A stretch of 64,000 nucleotides of DNA from a phage. How positions within the stretch are numbered: position 1 is the first letter of the stretch; each line of letters opens with the position of its first letter. Below the pieces are notes generated by a model, which saw only the letters and a program-made list of their open reading frames with translations, was not told where the DNA came from and did no database searches. The stretch is from the NCBI GenBank assembly GCA_036253495.1, contig GCA_036253495.1_4125.1; one strand, given 5' to 3'. The position numbers and the translations under genes are program-made. Positions 1 through 64,000 of this stretch are shown here, one piece after another.

Positions 1-70
1 GCACTGTGAAAGATATGCGAATCCCTTATGAGTTGATGGTTTCAGTACAGAAATTTATTGAGGATTTCAG

Positions 71-538
71 ATGCGATTTGATCAAGTAGTTAATCGTGAG
101 TACTTGGGTCGTATGGTGGGTGCTGCAATTGACATGATGGTAAAAAAGATGTGCCGTTATCATCCATCACAATGGAATGCTTCATATAGCATTGAGATAT
201 ATGCATATAAACTTCATGGGGCTGCAACTTCATTTGAGAAAATTCACTCATTGAGGCTTCACATGTACAGGGGAACCGAACGTACATACACTGTAATTGT
301 GAATTCCGGTGGTGTTACATTACATTTAACACCATTTAATGCTGTTAATTTGGATTTAAGTTCAGTTATTGAGAGCACAGAAATCTGTCACATTGAAGTT
401 GGTTCTAATTATCATCCATTAACCGAAGAACAGTACTTCCAGATTCAAACACTTCATGATATCCATGACTTTACATACGAAGAAATTCGTGATTTAATAA
501 GATTAAGTGCAATGATTCCAAATAAGGGTACAGTGTGA
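71..538 (+). CDS. hypothetical protein; C-terminal L(S/T)EEQYFQ motif family
   Basis: Track ORF 155 aa; shares C-terminal motif with 1088..1552 and 21189..21767. Confidence 0.55.
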   Translation: MRFDQVVNREYLGRMVGAAIDMMVKKMCRYHPSQWNASYSIEIYAYKLHGAATSFEKIHSLRLHMYRGTERTYTVIVNSGGVTLHLTPFNAVNLDLSSVIESTEICHIEVGSNYHPLTEEQYFQIQTLHDIHDFTYEEIRDLIRLSAMIPNKGTV

Positions 539-641
539 ACAACCACATAACTGTCTGATTTAAATGGGTTGACATTTGAACAATGTAAAAGAATTGTTTC
601 TATATGTAATCGAATTACATATGAGTACACGGAGATATAAA

Positions 642-1088
642 ATGGCATTTGGTAACATTGAAGAAGTACAACTAGTATTTGAAAACTGTGAAGTTCAAAA
701 CTTCAAGTTCACTGACATTCTGTACATGTATGTTGGTGATGAATCGCAACGTGCATATCGTTATGCTAATGGTTTGTCAATTGAATCAGTACTGAAGAAG
801 TTTGCTATTGTCTTTAAGAAAGACACGGAGGCTGATTTTTACAACGGAACTTCATTGGTAGATCGCCTGTCAGAGCGTGATGTTACTCATGTTGTGTTCT
901 TCGGTGCAAATGACAAAATGGCATCATATGTCATTGACTGGGGTGAATATGATTCATGTAATATGCAGTACTCAATCAATCAGAGGTTGCAATTTACACC
1001 TGATGGACATATCATCTTCACAAGCAGTACAGAAGATATGATTAAGATTGATGCAGAAGAGATTGATTCTTTTGCGAGGTACATGTAA
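642..1088 (+). CDS. hypothetical protein
   Basis: Track ORF from 576; GGAGA RBS precedes internal ATG at 642. Confidence 0.5.
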   Translation: MAFGNIEEVQLVFENCEVQNFKFTDILYMYVGDESQRAYRYANGLSIESVLKKFAIVFKKDTEADFYNGTSLVDRLSERDVTHVVFFGANDKMASYVIDWGEYDSCNMQYSINQRLQFTPDGHIIFTSSTEDMIKIDAEEIDSFARYM

Positions 1089-1552
1089 TGCGTCCAGTAC
1101 TGAAAGATATTAAATCCAGGAAATATTTTCCTGGGTTTATGGAGTACATCATTGGGTTAGCTGAATCCAAGACTGGACAGAAAGTTGATATCCAACTCGG
1201 TGATGTACTGATTTGTGCAAGATCTTATCGTAATAATTTCATGGACATTTTTGAAAGATCCAATTCGATTCTTGCATCTCTTGATTTAGAGGGCTATTTA
1301 AATGCTAAATTCGTATTGGATATATACAGTCATGGGTTTTCAATAAGACCTTATAATTCACATTACAATGATGATCCCAAAAACTTCTTTGTGCATGTAG
1401 AAAATGTTGACCAATTCACTGACCTTAGTGATGAAAGTTACTTTCAGATGCAGGTGGCATATGACCTACAGGACTTGACACGTCAAGAAATCAATGCTAT
1501 CCTCTATGTATGTTCTAAATTGAAAGAAAATGAGGTAAGCGGTCGTGTCTAA
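1088..1552 (+). CDS. hypothetical protein; paralog of 71..538 (C-terminal motif)
   Basis: 154 aa; ATG overlaps upstream stop; C-terminal SDESYFQMQ motif. Confidence 0.55.
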   Translation: MRPVLKDIKSRKYFPGFMEYIIGLAESKTGQKVDIQLGDVLICARSYRNNFMDIFERSNSILASLDLEGYLNAKFVLDIYSHGFSIRPYNSHYNDDPKNFFVHVENVDQFTDLSDESYFQMQVAYDLQDLTRQEINAILYVCSKLKENEVSGRV

Positions 1553-1973
1553 TACAGCTAAGATTAAAGTTCATTTTCGTGACACATGGAAAGATGTAGA
1601 TACTGGTAACGTACTAAATGTAGAATACAGTACAGAAACAGTTCATGCCGATGATATGGGAACGGCTAAAGCTCAAGCACAGAAACTGAAAGAAACCGAA
1701 GGTGTTGCCATTTTTGAAGGTGTTGAGCATACTCGTGAATGTATCAATGTAGATGTGATTACTGAAAATGTCACAGTACTATCAAAGGAACAGATGTTTG
1801 ATTTCATTTTAAATCACACTGTATCTATTACACCAGACAACACACTTTGGACCAAAACTGATGGCACAAAGGTACGTAATAAGTACAAAGTTATAATTGA
1901 TGGTATTAACTATCAGGGTTATGACCTGGTAGATGCAATAAATGAACATACTAGTAAGAGTAGAGGTTATTGA
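1545..1973 (+). CDS. hypothetical protein
   Basis: 142 aa ORF, GTG start after GAGG. Confidence 0.5.
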   Translation: MSNTAKIKVHFRDTWKDVDTGNVLNVEYSTETVHADDMGTAKAQAQKLKETEGVAIFEGVEHTRECINVDVITENVTVLSKEQMFDFILNHTVSITPDNTLWTKTDGTKVRNKYKVIIDGINYQGYDLVDAINEHTSKSRGY

Positions 1974-2299
1974 AAATGTATGCTATAATTATCACTGTAA
2001 TATGTTGTGCTACTATAATCATCTGCCGTTGTATTGAAAAGAATGCACACATTCGTGGTATGGAAATTGAAAAAGAACTATATACTGAAAACATAGCAGA
2101 AAAGAAACCACAATCTCCATATAAACTTCAGAGAGATATGCATAATGAGTCAAAAACATGGGGTTATTGCATTACTCAAAATGGCAGTCGTCTAACATCA
2201 AGTTCTGGACATTATCAAATCATCCATAACATTGATGAAGCAAAAGAACTTGTTTGGGAACTAGAGGATCTTGGTGGCTATGAAAGAACGAAATTTTGA
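1970..2299 (+). CDS. hypothetical protein with N-terminal hydrophobic segment
   Basis: 109 aa ORF, start overlaps upstream stop. Confidence 0.5.
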   Translation: MKMYAIIITVICCATIIICRCIEKNAHIRGMEIEKELYTENIAEKKPQSPYKLQRDMHNESKTWGYCITQNGSRLTSSSGHYQIIHNIDEAKELVWELEDLGGYERTKF

Positions 2300-2483
2300 A
2301 ATTTACAAAACAATTCAGGAATTAAACGTAAAGCATGATATAATGCTAGATGTAGACAATAAGATTGCTTACATGAAAAAAGAAACTGTTTCAATGCTTC
2401 AGAGATTTTCACAAAAAGCATTTTTAATGAAGTTCTGTGCAGATGAGCATCTCACGGGACGAAAACTCTATAACGAGGCATAA
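2271..2483 (+). CDS. hypothetical protein
   Basis: 70 aa ORF. Confidence 0.4.
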   Translation: MVAMKERNFEIYKTIQELNVKHDIMLDVDNKIAYMKKETVSMLQRFSQKAFLMKFCADEHLTGRKLYNEA

Positions 2484-2484
2484 T

Positions 2485-2826
2485 ATGGATTTAAGCTCAA
2501 CAATTAATTTTTTGAGTGATAATTACGAAAAGGTCATATCAAGGGGTGGTATTATTATCCACCCTGTAACAAATGAAATGTTCATGGTTCGCTTTGATGC
2601 AAATTCATATGACCAAGTACTTGTAATATCACAATTTATCGATTATAATGAAGTTGTTCAATTTTGCTGTACTGAATTCGGAATCTATCTTAAAGATGCG
2701 GAAACTAATGAGATTGGTCATTACTTATATCAAACTCTGATGGTTACTCTAGATTTTGGACTTACTTTCGAAAATCTGGTACAATGTCACTATATGTTTA
2801 AAAACTTTCCCGCGTCTGGGAATTAA
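2485..2826 (+). CDS. hypothetical protein
   Basis: Internal ATG at 2485 after GAGG; track ORF from 2437. Confidence 0.5.
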   Translation: MDLSSTINFLSDNYEKVISRGGIIIHPVTNEMFMVRFDANSYDQVLVISQFIDYNEVVQFCCTEFGIYLKDAETNEIGHYLYQTLMVTLDFGLTFENLVQCHYMFKNFPASGN

Positions 2827-2836
2827 TGGAGTTCAA

Positions 2837-3679
2837 ATGTCAAACATTATCGTATTCAAAACTGTATCATTCAATAAAGATCTTTATTCTCATTCTTATG
2901 TGTCTTCCAATAATCTCATCATTGAGTTGACAAATGGGGCAACGTTGGCGGTAGAATTCGATTCTAGTCTTGAATCTAACGCTGCACTAAAAGAACTAGC
3001 AATGGTATTAAATGGTGAACCAGTAAACAAATCCAAACCAACTGATGGGTTGGATATGTTGGTCAATAAGATCCTAAATGGCAAATCTTCTGAAATTGTT
3101 GAACTTCTTAAAAATTGTACTGATAAAATCACTGAAACTGTTAGTACTGCAAAATCTAAGGCTGAAGATAAGCTTTATGAAGAAGCATTTAAAGTCGTGG
3201 GGGCCGCAGCAGAATATAAGTTAAATGGTATGATTAATAATCTTGACCAAGTGCTGTCTCATATGTTCACAAAAGAATATGAAACTGAAGAACCTGAATC
3301 CCAAGAACAACCTTCCAAAAAAGAAGATGTAAAATCTAAAGTGAAATCCGCATTTACTGGTGCTAAAAAGAAATTTGGTCTATCTGAAGATATCTTTGGA
3401 TATTCTGATACCACAGCACAAACCGACGATGATTCACAGTCAGATGATATTCTGATTGGTGATATGCTTGATCGTCAGTTGCGTGCTGAAATTTCAGCAT
3501 TCGTTGACAGTGTTGTTAGTTCTGAACGTGCACAAGATATGTTCGAAAGTATCAGTAAGAATTTTGGTGAAGAAGAATCGAAAGCTGCTATTGATGGATT
3601 TAAAAATCTAATTTATTCCGTTGCAGTGCAGCACCAAGATAAAACATTAGAATATGTGATTCGCAATTACTTTATGTAA
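2837..3679 (+). CDS. hypothetical acidic protein
   Basis: ATG at 2837 after GGAG; followed by bidirectional terminator. Confidence 0.55.
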   Translation: MSNIIVFKTVSFNKDLYSHSYVSSNNLIIELTNGATLAVEFDSSLESNAALKELAMVLNGEPVNKSKPTDGLDMLVNKILNGKSSEIVELLKNCTDKITETVSTAKSKAEDKLYEEAFKVVGAAAEYKLNGMINNLDQVLSHMFTKEYETEEPESQEQPSKKEDVKSKVKSAFTGAKKKFGLSEDIFGYSDTTAQTDDDSQSDDILIGDMLDRQLRAEISAFVDSVVSSERAQDMFESISKNFGEEESKAAIDGFKNLIYSVAVQHQDKTLEYVIRNYFM

Positions 3680-3685
3680 TGAGAA

Positions 3686-3717
3686 CGAAAAAGCCTCCAT
3701 ATGGAGGCTTTTTTTAT
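3686..3717. terminator. bidirectional Rho-independent terminator
   Basis: Hairpin AAGCCTCCATATGGAGGCTT flanked by A-run and T-run between convergent genes. Confidence 0.7.
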
Positions 3718-4871
3718 TGTTTGTCATAACCAATCACTACAATCTTAGCATCAAATGCTTCGGCAGAAGTAATTGTAACATTCTCATCATCATCAAGCTG
3801 AATTTCACATTGAACTGCATCATTGTTATTATCATATACTTGAACAAAAACAAATTCTTTTAAGTGTCCAGTACTGGATATATTAATTTCATACATTTCA
3901 CCATTGCGTGTCCATTCAGAAGAAGAGACATTTTGTACATATGGAGATGTTTGCAATGTACTACCCAATATACTTAGTTTTATAGGTGTATTATCATATA
4001 TTGTTACTGTAATATCACCAGTGGAGCTAACATTAATGCCAGCAGATACCAAATTATTATGATTATCATATACCTGAATAGCTAAGTTATTACCACGCCC
4101 ATGTACATCACCAGGGATTCTTGCACTATACACATCACCAGGCCCAGTACTGAATGTAGTTACTGATACAGTAGTGGTAAAGCCGTCATCATCACCAACA
4201 TCTAATATATTAAAATTAACGCTTTTTGTATTATAAAAATCAGACGTAAGAGTTATAGTTGCAGTTCCGGTTGACATAATTTCCGGTACTGTTATAATGA
4301 ATTCATCATTGACTATTGTACTCGTTGAATACTCGGACCCATCTGAAAATTTTACAGTAATTGTCATTCCTGTTGTGTTGATGGTTTGTCCAGCATTGAA
4401 CAGTTTACCCGATATTTCAGTATCCCCAACATGAACTGGATTAACTAAAATATTATCTATATCACGATCAATAATTGAACAAGTTGGTGTGTACATATCA
4501 AAAGTAACATCGGAGTTTCCAAATATCGTTTTGTGTAATTGGAATTTAGTTACAAACCCTGTTGGATCTGTAGGTTTCAATTGATTAGTGTATCCACGAA
4601 CAAAGAAAGTATTCTTTGCAATAACATCCAATAATTCATCATCGGATTTTTTATAGTTAAGTAAATTTCCTACCTTATCATAAGAAGTAATTTGTACGCG
4701 TCTATATATTTTGTTTGTTACAGGATCTATAATATCAAATAGTTTATAACTACGCTGTCTGTAAATTCTTATATTTTTTAATTTGGTTCCATCGATTAGT
4801 AAAGCACCATCCACGATATAACCACATTCACCGAACTTGTATTCTCCGGCATCAGCTATGGTTCTAGACAT
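3714..4871 (-). CDS. hypothetical S/T-rich protein (possible structural/adhesin-like)
   Basis: 385 aa minus-strand ORF, convergent with upstream plus genes. Confidence 0.6.
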   Translation of the reverse strand: MSRTIADAGEYKFGECGYIVDGALLIDGTKLKNIRIYRQRSYKLFDIIDPVTNKIYRRVQITSYDKVGNLLNYKKSDDELLDVIAKNTFFVRGYTNQLKPTDPTGFVTKFQLHKTIFGNSDVTFDMYTPTCSIIDRDIDNILVNPVHVGDTEISGKLFNAGQTINTTGMTITVKFSDGSEYSTSTIVNDEFIITVPEIMSTGTATITLTSDFYNTKSVNFNILDVGDDDGFTTTVSVTTFSTGPGDVYSARIPGDVHGRGNNLAIQVYDNHNNLVSAGINVSSTGDITVTIYDNTPIKLSILGSTLQTSPYVQNVSSSEWTRNGEMYEINISSTGHLKEFVFVQVYDNNNDAVQCEIQLDDDENVTITSAEAFDAKIVVIGYDKQ

Positions 4872-4992
4872 AAAACAAACCCCTCATTGTTGAAATGCTT
4901 ATAAAATATTTATGATAAGGAGGGTGAAAATCGGCCTTGACAGACCTGTATTTTTGAGTATAATGTACATTAATAGTGAAAAGGAGTATTTT

Positions 4993-5577
4993 ATGAATGT
5001 ATTAGAAAATCGTTTAATTGTTAAAAATGGCAAGATGACTGTGAAACTATACTCTGATGAAGCAGATTCTTTCATGGCGAAGGCAATCGAAAAGTCTGAG
5101 CGATATCAAGTTCTTGCACCTGAAAACAAATCACCTTATGGGTTTAATCACGCTCATAGTCATTTTGTTGGAATGGTTTGTGAACACGCATCGTTTGTAT
5201 TGTTCTCTGAAATTGAAGCCAGTACTGGTATTAAGTTAAACATTGATCCAGCATTCCAATGTGATGGACGTGATGGTGAATGTGACATTAAAGTAAATGG
5301 GTTGCGTATAGAAGTAAAAGGTATTAAGTATAAATCATGGAAAGACTTTGGTCCATGTGTCAGTACTCGACAATTGAAAAACATTCAGAAAAAAGCTGAT
5401 GTTATTCTGTGGGTCTTGTATAATGAGAAAAAACAAGAATTTACGTTTGAGGGATTCAATTACGTAAAAGACATTAGTTCGATTCCAGTAGTATTAACAG
5501 GTGTACCAGGTCGTCCATTAATTGAGAATCACCCAGTTATTAGTATTCTTAAGCCACTACAGGAGCTACCACTATGA
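4993..5577 (+). CDS. hypothetical protein; weak PD-(D/E)xK-like motif
   Basis: AAGGAG RBS before ATG 4993; motif D..GECDIKV..IEVKG. Confidence 0.5.
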   Translation: MNVLENRLIVKNGKMTVKLYSDEADSFMAKAIEKSERYQVLAPENKSPYGFNHAHSHFVGMVCEHASFVLFSEIEASTGIKLNIDPAFQCDGRDGECDIKVNGLRIEVKGIKYKSWKDFGPCVSTRQLKNIQKKADVILWVLYNEKKQEFTFEGFNYVKDISSIPVVLTGVPGRPLIENHPVISILKPLQELPL

Positions 5578-5813
5578 TTAAATGTAATATTGAAGTAAAT
5601 GAATACACTACTAATCAATATAACGGTGAGAAAGAGTTTTCATTTAGTACAGTACAACATGTATTGAATTTCCCAGTACTTCCATCTATTGGTTCAGTAC
5701 TGACAATCACAAATACGTATGATACCCAGTACGAGATCCTTGATATTGAGTACAGAGCAAATCTTAGTTCCAGTGCAGATGTTGAAATCTATATCATCGT
5801 AGAAGAGGTATAA
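5574..5813 (+). CDS. hypothetical protein
   Basis: 79 aa, ATGA overlap. Confidence 0.5.
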   Translation: MIKCNIEVNEYTTNQYNGEKEFSFSTVQHVLNFPVLPSIGSVLTITNTYDTQYEILDIEYRANLSSSADVEIYIIVEEV

Positions 5814-6139
5814 TGATGTTCAAGAACTTCATTGCTATAGTAGCAGTACTATTCTTAACTACGTGCTTCATCAATCCAGTTTATGCTGATAAAGTGCGAT
5901 GGAAGGATGTTAAATCACCATCCTATTGTGCTGGTTATGCTAAGGTAAAGGATGAACAACACAATAAGCAGTACTATAAGGATATGTTTTCATTTTACAA
6001 TTCAATGATTTCAGAAACTGACTTGATGGCAAAGAGAGTTGATCGTGAAGATTTCCTTCAAGGCTATGACATGAATGATGATGAAAAAACATTAGAATGC
6101 GTAGAAGTTTTTAATTACATACGAGGGTTTGATGAATGA
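5813..6139 (+). CDS. putative secreted protein
   Basis: 108 aa with N-terminal signal-like hydrophobic segment. Confidence 0.55.
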   Translation: MMFKNFIAIVAVLFLTTCFINPVYADKVRWKDVKSPSYCAGYAKVKDEQHNKQYYKDMFSFYNSMISETDLMAKRVDREDFLQGYDMNDDEKTLECVEVFNYIRGFDE

Positions 6140-6600
6140 CAGCACTGATATGTATTAGTCTATTTGTTATTGTATATCAATTGATTTTTTCTATCATTGA
6201 TGATGTTGAACATATTGCATATAGTAAATCTATATCTAAGTTTGAGGGCAATCTTGCTTTTTTTAAATCATTATTTTGGACATATTTGTTACCCAAAGAA
6301 TTTTTAGTTGTGTCTTCATATTATTCATCATATAATCTAAACTATAGTATTAGTGATTTAGCAAACATTGAACTGGTTTGTCGAAATGCTATCAACAATG
6401 TTAATGGATACAAAGTTGTGATGAAAAATCCAGGGGTGATCCATTTTATAGAACCAGGTAACAGCAGTTCTGAACTAAAACTTAGTGATATGTATCTTTC
6501 ATATAACTCAATGGAAAGATTCGTTTTACCACCGTACTATATTCGTTTGATCCTAAAAGCACTACAAAATAAAACTACAGATGTTCTTGACAGGCTATAG
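6136..6600 (+). CDS. hypothetical protein
   Basis: 154 aa, ATGA overlap. Confidence 0.5.
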   Translation: MTALICISLFVIVYQLIFSIIDDVEHIAYSKSISKFEGNLAFFKSLFWTYLLPKEFLVVSSYYSSYNLNYSISDLANIELVCRNAINNVNGYKVVMKNPGVIHFIEPGNSSSELKLSDMYLSYNSMERFVLPPYYIRLILKALQNKTTDVLDRL

Positions 6601-6664
6601 GTGAAGTGATAAGATAGTACCAATGAAACACAACACTAATTTATAATCTAATGAGGAACCAATC

Positions 6665-7123
6665 ATGACAGTATTAGCTACCCAATTTAAACGAAATACA
6701 GAGCAACGTGAAGGTTACTTGAGTATCAGTGAAGTGGTTGAAGGAAACTTCAAACAATACATTTTCAATGCTTCTATTAAATTAAAAGCGACAAAATCTG
6801 ATAAAGATCGTGGCTTTACTAAGTGGGTGGCTTACTGGGAAGATTCACCTGTTGCAATTGAAATGACAGTAATGACAACAGTACTGGAAACTGGATACAT
6901 TAAAGCGACCATTGTAGATAAACAAGTACGAACCATTGATGAGATTGGTCCTTACCCAGCACGAAATTCTAAAGTATTTGGTAACTTGATTGATGGTAAG
7001 TTTATGTTGGATAAAGATGCACAAGTTTATGTGATGGATAAGGTAGAAAAAGCGGCAGCTAAAAAAGAAGTTGTAAATCAAAGTCAAATTGACTTAATCA
7101 AACAAGCATGGGGTTTAAAATGA
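6665..7123 (+). CDS. hypothetical protein
   Basis: 152 aa, GAGGAA RBS. Confidence 0.6.
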   Translation: MTVLATQFKRNTEQREGYLSISEVVEGNFKQYIFNASIKLKATKSDKDRGFTKWVAYWEDSPVAIEMTVMTTVLETGYIKATIVDKQVRTIDEIGPYPARNSKVFGNLIDGKFMLDKDAQVYVMDKVEKAAAKKEVVNQSQIDLIKQAWGLK

Positions 7124-7563
7124 TTTCTATCAAATCCGTAAAATACATTTATCTTCTTGGTATTTTGTCTTGGTTTGCATTACCAGTACTGGACTTCTTT
7201 CAAGTCACAGATGGTAACAAGTACCAAACAGTAGTTTCAGTGTTTTCACTTTTATTTTTTCTTGGTGTCTTTTTTTCTAGTGCTTTTATGATCTTTAGTG
7301 ATGAAGACGATGCAAGACGTTTCTATGCAGTAGTTTTTGAATTTAAACACTATGGGTGGTATCTAACACTCCCGTTCATTCCATGTATCATTTATGCTTT
7401 CAACTATGAATACTATTCATATATGGGCATGGCAATGATTTTGTTTATTATCCTTGAACGTATGCGAACGGTTCAAAACAAGTTTGCACAGGAGTACGAA
7501 GACATGCAAACTGCGGAAGAGATACGTAGGAAGTCAATTCCAACAACAAAGGTAGATTTATAA
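7120..7563 (+). CDS. small membrane protein
   Basis: ATGA overlap at 7120; multiple hydrophobic helices. Confidence 0.55.
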   Translation: MISIKSVKYIYLLGILSWFALPVLDFFQVTDGNKYQTVVSVFSLLFFLGVFFSSAFMIFSDEDDARRFYAVVFEFKHYGWYLTLPFIPCIIYAFNYEYYSYMGMAMILFIILERMRTVQNKFAQEYEDMQTAEEIRRKSIPTTKVDL

Positions 7564-7988
7564 TGAGAACATACTATAAACTATTACTCGCTCCCTTTTC
7601 ATTTGGTATTTTATGTCTAATCGACGTATTATGCACAAAGTATTCGATTAGTACAGTACTTAATCCAGCGTGGTTTACTATTGCTATTGTTGGATACTGT
7701 CTGTGTGCGGGTATGGCTGCTCTTATTACGTTACTAACAATTGCAATGGATAATGACGAGAAAGATAAAAACAGCTTTGCGAATGACTTTGGGTGGAAAA
7801 CGATCAGTTCAGTAACTATTGTACCATTTGCATTACTGACAGTTTATTTCATTCAAATGGGTGAGATCATTCCTGGTGTTGCATCATCAATACTTTTGTT
7901 AATGACAATAGTTGTTCGTTCACGACAAAATTCAATAATCCAAGAGTTTCTTGAACGAGAGGCAAGGGAAGGAACAAAAACATCTTGA
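7563..7988 (+). CDS. small membrane protein
   Basis: 141 aa hydrophobic ORF. Confidence 0.55.
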   Translation: MRTYYKLLLAPFSFGILCLIDVLCTKYSISTVLNPAWFTIAIVGYCLCAGMAALITLLTIAMDNDEKDKNSFANDFGWKTISSVTIVPFALLTVYFIQMGEIIPGVASSILLLMTIVVRSRQNSIIQEFLEREAREGTKTS

Positions 7989-8013
7989 CATAAAATGTGT
8001 TAAGGGATATAAT
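7985..8013 (+). promoter_or_regulatory. sigma70-like promoter
   Basis: TTGACA, 17 bp spacer, TATAAT; upstream of 8043 gene with AAGGAGG RBS. Confidence 0.6.
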
Positions 8014-8042
8014 TATTTTATCAAAACAAAGGAGGGACACAT

Positions 8043-8294
8043 ATGAATCTCGATGTGGTGAAATCATTAACTGAAGCTTTACAGAAAAATGAAGTTCAAT
8101 GTCAAGAACTACGTGACACTATTAAGGTTGAATACGCTCGACTTCAAGGTATGTTACAAGAATCAGAATGGGTAGTTACTAAAAGCATCGAAGGTATCTA
8201 CAAAGATATCGAATCAATGTTCAATAAGAAAAGTAAGATTGAATCAGATTCTTTTAACAAACGTAAAGAACTAAATGCAGTTTTAGGTATCTAA
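8043..8294 (+). CDS. hypothetical protein
   Basis: 83 aa, strong RBS. Confidence 0.55.
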   Translation: MNLDVVKSLTEALQKNEVQCQELRDTIKVEYARLQGMLQESEWVVTKSIEGIYKDIESMFNKKSKIESDSFNKRKELNAVLGI

Positions 8295-8298
8295 GTAC

Positions 8299-8327
8299 TT
8301 GACAGTACTGAAATATAGGAGTACAAT
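8299..8327 (+). promoter_or_regulatory. sigma70-like promoter
   Basis: TTGACA, 17 bp spacer, TACAAT; GGAGTACAATGTACTCC palindrome overlaps -10. Confidence 0.5.
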
Positions 8328-8367
8328 GTACTCCTACTTTAATTGAAAACCAAAAAGGAAAAACACA

Positions 8368-8643
8368 ATGAACTCTATTCTAGTAGCAGTAAACCTAGTT
8401 GCTTCTCCGTCTTTTGATTTTAAAAAAGTTATTTCTAATAATCTTAAAAACATTTGCCCTGATACTGAACTTACTTTTTGTGTATTCGATTCTGAAAAAG
8501 TTACTAAAGTAGATCTTAATTATCTCATGAACGATGTTAAGAGTGTTCAAGGTAAAACTAATTTAGATGTAGTACGTTCTGTTGCTGACGACTACGATGA
8601 TGCTCTGATCATTTCTGAATCTTTTGAAGAGGGTGTACTGTGA
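8368..8643 (+). CDS. hypothetical protein
   Basis: 91 aa ORF. Confidence 0.55.
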   Translation: MNSILVAVNLVASPSFDFKKVISNNLKNICPDTELTFCVFDSEKVTKVDLNYLMNDVKSVQGKTNLDVVRSVADDYDDALIISESFEEGVL

Positions 8644-9107
8644 ATAAATTAGTTCAATGGGTAGAAAAAACTAAGGTCTATCCACCGTCTGAATTGTTTT
8701 TCCAAGCAGACTCTAAGCAAGCCAAGGCAGAAAAACGCGTTGTAGCCATTTGTGAAGACCTTTATAAACTTGAAGTACATACTCTTAGTGATATGCATAC
8801 TGCGTTCACAGTGCTTGCCAACGCAGCTAAACGCGATATTCATAACATGAAGATGAAGTACATTGAAGAACTATGCGGTGTGCTTGCATTCCATGTTGAT
8901 TATTCGGTTAATGCATTAGATGCTATGCATAAGAAAGATCCTATCCTCCAAGCTTATTACAAAGGATGGTCCGTAAAAGCTAAAGAGCTAAAGGATGAAA
9001 TCAAAGCATTACTTATTGAATCATTCCCTGATATTGATAAGGCAATGTTACTTTCGGAGATGCAGTACTATTATGATTCTGAAAAAGATAAGGTACTTTC
9101 TAAGTAA
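8640..9107 (+). CDS. hypothetical protein
   Basis: 155 aa, GTG start overlapping upstream stop. Confidence 0.55.
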   Translation: MNKLVQWVEKTKVYPPSELFFQADSKQAKAEKRVVAICEDLYKLEVHTLSDMHTAFTVLANAAKRDIHNMKMKYIEELCGVLAFHVDYSVNALDAMHKKDPILQAYYKGWSVKAKELKDEIKALLIESFPDIDKAMLLSEMQYYYDSEKDKVLSK

Positions 9108-9504
9108 ACTAATTCTAAGTAAGCCCAAAGTACAAATACAAGCTCAAGAGGCTTTTGATATATACGAGGCATTGAATAATTGTAATTATGATTTACTCAA
9201 TAAGCATTGTAGATCCAAAGTAGCTGTTGATTTGATTTGTGAACAAATGACAGTTAGTAACTTTTCAAAAAATTACAACATTCACTATTTTGGATTTGAT
9301 GGTTCACCTACAAAATTTGATTATAATTATGCTTATGCAGAATTGGTTAAGAGTAAGGAAAACATCAAAATAACTGAATTCATTGCCTTGTATTTTTTCA
9401 CAAAACTTGGTATAGTAACTGGATGTAAAGATCCCTTCCCATTTGATAAGGTATTGAAAGGAAGAGAACTTGATATATATTCCGCATTCTTAGATAAGGT
9501 GTAG
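9073..9504 (+). CDS. hypothetical protein (start uncertain)
   Basis: Long frame from 8995 overlaps upstream gene; first ATG after a weak RBS at 9073. Confidence 0.3.
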   Translation: MILKKIRYFLSKLILSKPKVQIQAQEAFDIYEALNNCNYDLLNKHCRSKVAVDLICEQMTVSNFSKNYNIHYFGFDGSPTKFDYNYAYAELVKSKENIKITEFIALYFFTKLGIVTGCKDPFPFDKVLKGRELDIYSAFLDKV

Positions 9505-9505
9505 A

Positions 9506-10003
9506 ATGACTACAGTATATGTTGACAAGCGTGTTGGATTATTGCTCACTGATTCACGAGTAACAACCACTACTGAGAGGTACTTTCTCGGATTATTCCC
9601 GTTAAAACCAAAAAAACAATATGGTGTAGTTACTCAAAAATCATTATACATTCATGATCGTCTGTTTAGTGCCGCAGGTTCAGTGAATGAAATCAATAAA
9701 GTATTGATGTATTTGATATATGGTGATATAGTACTGCCCAGTAGAAAAGAGAACTGCCATTGTGTCTTGTTGTCCAAAGATTATTGTATTCACTTAGGAA
9801 CAAAGAACGGGAAGTTTTTTAAGTACCTTGAGTTCATGCATGAGGAATATGTATTCTTCATGGGAAGTGGTGGAGAGTACATGGTTGATGCTGCTGTGCA
9901 TGAGAACCAAGACACACTACTTCAAAAAATATTCAGTACTTTCAAAGAGGTAAAAAACCACGATGAATATACTGACGACAATATTAATGTATACCAATTT
10001 TGA
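9506..10003 (+). CDS. hypothetical protein
   Basis: 165 aa ORF. Confidence 0.55.
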   Translation: MTTVYVDKRVGLLLTDSRVTTTTERYFLGLFPLKPKKQYGVVTQKSLYIHDRLFSAAGSVNEINKVLMYLIYGDIVLPSRKENCHCVLLSKDYCIHLGTKNGKFFKYLEFMHEEYVFFMGSGGEYMVDAAVHENQDTLLQKIFSTFKEVKNHDEYTDDNINVYQF

Positions 10004-10024
10004 TTTTTTCATTAGGAGAAGTAA

Positions 10025-10987
10025 GTGAAGAAACTAGACTTAAACGCAATTTCCGAAGAAGTACTGGATGAATGTTTTGCGAATGAAGAAGTCAATCCAT
10101 TGGAAGCAATTGAACCATCAGAAGTTATTGAAGATGATATTCCACATAAAGTTCGTAGTAAAAGTAACATTAGTCTCAAGCGTCCAGTAGGTGTGACTAA
10201 TGAATCCATCATCGAAGAGATTCGTGCTGGAATTAATGTAAAAAAGAACACTGACCTATTACTTCGTTATAACTATGGTATGATCGTTGATGTTGCTTCA
10301 AAGTGTACATGTTATATTCCGTTTGAAGATAAAATTGCATATGGTGTAGAAGGTTTTATGCGAGCACTTAAAACCTTTGATCTTAGTAAGAATGTCAAAT
10401 TCATTACATATGCAACAACGTCCGTTTATATGACTATGTATAATGAAAGTTCAGATGCAAATTACATGGTGTACTTACCACGTTATATGAGCGTTCATAA
10501 CATCCAAGTACGTCGATTTAATGAATCATATCAACGTGAACACGGTAAGCGACCTACACCAGAATTAATCTCTGAGAGTACTGGTATCGAGCTTCAGCAC
10601 GTTAAGAACTGTTTGTTATACCAGAATGCATATACGACTCTTGATGCACAACTGGGTTCAGATTCAGACGGAACCCTTGGGGATATTCTGAGTTCATCTG
10701 CTCGTGATTATAACCTTAATGTTGATAGCATTTGTAATCCATTACGTTATGCAATCACAGAAATCATTGACGAATTGAGTACTAAAGAACGAGAAATTAT
10801 CATGCGTGTTCATGGTCTGGGGGATTACAAAGCAGAAACCCTTCGTGAAATTTCTGATAATGGATATGTTGATGATAAAGGAAACATTGTTAAGTCCCGT
10901 TCATCTGTGCACCGAAAATATAGTGAAGCTATTCAAAAGCTTAAAAAAATAGTACTTGAAAAAGGGTACGAATACGAAGATTTCTAA
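10025..10987 (+). CDS. sigma-70 family RNA polymerase sigma factor
   Basis: Region 2 signature EGFMRALKTFD..KFITYATTSVYMTM matches the conserved sigma70 FD...G..FSTYA pattern; C-terminal region-4-like segment; GTG start after AGGAGA. Confidence 0.8.
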   Translation: MKKLDLNAISEEVLDECFANEEVNPLEAIEPSEVIEDDIPHKVRSKSNISLKRPVGVTNESIIEEIRAGINVKKNTDLLLRYNYGMIVDVASKCTCYIPFEDKIAYGVEGFMRALKTFDLSKNVKFITYATTSVYMTMYNESSDANYMVYLPRYMSVHNIQVRRFNESYQREHGKRPTPELISESTGIELQHVKNCLLYQNAYTTLDAQLGSDSDGTLGDILSSSARDYNLNVDSICNPLRYAITEIIDELSTKEREIIMRVHGLGDYKAETLREISDNGYVDDKGNIVKSRSSVHRKYSEAIQKLKKIVLEKGYEYEDF

Positions 10988-10994
10988 AGAACAA

Positions 10995-11021
10995 GGGTTG
11001 ACTTAGGTCAGCCCTTTTTTT
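10995..11021 (+). terminator. Rho-independent terminator
   Basis: GGGTTGACTTAGGTCAGCCC hairpin followed by T7 run. Confidence 0.7.
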
Positions 11022-11545
11022 ATGGGACAAAATGGATGTTCATGATACAATGATATTGTACAATTCTGTTGGCATGGATGACATGAACCTGATCCACTCG
11101 AAAATGTAGAGGGCAGTTGAGCAGTCCAGCAGTGCGAAGTGCAGAAGAAACCCGTCAGATGTGGGCATATTATGAACCCCTCACGGCAATGCGGCACTAT
11201 AAAGAACCACGTTAGGATGGCTGGTGGTTCCTCGATAGACATATAAGGATAACACCTTACAAATTATCTAAGGGAGAGTTATCAAATTTTGTACAGGAAA
11301 GTTGCGTCCAAAATTTGAGTACTCACATTAAGTATTTGATTGCATAGATACTTAATGAAGATACACTATGTTTAAAAGTGTAGACCGTCATATGAAACTG
11401 AAGTAGAGAGAAACAGGATGACCCGCTTTCGTACTCATTAAGAGTAATCTTCAATGCAATAGCTCTGATACCATCAGCGTCAAATTCCCCTCCCAGCGGG
11501 GGGAAGAAAAATCCCTTCCTCAAATCCCGTCAATATTAAAAGTCC

Positions 11546-11574
11546 TTGACAGTTATTAATCATTCGCGTAGAAT
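11546..11574 (+). promoter_or_regulatory. sigma70-like promoter
   Basis: TTGACA, 17 bp spacer, TAGAAT. Confidence 0.5.
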
Positions 11575-11638
11575 ACGTAGTATTAGAAGCGAACAGACAT
11601 CTCGAAGAGATGGATGACTAACTATTAAGGAACATTCA

Positions 11639-11848
11639 ATGAATACTACAATCTTTTTAGTAGTTGCTCTTTCAATGCAATCCGGTGTACAAATTACCCC
11701 TATGAATTCATTAAACCAATGTTTTTCTGTACGTGATAGTACATACGAACAAGTAAACAAAAATTCTTGGATGACAGTTAGTGAAGAACAAATGTGGTGT
11801 TACAAAAGTGATATTAAAGCGAAATTTATTGTAGGACAAACTCAATGA
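11639..11848 (+). CDS. hypothetical small protein
   Basis: 69 aa ORF. Confidence 0.45.
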   Translation: MNTTIFLVVALSMQSGVQITPMNSLNQCFSVRDSTYEQVNKNSWMTVSEEQMWCYKSDIKAKFIVGQTQ

Positions 11849-12039
11849 TTTATCGAGTGAGGTTTGAAGTTTGTAAAATTGTTTTCAATAGCAAAGGTGA
11901 AGCCTCACTCGATGAAACTCTGCACATATATAATCTCCAATTTAGGGCAAAAACAGAAGCTGATGCATTAGTAAACATGTTTAATTTCAACCATAGGTGC
12001 GGGTATCATTTAGTAAGAGTTATAGAGGTTAAAAAGTAA
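11845..12039 (+). CDS. hypothetical small protein
   Basis: 64 aa, ATGA overlap. Confidence 0.45.
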   Translation: MIYRVRFEVCKIVFNSKGEASLDETLHIYNLQFRAKTEADALVNMFNFNHRCGYHLVRVIEVKK

Positions 12040-12069
12040 TCACCGAATGCAGTGAAGAGGAAATCTAAA

Positions 12070-12864
12070 ATGAGTACTATCGATGAATTGATTCGACGGA
12101 ATTCAAAATATTACCAACCATCAGAAATTGTGGATAATATTACTAAATCTGAGTTTGGACCTAATACTCGCAAACTCATTCATGTAATGTCTCGTGACGG
12201 CTTTAAATGTGATTGTTGTGGTGAATCCAATGTAGTATTCACTTTACATAAGCACAGTACTAAAGAACGTTATAAATTCAGACCTTATGTACTTAAAGGG
12301 AAACGTCTTGTACGCATGACGTTAGACCATAATGTACTGGACTGTCTCCAGGGTGGTAATGATAAAGAGAACATGACTGCACTGTGTGAGGATTGTAATG
12401 CCTTACGCCAGCATAAGTTCGCAGAGTACAGCGAGTTTAAGTACTGGTATCATAATGCAGACCGTTCAATTGAGCCTAATGTAAACTACTGCTTCATTGA
12501 GTACATCAAGAATGCAAAAGATACATACATTCTTAAATCCATGTCTCCGATTACAGTGTTTCCTGAGAATCTATTCAGTACTATGGAGCGTGATTTCAAG
12601 CGTGGTATCATCAATGCATTCAAGCACTTAGACAAAGGTATCAAGCACTTTGATGTTGAATGTTTAAATTCAGGTATGAATCATTTAGTACAAATTTACA
12701 TGAAATCGTTTATAGGTATTGACAGTGCACGACTACCAGTATATAATTACTTTATTGAAAGCGTAGAAGGTGAATCACTTCGTGATTATGGTGAAAGATT
12801 TAATAAGAAAGTTTTCACTGCAATAGCAAATGAGATTCATTACTATAAACCATATGTAATTTAA
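12070..12864 (+). CDS. HNH endonuclease (putative homing endonuclease)
   Basis: CDCCG ... LDHNVLDCLQGGNDKENMTALCEDCN HNH-type motif; ATG 12070 after GAGGA. Confidence 0.65.
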   Translation: MSTIDELIRRNSKYYQPSEIVDNITKSEFGPNTRKLIHVMSRDGFKCDCCGESNVVFTLHKHSTKERYKFRPYVLKGKRLVRMTLDHNVLDCLQGGNDKENMTALCEDCNALRQHKFAEYSEFKYWYHNADRSIEPNVNYCFIEYIKNAKDTYILKSMSPITVFPENLFSTMERDFKRGIINAFKHLDKGIKHFDVECLNSGMNHLVQIYMKSFIGIDSARLPVYNYFIESVEGESLRDYGERFNKKVFTAIANEIHYYKPYVI

Positions 12865-12878
12865 TTAGAGGAACTATC

Positions 12879-13046
12879 ATGCAAATCATTATCTTAATCG
12901 TTGGTATCGGTTTGGGCATCTATGGACATTCATGGGTAACTGAGAAGTTTCCTGACACCCGTCCAGATTACTGTACAACTAAAACTGAAAGTACTGAAAG
13001 TATTGGAACTAAGATCGATAAAGTAATCGAGGTGATTAAACAATGA
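12879..13046 (+). CDS. small membrane peptide
   Basis: 55 aa, hydrophobic N-terminus, GAGGAA RBS; hand-translated. Confidence 0.4.
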   Translation: MQIIILIVGIGLGIYGHSWVTEKFPDTRPDYCTTKTESTESIGTKIDKVIEVIKQ

Positions 13047-13134
13047 TGAAACTTAATATATTTCTGGTTGTATTCACTGTCGTTGTTATCGGTATTGGTG
13101 CACTGGCATATATCCAACCTTAAAGGAAAAATAA

Positions 13135-13335
13135 ATGTTTAAATCGAATACAAATGTTGGTAAGCAGGTTCAATTACTTGAAGACGTATCCACTATGAGT
13201 GGAACCTTCACTAAAGGTCACATCATGACTATTATTGCCGAAACATCCCGTGGCTGGGACTTGGAAGATGCTGATGGTAATCGCATCCTTGAGGCTGGCT
13301 TCTATGGTCATCGTGAATATAAAATCATTGATTAA
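13135..13335 (+). CDS. hypothetical small protein
   Basis: 66 aa ORF. Confidence 0.5.
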   Translation: MFKSNTNVGKQVQLLEDVSTMSGTFTKGHIMTIIAETSRGWDLEDADGNRILEAGFYGHREYKIID

Positions 13336-13433
13336 GGATGCAAACGTGACTTTAGAGATTATCGTTGGTATTGTTAGTTTTAGTCATCTGTGTTGGTTGG
13401 TTTGGGTATATGATGATTTTTAGTGATTAATAC

Positions 13434-13461
13434 TTGACAGAAGATATCAGTACTGTATAAT
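13434..13461 (+). promoter_or_regulatory. sigma70-like promoter
   Basis: TTGACA, 16 bp spacer, TATAAT with upstream CAGTACTG. Confidence 0.55.
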
Positions 13462-13506
13462 GTTTATATCAAACGAAATCCACTTTAACAAATGATAGGA
13501 AATATT

Positions 13507-13785
13507 ATGTCTTTTACCAAAGAAGAACGTGACCTTATTAAAAAAGCAATCTGGTTTTATGCTAATGAAGGGGAGTGCGATGAAGAAAAAGCACGTGAAC
13601 TGTGTAATATCCTTGAGCAGAAACAAGAACTGAAAGTGTATCGTATCCGTGTTTTGGATGAAGGGGATCGTATTGTCCTAGCTGAAACAAAAGAAGAAGC
13701 AGAACAAATCTTCACTGATAAAAACGAAAATCCACATTGGATGGAAGAAGTCTGTGAAGTAAAAAAAGGTACTTATATCGATTGA
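13507..13785 (+). CDS. hypothetical protein
   Basis: Track ORF from 13492; ATG 13507 chosen. Confidence 0.5.
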   Translation: MSFTKEERDLIKKAIWFYANEGECDEEKARELCNILEQKQELKVYRIRVLDEGDRIVLAETKEEAEQIFTDKNENPHWMEEVCEVKKGTYID

Positions 13786-13810
13786 CTGTACTGAATAATA
13801 GCAGTATAAT
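13782..13810 (+). promoter_or_regulatory. sigma70-like promoter
   Basis: TTGACT, 17 bp spacer, TATAAT. Confidence 0.55.
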
Positions 13811-13816
13811 GTTTAT

Positions 13817-13882
13817 ATCAAAGGGAATGCAGTGAAAGGAAAGACAGCATAATCGTACTCGTCACTGCGTTCCCGCCCTTTT
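13817..13882 (+). ncRNA. candidate short leader RNA or attenuator
   Basis: GGGAATGCAGTGA ... TCACTGCGTTCCC stem followed by GCCCTTTT, between promoter and the RBS of the 13904 gene. Confidence 0.3.
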
Positions 13883-13903
13883 AAATTAAATGAGGAATTA
13901 ACT

Positions 13904-14212
13904 ATGTTTCAAACTAACACTCAAGGTTTTGTAATCATCGATTTGAATCAAAACAGCGGTTATTGGATGAAACCTACTGACGCATGTATGCAGTTTGATT
14001 TTTTAGGTTACAGGATTAGTGTAAGTACTGGTGCTTCTGTACTGCGTGGTGGTTGTATCGTTGAACATCTGGTAACTGATCCAGAAGGTCGTGAGTATGA
14101 AATCGCAGGTTCAGTACAAGATGCCATTATGTTTGTATGTCAGCGTGAAATGAATGGTTCGAATTCAAATGCACTGACTCATGCTCTTTCTCAAGAAGTG
14201 GAGGTTCGTTAA
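13904..14212 (+). CDS. hypothetical protein
   Basis: 102 aa, GAGGAA RBS. Confidence 0.55.
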   Translation: MFQTNTQGFVIIDLNQNSGYWMKPTDACMQFDFLGYRISVSTGASVLRGGCIVEHLVTDPEGREYEIAGSVQDAIMFVCQREMNGSNSNALTHALSQEVEVR

Positions 14213-14457
14213 TGAAATATATTGTAGCAGTACTAATTGCTTTCCTACTCACTGCATGTGATGCTTCAACAAAAGAACGAACTGGTGAGTTTGTTTTACC
14301 AACTGAACTCAAAGAAGCAGGGTGTAAGATTTATCGTATGCAACAGGAAGGTGCAGGTGCAACTTTGTACACTGTTTACTGTCCTAATGCAAACACTACT
14401 ACGTCTTATATGAGTGGTAAAGTTCGCGTGGATACATCTGTGGTTCATGGAGAATAA
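14212..14457 (+). CDS. putative lipoprotein
   Basis: Signal peptide with LLTAC lipobox-like site. Confidence 0.55.
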   Translation: MKYIVAVLIAFLLTACDASTKERTGEFVLPTELKEAGCKIYRMQQEGAGATLYTVYCPNANTTTSYMSGKVRVDTSVVHGE

Positions 14458-14459
14458 CA

Positions 14460-14828
14460 ATGAGTCTTGATACTACTCGTTCGGCAAATATCTTGGAACG
14501 TTTGAATGATGAAGAATATCTTGCTAATGCAAAATATCAGCTTGAAAAACTCATTCGAAATGTAAAATATGTTGATATCACTACACAGCTTCCACTAGAT
14601 GAATATCACAAGTTAAACGAAGATATTGTATATCACCCAAATGAAATTTGGATTGAGTGGGAATCATGGACTCATTCGGTTCTCCGTATCGAAGGATATT
14701 GTGTGAAATATGAAAGTTCACCAGGTGATTTTACAAAAAAACTGTCGATATTGTGCACTGACACACATGAAATAGTTGAGGTGAATTTGAATCATATGAA
14801 GGGTTGCCGTTGGGGAGATGTTAAATGA
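14460..14828 (+). CDS. hypothetical protein
   Basis: 122 aa ORF. Confidence 0.55.
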   Translation: MSLDTTRSANILERLNDEEYLANAKYQLEKLIRNVKYVDITTQLPLDEYHKLNEDIVYHPNEIWIEWESWTHSVLRIEGYCVKYESSPGDFTKKLSILCTDTHEIVEVNLNHMKGCRWGDVK

Positions 14829-15100
14829 TTAAAAAACTCTTGACGGTGTTTGTTGTATTCTGTACAATGTTTCTTACAGCATGTAATGATGACGGCAGGT
14901 TCAGTGCAAAAGACTTAGTTCGTCAGGATTGTACATTCACAGGTAAGTCTTTTATTAACGAATATGAAATATGTACACAAGCAGGACGTATTTGTGGGGG
15001 TTGGGAAAAACGTCAGGAGCGTCTGTATGTATATGATTGTCCAGGACACCTCAACAAAGTACTAAGCACACACAAACTTGTTTATGATAAGGTTGAATAA
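14825..15100 (+). CDS. putative lipoprotein
   Basis: Signal peptide with FLTAC lipobox-like site. Confidence 0.55.
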   Translation: MIKKLLTVFVVFCTMFLTACNDDGRFSAKDLVRQDCTFTGKSFINEYEICTQAGRICGGWEKRQERLYVYDCPGHLNKVLSTHKLVYDKVE

Positions 15101-15309
15101 TGACTACCAATGAAATGATGCAGGTTATTTGGAATAAAGGTTGTGATATTAAAATCACTAGTACTGATGTTCGTGTATTCAAAACTGAATACATGGAATA
15201 CTTGGACCTTGATACTTATAATAATATTGTATCAATTGAACACAAAGGTGCAGTACTGGAAACAATTGACGTTGTTCTCAAGAAAGCAACGGATTTATTG
15301 GGAGCATAA
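15100..15309 (+). CDS. hypothetical small protein
   Basis: 69 aa ORF. Confidence 0.5.
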   Translation: MTTNEMMQVIWNKGCDIKITSTDVRVFKTEYMEYLDLDTYNNIVSIEHKGAVLETIDVVLKKATDLLGA

Positions 15310-15310
15310 G

Positions 15311-15457
15311 GTGAACAATAAAGAATGGGAAGAGTACCGCAAGAAGTGCCGAGAGTTTGATAAAGAACTCACTGGTACTGTGAACGCAGTAATGTGGGTA
15401 TCTGCAATAATTGCAGTACTGGGACTGTTTGCAGTTATCATTAATAAGTTTTTTTGA
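15311..15457 (+). CDS. small membrane peptide
   Basis: GTG after GGAG; C-terminal TM helix. Confidence 0.4.
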   Translation: MNNKEWEEYRKKCREFDKELTGTVNAVMWVSAIIAVLGLFAVIINKFF

Positions 15458-15466
15458 GGAATACAC

Positions 15467-15667
15467 ATGTTTACTTTATATCTAGCCGTAGTACTAACAA
15501 ATGGTGAAATCACACGTACATTCGGTGACGGTGTATATAAAACACCTGAGCAGTGTTATTCTGCGACACACTGGCCTCGTGATGCTGGTGAAGAAACTCG
15601 TACCGAATACAAATGTATGAAGGTCAAAGGTGACTTTGTTAACCTTAAGGTCATTGAGGTGAAGTAG
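15467..15667 (+). CDS. hypothetical small protein
   Basis: 66 aa ORF. Confidence 0.5.
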   Translation: MFTLYLAVVLTNGEITRTFGDGVYKTPEQCYSATHWPRDAGEETRTEYKCMKVKGDFVNLKVIEVK

Positions 15668-16173
15668 TGAATCTTAGTACTGATAAGTTTGTAAAGTTCA
15701 TAGAGTTTATCAACTTCAATGAGAGCTACAATGGTACGTACAATACTATGAATATTGTATCTGATAAAGTATTTGATAGTACAATGTTCTATTTGTATGA
15801 TACAAACGGTGATAAGCTGTGTGATGTTACATTCGGTATTGGTGATCTTTTTGAATCTGCGGTTTATCTATCTAAACCAACGGTGCGTGATACATATGAA
15901 ATTCACTTTCATAATAGACCGAATCACAAAAACATTGTAGAATATGATATACCATCATCACACGAACTGTTCATTGTAGATTACAGTACTGAAGAGGGTG
16001 TATTTCAAAGTTCATTGCTATACAACTTTGAACTACACGATCCTGATATTCCTAAAGTACTGGCAATTTCCAATAAGGTATGTGAATTGCCATATAACAT
16101 ATACATGTCAGTTCCTGGTAAAAGAGTAGGTAATTTCTGTAAAGCCTTTGACATACAAGCGGATGATAAATGA
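15667..16173 (+). CDS. hypothetical protein
   Basis: 168 aa ORF. Confidence 0.55.
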   Translation: MNLSTDKFVKFIEFINFNESYNGTYNTMNIVSDKVFDSTMFYLYDTNGDKLCDVTFGIGDLFESAVYLSKPTVRDTYEIHFHNRPNHKNIVEYDIPSSHELFIVDYSTEEGVFQSSLLYNFELHDPDIPKVLAISNKVCELPYNIYMSVPGKRVGNFCKAFDIQADDK

Positions 16174-16394
16174 ACAGATACGTGATTGAATACGTGGGTA
16201 TATCTGAATTTGATAACATTCGTGGCTATGAAAAGGTCATGAGTGAACGCACGATATATGTTAGGGGTCGCGATGAAGCCCATGTTCTCTCTTTACTGTT
16301 AAATGACCTGACAAAGTTCAATACAACAAAGACACAACGTTATATTGAAACAATTAAATCTATTAAACTTTTAGACGAGGATGATGAAGAATGA
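16170..16394 (+). CDS. hypothetical small protein
   Basis: 74 aa, ATGA overlap. Confidence 0.5.
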   Translation: MNRYVIEYVGISEFDNIRGYEKVMSERTIYVRGRDEAHVLSLLLNDLTKFNTTKTQRYIETIKSIKLLDEDDEE

Positions 16395-16603
16395 ATTTAT
16401 ATCTAGTAGAAGGTACAGTGCAGGTTTTCCGTTTTGATGGTGATCGTGGTATGCGTTTCTCACATGTTGAAGAATTTAAATTTGTCGTACATGCAGAAGG
16501 TGAGTACGAAGCAGAGATTAAAGTATCTGAATCCTTTGATAAGAAAGAAACAGTAGATGTACAGTATCAGCAACTACAATTTAAAGTGTGGCCTACGCTT
16601 TAA
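16391..16603 (+). CDS. hypothetical small protein
   Basis: 70 aa, ATGA overlap. Confidence 0.5.
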   Translation: MNLYLVEGTVQVFRFDGDRGMRFSHVEEFKFVVHAEGEYEAEIKVSESFDKKETVDVQYQQLQFKVWPTL

Positions 16604-16607
16604 AAAC

Positions 16608-16636
16608 TTGACACGCATGTAAAAAGCGAGTATTAT
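16608..16636 (+). promoter_or_regulatory. sigma70-like promoter
   Basis: TTGACA, 17 bp spacer, TATTAT. Confidence 0.5.
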
Positions 16637-16667
16637 ATCTGTATTATGAATTAACTGAGGAATACGT

Positions 16668-17333
16668 ATGCTCGCCAATTTAAGTTACATTATTAGTGAT
16701 GATATGGTACAAAGTCGTGGTATGTATCTTGAGAAAGTTCCATACGATAGCGATGGTATCAAAGGAACTTTATACGAAAGTCGTTTTGACAGAAAGCATC
16801 CATTCTGGGAAAAGGCTAATCTAACGGAAGAAGATAGTAATCGTTTATTTTGTGCTGTGCAGACGCCTACACCTGGTATATTAGCGGGTTATGGTATAGA
16901 TAAAGTCATTAACTTTATGACAGACTATGAAGTTATTAAAAGTCTGCAATATATTAATACGAACAATGGTGAGTTCTATAATTCTGATGATTTTCTTGCT
17001 ATGTGTAGTGCTTCATATGAGAGTGAATTATTGCCAAGTGGTAGACCATTCCCATTGTCAACACATTGTAATTCCCCTTACGGTGTAGCTGACAACTTAC
17101 AGCAGATCCTTAAGAAACATAAGAATGTTCTTACATCTGAAATGGAAGTTGTTATTGGATTTCATCCAGTGTACAAGGAAGATCAACCTGAACATGGTGG
17201 GTGGCGTTGGCATAAGCACGGCACATACATTGGTACTCATAAGAAAAAGCATGAGTACTTGTATGATGAAGAAGGTATTGATGTTGTTTATTGTTACGAA
17301 CTAATCCCAGTAAAGAAAAAGGAAACACTATAA
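16668..17333 (+). CDS. hypothetical protein
   Basis: 221 aa, GAGGAA RBS. Confidence 0.6.
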   Translation: MLANLSYIISDDMVQSRGMYLEKVPYDSDGIKGTLYESRFDRKHPFWEKANLTEEDSNRLFCAVQTPTPGILAGYGIDKVINFMTDYEVIKSLQYINTNNGEFYNSDDFLAMCSASYESELLPSGRPFPLSTHCNSPYGVADNLQQILKKHKNVLTSEMEVVIGFHPVYKEDQPEHGGWRWHKHGTYIGTHKKKHEYLYDEEGIDVVYCYELIPVKKKETL

Positions 17334-17575
17334 TGTTAATTTTATACGTTGTACTGATTTTATTAGTTAACTTTTCTCCAACTATTTTAACTTTAGTATG
17401 GGGTAAATTTTATGATGCTGTAAAAGTATTTCTCTTGAATACTGCATGGGTATTGGTAAGTCTGACTCTTTATTGGTCTACTGATTGGATGATGATTGTG
17501 AGTCATATACTACTATATATTTCATTCCTAATGTTGTTCCAAGAAAAAGAAGTACTTGACAAACTTGAAGGTTAG
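17333..17575 (+). CDS. small membrane protein
   Basis: TAATG overlap; two hydrophobic helices. Confidence 0.5.
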   Translation: MLILYVVLILLVNFSPTILTLVWGKFYDAVKVFLLNTAWVLVSLTLYWSTDWMMIVSHILLYISFLMLFQEKEVLDKLEG

Positions 17576-17584
17576 ACCTATAAT
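17556..17584 (+). promoter_or_regulatory. sigma70-like promoter
   Basis: TTGACA, 17 bp spacer, TATAAT. Confidence 0.55.
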
Positions 17585-17607
17585 ATCCTTCTACTAAGGG
17601 GGATATT

Positions 17608-17868
17608 ATGGCAGTAGGGTTTGGTTCACCAGATAACCACCAAGAAACGATACAAGCAACTATTGATAATGCTATTGACTTTGCTCGCTCAAATCTGTAT
17701 AGTGGTGAGTCTGAAGAGTACTGCATCGACTGTGACTGTGAGATACCAGAGAAGCGGAGGTTAGTACTGAAGGGTGTAAAACGATGTGTTCAGTGTCAAT
17801 CAAAGGTTGACAAGGTATATCAAGAGCGTTATAATAGACGTGGAAGTAAAGACAGCCAACTCCGTTAA
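17608..17868 (+). CDS. TraR/DksA-like C4 zinc-finger protein
   Basis: CIDCDCEIP ... RCVQC four-cysteine arrangement in an 86-aa protein. Confidence 0.5.
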   Translation: MAVGFGSPDNHQETIQATIDNAIDFARSNLYSGESEEYCIDCDCEIPEKRRLVLKGVKRCVQCQSKVDKVYQERYNRRGSKDSQLR

Positions 17869-17888
17869 ATTAATATGAGGAACTACTA

Positions 17889-18221
17889 ATGTTATCATTT
17901 ATTCTTTCTATCCCTTGTTTTGTTCTTCTTTTTGTATTACTTTTTGAAGCATTCCAGAAAGATGAAGAAGTTAAAAATGACCTACGTAAACTATTCAATC
18001 TGGATAGTCCAGTAGTTGGGATCTTTTATGTTTTAGTATGTGTGTATGCTGTTGTGTGGCTATTGGGCTTTTTATTACCACTATCTACTGTACTTGCATG
18101 GATTTCCGTTGTTGAAAATTTAGTAGCTATTGTATGGTTTATTCAATGTTTGTTTAGTGGTTTGGTTTCTGATTGGATTTTCTTACTTAAAGTGAAGTTT
18201 AAATCAAAATCTGATAAGTAA
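17889..18221 (+). CDS. small membrane protein
   Basis: 110 aa hydrophobic ORF. Confidence 0.55.
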   Translation: MLSFILSIPCFVLLFVLLFEAFQKDEEVKNDLRKLFNLDSPVVGIFYVLVCVYAVVWLLGFLLPLSTVLAWISVVENLVAIVWFIQCLFSGLVSDWIFLLKVKFKSKSDK

Positions 18222-18312
18222 TAACCAAGTACTCATATAAAATACAGAATAGTATTAAATACTTGTGTACTAGTTAAGTACGCAAGTATTTTTTTATTAT
18301 TTTGAGGTTAAT

Positions 18313-18678
18313 ATGGGAAAGCTTACAATTATAATAGCCATGATAATGGCACTTAATGTTATGCCAGTTGAAGCTAACGAGGACGTTGCGTGGTTCGATT
18401 GCATAGGAAATGATGGACAGTGGCATACGTTTTCCAGTGATCCATATAATGGTACTGATATACTAATAGATGGTGAAAATTATCGTTTTGTTAGTGAAAG
18501 TAAAATTGGCAACAAAAAGGTATCGACATTTAGAACTGATTCTGGTATAATTGCTAATGTCATACTGATAGTTGATCCTGAAAATAATACAGGGGATATA
18601 TATGTAGTGGTTTACCGTGATCATTCCAATAAAAGAAGTCTGGATCTTGATAAACTTCATTTACATTGTCAAATATAA
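18313..18678 (+). CDS. putative secreted protein
   Basis: Signal peptide-like N-terminus; paralog of 19064..19417. Confidence 0.55.
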   Translation: MGKLTIIIAMIMALNVMPVEANEDVAWFDCIGNDGQWHTFSSDPYNGTDILIDGENYRFVSESKIGNKKVSTFRTDSGIIANVILIVDPENNTGDIYVVVYRDHSNKRSLDLDKLHLHCQI

Positions 18679-18692
18679 TTTAAGGTAAATCT

Positions 18693-19067
18693 ATGTTCAA
18701 TAGTATCATTGGGTTCTCATTAGTACTTCCACAAATCATTTTTGGTATTTGTTTTGTAACTTTTATGATGGGGTCAATCTATGGTATATGGTATTACATT
18801 TTAAAACAATCAGATGGAATCATTTTAAAAATAACAATGCATTTTGATGTGGATTCACCAGCATGGAATTCATCTATTATTACCAATACATTGTATTTTA
18901 TGATGATCATTTTGGAACAATTGGGATTTGTATCTAATAGTAATGTTTCTATGACCGCAGGTATGGCAAGTATTTGTTGTTTGTGGTATATTGTTTATAA
19001 GATTGATGTGTTGTATAATATGTATCGTGAAATGGTATTGAACAGAGATATGCAGAGGAAAAAATGA
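18693..19067 (+). CDS. small membrane protein
   Basis: 124 aa hydrophobic ORF. Confidence 0.55.
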   Translation: MFNSIIGFSLVLPQIIFGICFVTFMMGSIYGIWYYILKQSDGIILKITMHFDVDSPAWNSSIITNTLYFMMIILEQLGFVSNSNVSMTAGMASICCLWYIVYKIDVLYNMYREMVLNRDMQRKK

Positions 19068-19417
19068 TGAAAGTTATATTATTTTTTATGTGTATTATTA
19101 TGTGTGGTGTCTCTTATGCTGCACCCTTAGCCGGATTGCTTTGTAAAGAGAATTCTGAACAACACATATTCCAAGGGGATTCAGATGACCTTGATATCAT
19201 TTACATCGATGGTACTGAATATACATACGTTAAAGACCATACTGTTGGTGATATCAGTTTCACTGAATATGCAAAAACAGGTGACACTGATTATAGAGCC
19301 TACCTTCAAGTGAATATGATAGAGGGTGAAGACGGAACACAAGAAGTCAAACTCGTACTTAAACGTATTGGAGATAAGGAGGCTGATTTTGGAGGTGAGT
19401 GTACATATGATGATTGA
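19064..19417 (+). CDS. putative secreted protein
   Basis: Signal peptide; C-terminal KLVLKRIGDKEADFGGECTYDD. Confidence 0.55.
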   Translation: MMKVILFFMCIIMCGVSYAAPLAGLLCKENSEQHIFQGDSDDLDIIYIDGTEYTYVKDHTVGDISFTEYAKTGDTDYRAYLQVNMIEGEDGTQEVKLVLKRIGDKEADFGGECTYDD

Positions 19418-19425
19418 TTAAAAAA

Positions 19426-19458
19426 GGTTGACTAACGTCAGCCTTTTTTGTTATACTG
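19426..19458 (+). terminator. terminator hairpin overlapping promoter -35
   Basis: GGTTGACTAACGTCAGCC hairpin, T-run, then TATACT. Confidence 0.6.
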
Positions 19459-19466
19459 ATCCCAAT

Positions 19467-19592
19467 ATGCTTGCATTTCTTCAAGTTGATGTATATGAAG
19501 AAAGTAATGGCGAACAGTATGTTAAACTTGTGATGATGCGTAAGGCAGCAAAACAGGCAACATTCGGTGGCTTGTGTAAATATGAGGACTAA
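19467..19592 (+). pseudogene. truncated paralog remnant of the 19064 secreted-protein family
   Basis: 41-aa ORF ending KLVMMRKAAKQATFGGLCKYED, resembling the C-terminus of 19064..19417. Confidence 0.35.
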
Positions 19593-19596
19593 ACAT

Positions 19597-19788
19597 ATGT
19601 TGATTTATCAATGTGATAACATTCGTGTTATACAGCATCCCTACTTACAAATCTTTGATGTGCAGCAGTATATGGAAGGTGATGACCCAAGAACCTATGG
19701 TCGTAAGTATGATTACTTCACTGTAAAGCAGTGTCGTAACATCAAAGAAGTACGACAATTAGTTCAAGAACTTCAAAATAAAGGTTGA
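19597..19788 (+). CDS. hypothetical small protein
   Basis: ATG 19597 after GAGGA; track ORF from 19567. Confidence 0.5.
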   Translation: MLIYQCDNIRVIQHPYLQIFDVQQYMEGDDPRTYGRKYDYFTVKQCRNIKEVRQLVQELQNKG

Positions 19789-19814
19789 CTTCGGTCAGCC
19801 TTTTTTGTTATAAT
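19783..19814 (+). terminator. terminator hairpin overlapping promoter -35
   Basis: GGTTGAC-TTCG-GTCAGCC, T-run, TATAAT. Confidence 0.7.
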
Positions 19815-19843
19815 CATTTCATCTACTACTGGGGATTTTAATT

Positions 19844-20284
19844 ATGTATGTATATCGTTTTGAACTTAAATTCAGTTATATTGAACCTAACTTAGATCCT
19901 GCAAAAACAGTAGGACCGTTCGCACGGTACTCTTCGCGATACAGTACTAAAAATGGATTTGAACGTTTGTGTATGACTACACCTTCGCAATTCCAACCTG
20001 AGCCAACTGAAGATGGGATCTATTCAATCAAACGTGGCTGGGCATTTGGATGCCAAAGTTTAAACGACCTGTTCAGATTCTTTACAATGGACTTAGGTAA
20101 ACTTCATCGTTCAGGATTTTCTGTTTTTGTGTATGAAGTTCCTGATAACCATGTAGACATTGGACATAACCAAGTGCAGTACTATTGTGGTAGTGCAAAA
20201 CTACTTCGTATTATGTCAGTAAAGGAAGCTAAAGAAGAATTTCGTGCTACAAGATTTAATAAGGAAGAGATGGCATATGGATAA
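19844..20284 (+). CDS. hypothetical protein
   Basis: 146 aa ORF. Confidence 0.55.
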   Translation: MYVYRFELKFSYIEPNLDPAKTVGPFARYSSRYSTKNGFERLCMTTPSQFQPEPTEDGIYSIKRGWAFGCQSLNDLFRFFTMDLGKLHRSGFSVFVYEVPDNHVDIGHNQVQYYCGSAKLLRIMSVKEAKEEFRATRFNKEEMAYG

Positions 20285-20633
20285 AACATCAACACGATTT
20301 GCAAAGTTCTTGAGTTATGAGATACCACAAGATCCGTATTTCGACCAACGTGACGATGAAGATTACATAAAGTTAACTCGTGAACTACGAAATAAGTTCC
20401 AACAGATTTTAAGTTCATACACTAATACACATCCACATTTAAAGTACTTCATTAAGGCAGATATAGATTCAGATGATTCTGAACTATCATTCCTTGAATA
20501 CACAGTTGAGTGTGTTGGGTATGTACCTGATAATAGTGTAATTAATCACAACAAAATAAAGTTCGACTTGTACGTTATTTGTGTTATAATGAACTTAATT
20601 GCACAAATGAACAACTATTCAATAGGGGATTAA
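20277..20633 (+). CDS. hypothetical protein
   Basis: ATG 20277 overlapping upstream stop; track ORF from 20244. Confidence 0.5.
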   Translation: MDKTSTRFAKFLSYEIPQDPYFDQRDDEDYIKLTRELRNKFQQILSSYTNTHPHLKYFIKADIDSDDSELSFLEYTVECVGYVPDNSVINHNKIKFDLYVICVIMNLIAQMNNYSIGD

Positions 20634-20897
20634 ATGAAACTGAAATTGAACTATCATGGTTTTCGTCTGCGTGATGATGTGGAGTTCCTTCGTCGCACAC
20701 CAGGTGCTGAGTTGTTTTTAACTGAAATGGGTGTCCCATTTAAAGTCGAGCACATTGGTGACAATGACTGCCTGGTATATGATAATCAACCGGATATCAA
20801 CGTTCCGTGGTATTCTGAACATATGTACATTGATATGGCGGCTCGCTACAACTGTACGTTTGAAATTACATCTAAAGGTATTGCTATTCAATTCTAA
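20634..20897 (+). CDS. hypothetical protein
   Basis: 87 aa ORF. Confidence 0.5.
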   Translation: MKLKLNYHGFRLRDDVEFLRRTPGAELFLTEMGVPFKVEHIGDNDCLVYDNQPDINVPWYSEHMYIDMAARYNCTFEITSKGIAIQF

Positions 20898-20918
20898 TAG
20901 TCTGATGGACACGAGTAA

Positions 20919-21143
20919 ATGAAATACATGCTGGTGGCATTAATGTTTGTGAGCACAATAGTACAAGCCAGAATCAAGTACTTTGTGAAGTGTACAAACG
21001 TTAGCGGTGGCTACACAGAGACATATCAGGGTAAGTCGGTTAAGATGGCAATACACAATGATAGAGGAACAGTGATTTTCCTTGTGAATGATATAATCAT
21101 TTTGTACAAACCAGATGTACCATGTGAAGTAAAAAGATATTAA
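20919..21143 (+). CDS. putative secreted small protein
   Basis: Signal-like N-terminus. Confidence 0.5.
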   Translation: MKYMLVALMFVSTIVQARIKYFVKCTNVSGGYTETYQGKSVKMAIHNDRGTVIFLVNDIIILYKPDVPCEVKRY

Positions 21144-21148
21144 ACTAC

Positions 21149-21180
21149 GGGGTTGGCATAAGTCAGCCCTTTTGTATAAT
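21149..21180 (+). terminator. terminator hairpin overlapping promoter
   Basis: GGTTGGCATAAGTCAGCC hairpin, T-run, TATAAT. Confidence 0.5.
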
Positions 21181-21188
21181 GGTGACTT

Positions 21189-21767
21189 ATGAACCGTAAA
21201 GGTAAGTTTAAAGTATCAAAGAAGAATAAAAGTGGAAGGTTCAATGATATATGCTTAGGTTTTATCAAAGCACACAATAAACTTTCTGCCCTGAGTAGAA
21301 AGATAGTATCTAACAAGATTGATATTAGATATATAAGTACTAACAATAGTACAGGGAAAGATGCACATCCAACTGAAAATATTATTTCAGTATCCTTCGT
21401 ATACGATGGTCTGGACATTACGATAGATGATTACAGACGATACGGTACTGGGTTTATACGTATCTATTGCAGAGATGCATCTGATAAGCCGGAACGTATT
21501 CGTATTATCGGTACATTGAGTGCTGGTATATTTGAGTGGGAGATTGTTCAACTTAAAACTATCGATGAGTACACCACAAGTTCTAATATTATTGAGTTGA
21601 ATTGCAATGTGAAAGACCTCCCAAACTTGAGCGAAGAAGAATATTTTCAAGAAAGCTTGCTAACGCCAAATTTGGATGATATAATTAAACAATATAAGAC
21701 GATGGTGTACTTCTTCAAATGTATCAAACCTAAGACTTGTTTGATGAATATTGTCCGTGATCTATAA
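21189..21767 (+). CDS. hypothetical protein; LSEEEYFQ motif family
   Basis: 192 aa; motif shared with 71..538 and 1088..1552. Confidence 0.55.
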   Translation: MNRKGKFKVSKKNKSGRFNDICLGFIKAHNKLSALSRKIVSNKIDIRYISTNNSTGKDAHPTENIISVSFVYDGLDITIDDYRRYGTGFIRIYCRDASDKPERIRIIGTLSAGIFEWEIVQLKTIDEYTTSSNIIELNCNVKDLPNLSEEEYFQESLLTPNLDDIIKQYKTMVYFFKCIKPKTCLMNIVRDL

Positions 21768-21778
21768 CAGGAAAAAAT

Positions 21779-22210
21779 ATGTGGGTTAACGTTAATAGTA
21801 CTGAACTTAATGAAATTGATATCTTTGCATTTGTTAATCTGGAAACTGATACCTTTGTTCGTGGACGTTTGTTCATGAGTTCTTCCTGTGTTCGCAGTAT
21901 TGCAGTTATGGATGAACTCGGTCAGGTAATTGAGTGTCTACCATTACCTGCATGGGCATATAGCAGTACTGAAGAAGATGTAATGCATAAGATCTTTGAA
22001 GGTATCAATAAGCTACCTGGTGCAGATGTGAAGAATAAGATATTCAACATTGAGAATAAGAACTACAGTGCAGATGTACTGCGTCCTTTAGTTGATTCAG
22101 TACTGCAAGCTGCATTAGCTAAACCTAAGTGCATTATTTTAAAGTACATTCCAGAACTTTCCCTAACTAAAGAGGATATGAAAGGATTTATATTCTCATC
22201 GGAGTTGTGA
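21779..22210 (+). CDS. hypothetical protein
   Basis: 143 aa ORF. Confidence 0.55.
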   Translation: MWVNVNSTELNEIDIFAFVNLETDTFVRGRLFMSSSCVRSIAVMDELGQVIECLPLPAWAYSSTEEDVMHKIFEGINKLPGADVKNKIFNIENKNYSADVLRPLVDSVLQAALAKPKCIILKYIPELSLTKEDMKGFIFSSEL

Positions 22211-22434
22211 TGAAAAGGTATAAAATTGAATACCTACTTAAAGTAAGAGAGAAAAGTATTAGTAGTGAGAAATACACCAGTGAGATATTCGTCAGAGATG
22301 AGTATTACATTGGTGAAAATGAAGTTGAAGTACTGTTACAATGCATAGAAAATGAATTTCGAGATATGACACGTTATATGTCATTTGAGATATCGTGTGC
22401 AAAAGTTACATTCTTGAACAATACTTCATATTAA
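22207..22434 (+). CDS. hypothetical small protein
   Basis: 75 aa, ATGA overlap. Confidence 0.5.
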   Translation: MMKRYKIEYLLKVREKSISSEKYTSEIFVRDEYYIGENEVEVLLQCIENEFRDMTRYMSFEISCAKVTFLNNTSY

Positions 22435-22437
22435 AAA

Positions 22438-22480
22438 AGGGTTGACTTTTGTTGACCCTTTTTGCTATTCTATAAATATA
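22438..22480 (+). terminator. terminator hairpin overlapping promoter
   Basis: GGGTTGACTTTTGTTGACCC imperfect hairpin, T-run, AT-rich -10. Confidence 0.5.
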
Positions 22481-22524
22481 GACATAGAGAATATATAACA
22501 TGAAATCTATGGAGAGAAATCAAA

Positions 22525-24063
22525 ATGCCAGGTAAATTCACTGACAAAAACGGCGGCAATATGGCTGGACACTCTGATAAATGGAGTGATGAGAATCGTC
22601 GCAAAAATAGTTTCCAAGCGGGGCAAGGTTCCCGTGGCTCTCGCAACCAAGGAACGGGAGAAGCTGGGAAAGCAAACACAGTTGCATCACAGGGTCTTGA
22701 TACTTCAAACATGTCCCAGCATGAAAAATTGAAGTACTTCAATAGTCTTGGTCTTTTAAATCCGCAGCAGAAGCAACAACTTGCTGCTCTGGATAAAGCA
22801 CAAGAACAACCTAAAGCAGCACCTGAAGCACCTGCACAGCCTAAAGCGGCTAATCCGGTAAAAGAACTAAGTGATAAACTTGGGAAGATCTTTGCTAACA
22901 AACCACAACTAATTCAAGGTATCGTAAAAGCACTTCAAGCGGTTCCTAAAGAACAACTCAAGGATAAAGCACAAGCTGTTCTTGATAGTATGAAAGGGAA
23001 TACCAGTACTGAACCAACTGAAGTATTCAGTACTATCATGCGTGCACTTGAAGGTAAGCCACAGGCCGATGATGATATTGAGTTTGATGAACCTGCACAA
23101 GAAGTAGCAAATCTTGACTCAATCGTTTCTACATTTGGAAAAATTGGTGCAGAAGATAAGACTAATGCACAACAAGTTAAGAATGTACAAGCTAAGTTAC
23201 AAAATCGTCTTGAAGGTAAAGATGAAAAGATTAAACTTGCAGCAGATGCGTTGAAGAAAGCATTAGAATCATATAAACCTGGTGAGAAATCTCGCTTCAT
23301 TACTGCAATGAATGCAGTATTCGGTGCAATGAAAAAGTATGAAGCTGAACACGGTGAGAAAGTAACTCCTGATGGATATCTCCTTCGAAAAGATGAAGAA
23401 GGTGCTGTTGACCAGAAGGACGCTGAACCAGACTATGGTGATTTACCGGATACAGTTGATATGGATGGTTACATTCATCGTCCTGATATGCAAGAATTTG
23501 GTTCAGACAAAGAAGGTTTTGAACATGCTATGGCTGTGTACAAAGCATTAGTCGATAATCCACAATATGCAAATAGTTTTGTAGATGAGTTTGATAGTGC
23601 ATGGAACAACTACCAAGACAAAGGATATGATTTCCCAGCAGAAGCAGCATTCTTTGAACTAGGTAAACTTCTTGCTAAAAATGGTATTAATGTTGGTTCT
23701 AATGGTGAAGCAAACACTTCAGAAATGGACGCTGAATTGGCTAAAGATCGTGAAATGACTGATAAGTCAATTCATGAACTACAAAAGCTAATGATGTGGA
23801 TTGCTGAAATTGGTAAGAAAGCTGGTGCAGATCCTAAGAGCATTAACAGCAATATTAGTTGGATTAAACATAAGGTTGATAACAATGCCCGTAAATTACA
23901 AAAGGCATGGACCGACCTAGTGAATGGTGCAGACGATGTTGATATCGATTCACCGGAAGCATACGAGTACGCATTGAACACACTTGATAACTCTTTCCAG
24001 GATTACGAAAATGGTAACGTAACTGATTGGGAAAAGGATATCATGCATAAGTACGGTAAATGA
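22525..24063 (+). CDS. hypothetical K/A/E/Q-rich low-complexity protein
   Basis: 512 aa, GGAGAG RBS; largest plus-strand ORF in the left module. Confidence 0.65.
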   Translation: MPGKFTDKNGGNMAGHSDKWSDENRRKNSFQAGQGSRGSRNQGTGEAGKANTVASQGLDTSNMSQHEKLKYFNSLGLLNPQQKQQLAALDKAQEQPKAAPEAPAQPKAANPVKELSDKLGKIFANKPQLIQGIVKALQAVPKEQLKDKAQAVLDSMKGNTSTEPTEVFSTIMRALEGKPQADDDIEFDEPAQEVANLDSIVSTFGKIGAEDKTNAQQVKNVQAKLQNRLEGKDEKIKLAADALKKALESYKPGEKSRFITAMNAVFGAMKKYEAEHGEKVTPDGYLLRKDEEGAVDQKDAEPDYGDLPDTVDMDGYIHRPDMQEFGSDKEGFEHAMAVYKALVDNPQYANSFVDEFDSAWNNYQDKGYDFPAEAAFFELGKLLAKNGINVGSNGEANTSEMDAELAKDREMTDKSIHELQKLMMWIAEIGKKAGADPKSINSNISWIKHKVDNNARKLQKAWTDLVNGADDVDIDSPEAYEYALNTLDNSFQDYENGNVTDWEKDIMHKYGK

Positions 24064-24072
24064 TAAAAAAGA

Positions 24073-24104
24073 GGTTGACTTCGGTCAGCCTTTTTTGCTA
24101 TAAT
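24073..24104 (+). terminator. terminator hairpin overlapping promoter -35
   Basis: GGTTGAC-TTCG-GTCAGCC, T-run, TATAAT. Confidence 0.7.
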
Positions 24105-24131
24105 ACTCACATAACCTAAAGGAGAAACTCT

Positions 24132-24407
24132 ATGAACACATACGAACGTTTAGTTGGCTCAATGCGTTATGAAGAAATTTTAAGTGATATCGAAGAACTG
24201 AAAGACTCGAAAAGTTACATCCACTTAGATGAACTTATCGTGAAGTATGGGGAGGTTGGTGCAAAAGAATTAATTTGCTTTATGGTTCATGTTCGAAATT
24301 TAAATTACTTTGATCTTTCATCGAAGAACGGTGAACCGAATCTTTATTATCTATATTATTTGAAACATAAAGATGCATGTAATAAATTATTCTTAGAACT
24401 TTTATAA
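24132..24407 (+). CDS. hypothetical protein
   Basis: 91 aa, AAGGAG RBS. Confidence 0.55.
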   Translation: MNTYERLVGSMRYEEILSDIEELKDSKSYIHLDELIVKYGEVGAKELICFMVHVRNLNYFDLSSKNGEPNLYYLYYLKHKDACNKLFLELL

Positions 24408-24420
24408 CTGGAGATATCTA

Positions 24421-24681
24421 ATGCAAAACCCTGAATTGAAAATGTTTACACAAATCCGTCTTGCTCGTGTTGAACATGACACTAACTATGTACTGAACGA
24501 TGGTCCTCCACAACGCGTTGAAGTTGGTTATATTGACGTTGATAATTCACAATCTCTTCTGATTACCATTGGTTCTAACTCTTACAGTGTTGCTACACTG
24601 GAGAGTGTATTGTCCTTGGCACAATCCGCAAGGATTGCCCGTAACGCTCTTATGAACTGTGATGAACCTGATAATGAATGA
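24421..24681 (+). CDS. hypothetical protein
   Basis: 86 aa ORF. Confidence 0.5.
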   Translation: MQNPELKMFTQIRLARVEHDTNYVLNDGPPQRVEVGYIDVDNSQSLLITIGSNSYSVATLESVLSLAQSARIARNALMNCDEPDNE

Positions 24682-25012
24682 TTATATGTATGAATTAAAC
24701 ATGATATCGTTTGTTTTATCGGGTATCGGATGGATGTACTATATGCTTGGGTATATTTTATTATTCTTCCGATACAATACATTCTACAAACGCTATTGGG
24801 ATGATGCACCAATTCACTTCTTCGCATTTGTATTCTTAACTATGGCAGTGGGTGAAGTACTGCTAACTGGTATCCAAAATACTGGTGGAATGATGTGCAC
24901 ACTAACAACATTCTTTGTTGTTTTTGGGACTGTAGTTTGGTTTTTCGCGTGGGGACTCTTCTCTTTGATTATGAAACTTGAGAAACTCCGAGACAAATTA
25001 CCAGAGCGTTGA
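24659..25012 (+). CDS. small membrane protein (start uncertain)
   Basis: 117 aa hydrophobic ORF overlapping upstream gene. Confidence 0.45.
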   Translation: MMNLIMNDYMYELNMISFVLSGIGWMYYMLGYILLFFRYNTFYKRYWDDAPIHFFAFVFLTMAVGEVLLTGIQNTGGMMCTLTTFFVVFGTVVWFFAWGLFSLIMKLEKLRDKLPER

Positions 25013-25022
25013 TGAAAAGTAT

Positions 25023-25078
25023 TTGACAAACTCAACTAGTACTGTATAATGTTTATCAAGGGGATGAACTTCTCATCC
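25023..25078 (+). promoter_or_regulatory. sigma70-like promoter plus 5' hairpin
   Basis: TTGACA, 16 bp spacer, TATAAT, then GGGATGA-ACTTC-TCATCCC hairpin before the RBS. Confidence 0.55.
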
Positions 25079-25097
25079 CTACAATCGAGGAACTACC

Positions 25098-25652
25098 ATG
25101 ATTACTTTTAAGAAAACTGCCAACCACATCCATGAAATCTACATTAACGGTCACAAAGCTGGCCTTCTTCGTTTACTCGCCCATCATCCTGATGCTACCG
25201 TATCTGATAATGAACCTAAAGATTGGCGTGTCTTTTTCTTTGGGAAGTACAGTGATTTTCAAGTATCAAACCTGAAGAACATTCGTTCAGTATGCACGTT
25301 AACTGAAATTAAAGAAAAGTTAGCCAAAGCATTGAAAACTAATCCAGATGGTGTTCTTCCACCTGATAACTTTGTAGAGAAAGGATATGCCTTAGCTCAT
25401 TTCAAAGATGGTACTATTCAATCTATCAGTACTGAATATGAATACCAATGGACTGAGTACTTCACTTATGGCTCCCGTGATACTTTGATGGCTTCACGTA
25501 GTAAATTGGAAGAAGTACTGACTCGTATGAATGAACGCGAGCGTCAGTACTATGACAAACCAGAAATGTGGAGTTCAACTTACATTGACCGTATTGACTA
25601 TGTTATGATGACTCCAATCTTTGACACTGCTTACTATGATTCTTTGAAATAA
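25098..25652 (+). CDS. hypothetical protein
   Basis: 184 aa, GAGGAA RBS. Confidence 0.6.
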   Translation: MITFKKTANHIHEIYINGHKAGLLRLLAHHPDATVSDNEPKDWRVFFFGKYSDFQVSNLKNIRSVCTLTEIKEKLAKALKTNPDGVLPPDNFVEKGYALAHFKDGTIQSISTEYEYQWTEYFTYGSRDTLMASRSKLEEVLTRMNERERQYYDKPEMWSSTYIDRIDYVMMTPIFDTAYYDSLK

Positions 25653-25663
25653 GGATAACTTAT

Positions 25664-25840
25664 ATGAAACTACGTACTCGTAATCGACTGATGGATGCCC
25701 TATATCATGAACAGTGTTCATTAAATGAAGTAAAGCGTCAGTTAATGTACACATATCAGTTACCCGCTCGTGTTGCAAAACAACGTGCTAACGAATTGCT
25801 GAAAGAAGCAATCGAGTACTGGGAATCTGATTCGTACTAA
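25664..25840 (+). CDS. hypothetical small protein
   Basis: 58 aa hand-translated; AAGGAT RBS. Confidence 0.4.
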   Translation: MKLRTRNRLMDALYHEQCSLNEVKRQLMYTYQLPARVAKQRANELLKEAIEYWESDSY

Positions 25841-25879
25841 TATTACGTGATATGTCACGTTAATTAAGTGAGGCGATAA

Positions 25880-26131
25880 ATGAAAATTTTATTAGTTCTA
25901 ATACTACTAATTGTTTTACCATTTACTTTAGTATCCCCTGAACTTGCATGGAATGTGTTTGTGTACTTAGTATGTACTATTGTAGTAAATGGTATCTTGT
26001 TCTTAGTTCTATTCATAAATGGAATAGGACACGGTGGAGGATGGACCAGTACTGCTGATATTGTACATAAAACCACTATGTCTTTATTTGTAGTGTGGAA
26101 TTTATTCTGGACTTGGTTTGTGTTCTTCTAA
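25880..26131 (+). CDS. small membrane protein
   Basis: 83 aa hydrophobic. Confidence 0.5.
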   Translation: MKILLVLILLIVLPFTLVSPELAWNVFVYLVCTIVVNGILFLVLFINGIGHGGGWTSTADIVHKTTMSLFVVWNLFWTWFVFF

Positions 26132-26140
26132 TTAAAAAAT

Positions 26141-26512
26141 ATGAATATAGATTTGAAAGGTGCAACACGAACTGTCATACTCATTGGGGAATATGCTATC
26201 AAGATTCCAACCTTCAAAAGCTGGAAGTTATTCCTAATTGGAATGATAGCTAACCTCAATGAACGCTCATGGATGCAGTACTCCAAGCGTAGTGATAGTG
26301 GGATATGTCCTACTCTGTGGTCATCGCGAACTGGCTTAATAACAGTACAGAAACGTTGTAAGCCAGTACAACATAGGGGTTTGTTTTGGGTGGAGTTGAG
26401 TGCATTAGCATTGAATTCAGAGTTGAGTACTGACTTCTTCTATTCAGATGCGAAGCCAGAAAACTTTGGATATTTGAATGGTAAGTTAGTTAAGCTTGAT
26501 TATGGAGATTGA
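26141..26512 (+). CDS. hypothetical protein
   Basis: 123 aa ORF, weak RBS. Confidence 0.4.
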   Translation: MNIDLKGATRTVILIGEYAIKIPTFKSWKLFLIGMIANLNERSWMQYSKRSDSGICPTLWSSRTGLITVQKRCKPVQHRGLFWVELSALALNSELSTDFFYSDAKPENFGYLNGKLVKLDYGD

Positions 26513-26597
26513 TAAGTTTATGGAAATTGTTTTAATCGTTGCATTTGTTACATTAGTATGTACTACCATTTAATATATTTTACGAGGATAATGTGAA

Positions 26598-26927
26598 ATG
26601 AAAAAACTACTAACTATTTTAGTACTATCTGCTATTACGTTGACGGCTGGATGTACCGTTAAAAAAGATTTATTCCCTGTTGGTGGAAGTAAAGCTGATG
26701 GTGTTATTAGGCTTGGATACACATTCGACCAGCGATCTGAAATTCCATTAATTGATTTGGAACAGGGATTGTATGTAGCTACTAAACGATGCCAAAAGTG
26801 GGGATATTCAGGTGCTGAAATTTTTGGTGGCTCCACAACAATGTGTTCTGACCAACGTCCACTGGGGTGTGTTGCAACAAATGTCACATATGAATATCAA
26901 TGTACTGGTGACTTAAAAGAAAAATAA
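26598..26927 (+). CDS. putative lipoprotein
   Basis: Signal peptide with LTAGC lipobox-like site. Confidence 0.55.
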   Translation: MKKLLTILVLSAITLTAGCTVKKDLFPVGGSKADGVIRLGYTFDQRSEIPLIDLEQGLYVATKRCQKWGYSGAEIFGGSTTMCSDQRPLGCVATNVTYEYQCTGDLKEK

Positions 26928-26935
26928 TCTTTTAC

Positions 26936-26968
26936 ATGGGTTGACTTCGTTCAGCCCTTTTTGCTATA
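26936..26968 (+). terminator. terminator hairpin overlapping promoter -35
   Basis: GGGTTGACTTCGTTCAGCCC, T-run, TATAAT. Confidence 0.65.
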
Positions 26969-26998
26969 ATTATTTCATCAAGACGAGAGGATGAATAC

Positions 26999-27436
26999 AT
27001 GACCCGCATTAACTTAGTACACGTTAAAGAACTTGCTGACCAACATCTGATGGCTGAATATCGTGAACTTCCACGTGTATTTGGTGCTGTACAAAAACAT
27101 GTTCAAGCACGTAAGCGTGTACGTGATTTCAAAATTAACAGTACTTATCTGTTAGGTTCAGGTCATGTAACATTCTTCTACGACAAGTTACTATACTTAC
27201 AGAAGCGTCATATTGATATTGTTAACGAATGTTTGCGTCGTGGTATGAAGATTCAAAACACTGAAGTAAACGACATTAGCGGCTTCCCTGCTGAGTTTTG
27301 TAATGACTACGTACCATCGGAGTCCGAGATTAAAACATCACGCGAGCGTTTGATTGAGAAGCTTCAGATGAAGCCTAAGTGGTATAAGTTTACTGATGTT
27401 GAGCTACCTATATATTATGTTGATATGATACAATGA
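26999..27436 (+). CDS. denV: pyrimidine dimer DNA glycosylase (T4 endonuclease V homolog)
   Basis: N-terminus [30 protein letters not shown]...KRVRDFKI and HVTFFYDKL closely match T4 EndoV as recalled from memory. Confidence 0.88.
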
Positions 27437-27660
27437 ATGATGAAGAATTCAAAAAATATGCGATTGCGAAGCTTGATTCATACAAGTCACGCGAAACGTA
27501 TAAATTTAATCCTGATAAAACAAAAGCATCTATAAGATGGATGATTAATTCACCCAAATATACATTTGACGAAAAATATTCATGGATAGTGCAATGTAGT
27601 GATTATGAGGATTTGGTATATAATATTAAACTGTGTTGGTATGAATACAACAATAAATGA
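27433..27660 (+). CDS. hypothetical small protein
   Basis: 75 aa, ATGA overlap. Confidence 0.5.
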
Positions 27661-27666
27661 TATAAG

Positions 27667-27699
27667 GGGTTGACTTCGGTCAGCCCTTTTTGCTATAAT
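27667..27699 (+). terminator. terminator hairpin overlapping promoter -35
   Basis: GGTTGAC-TTCG-GTCAGCC, T-run, TATAAT. Confidence 0.7.
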
Positions 27700-27725
27700 C
27701 ATTTCATCAACTCAAGAGGTAATAC

Positions 27726-27965
27726 ATGAAACTATCTTTTATACGTTTAGCAGAATTCTTCGGTACTGATATAATTACTTTACAACAAATTGCAGACAAT
27801 ACTTCATTAAGCACACAAGAAGTACTTGACTTAGATGTGATAGAGTGTGATAATACTTCTATCGATTATAAAGAAGGTCTTGTCGAAAAAGATAAGATTC
27901 AGGCTAAGATTAATGGTGCTGGACGGGTTCAGTACTGGAAAGGGGTTTTAAGTAATGCGTGTTGA
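27726..27965 (+). CDS. hypothetical small protein
   Basis: 79 aa ORF. Confidence 0.5.
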   Translation: MKLSFIRLAEFFGTDIITLQQIADNTSLSTQEVLDLDVIECDNTSIDYKEGLVEKDKIQAKINGAGRVQYWKGVLSNAC

Positions 27966-29289
27966 TATTAAAGTACCTTTTAAATGTGAACCACTGAAAT
28001 TTGTCCAAGATTATGAAATATCTAAAACTATCGAATTTAGTGAAACCGCTTCAAAACTTGATATTAGTAGGAAAATTTTAGGTGAAAAGTATCCAGATGT
28101 AATATGGGATGATTTCAATCCATATAATATGGAAAAAGATGAAATGTGTAAAGACGAAATTATTGGCTTTGTTCGTATGGGAGTTCAAAATCTAAAATAT
28201 TATGCATATATATGTCAAAAATGCTCGACAAATTCAAAACAAAATGGTTTAGGTATATTTTTTACATTAAAAAGATATATTAAAAATAAAATTACATGTA
28301 TGTGCTCAAAAACACCACTATATACAAATTATCAACGAACTATACAACTTCATAATAAATCTATAAGTTTAGGTTATGTGTTTATTGGATATAATAAAGA
28401 AAAACAAATAACTTCGGATGCTAAAATAAAACTAGGATGTTATAATCATGGTATGTGGGATACTATAACAATAAATTCGTATAACACCAACTCACGCGGC
28501 TGTTCAAAATGTGCTGGTGTTCATTCACCATCACAGGAAGAAGCAAATGAAAAAATAAAACAAATTTGTAATGAAAATAAATTAGTATTTCAACCTTTCC
28601 TATATAAAAATAATAAAACTAAAATTTTTGTAAGATGTTTGGTATGTAATGAATCATGGGAGTCAAACTATTTTAAACTTTATACCATGAAATATGGTTG
28701 CCAACGTTGTGTAGGAACAAAAAAGTTAACTACTGAGATTTCTACAGGAATTGTATCAGATTATTGTACAAAATATAAGTTGACTTTCATTCCATTTGTG
28801 TATGATAATAATAAGATGAAAATATCTCTACGTTGTGATATTTGTTCACATGAATGGATAACACCATTCAATGGTATTACTAATAGAATGGGGTGTCCAA
28901 GATGTAATCCAACTGAAGCAATACGTATTTCTAAAGATTTAGATCCATTAATAGATGATTTTCAGCCGGAAAAGAAATTCCTTGAACTTGGAAAGATGCG
29001 ATTTGATAGATTCAGTCAACGATTAAACATTCTGTTTGAATATGATGGGGAACAACACTTTATTTCCAATAGGGTTTGGCATTCTACTACATCTAAGTTT
29101 GAATCTTCTCGTGAACGTGACAGTATAAAAACAGAATACGCAATAAAAAATGGATATAACTTCATTCGTATTGCGTATTATGAAGACCATATTGGAGCAT
29201 TGAAATCTTTCCTTAAACTCATTGAAGAGAATCCAGGAAAGCAAATCGTACAGATCTATGGTGATGTTCAAATCTTAGACAAGAAATAA
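27955..29289 (+). CDS. zinc-ribbon-repeat protein with C-terminal nuclease-like domain
   Basis: Repeated C..C pairs (CQKCS, CSKCAG, CLVCNE..GCQRC, CDICSH..GCPRC); C-terminal FEYDGEQHF..R..D..K..G..IRI motif. Confidence 0.5.
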   Translation: MRVDIKVPFKCEPLKFVQDYEISKTIEFSETASKLDISRKILGEKYPDVIWDDFNPYNMEKDEMCKDEIIGFVRMGVQNLKYYAYICQKCSTNSKQNGLGIFFTLKRYIKNKITCMCSKTPLYTNYQRTIQLHNKSISLGYVFIGYNKEKQITSDAKIKLGCYNHGMWDTITINSYNTNSRGCSKCAGVHSPSQEEANEKIKQICNENKLVFQPFLYKNNKTKIFVRCLVCNESWESNYFKLYTMKYGCQRCVGTKKLTTEISTGIVSDYCTKYKLTFIPFVYDNNKMKISLRCDICSHEWITPFNGITNRMGCPRCNPTEAIRISKDLDPLIDDFQPEKKFLELGKMRFDRFSQRLNILFEYDGEQHFISNRVWHSTTSKFESSRERDSIKTEYAIKNGYNFIRIAYYEDHIGALKSFLKLIEENPGKQIVQIYGDVQILDKK

Positions 29290-29299
29290 CAATACAAAA

Positions 29300-29332
29300 G
29301 GGTTGACTTCGGTCAGCCCTTTTTGCTATAAT
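29300..29332 (+). terminator. terminator hairpin overlapping promoter -35
   Basis: GGTTGAC-TTCG-GTCAGCC, T-run, TATAAT. Confidence 0.7.
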
Positions 29333-29360
29333 TATTTCATCAACTGATGAGGACAACGAA

Positions 29361-30131
29361 ATGACCAGAGAAGCACGCAGCATTCAAATTCAGAAAAACT
29401 TCAACTCCATGATGGTTGCTCTTGAGTGTTTGCTCGATGATAGCAGTACTGTAAAAAGTATGGTTGTCAGCGGTGCTCCTGGTGTTGGTAAGACTTACAC
29501 CCTCTCTAAACGCCTCCAGAAAGCACATGACGCGGCAGAATGGAACGTAGCTACCATCAGTGGTAAAATGACCACTCTGGCTCTGTACGAAGTTCTGTAC
29601 AAGAATCGTCATAGCACCAACGTGTTAGTACTGGATGATATGGACAGCATCTTTGATTCAGAAGACGGTATGAACCTGCTCAAAGCAGTACTGGATAGTG
29701 GCAAGCGTACTGTTTCTTATATGACTAGCTCGAAGTATCTGAGCAGCAACGGTATCCCTAACAGCTTTGATTTTAATGGTCGCATCGTATTCATTACTAA
29801 CAAAGATTTAGCACTGAATGCTAAAGCTAAAACTAAAATGTCTGCTCACTATGCTGCTCTTATGTCTCGCTCTGTATACGTTGACTTACAGATCCAGACC
29901 AAAAGCGATATCATGATTCACATTGAGAACGTGATGAACCAGACCAACATTCTGGAATCTAAGGGTATTAACAGTAATGGTAGTAAAGCAATCCTGAACT
30001 GGATGTTGAAGCACGAAGATTCACTTCGTTCACCTTCACTGCGTATGCCACTGTTGATTTCGGCAGTATATAACAACAACCCATACGATTGGGAAGAGCA
30101 ATGTGAAAACTTGTTCCTGGAGAAAAATTAA
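29361..30131 (+). CDS. P-loop NTPase (AAA-like ATPase)
   Basis: Walker A GAPGVGKT and Walker B-like VLVLDDMD; codon composition looks GC-richer than its neighbours. Confidence 0.75.
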   Translation: MTREARSIQIQKNFNSMMVALECLLDDSSTVKSMVVSGAPGVGKTYTLSKRLQKAHDAAEWNVATISGKMTTLALYEVLYKNRHSTNVLVLDDMDSIFDSEDGMNLLKAVLDSGKRTVSYMTSSKYLSSNGIPNSFDFNGRIVFITNKDLALNAKAKTKMSAHYAALMSRSVYVDLQIQTKSDIMIHIENVMNQTNILESKGINSNGSKAILNWMLKHEDSLRSPSLRMPLLISAVYNNNPYDWEEQCENLFLEKN

Positions 30132-30350
30132 TTGATAACATATAACATCGATAAGGTCATGTTATTATATGCATGTATTAACATGATTGTCGTTTTAGTT
30201 AAAGTTTATAGATGGTTTCATACACTTGATATTGATACTGAAAAGGAGTATAATCCTCAAGAAGCACCACTGGGTTTAAAAGTTATTGTTTTAATTACTG
30301 TAGTGTCTGTATACATGGTATTACTATCAACTATGATTAAGTTCACTTAA
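30132..30350 (+). CDS. small membrane protein (tandem array 1/8)
   Basis: 72 aa hydrophobic. Confidence 0.5.
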   Translation: MITYNIDKVMLLYACINMIVVLVKVYRWFHTLDIDTEKEYNPQEAPLGLKVIVLITVVSVYMVLLSTMIKFT

Positions 30351-30360
30351 CGAGGAACAT

Positions 30361-30693
30361 ATGATTAATTTATTTTCAACTGAGGTTATGATTAAAATTA
30401 CATTAGTATACATGTGTCTATTCGTATACTACCACGCTCTCATCGGAATCTTGTGGTTCTTTAAGAAAGGTCGTCTTCTTGAGAAATTGTACCCAGACTA
30501 TATGATATTGTATACAATTGTCCAGGGTGTAGGAATAGTACTGGGAATTCTAGTGCACTTGATATATTTGTTTGAACCACACCTTCCGTGTATTACACAA
30601 TACATTGTATTCGGAACTACTATTATGTGGCTTGTAATGATGGGTGTGTATGGTCTGTATTTGTACAGGAAACGTATAGTGGGAGATTTCTAA
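30361..30693 (+). CDS. small membrane protein (tandem array 2/8)
   Basis: 110 aa; LWFFKKGRL motif. Confidence 0.55.
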   Translation: MINLFSTEVMIKITLVYMCLFVYYHALIGILWFFKKGRLLEKLYPDYMILYTIVQGVGIVLGILVHLIYLFEPHLPCITQYIVFGTTIMWLVMMGVYGLYLYRKRIVGDF

Positions 30694-31046
30694 TGCAAGA
30701 GATTATAAAATGGTTGACAACCAGTGATATTGCTAGTACACTGAACTATGTACTCATTATCTTATATCCGTTTTTGATGGTTCTAAACTTCATTGGATGG
30801 TATTTCAAACGTCCAATTTACTACAAGATTAATAATTCAGAGTACTATGAAAGTGTTGTAATTGCAACCTCAATCACGTATACTATGGGTGCAGTTCTTA
30901 CAGTCATAGGATTAGGTCAAGGTGATAATCTTAACTTTATGCTATGTACCTTTGTTATGATATGTATTCCAACACTAATTGTAATTCTATCGAATATTGT
31001 GTGGAAAAAAATGTTATTTGCACGCAACAAAATACCGGAGGCATAA
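30693..31046 (+). CDS. small membrane protein (tandem array 3/8)
   Basis: TAATG overlap at 30693; GWYFKRPIYY motif. Confidence 0.55.
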   Translation: MQEIIKWLTTSDIASTLNYVLIILYPFLMVLNFIGWYFKRPIYYKINNSEYYESVVIATSITYTMGAVLTVIGLGQGDNLNFMLCTFVMICIPTLIVILSNIVWKKMLFARNKIPEA

Positions 31047-31381
31047 TGGAGTACTTTATCAGTTTACTACCGTGGTACTTGAAAGTAAGTACAATTTACT
31101 ACATCATTTCCGCTGGGTTTTATTTCTTGATGTGGTTCTTTAAACGTCCAATCAGTGAATTCATCGATAATAATCTGTTGGATGTTAAACTTCACTGCTG
31201 GTTTTGGACATCGACTGTGATGCCATTCATCCATTACGGAATTATCAGTACTGGTAACCGTTCTAATGGTGAAATCATTTCCTTTGGTTTTTACTGGATA
31301 TCGACTATTGTTTACATTGGTGTGCTTTTGTATCCATTTGTAGTTAAACTACGAAACTCTATCCCAGATCACAGGAAATAA
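31046..31381 (+). CDS. small membrane protein (tandem array 4/8)
   Basis: TAATG overlap at 31046; MWFFKRPISE motif. Confidence 0.55.
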   Translation: MEYFISLLPWYLKVSTIYYIISAGFYFLMWFFKRPISEFIDNNLLDVKLHCWFWTSTVMPFIHYGIISTGNRSNGEIISFGFYWISTIVYIGVLLYPFVVKLRNSIPDHRK

Positions 31382-31382
31382 T

Positions 31383-31703
31383 ATGAAGATTGAATTGATT
31401 CTTTTCACAGTAAGTGCATTCTACTTTTGGGTTTGCTGGATTGGTTTTCTCTTTGCACTAAAACCATTTGACTTCTATGCAAAGCAGTGTAAAAATGCTG
31501 CTGTTGGTAATGTAGCTTTTACATTGCTTAGTACATTATGGGTAGTACTGCTTATATTCAATCCACCTGATAATGATTTGGAAATGTCATTGTGTACATT
31601 ATTTGCAGTCCTGTGTGTATTCGCAGCATTCTGTAGTTATATTGGAAAGTTATGTTCTTTGGTATCAAATTTCCATCGTAAACAAAAAGATAAGAGGGTA
31701 TAA
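31383..31703 (+). CDS. small membrane protein (tandem array 5/8)
   Basis: 106 aa hydrophobic. Confidence 0.55.
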   Translation: MKIELILFTVSAFYFWVCWIGFLFALKPFDFYAKQCKNAAVGNVAFTLLSTLWVVLLIFNPPDNDLEMSLCTLFAVLCVFAAFCSYIGKLCSLVSNFHRKQKDKRV

Positions 31704-32086
31704 TGTACACAACAATATATGTTATTCTTAATATCCTAATTGCATTTCTAACAATAGGTGCATTACTATACATTGGAAAGTTCTTTTGTGTAAAGTTCGT
31801 CGAAGATGTGTATGATGATATTGAATCCGACTACGAATCTAAGTGCTTCTTCCATGTTGGATATATCATTTGCTTAGTAACCACTATCCTCACATGGATT
31901 GTATACGTATTCGGGATTGGAATCACTTCAATTGGTGAACCAGTACTGTGCATTATTGGATTAGTGTTTTCTTCAATGTTCGGGTTATTGTTCATGATTA
32001 TTCTTATGTATAATTTAATCTGTACTGCTATTGTTCCTTTCTTTTATGAAATTCACAATAACATTAAACGTAAAAAACGAGGTTAA
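31703..32086 (+). CDS. small membrane protein (tandem array 6/8)
   Basis: 127 aa hydrophobic. Confidence 0.55.
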   Translation: MYTTIYVILNILIAFLTIGALLYIGKFFCVKFVEDVYDDIESDYESKCFFHVGYIICLVTTILTWIVYVFGIGITSIGEPVLCIIGLVFSSMFGLLFMIILMYNLICTAIVPFFYEIHNNIKRKKRG

Positions 32087-32088
32087 TT

Positions 32089-32442
32089 ATGTTTTCTCCT
32101 GCTGGGCAAGTTATATTCATGTTATGTACACTGGTATTCTTTATGTTCTCTGTACTACTTGTGATGAAATTCTTTCACATGAAACCATTCAGTACTTGGT
32201 ATGATAATATTGTGTACTATATTGGTAATGCTATAACACTCTTTTCAGTTGCATACTATTTCGGTTATTTTGCAATGCTATTTGGGTTATTACTTGAGGC
32301 TCGTGCATTGCTTGTAGCTGGTATGATGGCAGATTTAATGTGTATAACACTAGCCTGTATTGGATTTACTGTATGTATGTCGTTAACCATTTTTGACAAA
32401 TTATGTAAACTACACAAACGTTTAGGTGAGAGGATGAAATAA
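32089..32442 (+). CDS. small membrane protein (tandem array 7/8)
   Basis: 117 aa hydrophobic. Confidence 0.55.
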   Translation: MFSPAGQVIFMLCTLVFFMFSVLLVMKFFHMKPFSTWYDNIVYYIGNAITLFSVAYYFGYFAMLFGLLLEARALLVAGMMADLMCITLACIGFTVCMSLTIFDKLCKLHKRLGERMK

Positions 32443-32825
32443 TGACTTACCGTGATTACTTTTGTATTTTTGAAATTGCAGTATTCGCTTTAGGTTCAGT
32501 CTGGTTACTTCTATACTACTTCTGTATTAATCCAGTATTCAATTGGGTTCGTCGTGCTGAACAAAGTAGTGCTGGACAAATAGCAGTTGTTATGGGTATG
32601 ACATATTATATGTTCGCCGTAGCTTCTGTTGTTATTGAAGTAATATTTGGTGGCATGAATGGTGATGATGGGGCAACGTTCTATGGATTCGTTACATTCT
32701 TTAGTGTGCTGATTCCGTGTGGTGCTCTTATTATTACTGCGTTCTATTGGCTATATCGTGGTGTTAAGAAGCTGGAATCAATTCACGTAGATATGCGTTC
32801 AAAACGAATGGGGATTGACAAATAA
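32442..32825 (+). CDS. small membrane protein (tandem array 8/8)
   Basis: 127 aa hydrophobic, ATGA overlap. Confidence 0.55.
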   Translation: MTYRDYFCIFEIAVFALGSVWLLLYYFCINPVFNWVRRAEQSSAGQIAVVMGMTYYMFAVASVVIEVIFGGMNGDDGATFYGFVTFFSVLIPCGALIITAFYWLYRGVKKLESIHVDMRSKRMGIDK

Positions 32826-33376
32826 TGAAACGAAGTTCTAATGTCATTCGTGAACGATTTCGTAAAGTAAAAACTATTAAGTACGGAGCGATTGCCTTGG
32901 CACTTAGTAGTACTTTTATTATGACTGGATGTGAACGCTCTGAAGATATTTCTGTATATCAGAATGTGGACCAATGTAAAAGAAGTGGTAGCAATCCGGT
33001 ACAATGTGAAGATGATTATAAAAAAGCACTAACTGAATCGGAAAAGGTAGCACCAAAATATAGTTCACAAAGTGATTGCTCTAGTGATTTTGGTAATCAG
33101 TGTCAACAGCATAGCTCTGGATTCTTTTGGATGCCAATTATGAGTGGATTCCATAGTAGTGGTAATGGGTTTGCTAGTCAACCATTATACAACTCTAAAG
33201 GGAACTTCTATGATGCTGGTGGTAACTCCTACGGTAGCAGTACTGCAAAAGGTACAACACGTACTGTATCAAGTTCCGCATTAGCTCCAAAACCTCCTAC
33301 AACGACCACAATCACCCGCAATGGGTTTGGGTCTTCAGTAGCCAGAAGTGCCGCTCACACGAGTTCTGGTGGATAA
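32825..33376 (+). CDS. putative lipoprotein, S/G-rich
   Basis: Signal peptide with IMTGC lipobox-like site. Confidence 0.6.
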   Translation: MKRSSNVIRERFRKVKTIKYGAIALALSSTFIMTGCERSEDISVYQNVDQCKRSGSNPVQCEDDYKKALTESEKVAPKYSSQSDCSSDFGNQCQQHSSGFFWMPIMSGFHSSGNGFASQPLYNSKGNFYDAGGNSYGSSTAKGTTRTVSSSALAPKPPTTTTITRNGFGSSVARSAAHTSSGG

Positions 33377-33407
33377 TAAAAAAAGCCCACTTAATGTGGG
33401 CTTTTTG
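33377..33407. terminator. bidirectional Rho-independent terminator
   Basis: AGCCCACTTAATGTGGGCT hairpin flanked by A-run and T-run between convergent genes. Confidence 0.7.
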
Positions 33408-36400
33408 TTATTTGTGTTTTATGTGTAAAGTGTCTAATATTGTATTGAACAATGATTTAGCAGAAATCATGATTACTTGATCAAAATCTTTAGTATAAGA
33501 AATATTAGCAGTACTGGAAGAATCTTTCACCTCATCCGGTAATGCATCAAACTCTTCTTTTTCCATAATCTTTTCAAGTTCTTCACGAGAAATGGCTTTT
33601 ACGTTTTCAATAGTCCTTAGTTGTATATTATAATCTTTATAATACGAAACTAAGTTCGTTGCGTATGAACCATCTTTAGATGCTGTGCCAGTAAAATCAT
33701 AACATCCTGTATCAGTACTAACCCAATCGATTTTCCCTGAACTACCACTATATACACCTTTGTTAAATTTAATATTAACAACATCGCCAATAGTTTTCAA
33801 TATACCACCTTTACATTCATTAAATGCGTTTAATTGATAACTTGTAGTCATATAGAATTTCGGTTCTAATGTAACAGTATCACCTACAGTTGCTTTCATA
33901 TCAGAAACACTTAAGAACAATTCATTAAATCCTTTTGAATAAGTCTTGGTAATTGTTGTCCCATCCCTGTTAGTTACTGTGTATTCTAAGTCCAATTCAC
34001 AAATACTATTCAATGATAAGTAAGGGATATCAAATTTATCAGTACTAGCATCATAAGGACATCTTGAGGATGGTAGTATACCAGTAGGGTTTGGTACGTA
34101 TTGAACTTTTGTTAACTCATACCCGCTTGCATTCGCTGGTGTAACTGTAATAGACGGTGTAGATATTCCTTTCATTCCACAGAAGTATATGTTATCTGGA
34201 AAATCATTTATTACGAAGTCAGTGACAGGAATATCATAAGTATCTTTATCAGTCCAATTAAGAACAACATTAGAACTGGTTGGATCAACAATATGTTCAC
34301 TAGAACCACAGAAATATACTGATTTGGTATTAGTAATCATTAGTAATGTTTTGGATGATGAGTTCAATTCAAGAACATCTTTCACTTCAAGACCAGATGG
34401 TAATGTCAATGGTAACTTCGTGAATGATGTTAAATCTTGTTCATCTTTAACACCACTAGTCCCCGCCGGAAACTTACCTGAACCATAGAAAACACCTTTA
34501 TTCGTCATGAAATACATGAACGGGGTTGATGTTCCTTTGTCAAATAGTTTAATGTCATCACATGTTAAACCATCAGGTAAACTTACTTTAGATGGAGTTC
34601 TATAAACACCAGGCTTAATACCACCTTCACCATTACTTACATCACCTAGTACATATAAATCTTTACCTAGTTTTAAGAACATTGATTTATTTTTAGCACA
34701 CAAGAATGTATCATATGATTTATCATCAATTGGTAGCTTGGTATACTCGGTGTATGTATGTATTGAATCATCAATCCACGAACTATCACCACTAATGTAA
34801 ATGTGATTGTTTCTGTCAATATAATATGAATACACATCAGTACTGTTCATATATAAAGCATTTAGTGCATTTGTTTTCACTAAGTGATTGAACTTAAGAA
34901 CTTGTTTTCCATCGTACTTATGGGAGTTGACACCAATATCACCATTCAGGCTACTACCAAATGAATATATGTGACCACGTGGTAATAGAACTTGAACACC
35001 ACTTTTGGTTAAATTATATTTGGAGTGCAAGAGATCGTTATATACAACTCTAACTTTCTTAAAGATATCAGTACATTCAATCCACGATTTAGATGGTGTA
35101 CCATCCATTCCTATTATTGCTGGATCACCATAATAATAAGCTTTATTTTCATATGATATTTTAAAAGATGATTTACCATCTTTTGTATTAGCACTGAAAT
35201 ACACATCTTTACTATCTTTAATTGGATAAGTACTATTCTCTACAAAAGTATTATATGAGATATCGTTGTTAGCACTATTAAGAACAAAAGAAGTAGATGT
35301 ACTATTGGACTTATAGACTGCTACGGAAGATGTATCACTGAAATCAATTTTAGTGAACGTATCTTTGTATGTTTCGTTTAATAATCCTACATAAAAAACA
35401 TCAGTGCCATCAGTAACGAATATAGCATTTCTATTATTACATAAAGAAGTAATATTTTTTACTACTTTATTTGAATTATAGTTCGGTAACTTCTTTAATC
35501 CACGAACAAAATTATCACAAATAATACCAGTACCATAGAAGTTATAATCTTTATCACAGTATATAAATGCTGTATCATATGGTGAAGTACTTAAATTCTT
35601 ATAGAATGGGAATGGAGTGAATGTGAATTGTAGAACATTACGCAATTCCCCTACTGTCTCTGTTGGGAATTGTCTGTTTTTATTATTTCCAAGAAAAACA
35701 ACTCTATCTGTTAGGTATGTGTACATAATTCCATATGGTTTTACGTACAAGTCATTATATCCTAATGATAATTTAGTTGGTGATGTTAGTGGACCGGAAT
35801 TTATTTTATTTTGGTTAAAAGAAAATTCATTTGAATTATAACCAGCCCCATATGTATTACCATCAGTACTTAAATAATATACAGTAGCTTCCCCTGCTCC
35901 AAGAAAAGTCTTTACATCAGTTGCTAACGTTTTTTTGAAAGTTGGATAAAATTTATTATATGTTCCCGTTCCCATCATCAGTTCACCATTGCGGTTATGA
36001 CCACGAGCATATAGAATACCTTTGTCTGTATCTAAGAAGAACATTCCATTATATGTTTTGTAAATCTTACCTTTTGTAATATCGAAATTGGAAAAATCAT
36101 CACTAATATCAATGAATATTGTCTCAAGGTTATCTTCAAGGGAGTTTAGAGATTTACCACAATACCATACTGAGTTATCTTTTTTAACAGCAACACAACC
36201 ACACGGACTGGCATCAAAATATGTTACATCGGAAAGAACCAGTGATAAGTTCTTTGTACTGCAATAGTTATCCATTGCATATAAATCGGAATCTTTAAGT
36301 ATATATACGGAATTCCCAACCGCTTTAATCGAATTTATCATGTTTATATCCTCATAAATTGATACCAATTCTAATGTATTTACCCACTTAAAGTACAAAA

Positions 36401-36431
36401 AATGATCAATTAAATGGGGAATCTTTAACAA
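33408..36431 (-). CDS. large RCC1-like repeat protein (putative adhesin; N-terminus uncertain)
   Basis: 1007 aa; GHNRNGELMMGTG and GSSLNGDIGVNS repeat signatures; last gene of the minus-strand cassette. Confidence 0.65.
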   Translation of the reverse strand: MLKIPHLIDHFLYFKWVNTLELVSIYEDINMINSIKAVGNSVYILKDSDLYAMDNYCSTKNLSLVLSDVTYFDASPCGCVAVKKDNSVWYCGKSLNSLEDNLETIFIDISDDFSNFDITKGKIYKTYNGMFFLDTDKGILYARGHNRNGELMMGTGTYNKFYPTFKKTLATDVKTFLGAGEATVYYLSTDGNTYGAGYNSNEFSFNQNKINSGPLTSPTKLSLGYNDLYVKPYGIMYTYLTDRVVFLGNNKNRQFPTETVGELRNVLQFTFTPFPFYKNLSTSPYDTAFIYCDKDYNFYGTGIICDNFVRGLKKLPNYNSNKVVKNITSLCNNRNAIFVTDGTDVFYVGLLNETYKDTFTKIDFSDTSSVAVYKSNSTSTSFVLNSANNDISYNTFVENSTYPIKDSKDVYFSANTKDGKSSFKISYENKAYYYGDPAIIGMDGTPSKSWIECTDIFKKVRVVYNDLLHSKYNLTKSGVQVLLPRGHIYSFGSSLNGDIGVNSHKYDGKQVLKFNHLVKTNALNALYMNSTDVYSYYIDRNNHIYISGDSSWIDDSIHTYTEYTKLPIDDKSYDTFLCAKNKSMFLKLGKDLYVLGDVSNGEGGIKPGVYRTPSKVSLPDGLTCDDIKLFDKGTSTPFMYFMTNKGVFYGSGKFPAGTSGVKDEQDLTSFTKLPLTLPSGLEVKDVLELNSSSKTLLMITNTKSVYFCGSSEHIVDPTSSNVVLNWTDKDTYDIPVTDFVINDFPDNIYFCGMKGISTPSITVTPANASGYELTKVQYVPNPTGILPSSRCPYDASTDKFDIPYLSLNSICELDLEYTVTNRDGTTITKTYSKGFNELFLSVSDMKATVGDTVTLEPKFYMTTSYQLNAFNECKGGILKTIGDVVNIKFNKGVYSGSSGKIDWVSTDTGCYDFTGTASKDGSYATNLVSYYKDYNIQLRTIENVKAISREELEKIMEKEEFDALPDEVKDSSSTANISYTKDFDQVIMISAKSLFNTILDTLHIKHK

Positions 36432-36561
36432 ATGAATTCATGATGTACTTGATGAATTGCCCATACCAACGGATTCCCCAGTCCCAGCATACCACATGGT
36501 ATTATCGAACTTTTTTATAATTGTAGTATCATAACCACACCAAACATCATCAACATTAGTA

Positions 36562-37914
36562 TTACAACAATTGTATTTCTGTGAGTGTTTGATATGTTGT
36601 ACCGTTGTACACACCTCTCCAATATACCCTACCTTCAGTACTAACCACTAATAGTCCATATGTTGTAAACCCAAGAGTACCACCAACATACATAGCATCT
36701 TTAATTCGAATACCAATGTCTTCATATGTAAATGAAGCGACTGCTCCCGCTTGCCACGAAGGACTAGCGTAGTAATCACTATAAACACCATGTGCTTTAT
36801 ATATTGATGTTGTTCCTGGTTCAAAAATTACAGTTCCACAGTAGTTCATTCGTATTTTAGTACTGGATGAAGTCGGTACATTTATACCTATGCCATCTTT
36901 TATCCCTGTCGTTAGGACGTTAAAACCACCCGCCACACGGTTGACGTCATTCGCACCGATTAAAAACATACCAACGTTGTATCCCATATAATATACACTA
37001 CTACTTCCATTCCAGAAAGAAAAACCACCACCATTACCACAGCGATATAGTTGTGAATTTGAGCAGTACATCATACCTTCGTTTGTCGCATCAAATTCAT
37101 CTGCTGTTCCTATTGTAGCTACAGTAGTCCACGTTTTAATCACTTGGTTTGTACTAGCTGGTGTTTGTATACCATATCGTATATTATATCCCTTACCAAC
37201 GATTGTACCATCTTCTAATTTAGCATAAAGTACAGGTCTATTACCAACAAAATACATATTATTGTGTGACATGTCTATTGTGCATCTTAATGAAACTACT
37301 TTTTGTGTCAATTGATTATCTTTAGTAAAAGAAGTAAAGTAGTAATCCGATGTTGAGTTGTTTATTAAACCTTGTATTGACAATCCCATATACCAGATTT
37401 CACCATTGCTGTTTAATGCTGCCAAAATACAACTATATTTTGAAGTGTATGCTGGTGATGTTGTTGAAGTTGCTGGTCCTTTATCATATCCACCACAGAA
37501 TACCATCTCCACAACTTCACCTACGTTCGAAAAATAAGAAGATACATTGATAAAACCATTTGTTATAAAAGGTGCTGTATTCATACTTGAATGTGTGAAT
37601 ATCCCATTTGCATATACACCACAAAAATGATATGAACCATCATTATCTTGGACTATTATTCCATTTGATAGTAACCAAAAATTGTTTACATTTTTTCTTA
37701 CTAATTCAACTCCTGCACCATTGGTTGGTGTTATACCAAAAGAAACATATTTTGTTTGACCAATACCATATAAATTTCCATTAGTTGCTAGTATTGCACC
37801 AAACCAGTTCCCACCACCATTCCTATCATGACCCATACCAATGGAGTCGAATTTCTTTACAGTAGGAACTTCAACTTTATTCCCATAATCCAACATTCTT
37901 ACAAAAGGTAACAT
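36562..37914 (-). CDS. RCC1-like propeller paralog 1 (putative receptor-binding protein)
   Basis: Start reassigned to MLPFVRMLDYGN after AAAGGAGG RBS; G-N-G-x-L-G repeats. Confidence 0.7.
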   Translation of the reverse strand: MLPFVRMLDYGNKVEVPTVKKFDSIGMGHDRNGGGNWFGAILATNGNLYGIGQTKYVSFGITPTNGAGVELVRKNVNNFWLLSNGIIVQDNDGSYHFCGVYANGIFTHSSMNTAPFITNGFINVSSYFSNVGEVVEMVFCGGYDKGPATSTTSPAYTSKYSCILAALNSNGEIWYMGLSIQGLINNSTSDYYFTSFTKDNQLTQKVVSLRCTIDMSHNNMYFVGNRPVLYAKLEDGTIVGKGYNIRYGIQTPASTNQVIKTWTTVATIGTADEFDATNEGMMYCSNSQLYRCGNGGGFSFWNGSSSVYYMGYNVGMFLIGANDVNRVAGGFNVLTTGIKDGIGINVPTSSSTKIRMNYCGTVIFEPGTTSIYKAHGVYSDYYASPSWQAGAVASFTYEDIGIRIKDAMYVGGTLGFTTYGLLVVSTEGRVYWRGVYNGTTYQTLTEIQLL

Positions 37915-37985
37915 ATATCCTCCTTTATTCATTATATTATATTTAATCAAAAAAGAAAAGCCAGTACAGAGTACTGGCATTTAAA
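37915..37985 (-). promoter_or_regulatory. conserved inter-paralog module
   Basis: Hairpin GCCAGTACTCTGTACTGGC + T-run, then GATTAAATATAATATAATGAATAAAGGAGG. Confidence 0.6.
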
Positions 37986-37989
37986 ATAA

Positions 37990-39165
37990 TCAAAATGTAG
38001 GAAGTTTGAATTCTCTCATAACAGATGAACTGCTTGCAGATACATTATCTGGTGATTTCCCTGCGTAGTATAATTTATTATCAATGAACATATACAATGT
38101 TGCATCATTTCCTGCTACAAGTGATTCACTTTTCTTAAATTTAACACCACTAGGTAAAATTGCTTCAACAAATGAACCTGATTCTCTTGTAGTATTATTT
38201 GCCAATTGACCATTGTTATTATAACCAGTACTATAAATTTTACCTGAACTATAATATACGAGTCCACGAGTACTAGTGTTTTCTATTCGAATGAATTCAC
38301 TATCATCTGGAACTGTCGTTGATAGTACTGGGTTTAACTTATAAGCAGATGATACATTATTATTACCCAATTGACCATAACCTTGAAAGCCTAGTGTATA
38401 CATAGGACATGATTCTGGTGTACCTTTTGTTATAATACCAATATAATTCACACTACAAAAAATGTCTATTACTTCTGTAATAGGTGTACCCTTATATTGA
38501 ACCCAAGGGAATACATACGATTGTTGCTTACCATTTCCCAAAGTACCGGAAGTTGTTGTCCCAGTACGCCACATTGTATCATCAAGTTTAATAATCCAGT
38601 TAGCTGTCGTTATCGATGAACAGAATTTTTTAACATTATCCACTAAAAATGTAAATTGATTATAATATGATGCAGTGTTTATACCAAACTTAGCACCAGT
38701 ATTATCACCTAACAAATATAAACTATTATCTGTACCTAAAATCAAAGCATAATCATAACCCACGTATATATCTTTAATTCTTGAAATTCCAAATTGTGTA
38801 AAATAGCTTGTACATTCTGTGAATGTTGTTATATTATTGGTTGTATTATTACCTAGCCATTTATCTAAACCACTATAAAAGAATCTATCATCATTTGTGC
38901 GTATTAGACAAAAAGCGTTCATTGTACTGCACCAAAAATCTTTAACATTGCTATATATTTTTGTCCATTCAGTTACTGCATTAGTATGACCTAAACCAAA
39001 AATTCCACCATTCTGAAGACCAATAGCCCATATTGAACCATTTTTATCAAGCATCATTGTACATGTATGTGAATAACCACCCGATGGTGTAACTAATTTA
39101 ACAAAATTGGGAATATATGGTAAAACTTTATTTCCATAATCCAACATTCTAACAAAAGGTAACAT
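37990..39165 (-). CDS. RCC1-like propeller paralog 2
   Basis: N-terminus MLPFVRMLDYGN; GYGQLGNN and GYNNNGQLANN repeats. Confidence 0.7.
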   Translation of the reverse strand: MLPFVRMLDYGNKVLPYIPNFVKLVTPSGGYSHTCTMMLDKNGSIWAIGLQNGGIFGLGHTNAVTEWTKIYSNVKDFWCSTMNAFCLIRTNDDRFFYSGLDKWLGNNTTNNITTFTECTSYFTQFGISRIKDIYVGYDYALILGTDNSLYLLGDNTGAKFGINTASYYNQFTFLVDNVKKFCSSITTANWIIKLDDTMWRTGTTTSGTLGNGKQQSYVFPWVQYKGTPITEVIDIFCSVNYIGIITKGTPESCPMYTLGFQGYGQLGNNNVSSAYKLNPVLSTTVPDDSEFIRIENTSTRGLVYYSSGKIYSTGYNNNGQLANNTTRESGSFVEAILPSGVKFKKSESLVAGNDATLYMFIDNKLYYAGKSPDNVSASSSSVMREFKLPTF

Positions 39166-39236
39166 AATTCCTCCTTTATTCATTATACTATATTTAATCA
39201 AAAAAGAAATGCCAGCATCGAGTACTGGCATTATTG
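39166..39236 (-). promoter_or_regulatory. conserved inter-paralog module
   Basis: Same hairpin/T-run/TATAAT/RBS block. Confidence 0.6.
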
Positions 39237-40424
39237 TTATAGTTGTCTTGGTGTATCAAGTACATATCTATTTGTACTAGGACCACCATCATCATACGTT
39301 CCGGTTGAATAGATATTTTTCATATCAGTTAGAAATGTACGATACGAACCTCTATATATTTTTATTTTATCATACATAGAATATGTTATTTGTGCTGGCA
39401 GTGGACATGCAGTAAATTTACCAATAGTAACATTAGAACCAACACCCAACGAACCAGCATAACTACTCGCATTTAAACCAGTTGCATATACACCAGTACT
39501 CGTAACTAGTATACTAGATTGTGTTGGGTATCCAGTATGGATTGAATACAAAGTTCCAGTTGGTAGAGTAGTACTATTATTTCCTAATACTGCTAGTGCT
39601 GTACTAGTCGTAGTGTTATTACCCCATGCACCATTACTAGCTAAACCACCCACAAGGAACTGTCGTGCTCCTGTACTTGGATTTTCAACTAAAGCACTGA
39701 CCGCACCACTTGAACAACCAGTATATTGTAATGTTTTTGTATATGTTGTACTTGGCTGATATAAAGTATATTCATTATAGGGAGTCCATGTAGTACTGGA
39801 ACTTATACCGGATGTACCACCACCAATATATAAATTATTTTGTGTATCAAAAAACATTACACAGTTATTTGTTGACTGTATTTGTGCAATATCAACATTA
39901 GGTGTGACAGCTTTTACAAATGATCCATCTGTTATTTGTTGAGTTTGTCCAGTACCATCAGCGAATTGTCTACCCCCACTCCAACCAGTACTCCATATTG
40001 TATTATTATCCATTAAGAAAGTAAACCACGTAGTACCTGCATACATCTGTTTAATTGAAGTACTTGAACTTTGTGTGTACAAATTTTCAATATATTGGTT
40101 ATAACTTAAAAATGATGTAGTACTAGTTTCTAAACCAATATGACTACCATATCCACAATAAAAATAATTTAAGTCATTATCTTGTACTAACAAAGTTCCT
40201 TGTGTCACCCAGCAATCTTTGACATTTTCTCTAATTAATGTCCATGATCTTAGTGCATTATTATTTCCTCTCCCAAATTTTCCAAAACTATTACTTCCTC
40301 GTGCGTATAGTTGACCATCAGTATAAAGTACAACAACATCAGTATCAGTTGGTATTATTTTCTTAATTTGAAGTGGAATAGGTACAATATTTCCATAATC
40401 AAACATTCTAACAAAAGGTAACAT
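39237..40424 (-). CDS. RCC1-like propeller paralog 3
   Basis: N-terminus MLPFVRMFDYGN; GSNSFGKFGRGNNN repeat. Confidence 0.7.
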   Translation of the reverse strand: MLPFVRMFDYGNIVPIPLQIKKIIPTDTDVVVLYTDGQLYARGSNSFGKFGRGNNNALRSWTLIRENVKDCWVTQGTLLVQDNDLNYFYCGYGSHIGLETSTTSFLSYNQYIENLYTQSSSTSIKQMYAGTTWFTFLMDNNTIWSTGWSGGRQFADGTGQTQQITDGSFVKAVTPNVDIAQIQSTNNCVMFFDTQNNLYIGGGTSGISSSTTWTPYNEYTLYQPSTTYTKTLQYTGCSSGAVSALVENPSTGARQFLVGGLASNGAWGNNTTTSTALAVLGNNSTTLPTGTLYSIHTGYPTQSSILVTSTGVYATGLNASSYAGSLGVGSNVTIGKFTACPLPAQITYSMYDKIKIYRGSYRTFLTDMKNIYSTGTYDDGGPSTNRYVLDTPRQL

Positions 40425-40494
40425 AATTCCTCCTTTATTCATTATATTATATTTAATCCAAATAAGAAAGCCAGTATCAAGTACTGGCCTATAT
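40425..40494 (-). promoter_or_regulatory. conserved inter-paralog module
   Basis: Same block, hairpin GCCAGTACTTGATACTGGC. Confidence 0.6.
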
Positions 40495-41664
40495 TTAAAC
40501 TGGTGAATCTAATACAAATTCTAAACTACTAATGCCACCATATGTGACATTTGTCCCTGTGCTATATACAAAATTACCATCAGTTATATAAGTTCGGTTA
40601 TACCCACCTGCCATCTGCGACTTACTATAATCAAACCCATCAGGAACGATTGCTTTGGTATATACTAATGCATTATTAGATGTACCAATACCTAACATAC
40701 CAGCTCCTGAAGATTTATTGTAGCCGCAACAATATATACCATCTGTTGTAGCAATAACTTGGTTATAATATGAAGTAATGTTAGCAATGCTTACTACATC
40801 ACCGGGTGGCATTAGTGAAGCAGTTTGAACCTCAAATGCTCTATAATCACTGAGAGAACCATTTATCCCATCTGCTTGTGCACCAAATATTCTCGAACCG
40901 CCATTTGCGATGATGGTTTTACCAGTGGGATCAGTACCAATTGCCATTGCCATTGAAGTACTATTCTCCATATAGTACTTGATATTAATTGTATTTCTTA
41001 AGCTGGTAGGAGCACCATAATATATAGTATATAACTTACCTCCTGAACTTGTAACTGCATTTACTCTTCCTGTATAAAATAGCCATCCTTGGTTTGTAAC
41101 ATAACCGTGCATTAAATTACTTGCAAACAATTTAACAGGTAATTGATCTGCTGCGGTCGGAACAGTACTTTTGACGAATTTTCTAGCAACATTGTTAGTT
41201 GTTGTCCCATCACCCAACTGACCATCACCCCCTGCTCCAGTACTCCATATTGTTTGGTCTGTTAGTAATACACTTGTAGTCTGATAACTAACTGCTATAT
41301 CTAATATTGGTAATGTTAACGTATCGAATGTTGGCATAGCAGAAGTCCATATTGATACTGCTGCCCCTGGCATACCAACAGTTGTTGAACTTCCACTGTA
41401 CCATATTTCATCATTGCTTTTCTTAATAACTATCGACGTGGCTCCCATCCAAAAATCTTGAACATCAGAAGTGCTAAAAGTCCATGTAGTAACAATATTT
41501 TTGTGACCTAAACCCAAAAGACCATTTGTATTCTCACCACGCACATATAAATCACCACTGTTTGTTAAAACAGCAACATTATAGTTGTTAGCTAGTATTT
41601 TTTTAATATTTGGTTTAGCAGGTGCAATATTCCCATACTCTAACATTCTTACAAAAGGTAACAT
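40495..41664 (-). CDS. RCC1-like propeller paralog 4
   Basis: N-terminus MLPFVRMLEYGN; GDGQLGDGTT and GAGMLGIGTS repeats. Confidence 0.7.
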   Translation of the reverse strand: MLPFVRMLEYGNIAPAKPNIKKILANNYNVAVLTNSGDLYVRGENTNGLLGLGHKNIVTTWTFSTSDVQDFWMGATSIVIKKSNDEIWYSGSSTTVGMPGAAVSIWTSAMPTFDTLTLPILDIAVSYQTTSVLLTDQTIWSTGAGGDGQLGDGTTTNNVARKFVKSTVPTAADQLPVKLFASNLMHGYVTNQGWLFYTGRVNAVTSSGGKLYTIYYGAPTSLRNTINIKYYMENSTSMAMAIGTDPTGKTIIANGGSRIFGAQADGINGSLSDYRAFEVQTASLMPPGDVVSIANITSYYNQVIATTDGIYCCGYNKSSGAGMLGIGTSNNALVYTKAIVPDGFDYSKSQMAGGYNRTYITDGNFVYSTGTNVTYGGISSLEFVLDSPV

Positions 41665-41734
41665 AATTCCTCCTTTATTCATTATATTATATTTAATCCA
41701 AATAAGAAAGCCAGTATCAAGTACTGGCTTTAAT
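41665..41734 (-). promoter_or_regulatory. conserved inter-paralog module
   Basis: Same block. Confidence 0.6.
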
Positions 41735-42883
41735 TCATTGTATAAATGACATATCAACTTCGGTATATCTTGTAGTGTACTGCCCAGAACTTCCACCCAT
41801 TACTAGATTGGAAAAACCAGTATAAAATAACTTACCTTCATCTGTGAGAATCAAACTACCGATGTTATTCAGTACTAAACTGTAAGAACTATTAAAATTA
41901 GCATAGGACTGGGTATAATAGAACTGATTTGTAAGATTACCAACACCCAATTGTCCACCAGTGTTAACCCCAGTTGCAAATATCGTAGTACCAAATCTGC
42001 GAATATGTGAGGCCATATTGCCGACGCAACAATGTACATTCTGAACATCCGAATTCAATAAAGTTGGTGTTGTGTATTGCTTAAGTGTTGTGCCTGTACC
42101 GAATTCATTACCATATGATACCCCATACTGTGTACCACAAGCGTACAATTTATTATCATCTTTAATAAAAAATGTACTCTGATAACTTACATCGACATCT
42201 ATAACATTAGTCTGTATTCTAACAACTCCAGTACTAGCAGTTTGATTGCCTGTCCCTAACTGATAGTAAGTGTTAATACCACAACCCCATAATGTATTAT
42301 CTTCTTTTAGGTATATGTTACCAACAGCTTTTTTTACCGATGATATGGCTTCAATCTTAACAAAGGCGTTAAATGAATTTGTATTTGTGCCATTACCAAA
42401 AGATGATCTGGTTGATGTGCTGTTTGTTCCGCAGCAATATAAAGTACCATCAGTTGTTATCAAATTCACTTTAAGATCACTGTAACTACTCATGTATTTT
42501 ATATCAGAAACATTAATACCACTGGATGTTATCCATGAAGTACAATCTGTCCACGTGTTATAATATGCACCTGAACCAGAAAACGCACTCGGACTTCCAG
42601 TTATAAACACTTTTCCAGTACCGTCTTCTTCATATAATTGACAACCACTACTGTTATTTTCCAAAAGGACTCTTTTAACATTAGTCGCACTAAGAATAAA
42701 TTTACTCGACGCTACACCAGTTCCAGTACCCTGACTGACTGCCGCTGATGCATACAAATTTTTCGTGTATGTATCATGAAAATACATAGCACTACCGCCG
42801 GAATATATTTTAAAACGTGTACTAGGATCAGGCGGGTTAGGTGCAATATTCCCATAATCTAACATTCTTACAAAAGGTAACAT
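41735..42883 (-). CDS. RCC1-like propeller paralog 5
   Basis: N-terminus MLPFVRMLDYGN; YYQLGTGNQ and GGQLGVGN repeats; closest paralog of 45279..46427. Confidence 0.7.
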   Translation of the reverse strand: MLPFVRMLDYGNIAPNPPDPSTRFKIYSGGSAMYFHDTYTKNLYASAAVSQGTGTGVASSKFILSATNVKRVLLENNSSGCQLYEEDGTGKVFITGSPSAFSGSGAYYNTWTDCTSWITSSGINVSDIKYMSSYSDLKVNLITTDGTLYCCGTNSTSTRSSFGNGTNTNSFNAFVKIEAISSVKKAVGNIYLKEDNTLWGCGINTYYQLGTGNQTASTGVVRIQTNVIDVDVSYQSTFFIKDDNKLYACGTQYGVSYGNEFGTGTTLKQYTTPTLLNSDVQNVHCCVGNMASHIRRFGTTIFATGVNTGGQLGVGNLTNQFYYTQSYANFNSSYSLVLNNIGSLILTDEGKLFYTGFSNLVMGGSSGQYTTRYTEVDMSFIQ

Positions 42884-42954
42884 AATTCCTCCTTTATTCA
42901 TTATACTATATTTAATACAAAAAAGAAAAGCCAGTATCAAGTACTGGCATTATG
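42884..42954 (-). promoter_or_regulatory. conserved inter-paralog module
   Basis: Same block. Confidence 0.6.
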
Positions 42955-44064
42955 TTATTTTGGTAAATCAATTTTAGTAAAGACTGCAACATCCTCGCTT
43001 GCACCGGGAATGGCGTAATACGTTCCAGTACTATATACATCTCCATTTTTGGTTAATATTGAAGTCAAACCATCACTAAAAAGAACATCCCTAATCTCAC
43101 TAACTTCAACGGGTAATTGTAAATTTGTAGCACTATATATAGCACCAGTTTGAGAATTGTTTAATCCCAAACCACGGTTCGCCCCAACACCCTTCTGATA
43201 TGTACTGGTAATTACCATTTGTGTAGCAGTATTTAATGCAGGTGAATTCGTCATAAACAACGGAGAACTATTAGGAAAAGTACTTGCAGGAACTGCACGG
43301 AATGTAGTCGTGCCTGAACTAAGAAAGTTTGGAGTTTGACCACATACGAAATATGATGTACCATTATAGTAATTAAATGCATTACCACCAATGGCTGCAT
43401 CGATTACACCAGAACTACGTAATCCCCAAGTGTTAATTTGTGTTTGGTCCCCTGTACCATGCTGCCCACTGCTATTCCATCCAGAACTATATAGCTTATT
43501 ATCTAATGTAATATACATACTATCATTTGCATTAGTCATTACTTTACGCACGTTAGTAGCACATTGAGTTAATGTGTAAATCGATGATGAGCCAATACCT
43601 AAAGAACCACGATATCCATTATCTCCTGCACCATAGAGTACTGAACTAGTGCTAAGTACAAATATTAAACCATTTGTACATACAATATTAGCAATTTCAC
43701 TCACTGGTATAGCATTGGTAAACCAATTAGTCCTTTCAACTAATATAGTACTGTAAGAAGTAGTTGTAGAAGATGAGAACCAGTACGTTTCACCCGATGT
43801 CCATATCGTATTATCATTTTTAATAATAACAAGTGTACGACCACCCACGAAAAAATTAGAAACATCTGAACTTACTAATATCCATGAAGATACCGTGTTG
43901 TTATTACCATTTCCAGATTCACCACCTTGATTTCTACCTATGTAATATAAATCATGTGAATCAGTCAATAAGAATTGACCCTGTGTAGAAGCACCAACTT
44001 TAATTATATTTTTAGGACCGGGTGTAATATTTCCATAATCAAACATTCTAACAAAAGGTAACAT
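42955..44064 (-). CDS. RCC1-like propeller paralog 6
   Basis: N-terminus MLPFVRMFDYGN; GWNSSGQHGTGDQ repeat; coupled to upstream gene with only an RBS between. Confidence 0.7.
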   Translation of the reverse strand: MLPFVRMFDYGNITPGPKNIIKVGASTQGQFLLTDSHDLYYIGRNQGGESGNGNNNTVSSWILVSSDVSNFFVGGRTLVIIKNDNTIWTSGETYWFSSSTTTSYSTILVERTNWFTNAIPVSEIANIVCTNGLIFVLSTSSVLYGAGDNGYRGSLGIGSSSIYTLTQCATNVRKVMTNANDSMYITLDNKLYSSGWNSSGQHGTGDQTQINTWGLRSSGVIDAAIGGNAFNYYNGTSYFVCGQTPNFLSSGTTTFRAVPASTFPNSSPLFMTNSPALNTATQMVITSTYQKGVGANRGLGLNNSQTGAIYSATNLQLPVEVSEIRDVLFSDGLTSILTKNGDVYSTGTYYAIPGASEDVAVFTKIDLPK

Positions 44065-44074
44065 ATTTCCCTCC

Positions 44075-45205
44075 TTAATTTAATAATGCCCCTGGCAAAT
44101 CCACTTTGACGAATTGTGCATATGCTGAGGAATTTTGATCAAAGTTTGGTCCCAATCCATAAAATGAGCTAATGCCGTCTTCATTTGTGTATATGATATA
44201 AACGTTCTTTACATCATTTCCGCATATAAATCGAATGTCTTTCGTTTGTGTTCCCGCTGGAACATTACGAAGGTTAACAACGCCATTACTTGCATTGTTA
44301 TCAGCCGACGCAATTGGTAATTGATTTTGATCATATTGACCACGCATATTTTTTGCATCTAAACCAAACACAGTATTTGATACCGCACCAACTTTCAAAA
44401 ATGAACCAAAACTATTATTGAATGACTTTGGAAATTTACCACTATAAACACTTCTCCCATCTGATAATACCGCTGAACTGAATGCCCCGCTATTCGATAT
44501 GGCAAATTCATTGTAAGGAAGTGTACCCATTTTGGTATATACAGAATATGAATTAGTGGAAGTATTATCAATAATCTTATTACCATTATATCCAATACCA
44601 TACTGGTATCCGTCTGCATCTTGAACTATACACAAAGGACCACTTGGGGTTTGTGTCAACGAAACAACACGTTCAACTTGTATATCACCAAATGTATTTC
44701 TTCGCCATGTTCTATCTATTATAGTACTAGTATTACCCAAAGATAATGCCACACTATATAATAGATTGTTTTCAGTAAAAATGGCAACATAATATGGGTG
44801 GTTAATAACTTGCTTCATCCCAGCATCAATAACTTCCTGTGGAATATGATCAGTAACATCCAACCAATCAAGGTTAGATGATGCAATATCTGGAGTACTG
44901 AATTTGTCAAATCTAGTTGAGCCACAAACTAGCACTCTATCATCATTTGTCAAAGCCACTGTGCTAGTCTGCATATTAGAACTGAATGATTTAACATTAC
45001 TAATGTTAGACTTGTACCAACCCTTATCAGCAGCACCCACCGTGAATCCGGTTCCCATTGATCCACTTGTACTTGTACCATAAGCCCACATCTCACCACT
45101 ATATGTTAGTGCCATACAGTGGCTTCCATTTGCTTGGAAATCCTTTATACCAGTGGGAGCAACCACTGTATTCCCATAATTAAACATTCTAACAAAAGGT
45201 AACAT
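44075..45205 (-). CDS. RCC1-like propeller paralog 7 (more divergent)
   Basis: N-terminus MLPFVRMFNYGN; RBS GGAGGG. Confidence 0.65.
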   Translation of the reverse strand: MLPFVRMFNYGNTVVAPTGIKDFQANGSHCMALTYSGEMWAYGTSTSGSMGTGFTVGAADKGWYKSNISNVKSFSSNMQTSTVALTNDDRVLVCGSTRFDKFSTPDIASSNLDWLDVTDHIPQEVIDAGMKQVINHPYYVAIFTENNLLYSVALSLGNTSTIIDRTWRRNTFGDIQVERVVSLTQTPSGPLCIVQDADGYQYGIGYNGNKIIDNTSTNSYSVYTKMGTLPYNEFAISNSGAFSSAVLSDGRSVYSGKFPKSFNNSFGSFLKVGAVSNTVFGLDAKNMRGQYDQNQLPIASADNNASNGVVNLRNVPAGTQTKDIRFICGNDVKNVYIIYTNEDGISSFYGLGPNFDQNSSAYAQFVKVDLPGALLN

Positions 45206-45278
45206 ATTTCCCTCCTTTATTCATTATACTATATTTAATCAAAAATAAAAGCCAGTACTTGAGTACTGGCATATTAAT
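45206..45278 (-). promoter_or_regulatory. conserved inter-paralog module
   Basis: Same block, hairpin GCCAGTACTCAAGTACTGGC. Confidence 0.6.
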
Positions 45279-46427
45279 TCATTGTATAAATGACATATCT
45301 ACTTCTGTATAATTAAGAACGTTCTGTCCAGAAATACCACCCATTACTACTATTGCAATGCCACAATAATATAATTTTCCAGTATCCGTAAGTATAAGTG
45401 ATCCAGATGGACTGCGTACCAAATTACAAGAGGTATTAAACGAAGTATATGAAGGAGTATAGGAGTACTGATTAATATTATTACCAACACCTAATTGACC
45501 AGACGAGTTGCTTCCAGATGCATAAAGTACTTCATCACCTTTAACTATATGTGATGCCATGTTACCAACACAAGTATATAAACTATAAACACCTGCACTC
45601 AATAATGTGGGAGTTTTATATTGTATATCAGTAGAAGAGGAAGTACCACCTGTACCAAATTCGTTCCCATATTGTGCACCGAACTGTTTACCACAAGCGT
45701 ACAAATTATTATCCGATTTGATAAAAAATGTACTCTGATAACTTACATTAAAATCTATAACATCCGAAGAAATCATCGTCACCCCAGTAATAGAAGTTTG
45801 ATTACCCGTGCCCAACTGGTAGTAATAGTTAAAACCACAACCCCATAAAGTATTATCTTCTCGCAAATAAATGTTACCAACTGCCTTTTTAACCGAAGTT
45901 ATAGTATCTACTCTTTTGAATGTGTTAAAAGAATTAATGTTTGTACCATCACCAAATGATGATATGTTCGATATATTGTTAGCTCCACAACAATACAATG
46001 TACCATCGTTTGTTATCAAATTCACCTTCATATCATAAAAACTACTCATGTATTTTATATCAGAAACATTAATACCACTTGATGTTATCCACGTAGTACA
46101 GTCCGTCCACAAAGTTTTTCTATCAGTTACACCAGTGAATGCCTTCGTGTTACCAGTGATAAAAACTTTTCCAGTACCTTTCTCTTCATACAATTGACAA
46201 TCACTACTGTTATCTTCCAATAGAACTCGTTTAACATTCTCCGCACAAAGAATAAATTTACTCGATGCTACACCTGTACCAGTACCCCAATTCGTCGCAG
46301 AAGATGCATACAACTTATCAGTATAAGTATCATGAAGATACATGGAATCACTGGAATATATTTTAAAACGTCCATCATCACCAGGGGCAATATTCCCATA
46401 ATCAAACAATCTAACAAAAGGTAACAT
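45279..46427 (-). CDS. RCC1-like propeller paralog 8
   Basis: N-terminus MLPFVRLFDYGN; strong similarity to 41735..42883 along its length. Confidence 0.7.
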   Translation of the reverse strand: MLPFVRLFDYGNIAPGDDGRFKIYSSDSMYLHDTYTDKLYASSATNWGTGTGVASSKFILCAENVKRVLLEDNSSDCQLYEEKGTGKVFITGNTKAFTGVTDRKTLWTDCTTWITSSGINVSDIKYMSSFYDMKVNLITNDGTLYCCGANNISNISSFGDGTNINSFNTFKRVDTITSVKKAVGNIYLREDNTLWGCGFNYYYQLGTGNQTSITGVTMISSDVIDFNVSYQSTFFIKSDNNLYACGKQFGAQYGNEFGTGGTSSSTDIQYKTPTLLSAGVYSLYTCVGNMASHIVKGDEVLYASGSNSSGQLGVGNNINQYSYTPSYTSFNTSCNLVRSPSGSLILTDTGKLYYCGIAIVVMGGISGQNVLNYTEVDMSFIQ

Positions 46428-46529
46428 AATTCCTCCTTTATTCATTATAATATATTTAATCAAAAAAGAAAACCCTTGACACCCTTTCAGTACTGATGTA
46501 CTATATGAGAAATCTAAGGAGAATCGTAC
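46428..46529. promoter_or_regulatory. divergent promoter region between the two cassettes
   Basis: Minus side carries the TATAAT-rich motif and RBS for paralog 8; plus side has TTGACA (46475) and AAGGAG before ATG 46530. Confidence 0.5.
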
Positions 46530-46757
46530 ATGCCATATGCTCTAAAGTACTACATCAATGAACTAAATGAACTAGAGTACGCAAAGGTTCTCTCTGACCA
46601 ATCGTGGCTAATTGAACTAAAAAATCAGAAGAGCACTGGGTGTAACCTTATGCTTGGTAGTGCACTGAATACCCTTACTGTGAGCATTGTACACAATACA
46701 CTATTAGGGGATACCCGTAAACAATTTTTAAACATCTTAGTACTAGTGGCTATATGA
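46530..46757 (+). CDS. small tandem-family protein 1
   Basis: 75 aa; YY..L N-terminus and hydrophobic L/I/V C-terminal tail. Confidence 0.5.
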   Translation: MPYALKYYINELNELEYAKVLSDQSWLIELKNQKSTGCNLMLGSALNTLTVSIVHNTLLGDTRKQFLNILVLVAI

Positions 46758-46954
46758 ACATTAACCCGTACTACATCAATGCATTGCACCCTGGGCTACA
46801 AGATGCAATGAAGAACCAAAAAACAGTACTGAAAAATGCTAAACGCATACCAGGACTCCTGAACTCAAACAGGAATAACCTCATCTGGAATGCAATAGAA
46901 GGTAACGAAAGTATGCAGTACTATTTCATCTTAACACTACTATTGGAGTACTAA
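46754..46954 (+). CDS. small tandem-family protein 2
   Basis: 66 aa, ATGA overlap, ends YYFILTLLLEY. Confidence 0.55.
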   Translation: MNINPYYINALHPGLQDAMKNQKTVLKNAKRIPGLLNSNRNNLIWNAIEGNESMQYYFILTLLLEY

Positions 46955-46955
46955 T

Positions 46956-47165
46956 ATGAATACTGAACATAAAGAATTCTACACCAAATACCTCAGCAAC
47001 GAAGAACAAATGTTTCTAAGGAGTGTACCACCTGTAAGTATAGACACACCCAACACAAGGAATTGCTTTAATAATTGTATACGTAGTACTCTAGAAGCTA
47101 TTGAATGCAATAACAAAAATATGCAGTACTCAAGTTTAATCGGACTAATATACTTCTATGAATAA
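46956..47165 (+). CDS. small tandem-family protein 3
   Basis: 69 aa; HKEFYTKYL ... LIGLIYFYE. Confidence 0.55.
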   Translation: MNTEHKEFYTKYLSNEEQMFLRSVPPVSIDTPNTRNCFNNCIRSTLEAIECNNKNMQYSSLIGLIYFYE

Positions 47166-47352
47166 TCATAAAGATTTCTACTGTAGTAAACTACACAAGC
47201 AAGACCAGCTATCATTCTCTTTAGCACCACCTATGAGAAAGGATAATCTATATTACAATTACGATTTCAGGATGGCGACACGTTATGCAATAGAACATCA
47301 GTTCCCTGAAACTAAGTACCGCTCTATCCTGAACCTCATCTTTAAGTTCTAA
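47158..47352 (+). CDS. small tandem-family protein 4
   Basis: 64 aa; HKDFYCSKL ... LNLIFKF. Confidence 0.55.
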   Translation: MNNHKDFYCSKLHKQDQLSFSLAPPMRKDNLYYNYDFRMATRYAIEHQFPETKYRSILNLIFKF

Positions 47353-47363
47353 AAAGGTACTAT

Positions 47364-47576
47364 ATGAAAACTACAAACATTCATCAGTACTACATAGATA
47401 TTCTACCTAAAGATGTACAGTTCATACTTAAACAAGAATTCAGTACTTTTAAAAAACTTAAAAGAACCGCACCTTCAGCAATCATCCTGCACCACAAACA
47501 TGTCGTGCGTAATATTCTACAAGGTGCAACAGGGACCGAGTACTTTAATATAGTAAGGCTAATTACATTACAATGA
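47364..47576 (+). CDS. small tandem-family protein 5
   Basis: 70 aa; HQYYIDIL ... VRLITLQ. Confidence 0.5.
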   Translation: MKTTNIHQYYIDILPKDVQFILKQEFSTFKKLKRTAPSAIILHHKHVVRNILQGATGTEYFNIVRLITLQ

Positions 47577-47758
47577 ATCATATAAGCTACTATTACCAAA
47601 AACTATCCGACAGAGACAAGTACAGCCACAACTCCCATGTGTGGTACTACAAACGCGGCAGTATAAGAGACAAACAACATTACTTCTGTACTGCTATAAA
47701 AGAAGTACTAACAACTAAGTACACGTACAGAGCAGTACTTAAACTTATTGAAATGTAG
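47573..47758 (+). CDS. small tandem-family protein 6
   Basis: 61 aa; YYYQKL ... VLKLIEM. Confidence 0.5.
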   Translation: MNHISYYYQKLSDRDKYSHNSHVWYYKRGSIRDKQHYFCTAIKEVLTTKYTYRAVLKLIEM

Positions 47759-47766
47759 AGAATACA

Positions 47767-47946
47767 ATGCTAGAATACTACCTAAGCGTAATTTACCCAG
47801 AAGATAGATACGGCTTCAATTACTTCTCAATGAGCTATCATTGTAGTTCGCAAAGAAAACAAAGAAAATTACTCCTGAATTGTACTAAATTGGCACAGGA
47901 CGAAATGTTCACATATAATGAAGTACTGAAACTAATTTCTATCTAA
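47767..47946 (+). CDS. small tandem-family protein 7
   Basis: 59 aa hand-translated (below track cutoff); MLEYYLSVIY ... EVLKLISI. Confidence 0.5.
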   Translation: MLEYYLSVIYPEDRYGFNYFSMSYHCSSQRKQRKLLLNCTKLAQDEMFTYNEVLKLISI

Positions 47947-47954
47947 GGTACACT

Positions 47955-48134
47955 ATGCAAGAATTCTATATCTATAAACTCCAGAACAAAGATAGATACA
48001 TCTATAATCAATTCCAAAGGTACTACACAGTCGGGAACAAAAGAGATAAAAAACGATACCTGCTATCATGTACAGTAGAAGCACAAAACGAAAAGTACAC
48101 GTACAGAGAAGTACTGAAACTAATCTCTATATAA
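47955..48134 (+). CDS. small tandem-family protein 8
   Basis: 59 aa hand-translated; MQEFYIYKL ... EVLKLISI. Confidence 0.5.
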   Translation: MQEFYIYKLQNKDRYIYNQFQRYYTVGNKRDKKRYLLSCTVEAQNEKYTYREVLKLISI

Positions 48135-48144
48135 GGAATAAACT

Positions 48145-48324
48145 ATGCTAGAGTACTACACCGATAATCTCAGTACTAAGGATCGTTTCATGTACGACAC
48201 CTTCGTGAAGTACTACAACCTGGGAACAAAAAGTACTAAAACTATTAATCTCAATAGCTGCATTCATCACGTCCTGACAAAAAATAACCCATACAGAGAA
48301 ATAATCTCGCTTGTAACAGTATAA
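48145..48324 (+). CDS. small tandem-family protein 9
   Basis: 59 aa hand-translated; MLEYYTDNL ... EIISLVTV. Confidence 0.5.
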   Translation: MLEYYTDNLSTKDRFMYDTFVKYYNLGTKSTKTINLNSCIHHVLTKNNPYREIISLVTV

Positions 48325-48352
48325 GCAGTATAAGCAATTTAAGGAGACTAAA

Positions 48353-49024
48353 ATGAAACTCAATCCACAAAGCAAACGATACCTACAGCACTTCAAGTAC
48401 CTGCAATCAATCCAGGCTGAATCTACCACTAATGCATATACTTATCACCCTAATGTACTAAAGAACCTAAAGAAAAGTAAAAAAACCAGTACAAATGGAG
48501 TTAACGTATCAAAGAACCTTGAATTGTACATGAAGAAAAATAATATAGCTGTTCATTATATGAATATCTATAATACTGATTTAAAAGTATTGAGTACTAA
48601 TACGAGCATGAAGGTACTAAAGAACGCATCCTTCATCATCCATATGCAGTTGGATAATACCCCGTGCACTTTAATGCTATACTTCGGGAATACATACTTC
48701 TTCGGGAATTGTAACACCTCCCACGATGTCAATACAGCACAATTCCAAATGGGTGGCATATACAGTATGGGTTCAGAAGAAATACACGATAACATGCATT
48801 TCTTCCAACAGCAACGTACAGAAGAAACTAAATCAATTGTAGAATTCCTCAAAGAACTAGAACACAAAGAATTATCAGAAGAAGAACTATTCATGTACAG
48901 TACTGTAATCGATAATCCTGTACTGTACAAAAACGCGTACAATCTTACAAAACATGTACAGGAACTTATCAGTACTAATAAGAAAATTCATCACCTCATT
49001 ACATATATTACAAACTATGCATAA
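48353..49024 (+). CDS. larger protein embedded in the small-protein array
   Basis: 223 aa; N-terminus RYLQHFKYLQ resembles the family start. Confidence 0.55.
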   Translation: MKLNPQSKRYLQHFKYLQSIQAESTTNAYTYHPNVLKNLKKSKKTSTNGVNVSKNLELYMKKNNIAVHYMNIYNTDLKVLSTNTSMKVLKNASFIIHMQLDNTPCTLMLYFGNTYFFGNCNTSHDVNTAQFQMGGIYSMGSEEIHDNMHFFQQQRTEETKSIVEFLKELEHKELSEEELFMYSTVIDNPVLYKNAYNLTKHVQELISTNKKIHHLITYITNYA

Positions 49025-49199
49025 AGAATACTACGTAAGTAAACTTACAATAGATCTCCAAAAACTTATTCCCCAAAAACCTGTAGATTTCAAAGATAAA
49101 AGCCAAACTATATTCTACCGATATCAAACAGAATCTGCAATAAATGAAGATGATATCTATAACTTGTACAATGTACTAACACTTATATACAGGTACTAA
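49017..49199 (+). CDS. small tandem-family protein 10
   Basis: Start at MHKEYYVSKL (track ORF from 48954); ends LTLIYRY. Confidence 0.55.
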   Translation: MHKEYYVSKLTIDLQKLIPQKPVDFKDKSQTIFYRYQTESAINEDDIYNLYNVLTLIYRY

Positions 49200-49200
49200 T

Positions 49201-49389
49201 ATGCACAAAGAATACTACACAAAATATTTCCCAATGTACCTCATAACTAATCTATTAGATAAACCTCGCGGTATCAATGCACAAAACGATAAAAAGTACT
49301 TTACTATGTGCACTAAAGCATGTATACAAGATTATGATAGCTATCATCGAGCACTGTACCACACCCTGTACCTCGCATTCGTGTACTAA
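49201..49389 (+). CDS. small tandem-family protein 11
   Basis: MHKEYYTKYF ... CTKAC ... LYLAFVY. Confidence 0.6.
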   Translation: MHKEYYTKYFPMYLITNLLDKPRGINAQNDKKYFTMCTKACIQDYDSYHRALYHTLYLAFVY

Positions 49390-49398
49390 GGAAATAAT

Positions 49399-49584
49399 AT
49401 GCATAAAGAATACTACATAAATAAACTCCCAATGCATCTACAATACCTTGTACCAACAAAACCATTGGGTATAGAAAAAGACTACGAAAAAGACTACTTC
49501 GTTAAGTGCACTAAATCCTCGATAGATATTGACGACTATAATCGAGTACTGTATCACATCCTTTTACTAATATATAAGTACTAA
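49399..49584 (+). CDS. small tandem-family protein 12
   Basis: MHKEYYINKL ... CTKSS ... LLLIYKY. Confidence 0.6.
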   Translation: MHKEYYINKLPMHLQYLVPTKPLGIEKDYEKDYFVKCTKSSIDIDDYNRVLYHILLLIYKY

Positions 49585-49585
49585 T

Positions 49586-49774
49586 ATGAACGACTATAAA
49601 GAATACTACCAAGATAAACTCCCAATGCATCTCCAACACCTTGTGCCAACAAAACCATTGGGCATAAAAGATCATGCAAAAATAATGTTCCAACAATGTA
49701 CTAAGTACACCCTAATATACGATGACAATCCATATATGCTGTACTACATAACAATGCTAATATTCAGGTACTAA
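49586..49774 (+). CDS. small tandem-family protein 13
   Basis: MNDYKEYYQDKL ... CTKYT ... TMLIFRY. Confidence 0.6.
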   Translation: MNDYKEYYQDKLPMHLQHLVPTKPLGIKDHAKIMFQQCTKYTLIYDDNPYMLYYITMLIFRY

Positions 49775-49776
49775 TC

Positions 49777-49977
49777 ATGTATAAAGAATACTATATGAGT
49801 AAACTATCAAGCACCGAAAGAATCTGGTGCGAAGCCGCCGCCCCCGTTAATCCAAAAAGTGCATACGCAAAAATGGGCTTTAGGAAAGCTACAACGAACT
49901 CAATTGAAGCTCTAGAACAAGATGACACTAAAGCACTATACTCTAACCTAATGTTGCTAGTATATATCTATGGATAA
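49777..49977 (+). CDS. small tandem-family protein 14
   Basis: MYKEYYMSKL ... LMLLVYIYG. Confidence 0.55.
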   Translation: MYKEYYMSKLSSTERIWCEAAAPVNPKSAYAKMGFRKATTNSIEALEQDDTKALYSNLMLLVYIYG

Positions 49978-50161
49978 TTATAAAGAATACTATAAACAAT
50001 TTGTTAAAGAGAACTACAAAGATGCCGTCCCCGTAATCCCTTTAAATTCCCATGACCCAAGTTCTATATTCTTGTTTAAGGACGCAATACGTACAGTACT
50101 CAATACTAAAGATGAACAGGTGCAGTACGTATTCTTACTATTACTTATATACAGACACTAA
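49970..50161 (+). CDS. small tandem-family protein 15
   Basis: MDNYKEYYKQF ... LLLLIYRH. Confidence 0.55.
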   Translation: MDNYKEYYKQFVKENYKDAVPVIPLNSHDPSSIFLFKDAIRTVLNTKDEQVQYVFLLLLIYRH

Positions 50162-50162
50162 T

Positions 50163-50360
50163 ATGAATGACCATAAAGAATTCTATATAAGTAAACTCAA
50201 AGAGAATGAACAAGTATGGATTAACGCTCTAATCCCTCTACCAATGACTCGATATGAATTTAATAAATGTACTAATATAGCAATAGACCCTTCTCCTGTT
50301 CTAGAGAATGTACAGTACAATCAGTACTACTATATCTTAATGCTTATATATAGGAAGTAA
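50163..50360 (+). CDS. small tandem-family protein 16
   Basis: Start at MNDHKEFYISKL (track ORF from 50052); ends LMLIYRK. Confidence 0.55.
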   Translation: MNDHKEFYISKLKENEQVWINALIPLPMTRYEFNKCTNIAIDPSPVLENVQYNQYYYILMLIYRK

Positions 50361-50990
50361 TTAAACACATATAGCTAGGGGAAGCTCCGTAGTGCAAGCA
50401 TTATACAGGCTTTAACATATGTTGCATATGTTAAAATTCAGCCTGGACAAATGCGATCACTAGGATTCTCCCCAGGCTAAACCCCGTAATCATAAGTAAT
50501 CATATATAAACATTTAAGTAATCATTTATAATCATTGTAGTGAACAGTATTGAGTACTAGAGTGCAGGAATGATTCAGAATGATTCAGTACTGATATCCC
50601 ACTAAGTAGGCAAATGAAGTCGCCCAAAATTTACATAATTTTACAGTACTGAACAATTGCAAAACAAATCATTTCCAATCAAAAGTAATCACGGAATGAC
50701 CAGTACTGAAAACTCCCAATCACCTATTCAAAAAAGTTCAATTTACCCTTTGTCAAAAATCCCGAATACCCATTGGGGAAAATTCCGAATACCCCTTGAG
50801 GCTCCAGCAAAAAGTTGGTTAGTACTCCATCGTAAATCTGGATCGTAAAAATTTTGGAGTACCTATGAAATAAAAGTTGGATCTTCGAAAGTTGAAATTT
50901 ACATTGGGACATATAGGATTAGTGGGATATAATGAGTTTTGAAGAGATACAGAGTATACGATTTCAGTACTGAATAATGGAAGAAATCTA

Positions 50991-51018
50991 TTGACATTAT
51001 GATTCAGTACTGTATAAT
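50991..51018 (+). promoter_or_regulatory. orphan sigma70-like promoter in the ORF-free region
   Basis: TTGACA, 16 bp spacer, extended -10 TGTATAAT; no ORF follows; T-run near 51131-51141. Confidence 0.45.
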
Positions 51019-51150
51019 GTTCTACATAGAGTGATGAATTGCCGCAAACAATTCAGAGCCTTAGCCCTCCTGTCGTGAGACAGTACAGAAGAGATTGAAT
51101 CCTCCTATGCAGTGGTTCATCTTTGACAACCTCTTTTTTCGTAATATAAA

Positions 51151-51218
51151 CAGTACTGTTATTAACAGAATGGTAGCAGTACTGTTATTAACAGAATGGT
51201 AGCAGTACTGATATTAAT
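51151..51218. repeat. 26-bp tandem direct repeat, about 2.5 copies
   Basis: CAGTACTGTTATTAACAGAATGGTAG twice, then a partial third copy. Confidence 0.8.
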
Positions 51219-51454
51219 CTAATATAATGTTACCATGCAATGTGGTGAATTTCCCTTAACAGTATTCAGTACTACATGATAGTCTTCATCCTCCTAGGGT
51301 AACATAGTGAGGGCTATGATGGCAGTACTGAATACTCCCTTCTTAAAGATAGATCTATGGTATAGTACTGACGGATTTTGGGCGTAGTAACCCTGGGTGG
51401 ATTTTGGACGTAGAGATGCCTAGCCCTCCAGAAGTCTGGAAGTAAAGATGGCTA

Positions 51455-51570
51455 TCCCTCTAGACGGCTGGATGGCTGGATGGCTAGATTTCTAGATGGC
51501 TGTACTGCTAGACGTTTGGACGGCTAAACGGCTAGATGGTTAAACGTCTGGATGTATAGACGGTTAAATC
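51455..51570. repeat. iteron-like array of short degenerate direct repeats
   Basis: GGCTGGAT / GGCTAGAT / GACGGCTAAAC / AGACGGTTAAA units repeated about ten times, followed by an AT-rich T-run. Confidence 0.7.
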
Positions 51571-51731
51571 AAAATTTTTATTTTGTTTTTTCCAATAGTT
51601 CCCCTACCGCGTGGGGATGGTTTCCCCGCAGTATCTGGAGTTAGATTTTTCTGAATCTGGAAACATTATCCCAGTTTTAGCGGGGTATGTCAACCGCCTG
51701 GATGAATATTTTTAAAAAATAATCTAGTACT

Positions 51732-51806
51732 GAATTTTGGGCGTAACTATGCACCCGGTGGGCTAGAGTCTTTCTCGACTTGATGAAATAATTATAGCAG
51801 TACTGA
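51732..51806 (+). repeat. conserved noncoding element family A, copy 1
   Basis: ATTTTGGGCGTA..GCACCCGGTGGGCTAGAG..TGATG.AATAATTATAGCAGTACTG. Confidence 0.6.
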
Positions 51807-51906
51807 ATTATAAAAGCAATAGCCTAAGTGTAAAAAGTTTTAATTAATTTGCTTGCCATCCTGGGGCGTACTATGGTACTATGATTCAGTACTGAGAAAG
51901 TACTTT

Positions 51907-51933
51907 GACCCGCTAGGGTGCGGGAGTGTATCC
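51907..51933 (+). repeat. conserved noncoding element family B, copy 1
   Basis: CCCGCTAGGGTGCGGGAGTGTATCC. Confidence 0.5.
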
Positions 51934-51946
51934 TTTTTAAATTTAC

Positions 51947-52015
51947 TGAATTTTGGGCGTAGTTCCGCACCCCCTGGGGTATCCGCTTTCTCGCGTCTAT
52001 GTAGTAATTATACGC
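51947..52015 (+). repeat. conserved noncoding element family A, copy 2
   Basis: ATTTTGGGCGTAGTTCCGCACCCCCTGGGGTATCC..TCTATGTAGTAATTATACGC. Confidence 0.6.
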
Positions 52016-52264
52016 TTTTTTAGTACTGAGTCAATAGCTAAAAACAAAATAATTGAAAATAATTTAACGCGTTTAAACGGCCCGTAAAGCCCTGGATTGT
52101 TGGGAGTGGTGCAAATGTATAGCTTAGGTGTATTAATGCGTTAGAATGCGTCTGAGGCCGTTTTAAGGGTATAGTACTGAATAATTGTACTCACTGGATT
52201 GATTCAGTACTGAATGATAGTACTCCTATATAGAAAGAAAACTATTTTAAAAGTATTTGCAGAA

Positions 52265-52327
52265 AGTACTTGCATACTATGTTTAAGGGCGTATAATGTT
52301 TTACATCGAGACGGGGGAAACGCTCCT
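52265..52327 (+). promoter_or_regulatory. promoter with 5' hairpin
   Basis: AGTACTTGCAT -35, TATAAT, then GACGGGGGAAACGCTCC. Confidence 0.6.
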
Positions 52328-52353
52328 AACTCACTTTAATAGGAATTAAAACG

Positions 52354-52716
52354 ATGGCGACTCAAATCACTAAAATCATTGCTAACCTGGTTAACTTTCG
52401 CGAAGAGATGAAAGATCTTCCGGCTGAGACTGTAAAGATTCATATTTCAGCTTATCGGGAATTGATTGCAATGTTGCCGCTTAAGCGTGAACAATACGCC
52501 GCTACTGTGATGCTTGATGCGATGATCCACAAGATGATTGCCAGTGATTTAACGATGGCTTATCAGTACATGGGCGAACTATTTGCGGTGTATAGTAAAC
52601 CAGTGCCTGGGATGGAAAGTACAGAAGTATTGCACGGCTTAAACTTAAAACAAGATGCATGGGATAATATGCCTCGTTTCCTGGTATGGGCTGACAGTGG
52701 CAAGATTTACGAATAA
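52354..52716 (+). CDS. hypothetical protein
   Basis: 120 aa ORF. Confidence 0.6.
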   Translation: MATQITKIIANLVNFREEMKDLPAETVKIHISAYRELIAMLPLKREQYAATVMLDAMIHKMIASDLTMAYQYMGELFAVYSKPVPGMESTEVLHGLNLKQDAWDNMPRFLVWADSGKIYE

Positions 52717-52726
52717 GTTTTAAAAA

Positions 52727-52788
52727 GTACTTGCAAAGTAAGTTTAAAAGCGTATAATGTTTTACATCAGGTGGGGAATAGTTCCCCA
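52727..52788 (+). promoter_or_regulatory. promoter with 5' palindromic hairpin
   Basis: AGTACTTGCAA, TATAAT, GTGGGGAATAGTTCCCCAC. Confidence 0.65.
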
Positions 52789-52810
52789 CTATATAAGAGG
52801 ATTTTTAATT

Positions 52811-53050
52811 ATGGCTACTACTAAAACTTTCAACGGTCACAAAAACAAAACTCATTGGAATGTAAGCCTTTGGATTAATAACGATGAGTCATTGTATCGT
52901 CTGGCGAAAGAATTTATCGACGCTAATACTAATCGTAATGATGCGGCCCGTCATATGATGCTATTTTTAGAACAAATTGGACAAGATAAAACTCCAGACG
53001 GTTTCAAGTATAGCACTACGGCGATCCGTGCTGCAATGGTTGGAATGTAA
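52811..53050 (+). CDS. hypothetical small protein
   Basis: ATG 52811 after AGAGGA; track ORF from 52757. Confidence 0.6.
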   Translation: MATTKTFNGHKNKTHWNVSLWINNDESLYRLAKEFIDANTNRNDAARHMMLFLEQIGQDKTPDGFKYSTTAIRAAMVGM

Positions 53051-53132
53051 GAGAATAGATTTAAAGTACTATTGCACGGTGATAGTACTTTATAATAGAT
53101 TTCTTTTATACAACAACGATAGGGGTAACAGC

Positions 53133-53399
53133 ATGAATATTATATACTTTGCAACGCGTGAACAAGCTCGGCAAGCGGCAAAGGTTGACGGTGCAACGTT
53201 TAAAGATATGGGCGTACAATCTGAACGTGGTAAACGTTGGGCCGTAGTAAAGCAAAGTACAGCCCGATCAATTCAGTACTGGCTATCGGCTTTAAAGAGT
53301 CCTGATAGTGTATCGCGTCGAGTGGTAGAAATAAAGCACGACCGCAAGGGCAACCGTGTTACTGTGTACAGTACTAAAAAGATTGCAGTACTTGAATAA
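53133..53399 (+). CDS. hypothetical small protein
   Basis: ATG 53133; track ORF from 52977. Confidence 0.55.
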   Translation: MNIIYFATREQARQAAKVDGATFKDMGVQSERGKRWAVVKQSTARSIQYWLSALKSPDSVSRRVVEIKHDRKGNRVTVYSTKKIAVLE

Positions 53400-53401
53400 A
53401 A

Positions 53402-53463
53402 GTACTTGCAAAGTAATTAGATTAACGTATAATACTTTCTATCAGGTGGGGAATAGTTCCCCA
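53402..53463 (+). promoter_or_regulatory. promoter with 5' palindromic hairpin
   Basis: AGTACTTGCAA, TATAAT, GTGGGGAATAGTTCCCCAC. Confidence 0.65.
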
Positions 53464-53486
53464 CTACAAATAAGAGGATTTTTAAA

Positions 53487-53717
53487 ATGGCTATTATGTA
53501 TATGACCGAAGTTAAAACCGTAAAAGATACTACCACTAATAAAACTACTTACTTACAGCGGGTATGCGGTGTATGGCAACGTATTAGTAAAGCAAAGTAC
53601 TTTAAATTAACATCATATGCTAATCGTTCGGATTCATTCAGTACTGAAATAAAAGGTAATAAATTACACCAATACGGCACTTATTATTATTATAGCCTGG
53701 ACGCGATTGCAGTCTAA
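53487..53717 (+). CDS. hypothetical small protein
   Basis: 76 aa, AGAGGA RBS. Confidence 0.55.
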   Translation: MAIMYMTEVKTVKDTTTNKTTYLQRVCGVWQRISKAKYFKLTSYANRSDSFSTEIKGNKLHQYGTYYYYSLDAIAV

Positions 53718-53799
53718 GCAGTTTACAAATCTTTACAATTGCCGGTATTGACTTATTTTGTCAGTACTGGCATAATGTATCTATTGAAACGAACAATTT

Positions 53800-53824
53800 G
53801 GCCCACGGGGTGCGGGAGTGTATC
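53800..53824 (+). repeat. conserved noncoding element family B, copy 2
   Basis: GGCCCACGGGGTGCGGGAGTGTATC. Confidence 0.5.
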
Positions 53825-53855
53825 TATAGAAAAAGTAGTTTAGTACAGTTACAAT

Positions 53856-53905
53856 TGTGCACCCTATGGGTTAGCTGTTGTCATGGGGTATATTATACCA
53901 GTACT
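53856..53905 (+). repeat. conserved noncoding element family A-like, copy 3
   Basis: GTGCACCCTATGGGTTAGCTG..ATTATACCAGTACT. Confidence 0.45.
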
Positions 53906-53964
53906 TGATAATGCTGTCAATACTTTTTTTTTACTATTCAGTACTGAAAACTATTTTTTAAAAA

Positions 53965-54037
53965 GTACTTGCATACTATGTTTAAAGGCGTATAATGTTT
54001 TACATCAGGACGGGGAACGAAATAAGTAACTCCCCGT
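53965..54037 (+). promoter_or_regulatory. promoter with long 5' hairpin / leader element
   Basis: AGTACTTGCAT, TATAAT, then ACGGGGAACGAAATAAGTAACTCCCCGT; leader resembles 57001-57050. Confidence 0.55.
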
Positions 54038-54085
54038 TAAGTAGCCCAGGAGTAAGGCACACGAAAAACTCCCCTGATAAAATAG

Positions 54086-54113
54086 TTTGACAAATGTTTT
54101 TAAAAGCGTATAA
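54086..54113 (+). promoter_or_regulatory. sigma70-like promoter
   Basis: TTGACA, 16 bp spacer, TATAAT. Confidence 0.55.
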
Positions 54114-54146
54114 TACTTACATCAACTACTGAATGAGAGTTACAAA

Positions 54147-54821
54147 ATGAAAACTATCACTACTACTACTTTCGTTATGGATTTTTCTGAATTGAATGAG
54201 GGTGGCAAAGCGAAAACTATCACTACTACTACTTATGTTATGGCTTTTTCTGAATTGACCGCAGAACAACAAACGTCAGCTATCGAACTGGTTCGGGATC
54301 GTGAGCGTTCATGCGGGGATGATTTCTTTTCTGAGTCAGTGATCGAATACTATAAAGAAACATTATTGCCGGAATATGGCATTAATGACGCAGATTTACG
54401 ATTCAGTGGTTTTTGGTCGCAGGGTGACGGTGCATCAATCAGTACTGATCACGTTGACGGTGTGAAGTTTTTACGCAAGATTAAAGCATTAACTAAGTAT
54501 CGTTCTATCCGTCACCTGCTGAATGAAGATGATTTGGCAATGAGTGTAAAGCGTTCTCACTCCCACTACTCGCATGAAAACACTGTAAGCGGGTACATTG
54601 AATCGGCTTACACTGATTTAACCGCAAAACAAGAAACGTTAGTTAATGAGCTTGAGGAACTACTCACTGAAACTATTCGTGAATTATCTCGCAAGTTGTA
54701 CCGTGATTTAGAGAATGCATATGAGGATCAATTCACTACTGAGAACATTGTAGCACTGATTGAGGGTAACGAATATCAATTCAATGTTATTGATGGCGTA
54801 GTAGAATCAATCGAATATTAA
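54147..54821 (+). CDS. hypothetical protein with N-terminal internal duplication
   Basis: 224 aa; KTITTTTFVMDFSEL repeated as KTITTTTYVMAFSEL. Confidence 0.6.
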   Translation: MKTITTTTFVMDFSELNEGGKAKTITTTTYVMAFSELTAEQQTSAIELVRDRERSCGDDFFSESVIEYYKETLLPEYGINDADLRFSGFWSQGDGASISTDHVDGVKFLRKIKALTKYRSIRHLLNEDDLAMSVKRSHSHYSHENTVSGYIESAYTDLTAKQETLVNELEELLTETIRELSRKLYRDLENAYEDQFTTENIVALIEGNEYQFNVIDGVVESIEY

Positions 54822-54838
54822 TTCAGTACTGAATCAAT

Positions 54839-54857
54839 GGCGGGAGTGGTTCCCGCC
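54839..54857 (+). promoter_or_regulatory. 5' palindromic hairpin (no obvious own promoter)
   Basis: GGCGGGAGTGGTTCCCGCC just upstream of the RBS of 54878. Confidence 0.5.
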
Positions 54858-54877
54858 TATAACCAGGAGTAAGCATC

Positions 54878-55111
54878 ATGATCGAACAAATTCAAACGAC
54901 TACTAGCCGGAGCGGAACGAAAGTACATTCCATCGCTGATACTGATAAAGGTGTACCCTATTGTGCTGTACACGTAAACACTGACGGTGACTATTGGTTA
55001 ACTGTATACGGGCGTTACTCGTTTGCTTTTAGTGCACATAGTAAGATCCTGGAAGTAGTGAAGCCAACGGGTAAAAATATTACCGCTGAAATGTTTTATA
55101 AAAAGCACTAA
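54878..55111 (+). CDS. hypothetical small protein; paralog of 56247..56483
   Basis: Shared GVPYCAVHVNTDG.YW.TVYG ... PTGKNITAEMFYKK. Confidence 0.65.
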   Translation: MIEQIQTTTSRSGTKVHSIADTDKGVPYCAVHVNTDGDYWLTVYGRYSFAFSAHSKILEVVKPTGKNITAEMFYKKH

Positions 55112-55114
55112 AAA

Positions 55115-55176
55115 GTACTTGCAAAGTAATTAGATTAACGTATAATACTTTATATCGAGAGCGGGAATAGTTCCCG
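55115..55176 (+). promoter_or_regulatory. promoter with 5' palindromic hairpin
   Basis: AGTACTTGCAA, TATAAT, GCGGGAATAGTTCCCGC. Confidence 0.65.
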
Positions 55177-55196
55177 CCTATACTGAGGATTATCTA

Positions 55197-55478
55197 ATGA
55201 GCAAAGTAATTAACTATACAGTACTAAGCAAGTCATTGTCTATCAGTGAGTGCACCGATGGTTATTGGCTTTATGATGAAACGCGTGGCATGAATTTAGC
55301 TATGCAGGAGAAAACTACTGATGCGGCATATCTTAAAGCACTGGAATACTACCAGAAGCGTTTAAAGGAAGTAGAAAACGATTATAATAACCTGAAAGCG
55401 AAAGTAGATAATTTCGTTGGTCAATTCGTTGACGATGACGAGGGGCACTACTGCGACCGTTGCGGATCTTACAGTTAA
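55197..55478 (+). CDS. hypothetical small protein
   Basis: 93 aa; C-terminal CDRCGSYS. Confidence 0.6.
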   Translation: MSKVINYTVLSKSLSISECTDGYWLYDETRGMNLAMQEKTTDAAYLKALEYYQKRLKEVENDYNNLKAKVDNFVGQFVDDDEGHYCDRCGSYS

Positions 55479-55495
55479 GTACTAAGGATTATATA

Positions 55496-55699
55496 ATGAG
55501 TGATTTAATTGAACGTATCAAAGAGCTTGAAGAAAAAGAATTGCAGCTAATCGGCTTACAGAATAAAATCTATCATGATTTGGGGAGTTTTATCAATGCC
55601 TGGGATAGTGGCGATCCTGATGCGTTACCTGCTAACCGCCAGGCGATGATCAATGATGTGCGTCGTGTCTTTGAGTATGTTTTTAAGCAATTAAATTAA
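55496..55699 (+). CDS. hypothetical small protein
   Basis: ATG 55496 after TAAGGA; track ORF from 55460. Confidence 0.55.
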   Translation: MSDLIERIKELEEKELQLIGLQNKIYHDLGSFINAWDSGDPDALPANRQAMINDVRRVFEYVFKQLN

Positions 55700-55702
55700 A
55701 AA

Positions 55703-55765
55703 GTACTTGCAATTAGTTTTCAGTACTGTATAATAGTTTACATCAAGGGGAGAAATGGTTCTCCC
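55703..55765 (+). promoter_or_regulatory. promoter with 5' palindromic hairpin
   Basis: AGTACTTGCAA, CAGTACTGTATAAT, GGGGAGAAATGGTTCTCCC. Confidence 0.65.
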
Positions 55766-55784
55766 TGGTAATGAGGAAAATACA

Positions 55785-56006
55785 ATGGCTAACATTACTA
55801 CCCTTTCCCAACTTGAAGCACTGGTTAAATCTATGCGGGAACATGCCGACAATATCGGCGTAAAAGATCCAGCCGTTTGCTTCTGCGACGATGTAAATGA
55901 TGATACACTGGTAATAGCAGAAGTCCAGGACGTTTCTAACTATTCATCGCGTTACACTGGCGGTGTAGCAAATAAAGGTGACTTCTGTTTATACCTTACT
56001 AAGTAA
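55785..56006 (+). CDS. hypothetical small protein
   Basis: ATG 55785 after GAGGAA; track ORF from 55755. Confidence 0.55.
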   Translation: MANITTLSQLEALVKSMREHADNIGVKDPAVCFCDDVNDDTLVIAEVQDVSNYSSRYTGGVANKGDFCLYLTK

Positions 56007-56066
56007 TACAGAGGGGATCGATTGATCCCCTTTATTTTGCAGTACTGAATCATTTAATAGACGGAT

Positions 56067-56127
56067 CTATGCACCCGGTGGGTTAGAGACTGTATCGTCT
56101 TGATGTAGTAATTATGCCAGTACTGGA
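56067..56127 (+). repeat. conserved noncoding element family A, copy 4
   Basis: CTATGCACCCGGTGGGTTAGAG..TCTTGATGTAGTAATTATGCCAGTACTGG. Confidence 0.6.
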
Positions 56128-56169
56128 TGCAGTTGTCAAGAACTATTTTTCAAATACTTTTTATTAAAA

Positions 56170-56225
56170 TACTTGCTAATAGTTTTTAAACGCGTATAAT
56201 GTTTTGCATAGGGGAGCGGTTCCCC
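56170..56225 (+). promoter_or_regulatory. promoter with 5' palindromic hairpin
   Basis: TACTTGCTA, TATAAT, GGGGAGCGGTTCCCC. Confidence 0.6.
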
Positions 56226-56246
56226 TGGTAACTAAGGAATAAGAAA

Positions 56247-56483
56247 ATGCTTGAACAAATCAAAACAACGTCTGCGAATGTAACGGGAACGGTATCACAC
56301 TTTATTGGTGATGAATCGCGGGGCGTACCCTATTGTGCTGTACATGTAAACACTGATGGCAACTACTGGTTTACGGTTTACGGATCTTATTCATTTGGTC
56401 GACCTGGACATCAAAAAATCCTGGATAAAGTACAGCCAACGGGTAAAAATATCACTGCTGAAATGTTTTATAAAAAATCATAA
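56247..56483 (+). CDS. hypothetical small protein; paralog of 54878..55111
   Basis: 78 aa; same conserved core. Confidence 0.65.
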   Translation: MLEQIKTTSANVTGTVSHFIGDESRGVPYCAVHVNTDGNYWFTVYGSYSFGRPGHQKILDKVQPTGKNITAEMFYKKS

Positions 56484-56484
56484 A

Positions 56485-56546
56485 GTACTTGCAATTAGTT
56501 TTTAGTACTGTATAATATTTTACATAGCAAGGGGGAACGGTTCCCC
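56485..56546 (+). promoter_or_regulatory. promoter with 5' palindromic hairpin
   Basis: AGTACTTGCAA, TAGTACTGTATAAT, GGGGGAACGGTTCCCC. Confidence 0.65.
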
Positions 56547-56566
56547 TGGTAACTAAGGATAATCAA

Positions 56567-56866
56567 ATGAAAATTGCAATCATCGCCCTGGCTTTATCTG
56601 TTTCCTCTTTCGCTGTTAATGCGTCATTAGATGTACCTGGTGATAAATTCATTCAGTGCACAGTAGCAATGACAGATGAAAGTACTGGCGAGATTGTTTT
56701 AAAGGATCTGGAATTACAGCCAGAAGCATTTAAAAACGGGCCGTTCCATGAAGAAGACGAAAAAGGTAGCACAACAATTTATTATGATGCAATGAAAAAA
56801 CGTGGTTCTGTCACTGTTATGGATACTGAGAAAGTAACGCATACAGGCGTTATTAACTGCCTATAA
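56567..56866 (+). CDS. putative secreted small protein
   Basis: Signal peptide MKIAIIALALSVSSFAVNAS. Confidence 0.6.
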   Translation: MKIAIIALALSVSSFAVNASLDVPGDKFIQCTVAMTDESTGEIVLKDLELQPEAFKNGPFHEEDEKGSTTIYYDAMKKRGSVTVMDTEKVTHTGVINCL

Positions 56867-56886
56867 TACATCAGTACTGAATCACT

Positions 56887-56913
56887 AGCCCACTATAAGC
56901 AGTGGGCTTTTTT
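56887..56913 (+). terminator. Rho-independent terminator
   Basis: AGCCCACTATAAGCAGTGGGCT + T-run. Confidence 0.75.
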
Positions 56914-56961
56914 GTAGTATCGTAGTACTGGAATACTTTGAAAATAGTTTTAAAAAAGTAG

Positions 56962-57050
56962 TTGACATTACCGCAAAAAGGCGTAGAATGTATTACATCA
57001 AGACGGGGAACACTAAGTAGACCGCCAGTAAGTCGAACGAAAAACTGGAC
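56962..57050 (+). promoter_or_regulatory. promoter plus conserved long leader element
   Basis: TTGACA, TAGAAT; leader ACGGGGAAC..AAGTAG..AGTAAG..CGAAAAACT resembles 54010-54075; about 110 nt 5' UTR. Confidence 0.5.
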
Positions 57051-57112
57051 ACGTCGAGAAAACTTTGATACACTAACTAACGTAAACTAAACTTTAATTG
57101 AGGAATTACATA

Positions 57113-57595
57113 ATGGCTAACGTAAAATCATTCATCAAAGCACTGGTAGCAAATGAAACTAACGTAGCGGCAGAAATCCTGGCCGAACTGGATAGCGATA
57201 CCATGAAAGCAGTACGCAACAATTTTAACATTGCGTACAGCGAAGCGAAAGAACTGCAAGCTAATAAAGCGGCAGCACTTGAAGCTGAGAAGGCAGCACG
57301 CGAAGCTGAATTGCAGAAAACGATTGAAGATATTAACGCCGCCGTCGCTGGGCTTGATCTGGAAGTAGTTACCGAAATGGCACGTAAAGCCCTGGCAGCG
57401 AAATACGGGGAAGACAAGCCAGAAGTAAAAGCTAAAAAATGGATTCAAGAACGTGTGACGGTTGTACTGGATAATGGCGAGGAATACACTGTACCAGTAC
57501 GCGGTAACTGCATTGCGGTAGTACTGGATGCTATCAAAGAAAGCGGATTGACTCGCGAGGAATGGATCGAATCTCATCGCAAAGTTGAAGCATAA
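57113..57595 (+). CDS. hypothetical A/E/K-rich protein
   Basis: ATG 57113 after GAGGAA; track ORF begins at a TTG at 57098. Confidence 0.6.
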   Translation: MANVKSFIKALVANETNVAAEILAELDSDTMKAVRNNFNIAYSEAKELQANKAAALEAEKAAREAELQKTIEDINAAVAGLDLEVVTEMARKALAAKYGEDKPEVKAKKWIQERVTVVLDNGEEYTVPVRGNCIAVVLDAIKESGLTREEWIESHRKVEA

Positions 57596-57616
57596 CAATT
57601 AAAGTACTGAATCACT

Positions 57617-57644
57617 AGCCCACCTTAAACAGTGGGCTTTTTTT
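57617..57644 (+). terminator. Rho-independent terminator
   Basis: AGCCCACCTTAAACAGTGGGCT + T-run. Confidence 0.75.
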
Positions 57645-57660
57645 GTGTCTATAGTATCCC

Positions 57661-57770
57661 AGTCCACCAGCACCGCCTAGAATCGATTCTAACGCATTAA
57701 ACTGATTATCTGATGCATCGCCCTAGCTGGTGGCGTTAAGGTCGTTAGAATGCGATTGAGAGCGTTTAAA
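57661..57770. repeat. long imperfect inverted repeat containing the CGTTAGAATGCG element
   Basis: CCACCAGCACCGCCTAGAATCGATTCTAACGC ... GCCCTAGCTGGTGGCGTTAAGGTCGTTAGAATGCGATTGAGAGCGTTTAAA. Confidence 0.5.
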
Positions 57771-57794
57771 GTATTTTGCAAAAAGTAATAAAAA

Positions 57795-57826
57795 GTACTT
57801 GCACGATAAAGAGATTAGCGTATAAT
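57795..57826 (+). promoter_or_regulatory. sigma70-like promoter
   Basis: AGTACTTGCAC, TATAAT. Confidence 0.55.
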
Positions 57827-57871
57827 TAATTACATCAAGGCGAGACACCTTAACTAACTGAGGATATAAAG

Positions 57872-58024
57872 ATGAATACTTATGAACTGGATTGTTTCAC
57901 TTTACAAGTAATGTCAGTATGCAGTAAAAAAGATTGGTCATCAAAGGAATTTAAAGCAGTTATCGCGTGTGCAAAACACGGCAAGACTATCAATGAAACG
58001 GCATCAATCATTGATAAACTTTAA
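57872..58024 (+). CDS. hypothetical small protein
   Basis: 50 aa hand-translated; GAGGAT RBS. Confidence 0.4.
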   Translation: MNTYELDCFTLQVMSVCSKKDWSSKEFKAVIACAKHGKTINETASIIDKL

Positions 58025-58032
58025 AAAATAGT

Positions 58033-58061
58033 TTGACAATAGTTTTAAGTACTGCGATAAT
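58033..58061 (+). promoter_or_regulatory. sigma70-like promoter
   Basis: TTGACA, 17 bp spacer, GATAAT. Confidence 0.5.
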
Positions 58062-58094
58062 ACATACATCAACTACTGAATAGGAATCAAAACA

Positions 58095-58322
58095 ATGGCT
58101 ATCGTAATCACTCGCGTAACTGGTACTACTGGCAATTCTTCTACTGTTGCTGTAATTACTAATAAGAAAGGTGCGGAATTGCATTTTGCAATGGATACCT
58201 GGGCAGTGAATGAGTTCGGTCAGTGGGCTAGTGTAGAATACATTGAATCCTATCAAGTGCCATCGATTAGCTTAACTGATTTAGGTGTAGAACGTATCCT
58301 TTGCCTGGATGAATTAAATTAA
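58095..58322 (+). CDS. hypothetical small protein
   Basis: 75 aa ORF. Confidence 0.55.
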   Translation: MAIVITRVTGTTGNSSTVAVITNKKGAELHFAMDTWAVNEFGQWASVEYIESYQVPSISLTDLGVERILCLDELN

Positions 58323-58326
58323 AAAA

Positions 58327-58390
58327 GTACTTGCAAAGTAAATCAAATAAAGTATAATACATTACATCAAGGGGAGAAATGGTTCTCCCC
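58327..58390 (+). promoter_or_regulatory. promoter with 5' palindromic hairpin
   Basis: AGTACTTGCAA, TATAAT, GGGGAGAAATGGTTCTCCCC. Confidence 0.65.
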
Positions 58391-58408
58391 ACTAAGAGGA
58401 AACGAAAA

Positions 58409-58552
58409 ATGAAAACTTGTCAATGTGGTAAAAAATCTATTACTGGTTTAAAGCGGGGCGTTGCTCTTTGTCAGTATCACTATAATGCTCAAGTATGGGG
58501 TAAAGAGTGGGCCGACCGGGTTGAAGCATCAAAGAAAGCAAAAAGTAAGTAA
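58409..58552 (+). CDS. small cysteine-containing protein (possible zinc ribbon)
   Basis: 47 aa hand-translated; CQCG ... LCQYH. Confidence 0.45.
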   Translation: MKTCQCGKKSITGLKRGVALCQYHYNAQVWGKEWADRVEASKKAKSK

Positions 58553-58571
58553 AAATATTATCACAGTACTA

Positions 58572-58600
58572 TTGACATAGATTGATAGTACTGGCATAAT
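58572..58600 (+). promoter_or_regulatory. sigma70-like promoter within a ~95-bp duplicated intergenic block
   Basis: TTGACA, 17 bp spacer, CATAAT; block recurs at 58860-58950 and 62740-62830. Confidence 0.6.
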
Positions 58601-58643
58601 AGATTTTATCAAGACAACACATATTAATTTAAGGAATACTAAA

Positions 58644-58856
58644 ATGGCTATCATTATTAAAAACAAAGTTAACAAGACTATCGTTAAACTGGCAGAAGTG
58701 AAAGAAGGTTATAAAGTATCTTGGGAGGGTTTTTATAGGATGTTCACAGATATAGACGATGCAATCAAGTACTACACTGATACGGTTGCTGACTTTGTTC
58801 GTTCTGATGTAGTAATGGCAGTTGCACAACATAAAGCATCGAAAGAAAGTAAGTAA
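58644..58856 (+). CDS. hypothetical small protein
   Basis: 70 aa; MAII start shared with 62828 gene. Confidence 0.55.
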   Translation: MAIIIKNKVNKTIVKLAEVKEGYKVSWEGFYRMFTDIDDAIKYYTDTVADFVRSDVVMAVAQHKASKESK

Positions 58857-58875
58857 AATTATTATCACAGTACTA

Positions 58876-58904
58876 TTGACATAGTTTGATAGTACTGGCA
58901 TAAT
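58876..58904 (+). promoter_or_regulatory. sigma70-like promoter (duplicated block copy 2)
   Basis: TTGACA, CATAAT; leader identical to copy 1. Confidence 0.6.
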
Positions 58905-58947
58905 AGATTTTATCAAGACAACACATATTAATTTAAGGAATACTAAA

Positions 58948-59271
58948 ATGGCTAAAACTATCATTAACACCGTATCCCTGGCTGCAATCCGTGCAATCAA
59001 TGTTGACGGTAAACGTTGGACTGATTCATATGGCAATACTTATCATTCTTGTCATGTAAGCGTTGAACTGGATAACGGTGTGAATGATCTGGCGGTTGAA
59101 TCATTTACTTATGGCTATGAAGATGCATATCAACAAACGGCGTTATCTCTCTTAAAGGAATCAGTAGATGGGCTTGATACTGTTGAAACCTCCCTTAATC
59201 GTTTGTGCAATGATTTGTCTATCCCGTTGCATTGTACTGTACAGAATGTTAAACGCAAAAAAGATCTTTAA
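58948..59271 (+). CDS. hypothetical protein
   Basis: 107 aa ORF. Confidence 0.55.
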   Translation: MAKTIINTVSLAAIRAINVDGKRWTDSYGNTYHSCHVSVELDNGVNDLAVESFTYGYEDAYQQTALSLLKESVDGLDTVETSLNRLCNDLSIPLHCTVQNVKRKKDL

Positions 59272-59351
59272 TTAGCTTTACTTTATGCAGATACTTTGAT
59301 ATAGTGTCTGCATAGGGGAAAGAAATTAAATTAACTTAAGAGGATAGTATA

Positions 59352-59621
59352 ATGAAAAATATCAGTACTTTAATCGATGCAGGTACGCATGTTCGTCGGT
59401 CTATGGTTGCAACCAGTACTACAAAACAAGTAGCGAGCGGTTATCTTGTATTTGTGCACGATGGTAAACTCCTGGAACGTTCAATCAATTTTGATGTTAA
59501 AAACAATTGCCGTTTTATTATCTTTAAGCGTGAACAATATAAAATTGATTTACCAGCGAAGCCCATAAGCGGGGCGTACAACGTGCAATCATTGTTTGAG
59601 CGTCAACCATACACCTATTAA
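59352..59621 (+). CDS. hypothetical small protein
   Basis: 89 aa, AGAGGA RBS. Confidence 0.55.
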   Translation: MKNISTLIDAGTHVRRSMVATSTTKQVASGYLVFVHDGKLLERSINFDVKNNCRFIIFKREQYKIDLPAKPISGAYNVQSLFERQPYTY

Positions 59622-59672
59622 TCAAAACATCGTTAGCGGTTGATTTAGGCCGCTTATATTGAGGATTATACC

Positions 59673-59942
59673 ATGAACGTTAATCAAGTACTGAATGAAG
59701 TTGAAAGCATCATTAAACCAATGAAACGAATTGATGCAATTCCTACACCGGAAGAATGCCGCCTTTATGAGCGTTACAGTGTAGAACAAGCCCAGGCGAT
59801 GGCCCGTATCCGTCCGGTTGCTAGTACTGAGAACGCGGATCAGGACGTTACAGGGGATTATATCATTAATCCAGTACTAGGGAAGATGCCGCCAATCACC
59901 GAAGAACAAAAAGACTATTTGAGCCAGTACTTAAAAGGTTAA
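59673..59942 (+). CDS. hypothetical small protein
   Basis: 89 aa, GAGGAT RBS. Confidence 0.55.
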   Translation: MNVNQVLNEVESIIKPMKRIDAIPTPEECRLYERYSVEQAQAMARIRPVASTENADQDVTGDYIINPVLGKMPPITEEQKDYLSQYLKG

Positions 59943-59947
59943 TTAAT

Positions 59948-60157
59948 ATGCTTACTGTACAGGATAAGATCGACATCTTAAAGGTTAATATGTATGTGAT
60001 TGATGCAGATCCTGAAAAAGTATTTGCATACGATGATTCTAATCGTAGTCCTTTCTATTGTAGTCATGTAGTTGGATACGTGCCGTTGGCGTATGTTATC
60101 GAAAGAGTGGTTGATGCAGCATACAATCATTTTTTAGAAAATAATACTTGCAATTAG
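59948..60157 (+). CDS. hypothetical small protein
   Basis: 69 aa ORF. Confidence 0.45.
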   Translation: MLTVQDKIDILKVNMYVIDADPEKVFAYDDSNRSPFYCSHVVGYVPLAYVIERVVDAAYNHFLENNTCN

Positions 60158-60206
60158 TTTTCAGTACTGTATAATGATTTGCATCGAGAGCGGGAATGGT
60201 TCCCGC
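60144..60206 (+). promoter_or_regulatory. promoter with 5' palindromic hairpin
   Basis: TACTTGCAA, CAGTACTGTATAAT, GCGGGAATGGTTCCCGC. Confidence 0.65.
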
Positions 60207-60229
60207 CTAACTCAAAGAGAGAAAATATA

Positions 60230-60472
60230 ATGGAAACTATTTTAATCAAAGACACTGCAACTACTGTTACTTATGATAATGATTGTATTATCCCTGGCAC
60301 TGATTACGGTGAACGTGTACCCGTTCAAGTCGAGATTGATACTACATACATTGACCAGGCTGAAAAGTGTATCACTATTGTTATTGGTGAATATCGTTTT
60401 CTACCAGAAGAGATCCAAAAATGGCAGTATATGATTGACCGTGCGAAATTAGTCGCACAAAGTTTAAAATAA
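60230..60472 (+). CDS. hypothetical small protein
   Basis: ATG 60230; track ORF from 60179. Confidence 0.55.
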   Translation: METILIKDTATTVTYDNDCIIPGTDYGERVPVQVEIDTTYIDQAEKCITIVIGEYRFLPEEIQKWQYMIDRAKLVAQSLK

Positions 60473-60535
60473 TACTTGCAATTAGTTTTCAGTACTGTAT
60501 AATGTTTTACATGAAGGGGAGAAATAGTACTCCCC
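60472..60535 (+). promoter_or_regulatory. promoter with 5' palindromic hairpin
   Basis: TACTTGCAA, CAGTACTGTATAAT, GGGGAGAAATAGTACTCCCC. Confidence 0.65.
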
Positions 60536-60554
60536 ACTAATTAAGGAATATGAA

Positions 60555-60701
60555 ATGAAAGCATCAAAAAAGAGTAATACTAAGAAAGCATGTTCACCTT
60601 TCGCTGGGGTATTCCCTTTACGTTTCGTTGATGAAGTGGTTTCCTACCCGCCGGGCCTTACTCCTGAGATGGTAGAAAGTTTGCGTAAATCTAAAAAATA
60701 G
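60555..60701 (+). CDS. hypothetical small basic protein
   Basis: 48 aa hand-translated; AAGGAA RBS. Confidence 0.45.
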   Translation: MKASKKSNTKKACSPFAGVFPLRFVDEVVSYPPGLTPEMVESLRKSKK

Positions 60702-60764
60702 TACTTGCAATTAGTTTTCAGTACTGTATAATGTTTTACATAGAGGGGGGAAATGGTTCTCCCC
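60701..60764 (+). promoter_or_regulatory. promoter with 5' palindromic hairpin
   Basis: AGTACTTGCAA, CAGTACTGTATAAT, GGGGGGAAATGGTTCTCCCC. Confidence 0.65.
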
Positions 60765-60782
60765 GATACTAGGAGAATCAAA

Positions 60783-60935
60783 ATGAAACAATATAATGCT
60801 CGGTTTGATGTTACTATCGGCAACGGCAAAGGTCAATTTTCTTTCAGTACTCGTCGCAGTTATACAGAAAACTTCCTGCGTAATTGTGCATTGACCGCCG
60901 CACAAATTAAACATTACTTCCAGGCTAAAAAATGA
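60783..60935 (+). CDS. hypothetical small protein
   Basis: ATG 60783 after AGGAGA; track ORF from 60753. Confidence 0.5.
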   Translation: MKQYNARFDVTIGNGKGQFSFSTRRSYTENFLRNCALTAAQIKHYFQAKK

Positions 60936-61021
60936 AATCATTGGCTTATTACAGTTCGGCGGTGATCGGTGCATTGATCGCGGCATTGTTAGTAACCTAT
61001 CTATTCTTTGTGGTGATTTAA
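60932..61021 (+). CDS. small hydrophobic peptide
   Basis: 29 aa hand-translated, single TM-like segment, ATGA overlap. Confidence 0.3.
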   Translation: MKSLAYYSSAVIGALIAALLVTYLFFVVI

Positions 61022-61159
61022 ATGAATCCTAACGGTTTAATTTATAGTACTCCTAAAACGAAAGCAGATAAAGCGAAAGCACGTAAAGCGAAAGTAAAGG
61101 AGTACATCAAGCAAGGCATGACGCGAAAAGCAGCAGTACTAAAAGCTAAAAATAAATGA
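61022..61159 (+). CDS. small K/A-rich basic peptide
   Basis: 45 aa hand-translated, TAAATG coupling. Confidence 0.4.
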   Translation: MNPNGLIYSTPKTKADKAKARKAKVKEYIKQGMTRKAAVLKAKNK

Positions 61160-61166
61160 AAAAAGT

Positions 61167-61198
61167 GGTTGACTTCGGTCAGCCATTTTGCTATTATA
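61167..61198 (+). terminator. terminator hairpin overlapping promoter -35
   Basis: GGTTGAC-TTCG-GTCAGCC, short T-run, TATTAT. Confidence 0.6.
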
Positions 61199-61221
61199 TA
61201 TTCATTGAGAGATAGCTCACT

Positions 61222-61246
61222 AGCCCACCGGGTGCGGAAGTGTAAA
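61222..61246 (+). repeat. conserved noncoding element family B, copy 3
   Basis: AGCCCACCGGGTGCGGAAGTGTAAA. Confidence 0.45.
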
Positions 61247-61278
61247 TAAAATATATCAATCTAATAAGGAGTACTACA

Positions 61279-61461
61279 ATGTTTAAACCAATCGAACTAG
61301 CGGCATCACATATCATCGGTAAACCTGCCGTTATCATACGCCAGGAAGACGTAAACCTATGGATCATCTATGTAGACATGAAAGAGATTGAGCGTCACGA
61401 TGATTTCAAATCAGCGTCAATTGCGTATGATATGGCGTTATGTGAGTATCAAAGAGATTAA
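61279..61461 (+). CDS. hypothetical small protein
   Basis: 60 aa, AAGGAG RBS. Confidence 0.55.
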   Translation: MFKPIELAASHIIGKPAVIIRQEDVNLWIIYVDMKEIERHDDFKSASIAYDMALCEYQRD

Positions 61462-61477
61462 AAGTATTTTGCAAAAA

Positions 61478-61540
61478 GTACTTGCATTGTACTTAGAATC
61501 AAGTATAATGTTTTACATAGCAAGGGGAAACGGTTTCCCC
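61478..61540 (+). promoter_or_regulatory. promoter with 5' palindromic hairpin
   Basis: AGTACTTGCAT, TATAAT, GGGGAAACGGTTTCCCC. Confidence 0.65.
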
Positions 61541-61561
61541 TGGTAACTAAGGAAATGAATT

Positions 61562-62029
61562 ATGAATAGCATCGAATTCGTCGCAGCAGTACAAGAAAAC
61601 TTCCTGAAAGTATTCCCTAACGGTTTCTTTATCGCCCGACCTTTACCGCTGGGTGGCGACGTGGGGATCACTATGTCACTGACTCGCGAGCTTGCCGACT
61701 GCCCCCACAATATCCGCGATAACGACCGCATGATGATGACCTTTGCGATCCACGGTATGAAGTTCGGGGATAGCGACGAATACACAGACAAGCTGATCAT
61801 GGAACCGTACCGCAGCGTTATCAGTACTATTCCACGTAAACAGTACTACGCGATGGGACATGACAAAATCCCTACCCGTAAGACTACAAACACGCCTGAG
61901 AAGCTGTTAGCGACTCTTAACAAGTATATTCGGGCCGCAGGTAAACAGGTGTTAGATCTTAAAGCATTAAACGAGATTTACCAACAGGAAAACATCAAAG
62001 AGCAGTACTTAGAAATTAACGTAAAATAG
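61562..62029 (+). CDS. hypothetical protein
   Basis: 155 aa ORF. Confidence 0.6.
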   Translation: MNSIEFVAAVQENFLKVFPNGFFIARPLPLGGDVGITMSLTRELADCPHNIRDNDRMMMTFAIHGMKFGDSDEYTDKLIMEPYRSVISTIPRKQYYAMGHDKIPTRKTTNTPEKLLATLNKYIRAAGKQVLDLKALNEIYQQENIKEQYLEINVK

Positions 62030-62093
62030 TACTAGACAACACAACGGGGCTATTATATAATAGTCCCATCTTAAGCAAACAAGGAACTACAAA

Positions 62094-62432
62094 ATGATCT
62101 CAATCGCTCAATCTAACTTTGAAAACGAAATCATCGCCCAGGCACTGCGTTTAAATGATGGTCGGGCCGAAATTAATTACGGTTTCAATTCAGGCGGTTG
62201 TGAAAACTATCAGTACTTTGTAACGGCTGATGGCGGTGTCCTGGGAATCAATACAGTTATTGTAAACATTCAGAAAATTAATTTCAATGATCCAGAAGAT
62301 AGCCAGTTTTACATCACGGGCGTAGACGTGAACTATGAGGATGACTCACTAACTGATGATTGCACTGGTGAGAAGTTAGAAAGTGCATACGGTGAAGATG
62401 ATTATCAGTCCGGTCCAGAAGATTTCGAATAA
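62094..62432 (+). CDS. hypothetical acidic protein
   Basis: 112 aa ORF. Confidence 0.6.
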   Translation: MISIAQSNFENEIIAQALRLNDGRAEINYGFNSGGCENYQYFVTADGGVLGINTVIVNIQKINFNDPEDSQFYITGVDVNYEDDSLTDDCTGEKLESAYGEDDYQSGPEDFE

Positions 62433-62448
62433 TATAAAAAATAGTTTG

Positions 62449-62511
62449 ACAATAGATTATAGTACTGTATAATAAGTTACATCAAGGGGAGAATAGTTCT
62501 CCCCACAAACA
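62449..62511 (+). promoter_or_regulatory. promoter with 5' palindromic hairpin
   Basis: TTGACA, TAGTACTGTATAAT, GGGGAGAATAGTTCTCCCC. Confidence 0.65.
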
Positions 62512-62524
62512 GAGAGAAAACAAA

Positions 62525-62737
62525 ATGGCTAATATCCGCACTGTACTGAAAAATGCAAAACAAGTTTTATTTTCTGATCATGAAAATTTCAACAAGGATA
62601 TCACAGGCGTTCGGAATATCAAAGATGTAAAAAATGTTATGGGTATCTATTGCAATATGAAACGTGTTGGCACGTTCGGCGATAAAGTACTATACCAGGC
62701 AGGGGATTACAATTTTACACTGACTATCATTAACTAA
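62525..62737 (+). CDS. hypothetical small protein
   Basis: 70 aa ORF. Confidence 0.55.
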   Translation: MANIRTVLKNAKQVLFSDHENFNKDITGVRNIKDVKNVMGIYCNMKRVGTFGDKVLYQAGDYNFTLTIIN

Positions 62738-62756
62738 AAATATTATCACAGTACTA

Positions 62757-62785
62757 TTGACAACGTTTGATAGTACTGACATAAT
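62757..62785 (+). promoter_or_regulatory. sigma70-like promoter (duplicated block copy 3)
   Basis: TTGACA, 17 bp spacer, CATAAT. Confidence 0.6.
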
Positions 62786-62827
62786 AACTTTTATCAAGAC
62801 AACGCATATTAACTTAAGGAATTAAAA

Positions 62828-63007
62828 ATGGCTATTATCGCAAAAACTGAAATCGTTGGTCTGGATTCTATCATCATGACGTTTGAAGATCAAAAAGGGA
62901 TGTATGTAGTTTCCTATGGTGATTATGTTCGGGAGTATGAAACGGTAGACGAAGCCTTTGAAAGTTACATTCGCCAGGTGAATAAAGCATACGACGACTA
63001 CCGCTAA
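62828..63007 (+). CDS. hypothetical small protein
   Basis: 59 aa hand-translated; MAIIAKTEIV. Confidence 0.5.
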   Translation: MAIIAKTEIVGLDSIIMTFEDQKGMYVVSYGDYVREYETVDEAFESYIRQVNKAYDDYR

Positions 63008-63034
63008 AATATATTACCAGTACTATTAAAGATA

Positions 63035-63062
63035 TTGACATAGTTTGATAGTACTGTATAAT
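63035..63062 (+). promoter_or_regulatory. sigma70-like promoter
   Basis: TTGACA, 16 bp spacer, extended -10 TGTATAAT. Confidence 0.6.
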
Positions 63063-63106
63063 AAGTTTTATCAACAGTAGTTAACTTAACCTAAGAGAGA
63101 AAGAAA

Positions 63107-63250
63107 ATGATCGCACTGGATTCATTCATCGAAGCAGTACTGGCAAAAACTGGCGAAGATCTGACCGCAGAACAATACGCAATGATCGAACAATGCCAGC
63201 AAGACGGTAAATCGGTGAAAGATACTGTTAAGATTATCCGCAAGATGTAA
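63107..63250 (+). CDS. hypothetical small protein
   Basis: 47 aa hand-translated; AGAGAGAAAG RBS. Confidence 0.5.
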   Translation: MIALDSFIEAVLAKTGEDLTAEQYAMIEQCQQDGKSVKDTVKIIRKM

Positions 63251-63256
63251 GATTAT

Positions 63257-63287
63257 AGCCCACTGGTTAACGCTGGTGGGCTTTTTA
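63257..63287 (+). terminator. Rho-independent terminator
   Basis: AGCCCACTGGTTAACGCTGGTGGGCT + T-run. Confidence 0.7.
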
Positions 63288-63369
63288 GTATATACCTATC
63301 CGATAGTACTACAAAATAGATTAGCTCGTTAGAATGCGTTTGAGAGCGTTTAAATAAGTACTAAAAAGT

Positions 63370-63427
63370 ATTGACAGTACTGATAGATAGTGTATAATGT
63401 TTTACATGAAGGGGAAACATCTTCCCC
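63370..63427 (+). promoter_or_regulatory. promoter with 5' palindromic hairpin
   Basis: TTGACA, TATAAT, GGGGAAACATCTTCCCC; preceded by a CGTTAGAATGCG element. Confidence 0.65.
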
Positions 63428-63445
63428 TACTAAGAGGAAAACAAA

Positions 63446-63634
63446 ATGGAACAATTATCAAGTATTTTAGTACAAGATGAATACGGCAATCCAGGAAGTG
63501 CTATCATTGTTCGGGGTAATAAGGCAACGTTTGTTATTGCTGGTGGACCTGTACAGCGTAGCATTAAAAACAATGCCGTTACTATTAATAATGTACGCTA
63601 TCGTTTAGATAAAGAATTAATTCATAAACTTTAA
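63446..63634 (+). CDS. hypothetical small protein
   Basis: 62 aa ORF. Confidence 0.55.
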   Translation: MEQLSSILVQDEYGNPGSAIIVRGNKATFVIAGGPVQRSIKNNAVTINNVRYRLDKELIHKL

Positions 63635-63638
63635 AAAA

Positions 63639-63702
63639 GTACTGGACAATAGATTATAGTACTGTATAATAAGTTACATGAAGGGGAGAAATGATTCTCC
63701 CC
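63639..63702 (+). promoter_or_regulatory. promoter with 5' palindromic hairpin
   Basis: TGGACA, TAGTACTGTATAAT, GGGGAGAAATGATTCTCCCC. Confidence 0.65.
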
Positions 63703-63720
63703 AGTACTGAGGAAAGAAAA

Positions 63721-63933
63721 ATGCAAGGTCAACTAATCGTTCGTAAATGGTCTGATACTAACGCTAAACCGTGGGATGTACAATACATCGCCCCCAATGG
63801 TGAATCCAGATATCAACCAGGTGTAACGCATAGTACTGAGCAATATGCCGCCGCACACCGTGAACGCCTGTTACAATCCATGCAGCAAGGCTTCGGTGAA
63901 AAATTCATCCAAGATCATTGGCTGAAAGATTAA
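63721..63933 (+). CDS. hypothetical small protein
   Basis: ATG 63721 after GAGGAAAG; track ORF from 63691. Confidence 0.55.
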   Translation: MQGQLIVRKWSDTNAKPWDVQYIAPNGESRYQPGVTHSTEQYAAAHRERLLQSMQQGFGEKFIQDHWLKD

Positions 63934-63937
63934 AAAA

Positions 63938-64000
63938 GTATTTGACAAAGTATCACAGTACTGTATAATTAATTACATCAAGGGGAGAAGTTTTCTCCCC
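63938..64000 (+). promoter_or_regulatory. promoter with 5' palindromic hairpin (window edge)
   Basis: TTGACA, CAGTACTGTATAAT, GGGGAGAAGTTTTCTCCCC. Confidence 0.6.

Follow-up and report, generated by a model that had tools for sequence, protein, structure and literature searches.

In T4-like phages, composite promoter/stem-loop cassettes mediate modular shuffling (PMC2839356, PMC4122927). Such PeSLs (promoter-early stem-loops) are known in RB49/phi1, PST/T4 and nt-1/KVP40 (Arbiol et al. 2010, PMC2839356; Comeau et al. 2014, PMC4122927). We found a comparable arrangement in a phage contig (GCA_036253495.1_4125.1) of which a stretch of 64,000 nucleotides, here called the window, was analysed as a whole. 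As with PeSLs, a composite cassette is repeated between the small ORFan genes of a hyperplastic region, and it runs from an upstream stop codon in an A/T-rich stretch through sigma-70-like -35 and -10 elements and a G-run/C-run stem-loop to a start codon preceded by its ribosome-binding site. In close relatives, insertions, deletions and replacements have the cassettes at their borders, with exchange points lying inside them, and one published PeSL subclass likewise has its stem-loop downstream of the -10. Furthermore, terminator-in-promoter composites at positions 19785, 24075, 26941, 27670, 29303 and 61169 of the window resemble the commonest PeSL subclasses.

The two systems differ in several respects. 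The phage described here is an Asteriusvirus and not T4-like, and its cassette showed no sequence similarity to T4-like genomes: a blastn search of all phage records with the cassette matched 70 records, all of them Rak2-like jumbo phages or members of the W70 group, and none from a T4-like phage. The array lies in a terminal repeat of ~21 kb, whereas PeSLs occupy hyperplastic regions in the genome interior. The main hairpin lacks a T-run and is placed downstream of the predicted transcription start, the cassettes contain an AGTACT palindrome, and units are also shared with another phage subfamily. The promoter, terminator and mini-circle activities of PeSLs were shown by experiment; the cassettes here are described from sequence. 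We regard them as a functional analogue of PeSLs and not as a homologue.

Three other systems invite comparison. Phage T5 has a long direct terminal repeat full of small pre-early genes with strong host-type promoters, which are presumably expressed first. The region described here is similar to the T5 region in being a terminal repeat packed with small genes and predicted strong host-type promoters, but the two have no homology, and T5 is not known for cassette-mediated shuffling of units. Integrons also consist of small single-gene units with a repeated, hairpin-capable boundary element, and these units too are gained, lost and reordered within an array. Integron cassettes, however, are promoter-less and are moved by an integrase acting on attC, whereas the units here have their own predicted promoter and no integrase, and their crossover intervals fit homologous recombination. 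Lastly, E. coli mRNAs carry stabiliser hairpins that are either 5'-terminal or intercistronic, such as the ompA 5' stem-loop and the REP elements. The G/C hairpins of the array similarly lie a few nucleotides from the predicted 5' end or, at 54822-54877, between cistrons without a promoter, but 5-9 unpaired nucleotides precede the stem, which is above the optimum for 5'-end protection. The hairpins may function in mRNA-end protection or in attenuation.

The terminal-repeat array and its cassettes

We assign the source phage to Asteriusvirus (PBECO4/121Q/G17-like E. coli jumbo phages; Rak2-like). G17, Sharanji and PBECO4 showed 92% nucleotide identity to the array region. The direct terminal repeat (DTR) starts in the right part of the window (50605..64000, plus strand) and extends beyond the window end. 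The termini of the related phage fEgEco12 were defined by PhageTerm and restriction digests (PMC13070987). Position 54 of fEgEco12 corresponds to position 50657 of the window, its first bases, AGTAGGCA, align at ~50605, and the window region is collinear with fEgEco12 positions 1-13,131. The JP4 record contains the repeat twice, at a spacing of 20,114 bp, and its junction lies at the matching place. The window region is thus the counterpart of the repeat that was defined by experiment in fEgEco12, its own left edge being placed by homology.

Within the repeat, 32 small genes of 45-224 aa form an array on the plus strand (52256..64000), and the majority stand behind a cassette of 82-92 nt. The anatomy of the cassette was read directly from the DNA: a stop codon, an A-rich AAAAAGTAC, a -35 element (TTGCAA or TTGACA), a spacer of 16-17 nt, TATAAT, ACATC, a G/C hairpin, a ribosome-binding site and ATG follow one another in this order, with the upstream TAA overlapping the A-rich element and AGGA or GAGG placed 6-10 nt before the downstream ATG. 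The predicted promoter, from AAAAAGTAC to TATAAT, was present in ~25 intergenic regions, and a promoter scan gave 76 promoter-like sites compared with 44 +/- 7 expected. The ratio dN/dS against the relatives was 0-0.5 for all testable array ORFs, and we take the array genes to be real and under purifying selection.

A repeat search gave at least 60 direct-repeat families within 52-64 kb. A covariance model of the main cassette, which bears the hairpin, found 16 full copies, all on the plus strand and 15 of them at 52.7-63.7 kb. Seventeen of the 32 leaders folded into a G/C stem of 6-9 bp (-13 to -17 kcal/mol), and these stems had one shape and differing sequences (GGGGAGAA/TTCTCCCC, GCGGGAA/TTCCCGC, GTGGGGAA/TTCCCCAC and GGGATGA/TCATCCC). 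When RNAalifold was applied to a plain MAFFT alignment of the leaders, the consensus was weak (-0.56 kcal/mol), since the loop length varies between 3 and 4 nt and the stems fall out of register. The signal was clearer in the model-fitted alignment, in which 86.7% of the cells paired, both-sided changes occurred at three pairs, and the covariation score was reached by none of 500 shuffles. The covariation was nonetheless modest, and similar pairing was obtained when the 3' partner was shifted one column along, since the stem arms are G-runs and C-runs. Class I hairpins lack a T-run and were missed by the terminator scan; the true terminators are separate from these hairpins, at 56887, 57617 and 63257. 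Class I hairpins appear unlike intrinsic terminators, and a terminator role for them is doubtful.

No Rfam family at gathering thresholds and no tRNA by ARAGORN was found in the whole window. Searches of Pfam, PHROGs and PDB sequences gave no function for the paralogs described below, for gene 5 or for the other array genes; weak matches to Tox-PL-2 and HVO_A0114 were under the cut-offs and were rejected as functions of array products. In the literature on Asteriusvirus, rV5-like and Rak2-like phages, we found no prior description of these promoters, cassettes, paralogs or of AGTACT, but generic RpoD-like predictions only.

Relative ages of the repeats

An earlier note on this DNA had held that two small genes of the array, 54878..55111 and 56247..56483, are recently duplicated paralogs. 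Their homology was confirmed: 52 of 77 residues are identical (68%, E = 2e-39), including the motifs that the note had quoted, the DNA is 79% identical over 155 nt (repeat family D8), and both proteins match phrog_9227. Paralog A (54878..55111, plus strand, 77 aa) is a divergent allele in slot 1 of the array, and paralog B (56247-56483, 78 aa), which together with its own cassette (56161-56246) forms the unit 56161..56483 on the plus strand, is the genus-wide copy in slot 2. Orthologues of B with 91-97% amino acid identity were found in G17, CRJP21, PBECO4, fEgEco12 and others. The nearest match of A, at 73-74% amino acid identity, was 121Q gp272, which likewise occupies slot 1; A showed 70.9% nucleotide identity to 121Q, while its flanks showed 83-99%. 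A closer relative of A was sought in 50,697 phage records (best 73%), in IMG/VR, which gave only 121Q, and in metagenome contigs (best 68%), and a look-up of its exact sequence returned no record.

The comparison of synonymous divergence did not bear out the claim that this duplication is recent. The dS between A and B was ~1.05, compared with 0.19-0.27 between B and its orthologues in G17 and PBECO4, 0.8 between B and the slot-1 copy of 121Q, and 0.04-0.8 for neighbouring genes of this phage against any relative. Two recently duplicated copies would be closer to each other than to their orthologues and would have a low dS; A and B are neither, so a recent duplication of these paralogs was ruled out by dS. 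Moreover, A and the slot-1 allele of 121Q have derived residues in common (I2, L41, SAH and a terminal H), so the slot-1 lineage is older than this genome. In none of the 224 phage records with the family did a terminal repeat carry phrog_9227 twice; this genome is the only one found to do so. A and B look like two old alleles of one unit that were brought together; copy A may have come from outside, or it may be an ancient, fast-evolving paralog that arose within the genome. The boundary of the variable slot 1 is a promoter-less joint (54822..54877, plus strand) made of TTCAGTACTGAATCA, the hairpin GGCGGGAGTGGTTCCCGCC and a ribosome-binding site, and the same element stands before another gene in PBECO4.

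Gene 5 (54147..54821, plus strand; 224 aa, phrog_5162, dN/dS 0.15-0.30) is 203 aa long in most relatives. The tandem duplication that had been noticed at its N-terminus is present: a 63-nt in-frame duplication (54130..54255, plus strand) consists of head-to-tail copies at 54130-54192 and 54193-54255 that are identical at 55/63 positions (family D18) and contain the ribosome-binding site, the start codon and the first 15 codons. Copy 1 takes in the start codon and, upstream of it, 17 nt of the 5' leader, so that the protein begins MKTITTTTFVMDFSEL-NEGGKA-KTITTTTYVMAFSEL. The PHROG profile match on gene 5 begins only at residue 25. Consistent with slipped mispairing, the copies are in register, a 6-nt direct repeat, CTGAAT, lies at both boundaries of the duplication, and the region is single copy in the outgroups (36 of 38 Asteriusvirus records). 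A separate, older slipped mispairing between the CTGAAT microhomologies would have added 21 N-terminal residues to gene 5, after which the internal start would have been lost. The duplication is derived, but it is not fresh: vB_Ec-M-J has the identical junction and, in copy 2, the identical ATG-to-GCG change that removes the start codon, and the copies are 13% diverged (8/63 positions). An exact search of viral contigs for the junction gave no match.

The repeated promoter/leader block that the note had placed at three sites was also found: 58542-58665 and 58846-58969 are 94% identical over 124 nt, and 62727-62850 is 75% identical (family D7). The coordinates in the note are in general correct to ~10 nt. 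These blocks are real, but many more cassettes are repeated here, of which they form a single class. Copy 1 of this class II cassette (58553..58643, plus strand; AGTACTATTGACA..TAGTACTGGCATAAT), upstream of gene 58644, has no G/C hairpin and carries an inverted repeat, TTGATAG/TTTATCAA, around the -10. Copy 2 (58857..58947, plus strand), upstream of gene 58948, is conserved at 94-99% throughout the five relatives, and copy 3 (62738..62827, plus strand), upstream of gene 62828, is 87-88% identical over the 88 nt before the ATG. The ATGs at 58644 and at 58948 are each preceded by 88 nt that show 99% identity to one another. Gene 16 (58644..58856, plus strand; 70 aa), which lies between these near-identical cassettes, is missing in G17 and fEgEco12, and at its site in G17 a single cassette is covered by both flanking alignments, with an overlap of 120 nt. 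Its own cassette (58553-58643) is only 58-76% identical to the orthologous cassettes in 121Q, CRJP21 and PBECO4; similarly, gene 4 has a cassette with 82% identity to the gene 2 cassette but only 64-66% to its orthologous cassettes. The pair 58553-58643/58857-58947 is the sole truly recent repeat.

These ages bear on recent in-place duplication, the reading that the note points to, in which A and B, the N-terminal repeat of gene 5 and the leader blocks were all lately copied within this genome and are now diverging. The 99% identity of the cassettes at 58553 and 58857, the lack of the tandem repeat in most relatives and the two phrog_9227 copies found in no other genome are what such copying would produce. 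Against it, the divergence of A and B predates the split of this phage from its relatives, the derived residues of A are shared with 121Q, and the tandem repeat occurs in vB_Ec-M-J as well, with its copies already different. We consider recent copying of all of these repeats quite improbable; the repeats exist, but for the most part they do not stem from a recent duplication of genes.

Probable exchange of units between genomes

A reshuffling of small-gene units, which had also been suggested, is borne out by variable genes, intergenic breakpoints, chimeric junctions and the gene order of phage W70. Comparison with five relatives revealed gains, losses and replacements of whole units, each of which could be a gain here or a loss in the relative. 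For 12 of the 32 genes, one or more of these relatives lacked an orthologue in the corresponding slot, and two genes (61279..62029, plus strand; 60 and 155 aa, phrog_21515) were present in none of them. The slot after gene 5 had four different occupants among six genomes. W70, which belongs to the Vequintavirinae, shares at least eight of the units (70-86% nucleotide identity) and also has two matching cassettes, and the units stood in an order unlike that seen here (g14-g15, g28, g16, g2, g7, g27, g10).

The positions of these changes point to the cassettes. Twenty-five of 30 synteny breakpoints fell in intergenic sequence +/- 10 nt, which makes up 35% of the region (p = 7e-8), though this is partly expected because selection removes indels that break genes. 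At deletion sites, the flanking alignments overlapped by 45-120 nt on a single cassette. Four deletion junctions were chimeric, with the upstream configuration continuing until the promoter core and the downstream configuration following it. For example, three class I cassettes (60135-60229, 60463-60554 and 60692-60782; 60135..60782, plus strand) that are 81-86% identical (family D4) flank genes 21 and 22, and three independent deletions or insertions of units were observed there in relatives; in the chimeric junctions of G17, 121Q and PBECO4 the parent switch lies inside ATA(A/G)TACTTGCAATTAGTTTT(C/T)AGTACTGTATAAT. The unit of copy B is missing from 121Q, again with a chimeric junction in the cassette.

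Could the cassettes be alike by constraint alone and have no role in recombination? Illegitimate recombination followed by selection for events between genes predicts intergenic breakpoints too. The promoter part and its spacer are conserved even in Erwinia and Serratia jumbo phages, a conservation that could reflect a bound factor and not common descent by duplication, and non-coding AGTACT sites are conserved at 80-87% compared with 62-65% for background hexamers. However, both flanks align onto one shared cassette, the parent switch lay inside an identical core in four of four cases, and the cassettes of genes 16 and 4 resemble their paralogous cassettes more than their orthologous ones, for which constraint alone is insufficient. 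A lack of any role in recombination is thus unlikely.

We consider it likely, instead, that the region is an early-gene DTR array of cassette-plus-ORF units in which the cassettes are portable homology that drives the shuffling of units. Each unit would consist of an ORF and a cassette with a predicted strong sigma-70-type promoter, a G/C hairpin at the transcript start and a ribosome-binding site. Because the cassettes are repeated ~20 times in one orientation with identical cores of 35-45 nt, they could act as such homology. Recombination of two cassettes within one genome would delete or duplicate the intervening unit or overwrite one cassette with the other, and recombination between co-infecting phages would swap or add units. 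A and B would then be old alleles of one mobile unit from different slots that were united, or both retained, in this genome, and the near-identical cassettes around gene 58644 would stem from a recent cassette conversion or duplication.

An enzyme may be imagined in place of homology: a phage nuclease or recombinase that reads AGTACT or the hairpin and would move units in a site-specific way, much as integron cassettes or homing elements are moved. Over-representation of the palindrome is 11.5-fold (~12-fold) across the window and reaches ~19-fold in the arrays of all relatives, many homology boundaries (54823/54825, 55109/55114, 55697/55702 and 56481/56484) have a copy only a few nucleotides away, and in W70 it occurs in the shared patch only; site-specific recombination was also left open for PeSLs by Arbiol et al. 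(PMC2839356). On the other hand, AGTACT is abundant inside genes throughout the 64 kb and so is not specific to unit junctions, no array product was identified as a recombinase or nuclease, and ordinary homologous recombination explains crossover intervals of 35-45 nt of identity. Site-specific movement of this kind is very unlikely. It is doubtful, too, that AGTACT is a dedicated cis element of Rak2-like phages that a phage factor binds or cuts, that marks the edges of units and promotes their exchange, and that tags early units able to move even to unrelated coliphage families such as the W70 group.

Implications for Rak2-like terminal repeats

The terminal repeats of Rak2-like phages carry dozens of tiny genes that are probably the first to be expressed and that probably serve host takeover or counter-defence. 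A cassette system that recombines both within and between phages would explain why the terminal-repeat region is so highly variable. It would also extend modular shuffling of the PeSL type past the T4-like phages and across phage families. The cassettes offer a rule by which units may be delimited and promoters predicted in new genomes, and they advise caution in the reading of such arrays, in which similar pairs of genes are not always fresh duplications.

The cassette array in the terminal repeat

In sequence records, 54-57 kb matched Asteriusvirus jumbo phages of E. coli, whose genomes measure 350-385 kb: nucleotide identity was about 92% for G17, Sharanji, PBECO4 and A4 and 86% for 121Q. 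Because no record covered 54-57 kb in full or exceeded 93% identity, the phage of the window is a distinct Asteriusvirus member. Direct terminal repeats of ~21 kb have been set in its relatives by PhageTerm and restriction digests (PMC13070987; PMC11895373). The left end of fEgEco12 aligned at window position ~50605, and the junction of the two repeat copies of the JP4 record (20,114 bp apart) fell at the same place, indicating that the "right module" of the earlier note is the beginning of the terminal repeat. The duplications under study sit 3.5-5.9 kb inside it. Within the JP4 sequence (PQ330092.1) a block of ~20.1 kb is followed directly by its second copy, as if the assembly had fused the two terminal repeats. 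The first 1.7 kb of the repeat (50605-52353) is without a convincing ORF and has many AGTACT sites and promoter-like sites on both strands; its counterpart is unannotated in 121Q and fEgEco12.

Between 52354 and 63933 we found 32 genes (genes 1-32), all on the + strand, encoding 45-224 aa and separated mostly by 82-92 nt. Each testable ORF had a dN/dS of 0-0.5 against relatives, which marks them as real genes, and searches of Pfam, PHROGs and PDB sequences assigned a function to none. The repeat search of the 12 kb from 52 to 64 kb returned at least 60 direct-repeat families, because almost all intergenic regions repeat one of a small set of promoter/leader cassettes; the earlier note had picked up only part of this pattern. 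The class I cassette starts with the stop codon within AAAAAGTAC, followed by a predicted -35 box (TTGCAA or TTGACA), a spacer of 16-17 nt, often with CAGTACTG, a predicted -10 box (TATAAT), ~7 nt, ACATC and a G-run/C-run hairpin of 6-9 bp, and ends with the ribosome-binding site and ATG. In class II cassettes (58553, 58857, 62738 and 63008), which lack the G/C hairpin, AGTACTATTGACA..TAGTACTGGCATAAT is accompanied by an A/T inverted repeat surrounding the -10. TTCAGTACTGAATCA, the hairpin and a ribosome-binding site are all that remains in a promoter-less joint at 54822-54877. Canonical terminators detected by a terminator scan at 56887, 57617 and 63257 are elements separate from the cassettes.

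We built a covariance model on 16 of the leaders. In the window it recovered these 16 along with a few degenerate copies; every one was on the + strand, and 15 lay within the array. The model found 77 further copies in five Asteriusvirus relatives (G17, 121Q, CRJP21, PBECO4 and fEgEco12), two in the Vequintavirinae phage W70, and zero in phi92, tuntematon and slur16. The stems varied in sequence while pairing was kept, with only moderate covariation support.

The nearest described system is the promoter-early stem-loop (PeSL) of T4-like phages, a repeated cassette in which a sigma-70 promoter with A/T-rich DNA upstream is combined with a G-run/C-run stem-loop, a ribosome-binding site and a start codon; it lies between ORFans of hyperplastic regions and flanks indels and replacements (PMC2839356, PMC4122927). 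Five PeSL features are present in the window's cassettes; a terminator role is doubtful, since their hairpins lack a T-run. Moreover, the window's phage is not T4-like, its cassettes sit in a terminal repeat, and blastn found no similarity to them in T4-like genomes. By analogy, the cassettes would work like PeSLs, of which they are an independent instance or, at the least, a very distant one. In the literature on Asteriusvirus, Rak2-like and rV5-like phages we found no description of the cassette system and only generic RpoD-like promoter predictions.

Other elements were noted in the window. A nearly identical composite, GGG-TTGACTTCGGTCAGCCC-TTTTTGCTATAAT, occurs at 19785, 24075, 26941, 27670, 29303 and 61162-61197; its hairpin has 8 bp and a UUCG loop, with the 5' arm doubling as a -35 box, and its T-run serves as promoter spacer before an extended -10. 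The composite is a predicted terminator and promoter in one, and resembles the commonest T4-type PeSL subclasses. In the gene-free gap at 53718-54146, predicted consensus promoters face one another ~170 bp apart (53748-53920), from which fully complementary short transcripts folding to a long hairpin (-27 to -31 kcal/mol) would be expected; no Rfam family matched this region. Minus-strand predicted promoters at 56139, 52034 and 51819 read into + strand unit ends, and each of these promoters, facing ones included, has a conserved GCACCCGGTGGG or CCCACCGGGTGC element. The ORF at 56567-56866 encodes a 99-aa protein of unknown function in PHROGs with an N-terminal signal peptide; its fEgEco12 orthologue carries the name "protein spackle" as a record annotation only. 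Spackle is a superinfection-exclusion factor of T4.

Ages of the duplications

The earlier note had described the genes at 54878-55111 (copy A) and 56247-56483 (copy B) as recent duplicates. Their paralogy was confirmed (52 of 77 aa identical, E = 2e-39), but recency was contradicted by a dS of ~1.05 between them and by the 91-97% aa identity of the same-slot orthologues of copy B, present in ~40 Asteriusvirus genomes. The dS between copy B and its G17 and PBECO4 orthologues was 0.19-0.27, and that of neighbouring genes 0.04-0.8. For copy A, nothing above 73-74% was found in 50,697 phage records, IMG/VR, metagenome contigs and an exact look-up. Its best match, 121Q gp272, occupies the same slot, with 70.9% nucleotide identity in the gene and 83-99% in the flanks, and a dS of ~2. 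None of the 224 phage records containing the family (phrog_9227) had two copies per repeat.

In the slot after gene 5, where copy A lies, four different genes occur across six genomes. The window and 121Q have the paralog family there, G17 an 88-aa gene, CRJP21 and fEgEco12 a 54-aa gene, and PBECO4 (8856-9095) a second copy of the DUF7249 gene, as does vB_Ec-M-J (3333-3572). We favour a reading in which A and B belong to two old lineages of a single mobile unit and occupy different slots; the window's genome has both. The second DUF7249 copy has ~70% aa identity to the copy at window 52811-53050, and the DUF7249 pair in PBECO4 and vB_Ec-M-J is another paralog pair made by unit placement.

Gene 5 (54147-54821) does contain the proposed N-terminal tandem duplication, as two head-to-tail 63-nt copies (54130-54192 and 54193-54255; 55/63 identical). 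It is derived, since 36 of 38 records have a single copy (a 63-nt alignment gap), but not new: vB_Ec-M-J shares the identical duplication, its junction and the loss of the internal start in copy 2 (ATG to GCG), so that it predates the separation of the two alleles. The unit has CTGAAT at both ends, as units copied by slipped mispairing typically do. The copies differ at eight positions, three of which match single-copy alleles of other phages (F/Y, D/A); the copies may thus be two alleles joined through unequal exchange. Directly downstream of this site, the gene 5 orthologue of BAU.Micro_ELP-22 (OR699282.2, 2603-2756) has a perfect 77-nt tandem duplication, an independent event. This out-of-frame repeat divides the annotated gene into two parts and reflects a very recent mutation or else an error of assembly. 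The 5' region of gene 5 appears prone to such duplications.

The leader block claimed at three places was indeed found three times (repeat family D7). The 88 nt ahead of gene 16 (58644) and gene 17 (58948) were 99% identical, whereas the gene 16 cassette was only 58-76% identical to those of its orthologues in 121Q, CRJP21 and PBECO4, so that in the window's lineage one of the two cassettes has overwritten the other or been copied beside it; the gene 17 cassette is 94-99% conserved among relatives. A weaker case is the gene 4 cassette (82% to that of gene 2 vs. 64-66% to its orthologues). Recent duplication thus holds for one cassette pair, genes 16/17, and neither for the paralogs nor for the tandem repeat.

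Exchange of units within and beyond the genus

Reshuffling of small genes, also claimed, was borne out by gains and losses of units, intergenic breakpoints and four chimeric junctions. Twelve of the 32 genes lacked a same-slot orthologue in at least one of the five relatives, and genes 25-26 (61279-62029; 60 and 155 aa) were absent from all five. They are flanked by a terminator-promoter composite on one side and a class I cassette on the other, and the larger is phrog_21515, of unknown function. Intergenic DNA +/- 10 nt makes up 35% of the region and received 25 of the 30 distinct alignment breakpoints (p = 7e-8), an enrichment to which selection against indels that disrupt genes contributes. 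Where units were deleted, the upstream and downstream alignments shared one cassette and overlapped there by 45-120 nt. In four events (loss of gene 21 in G17, genes 21-22 in 121Q, gene 22 in PBECO4 and copy B in 121Q), the relative follows the upstream configuration until the promoter core and the downstream configuration beyond it. A parent switch of this kind is the mark of crossing-over inside the identical core of 35-45 nt.

By blastn against all phage records, the cassette was restricted to the W70 group and Rak2-like jumbo phages, whose hosts are Escherichia, Salmonella, Klebsiella, Yersinia, Erwinia and Serratia. W70 (OP778610.1; 137 kb) has homologues in the order genes 14-15, 28, 16, 2, 7, 27, 10, at 70-86% nucleotide identity, and two cassettes matching the covariance model. 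For the paralog family, the W70 copy shares 88-92% identity with the Asteriusvirus slot-2 allele, vs. 58-60% for a typical Vequintavirus. The sequence comparison points to transfer to W70 from an Asteriusvirus-like donor. At least eight array units lie at W70 2900-7700, in an order differing from the window.

Cassette anatomy, unit polymorphism, crossover intervals and relative ages were all directly observed, and cassette-mediated modular shuffling probably explains the whole pattern; each of three rival explanations is quite improbable. From established knowledge, host RNA polymerase would transcribe the array genes early, the hairpin may protect transcript ends or damp read-through, and phage or host homologous recombination machinery would work on the repeats.

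The AGTACT palindrome

AGTACT occurs 250 times in window 1-64000 against 21 +/- 5 expected (11.5-fold). The sites are spread through the whole window, non-coding DNA and all three reading frames included, and their extended consensus is CAGTACTG. In five further Asteriusvirus phages the arrays of the terminal repeat were ~19-fold enriched, and no enrichment was found in phi92, tuntematon or slur16. In a 10.7-kb locus of W70, all eight sites fall in a 1.5-kb patch with Asteriusvirus-type cassettes (3024-4545). Non-coding sites are conserved at 80-87% vs. 62-65% for background hexamers. We found no mention of AGTACT in the literature. No other 6-bp palindrome is strongly over-represented in the window; eight G/C-containing ones (ACCGGT, AGCGCT, AGGCCT, CAGCTG, CCATGG, CCCGGG, CCGCGG and CGATCG) have zero copies, with 2-7 each expected. 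Their absence is ordinary restriction-site avoidance, which sets off more sharply the AGTACT excess, the most unusual observation on the window.
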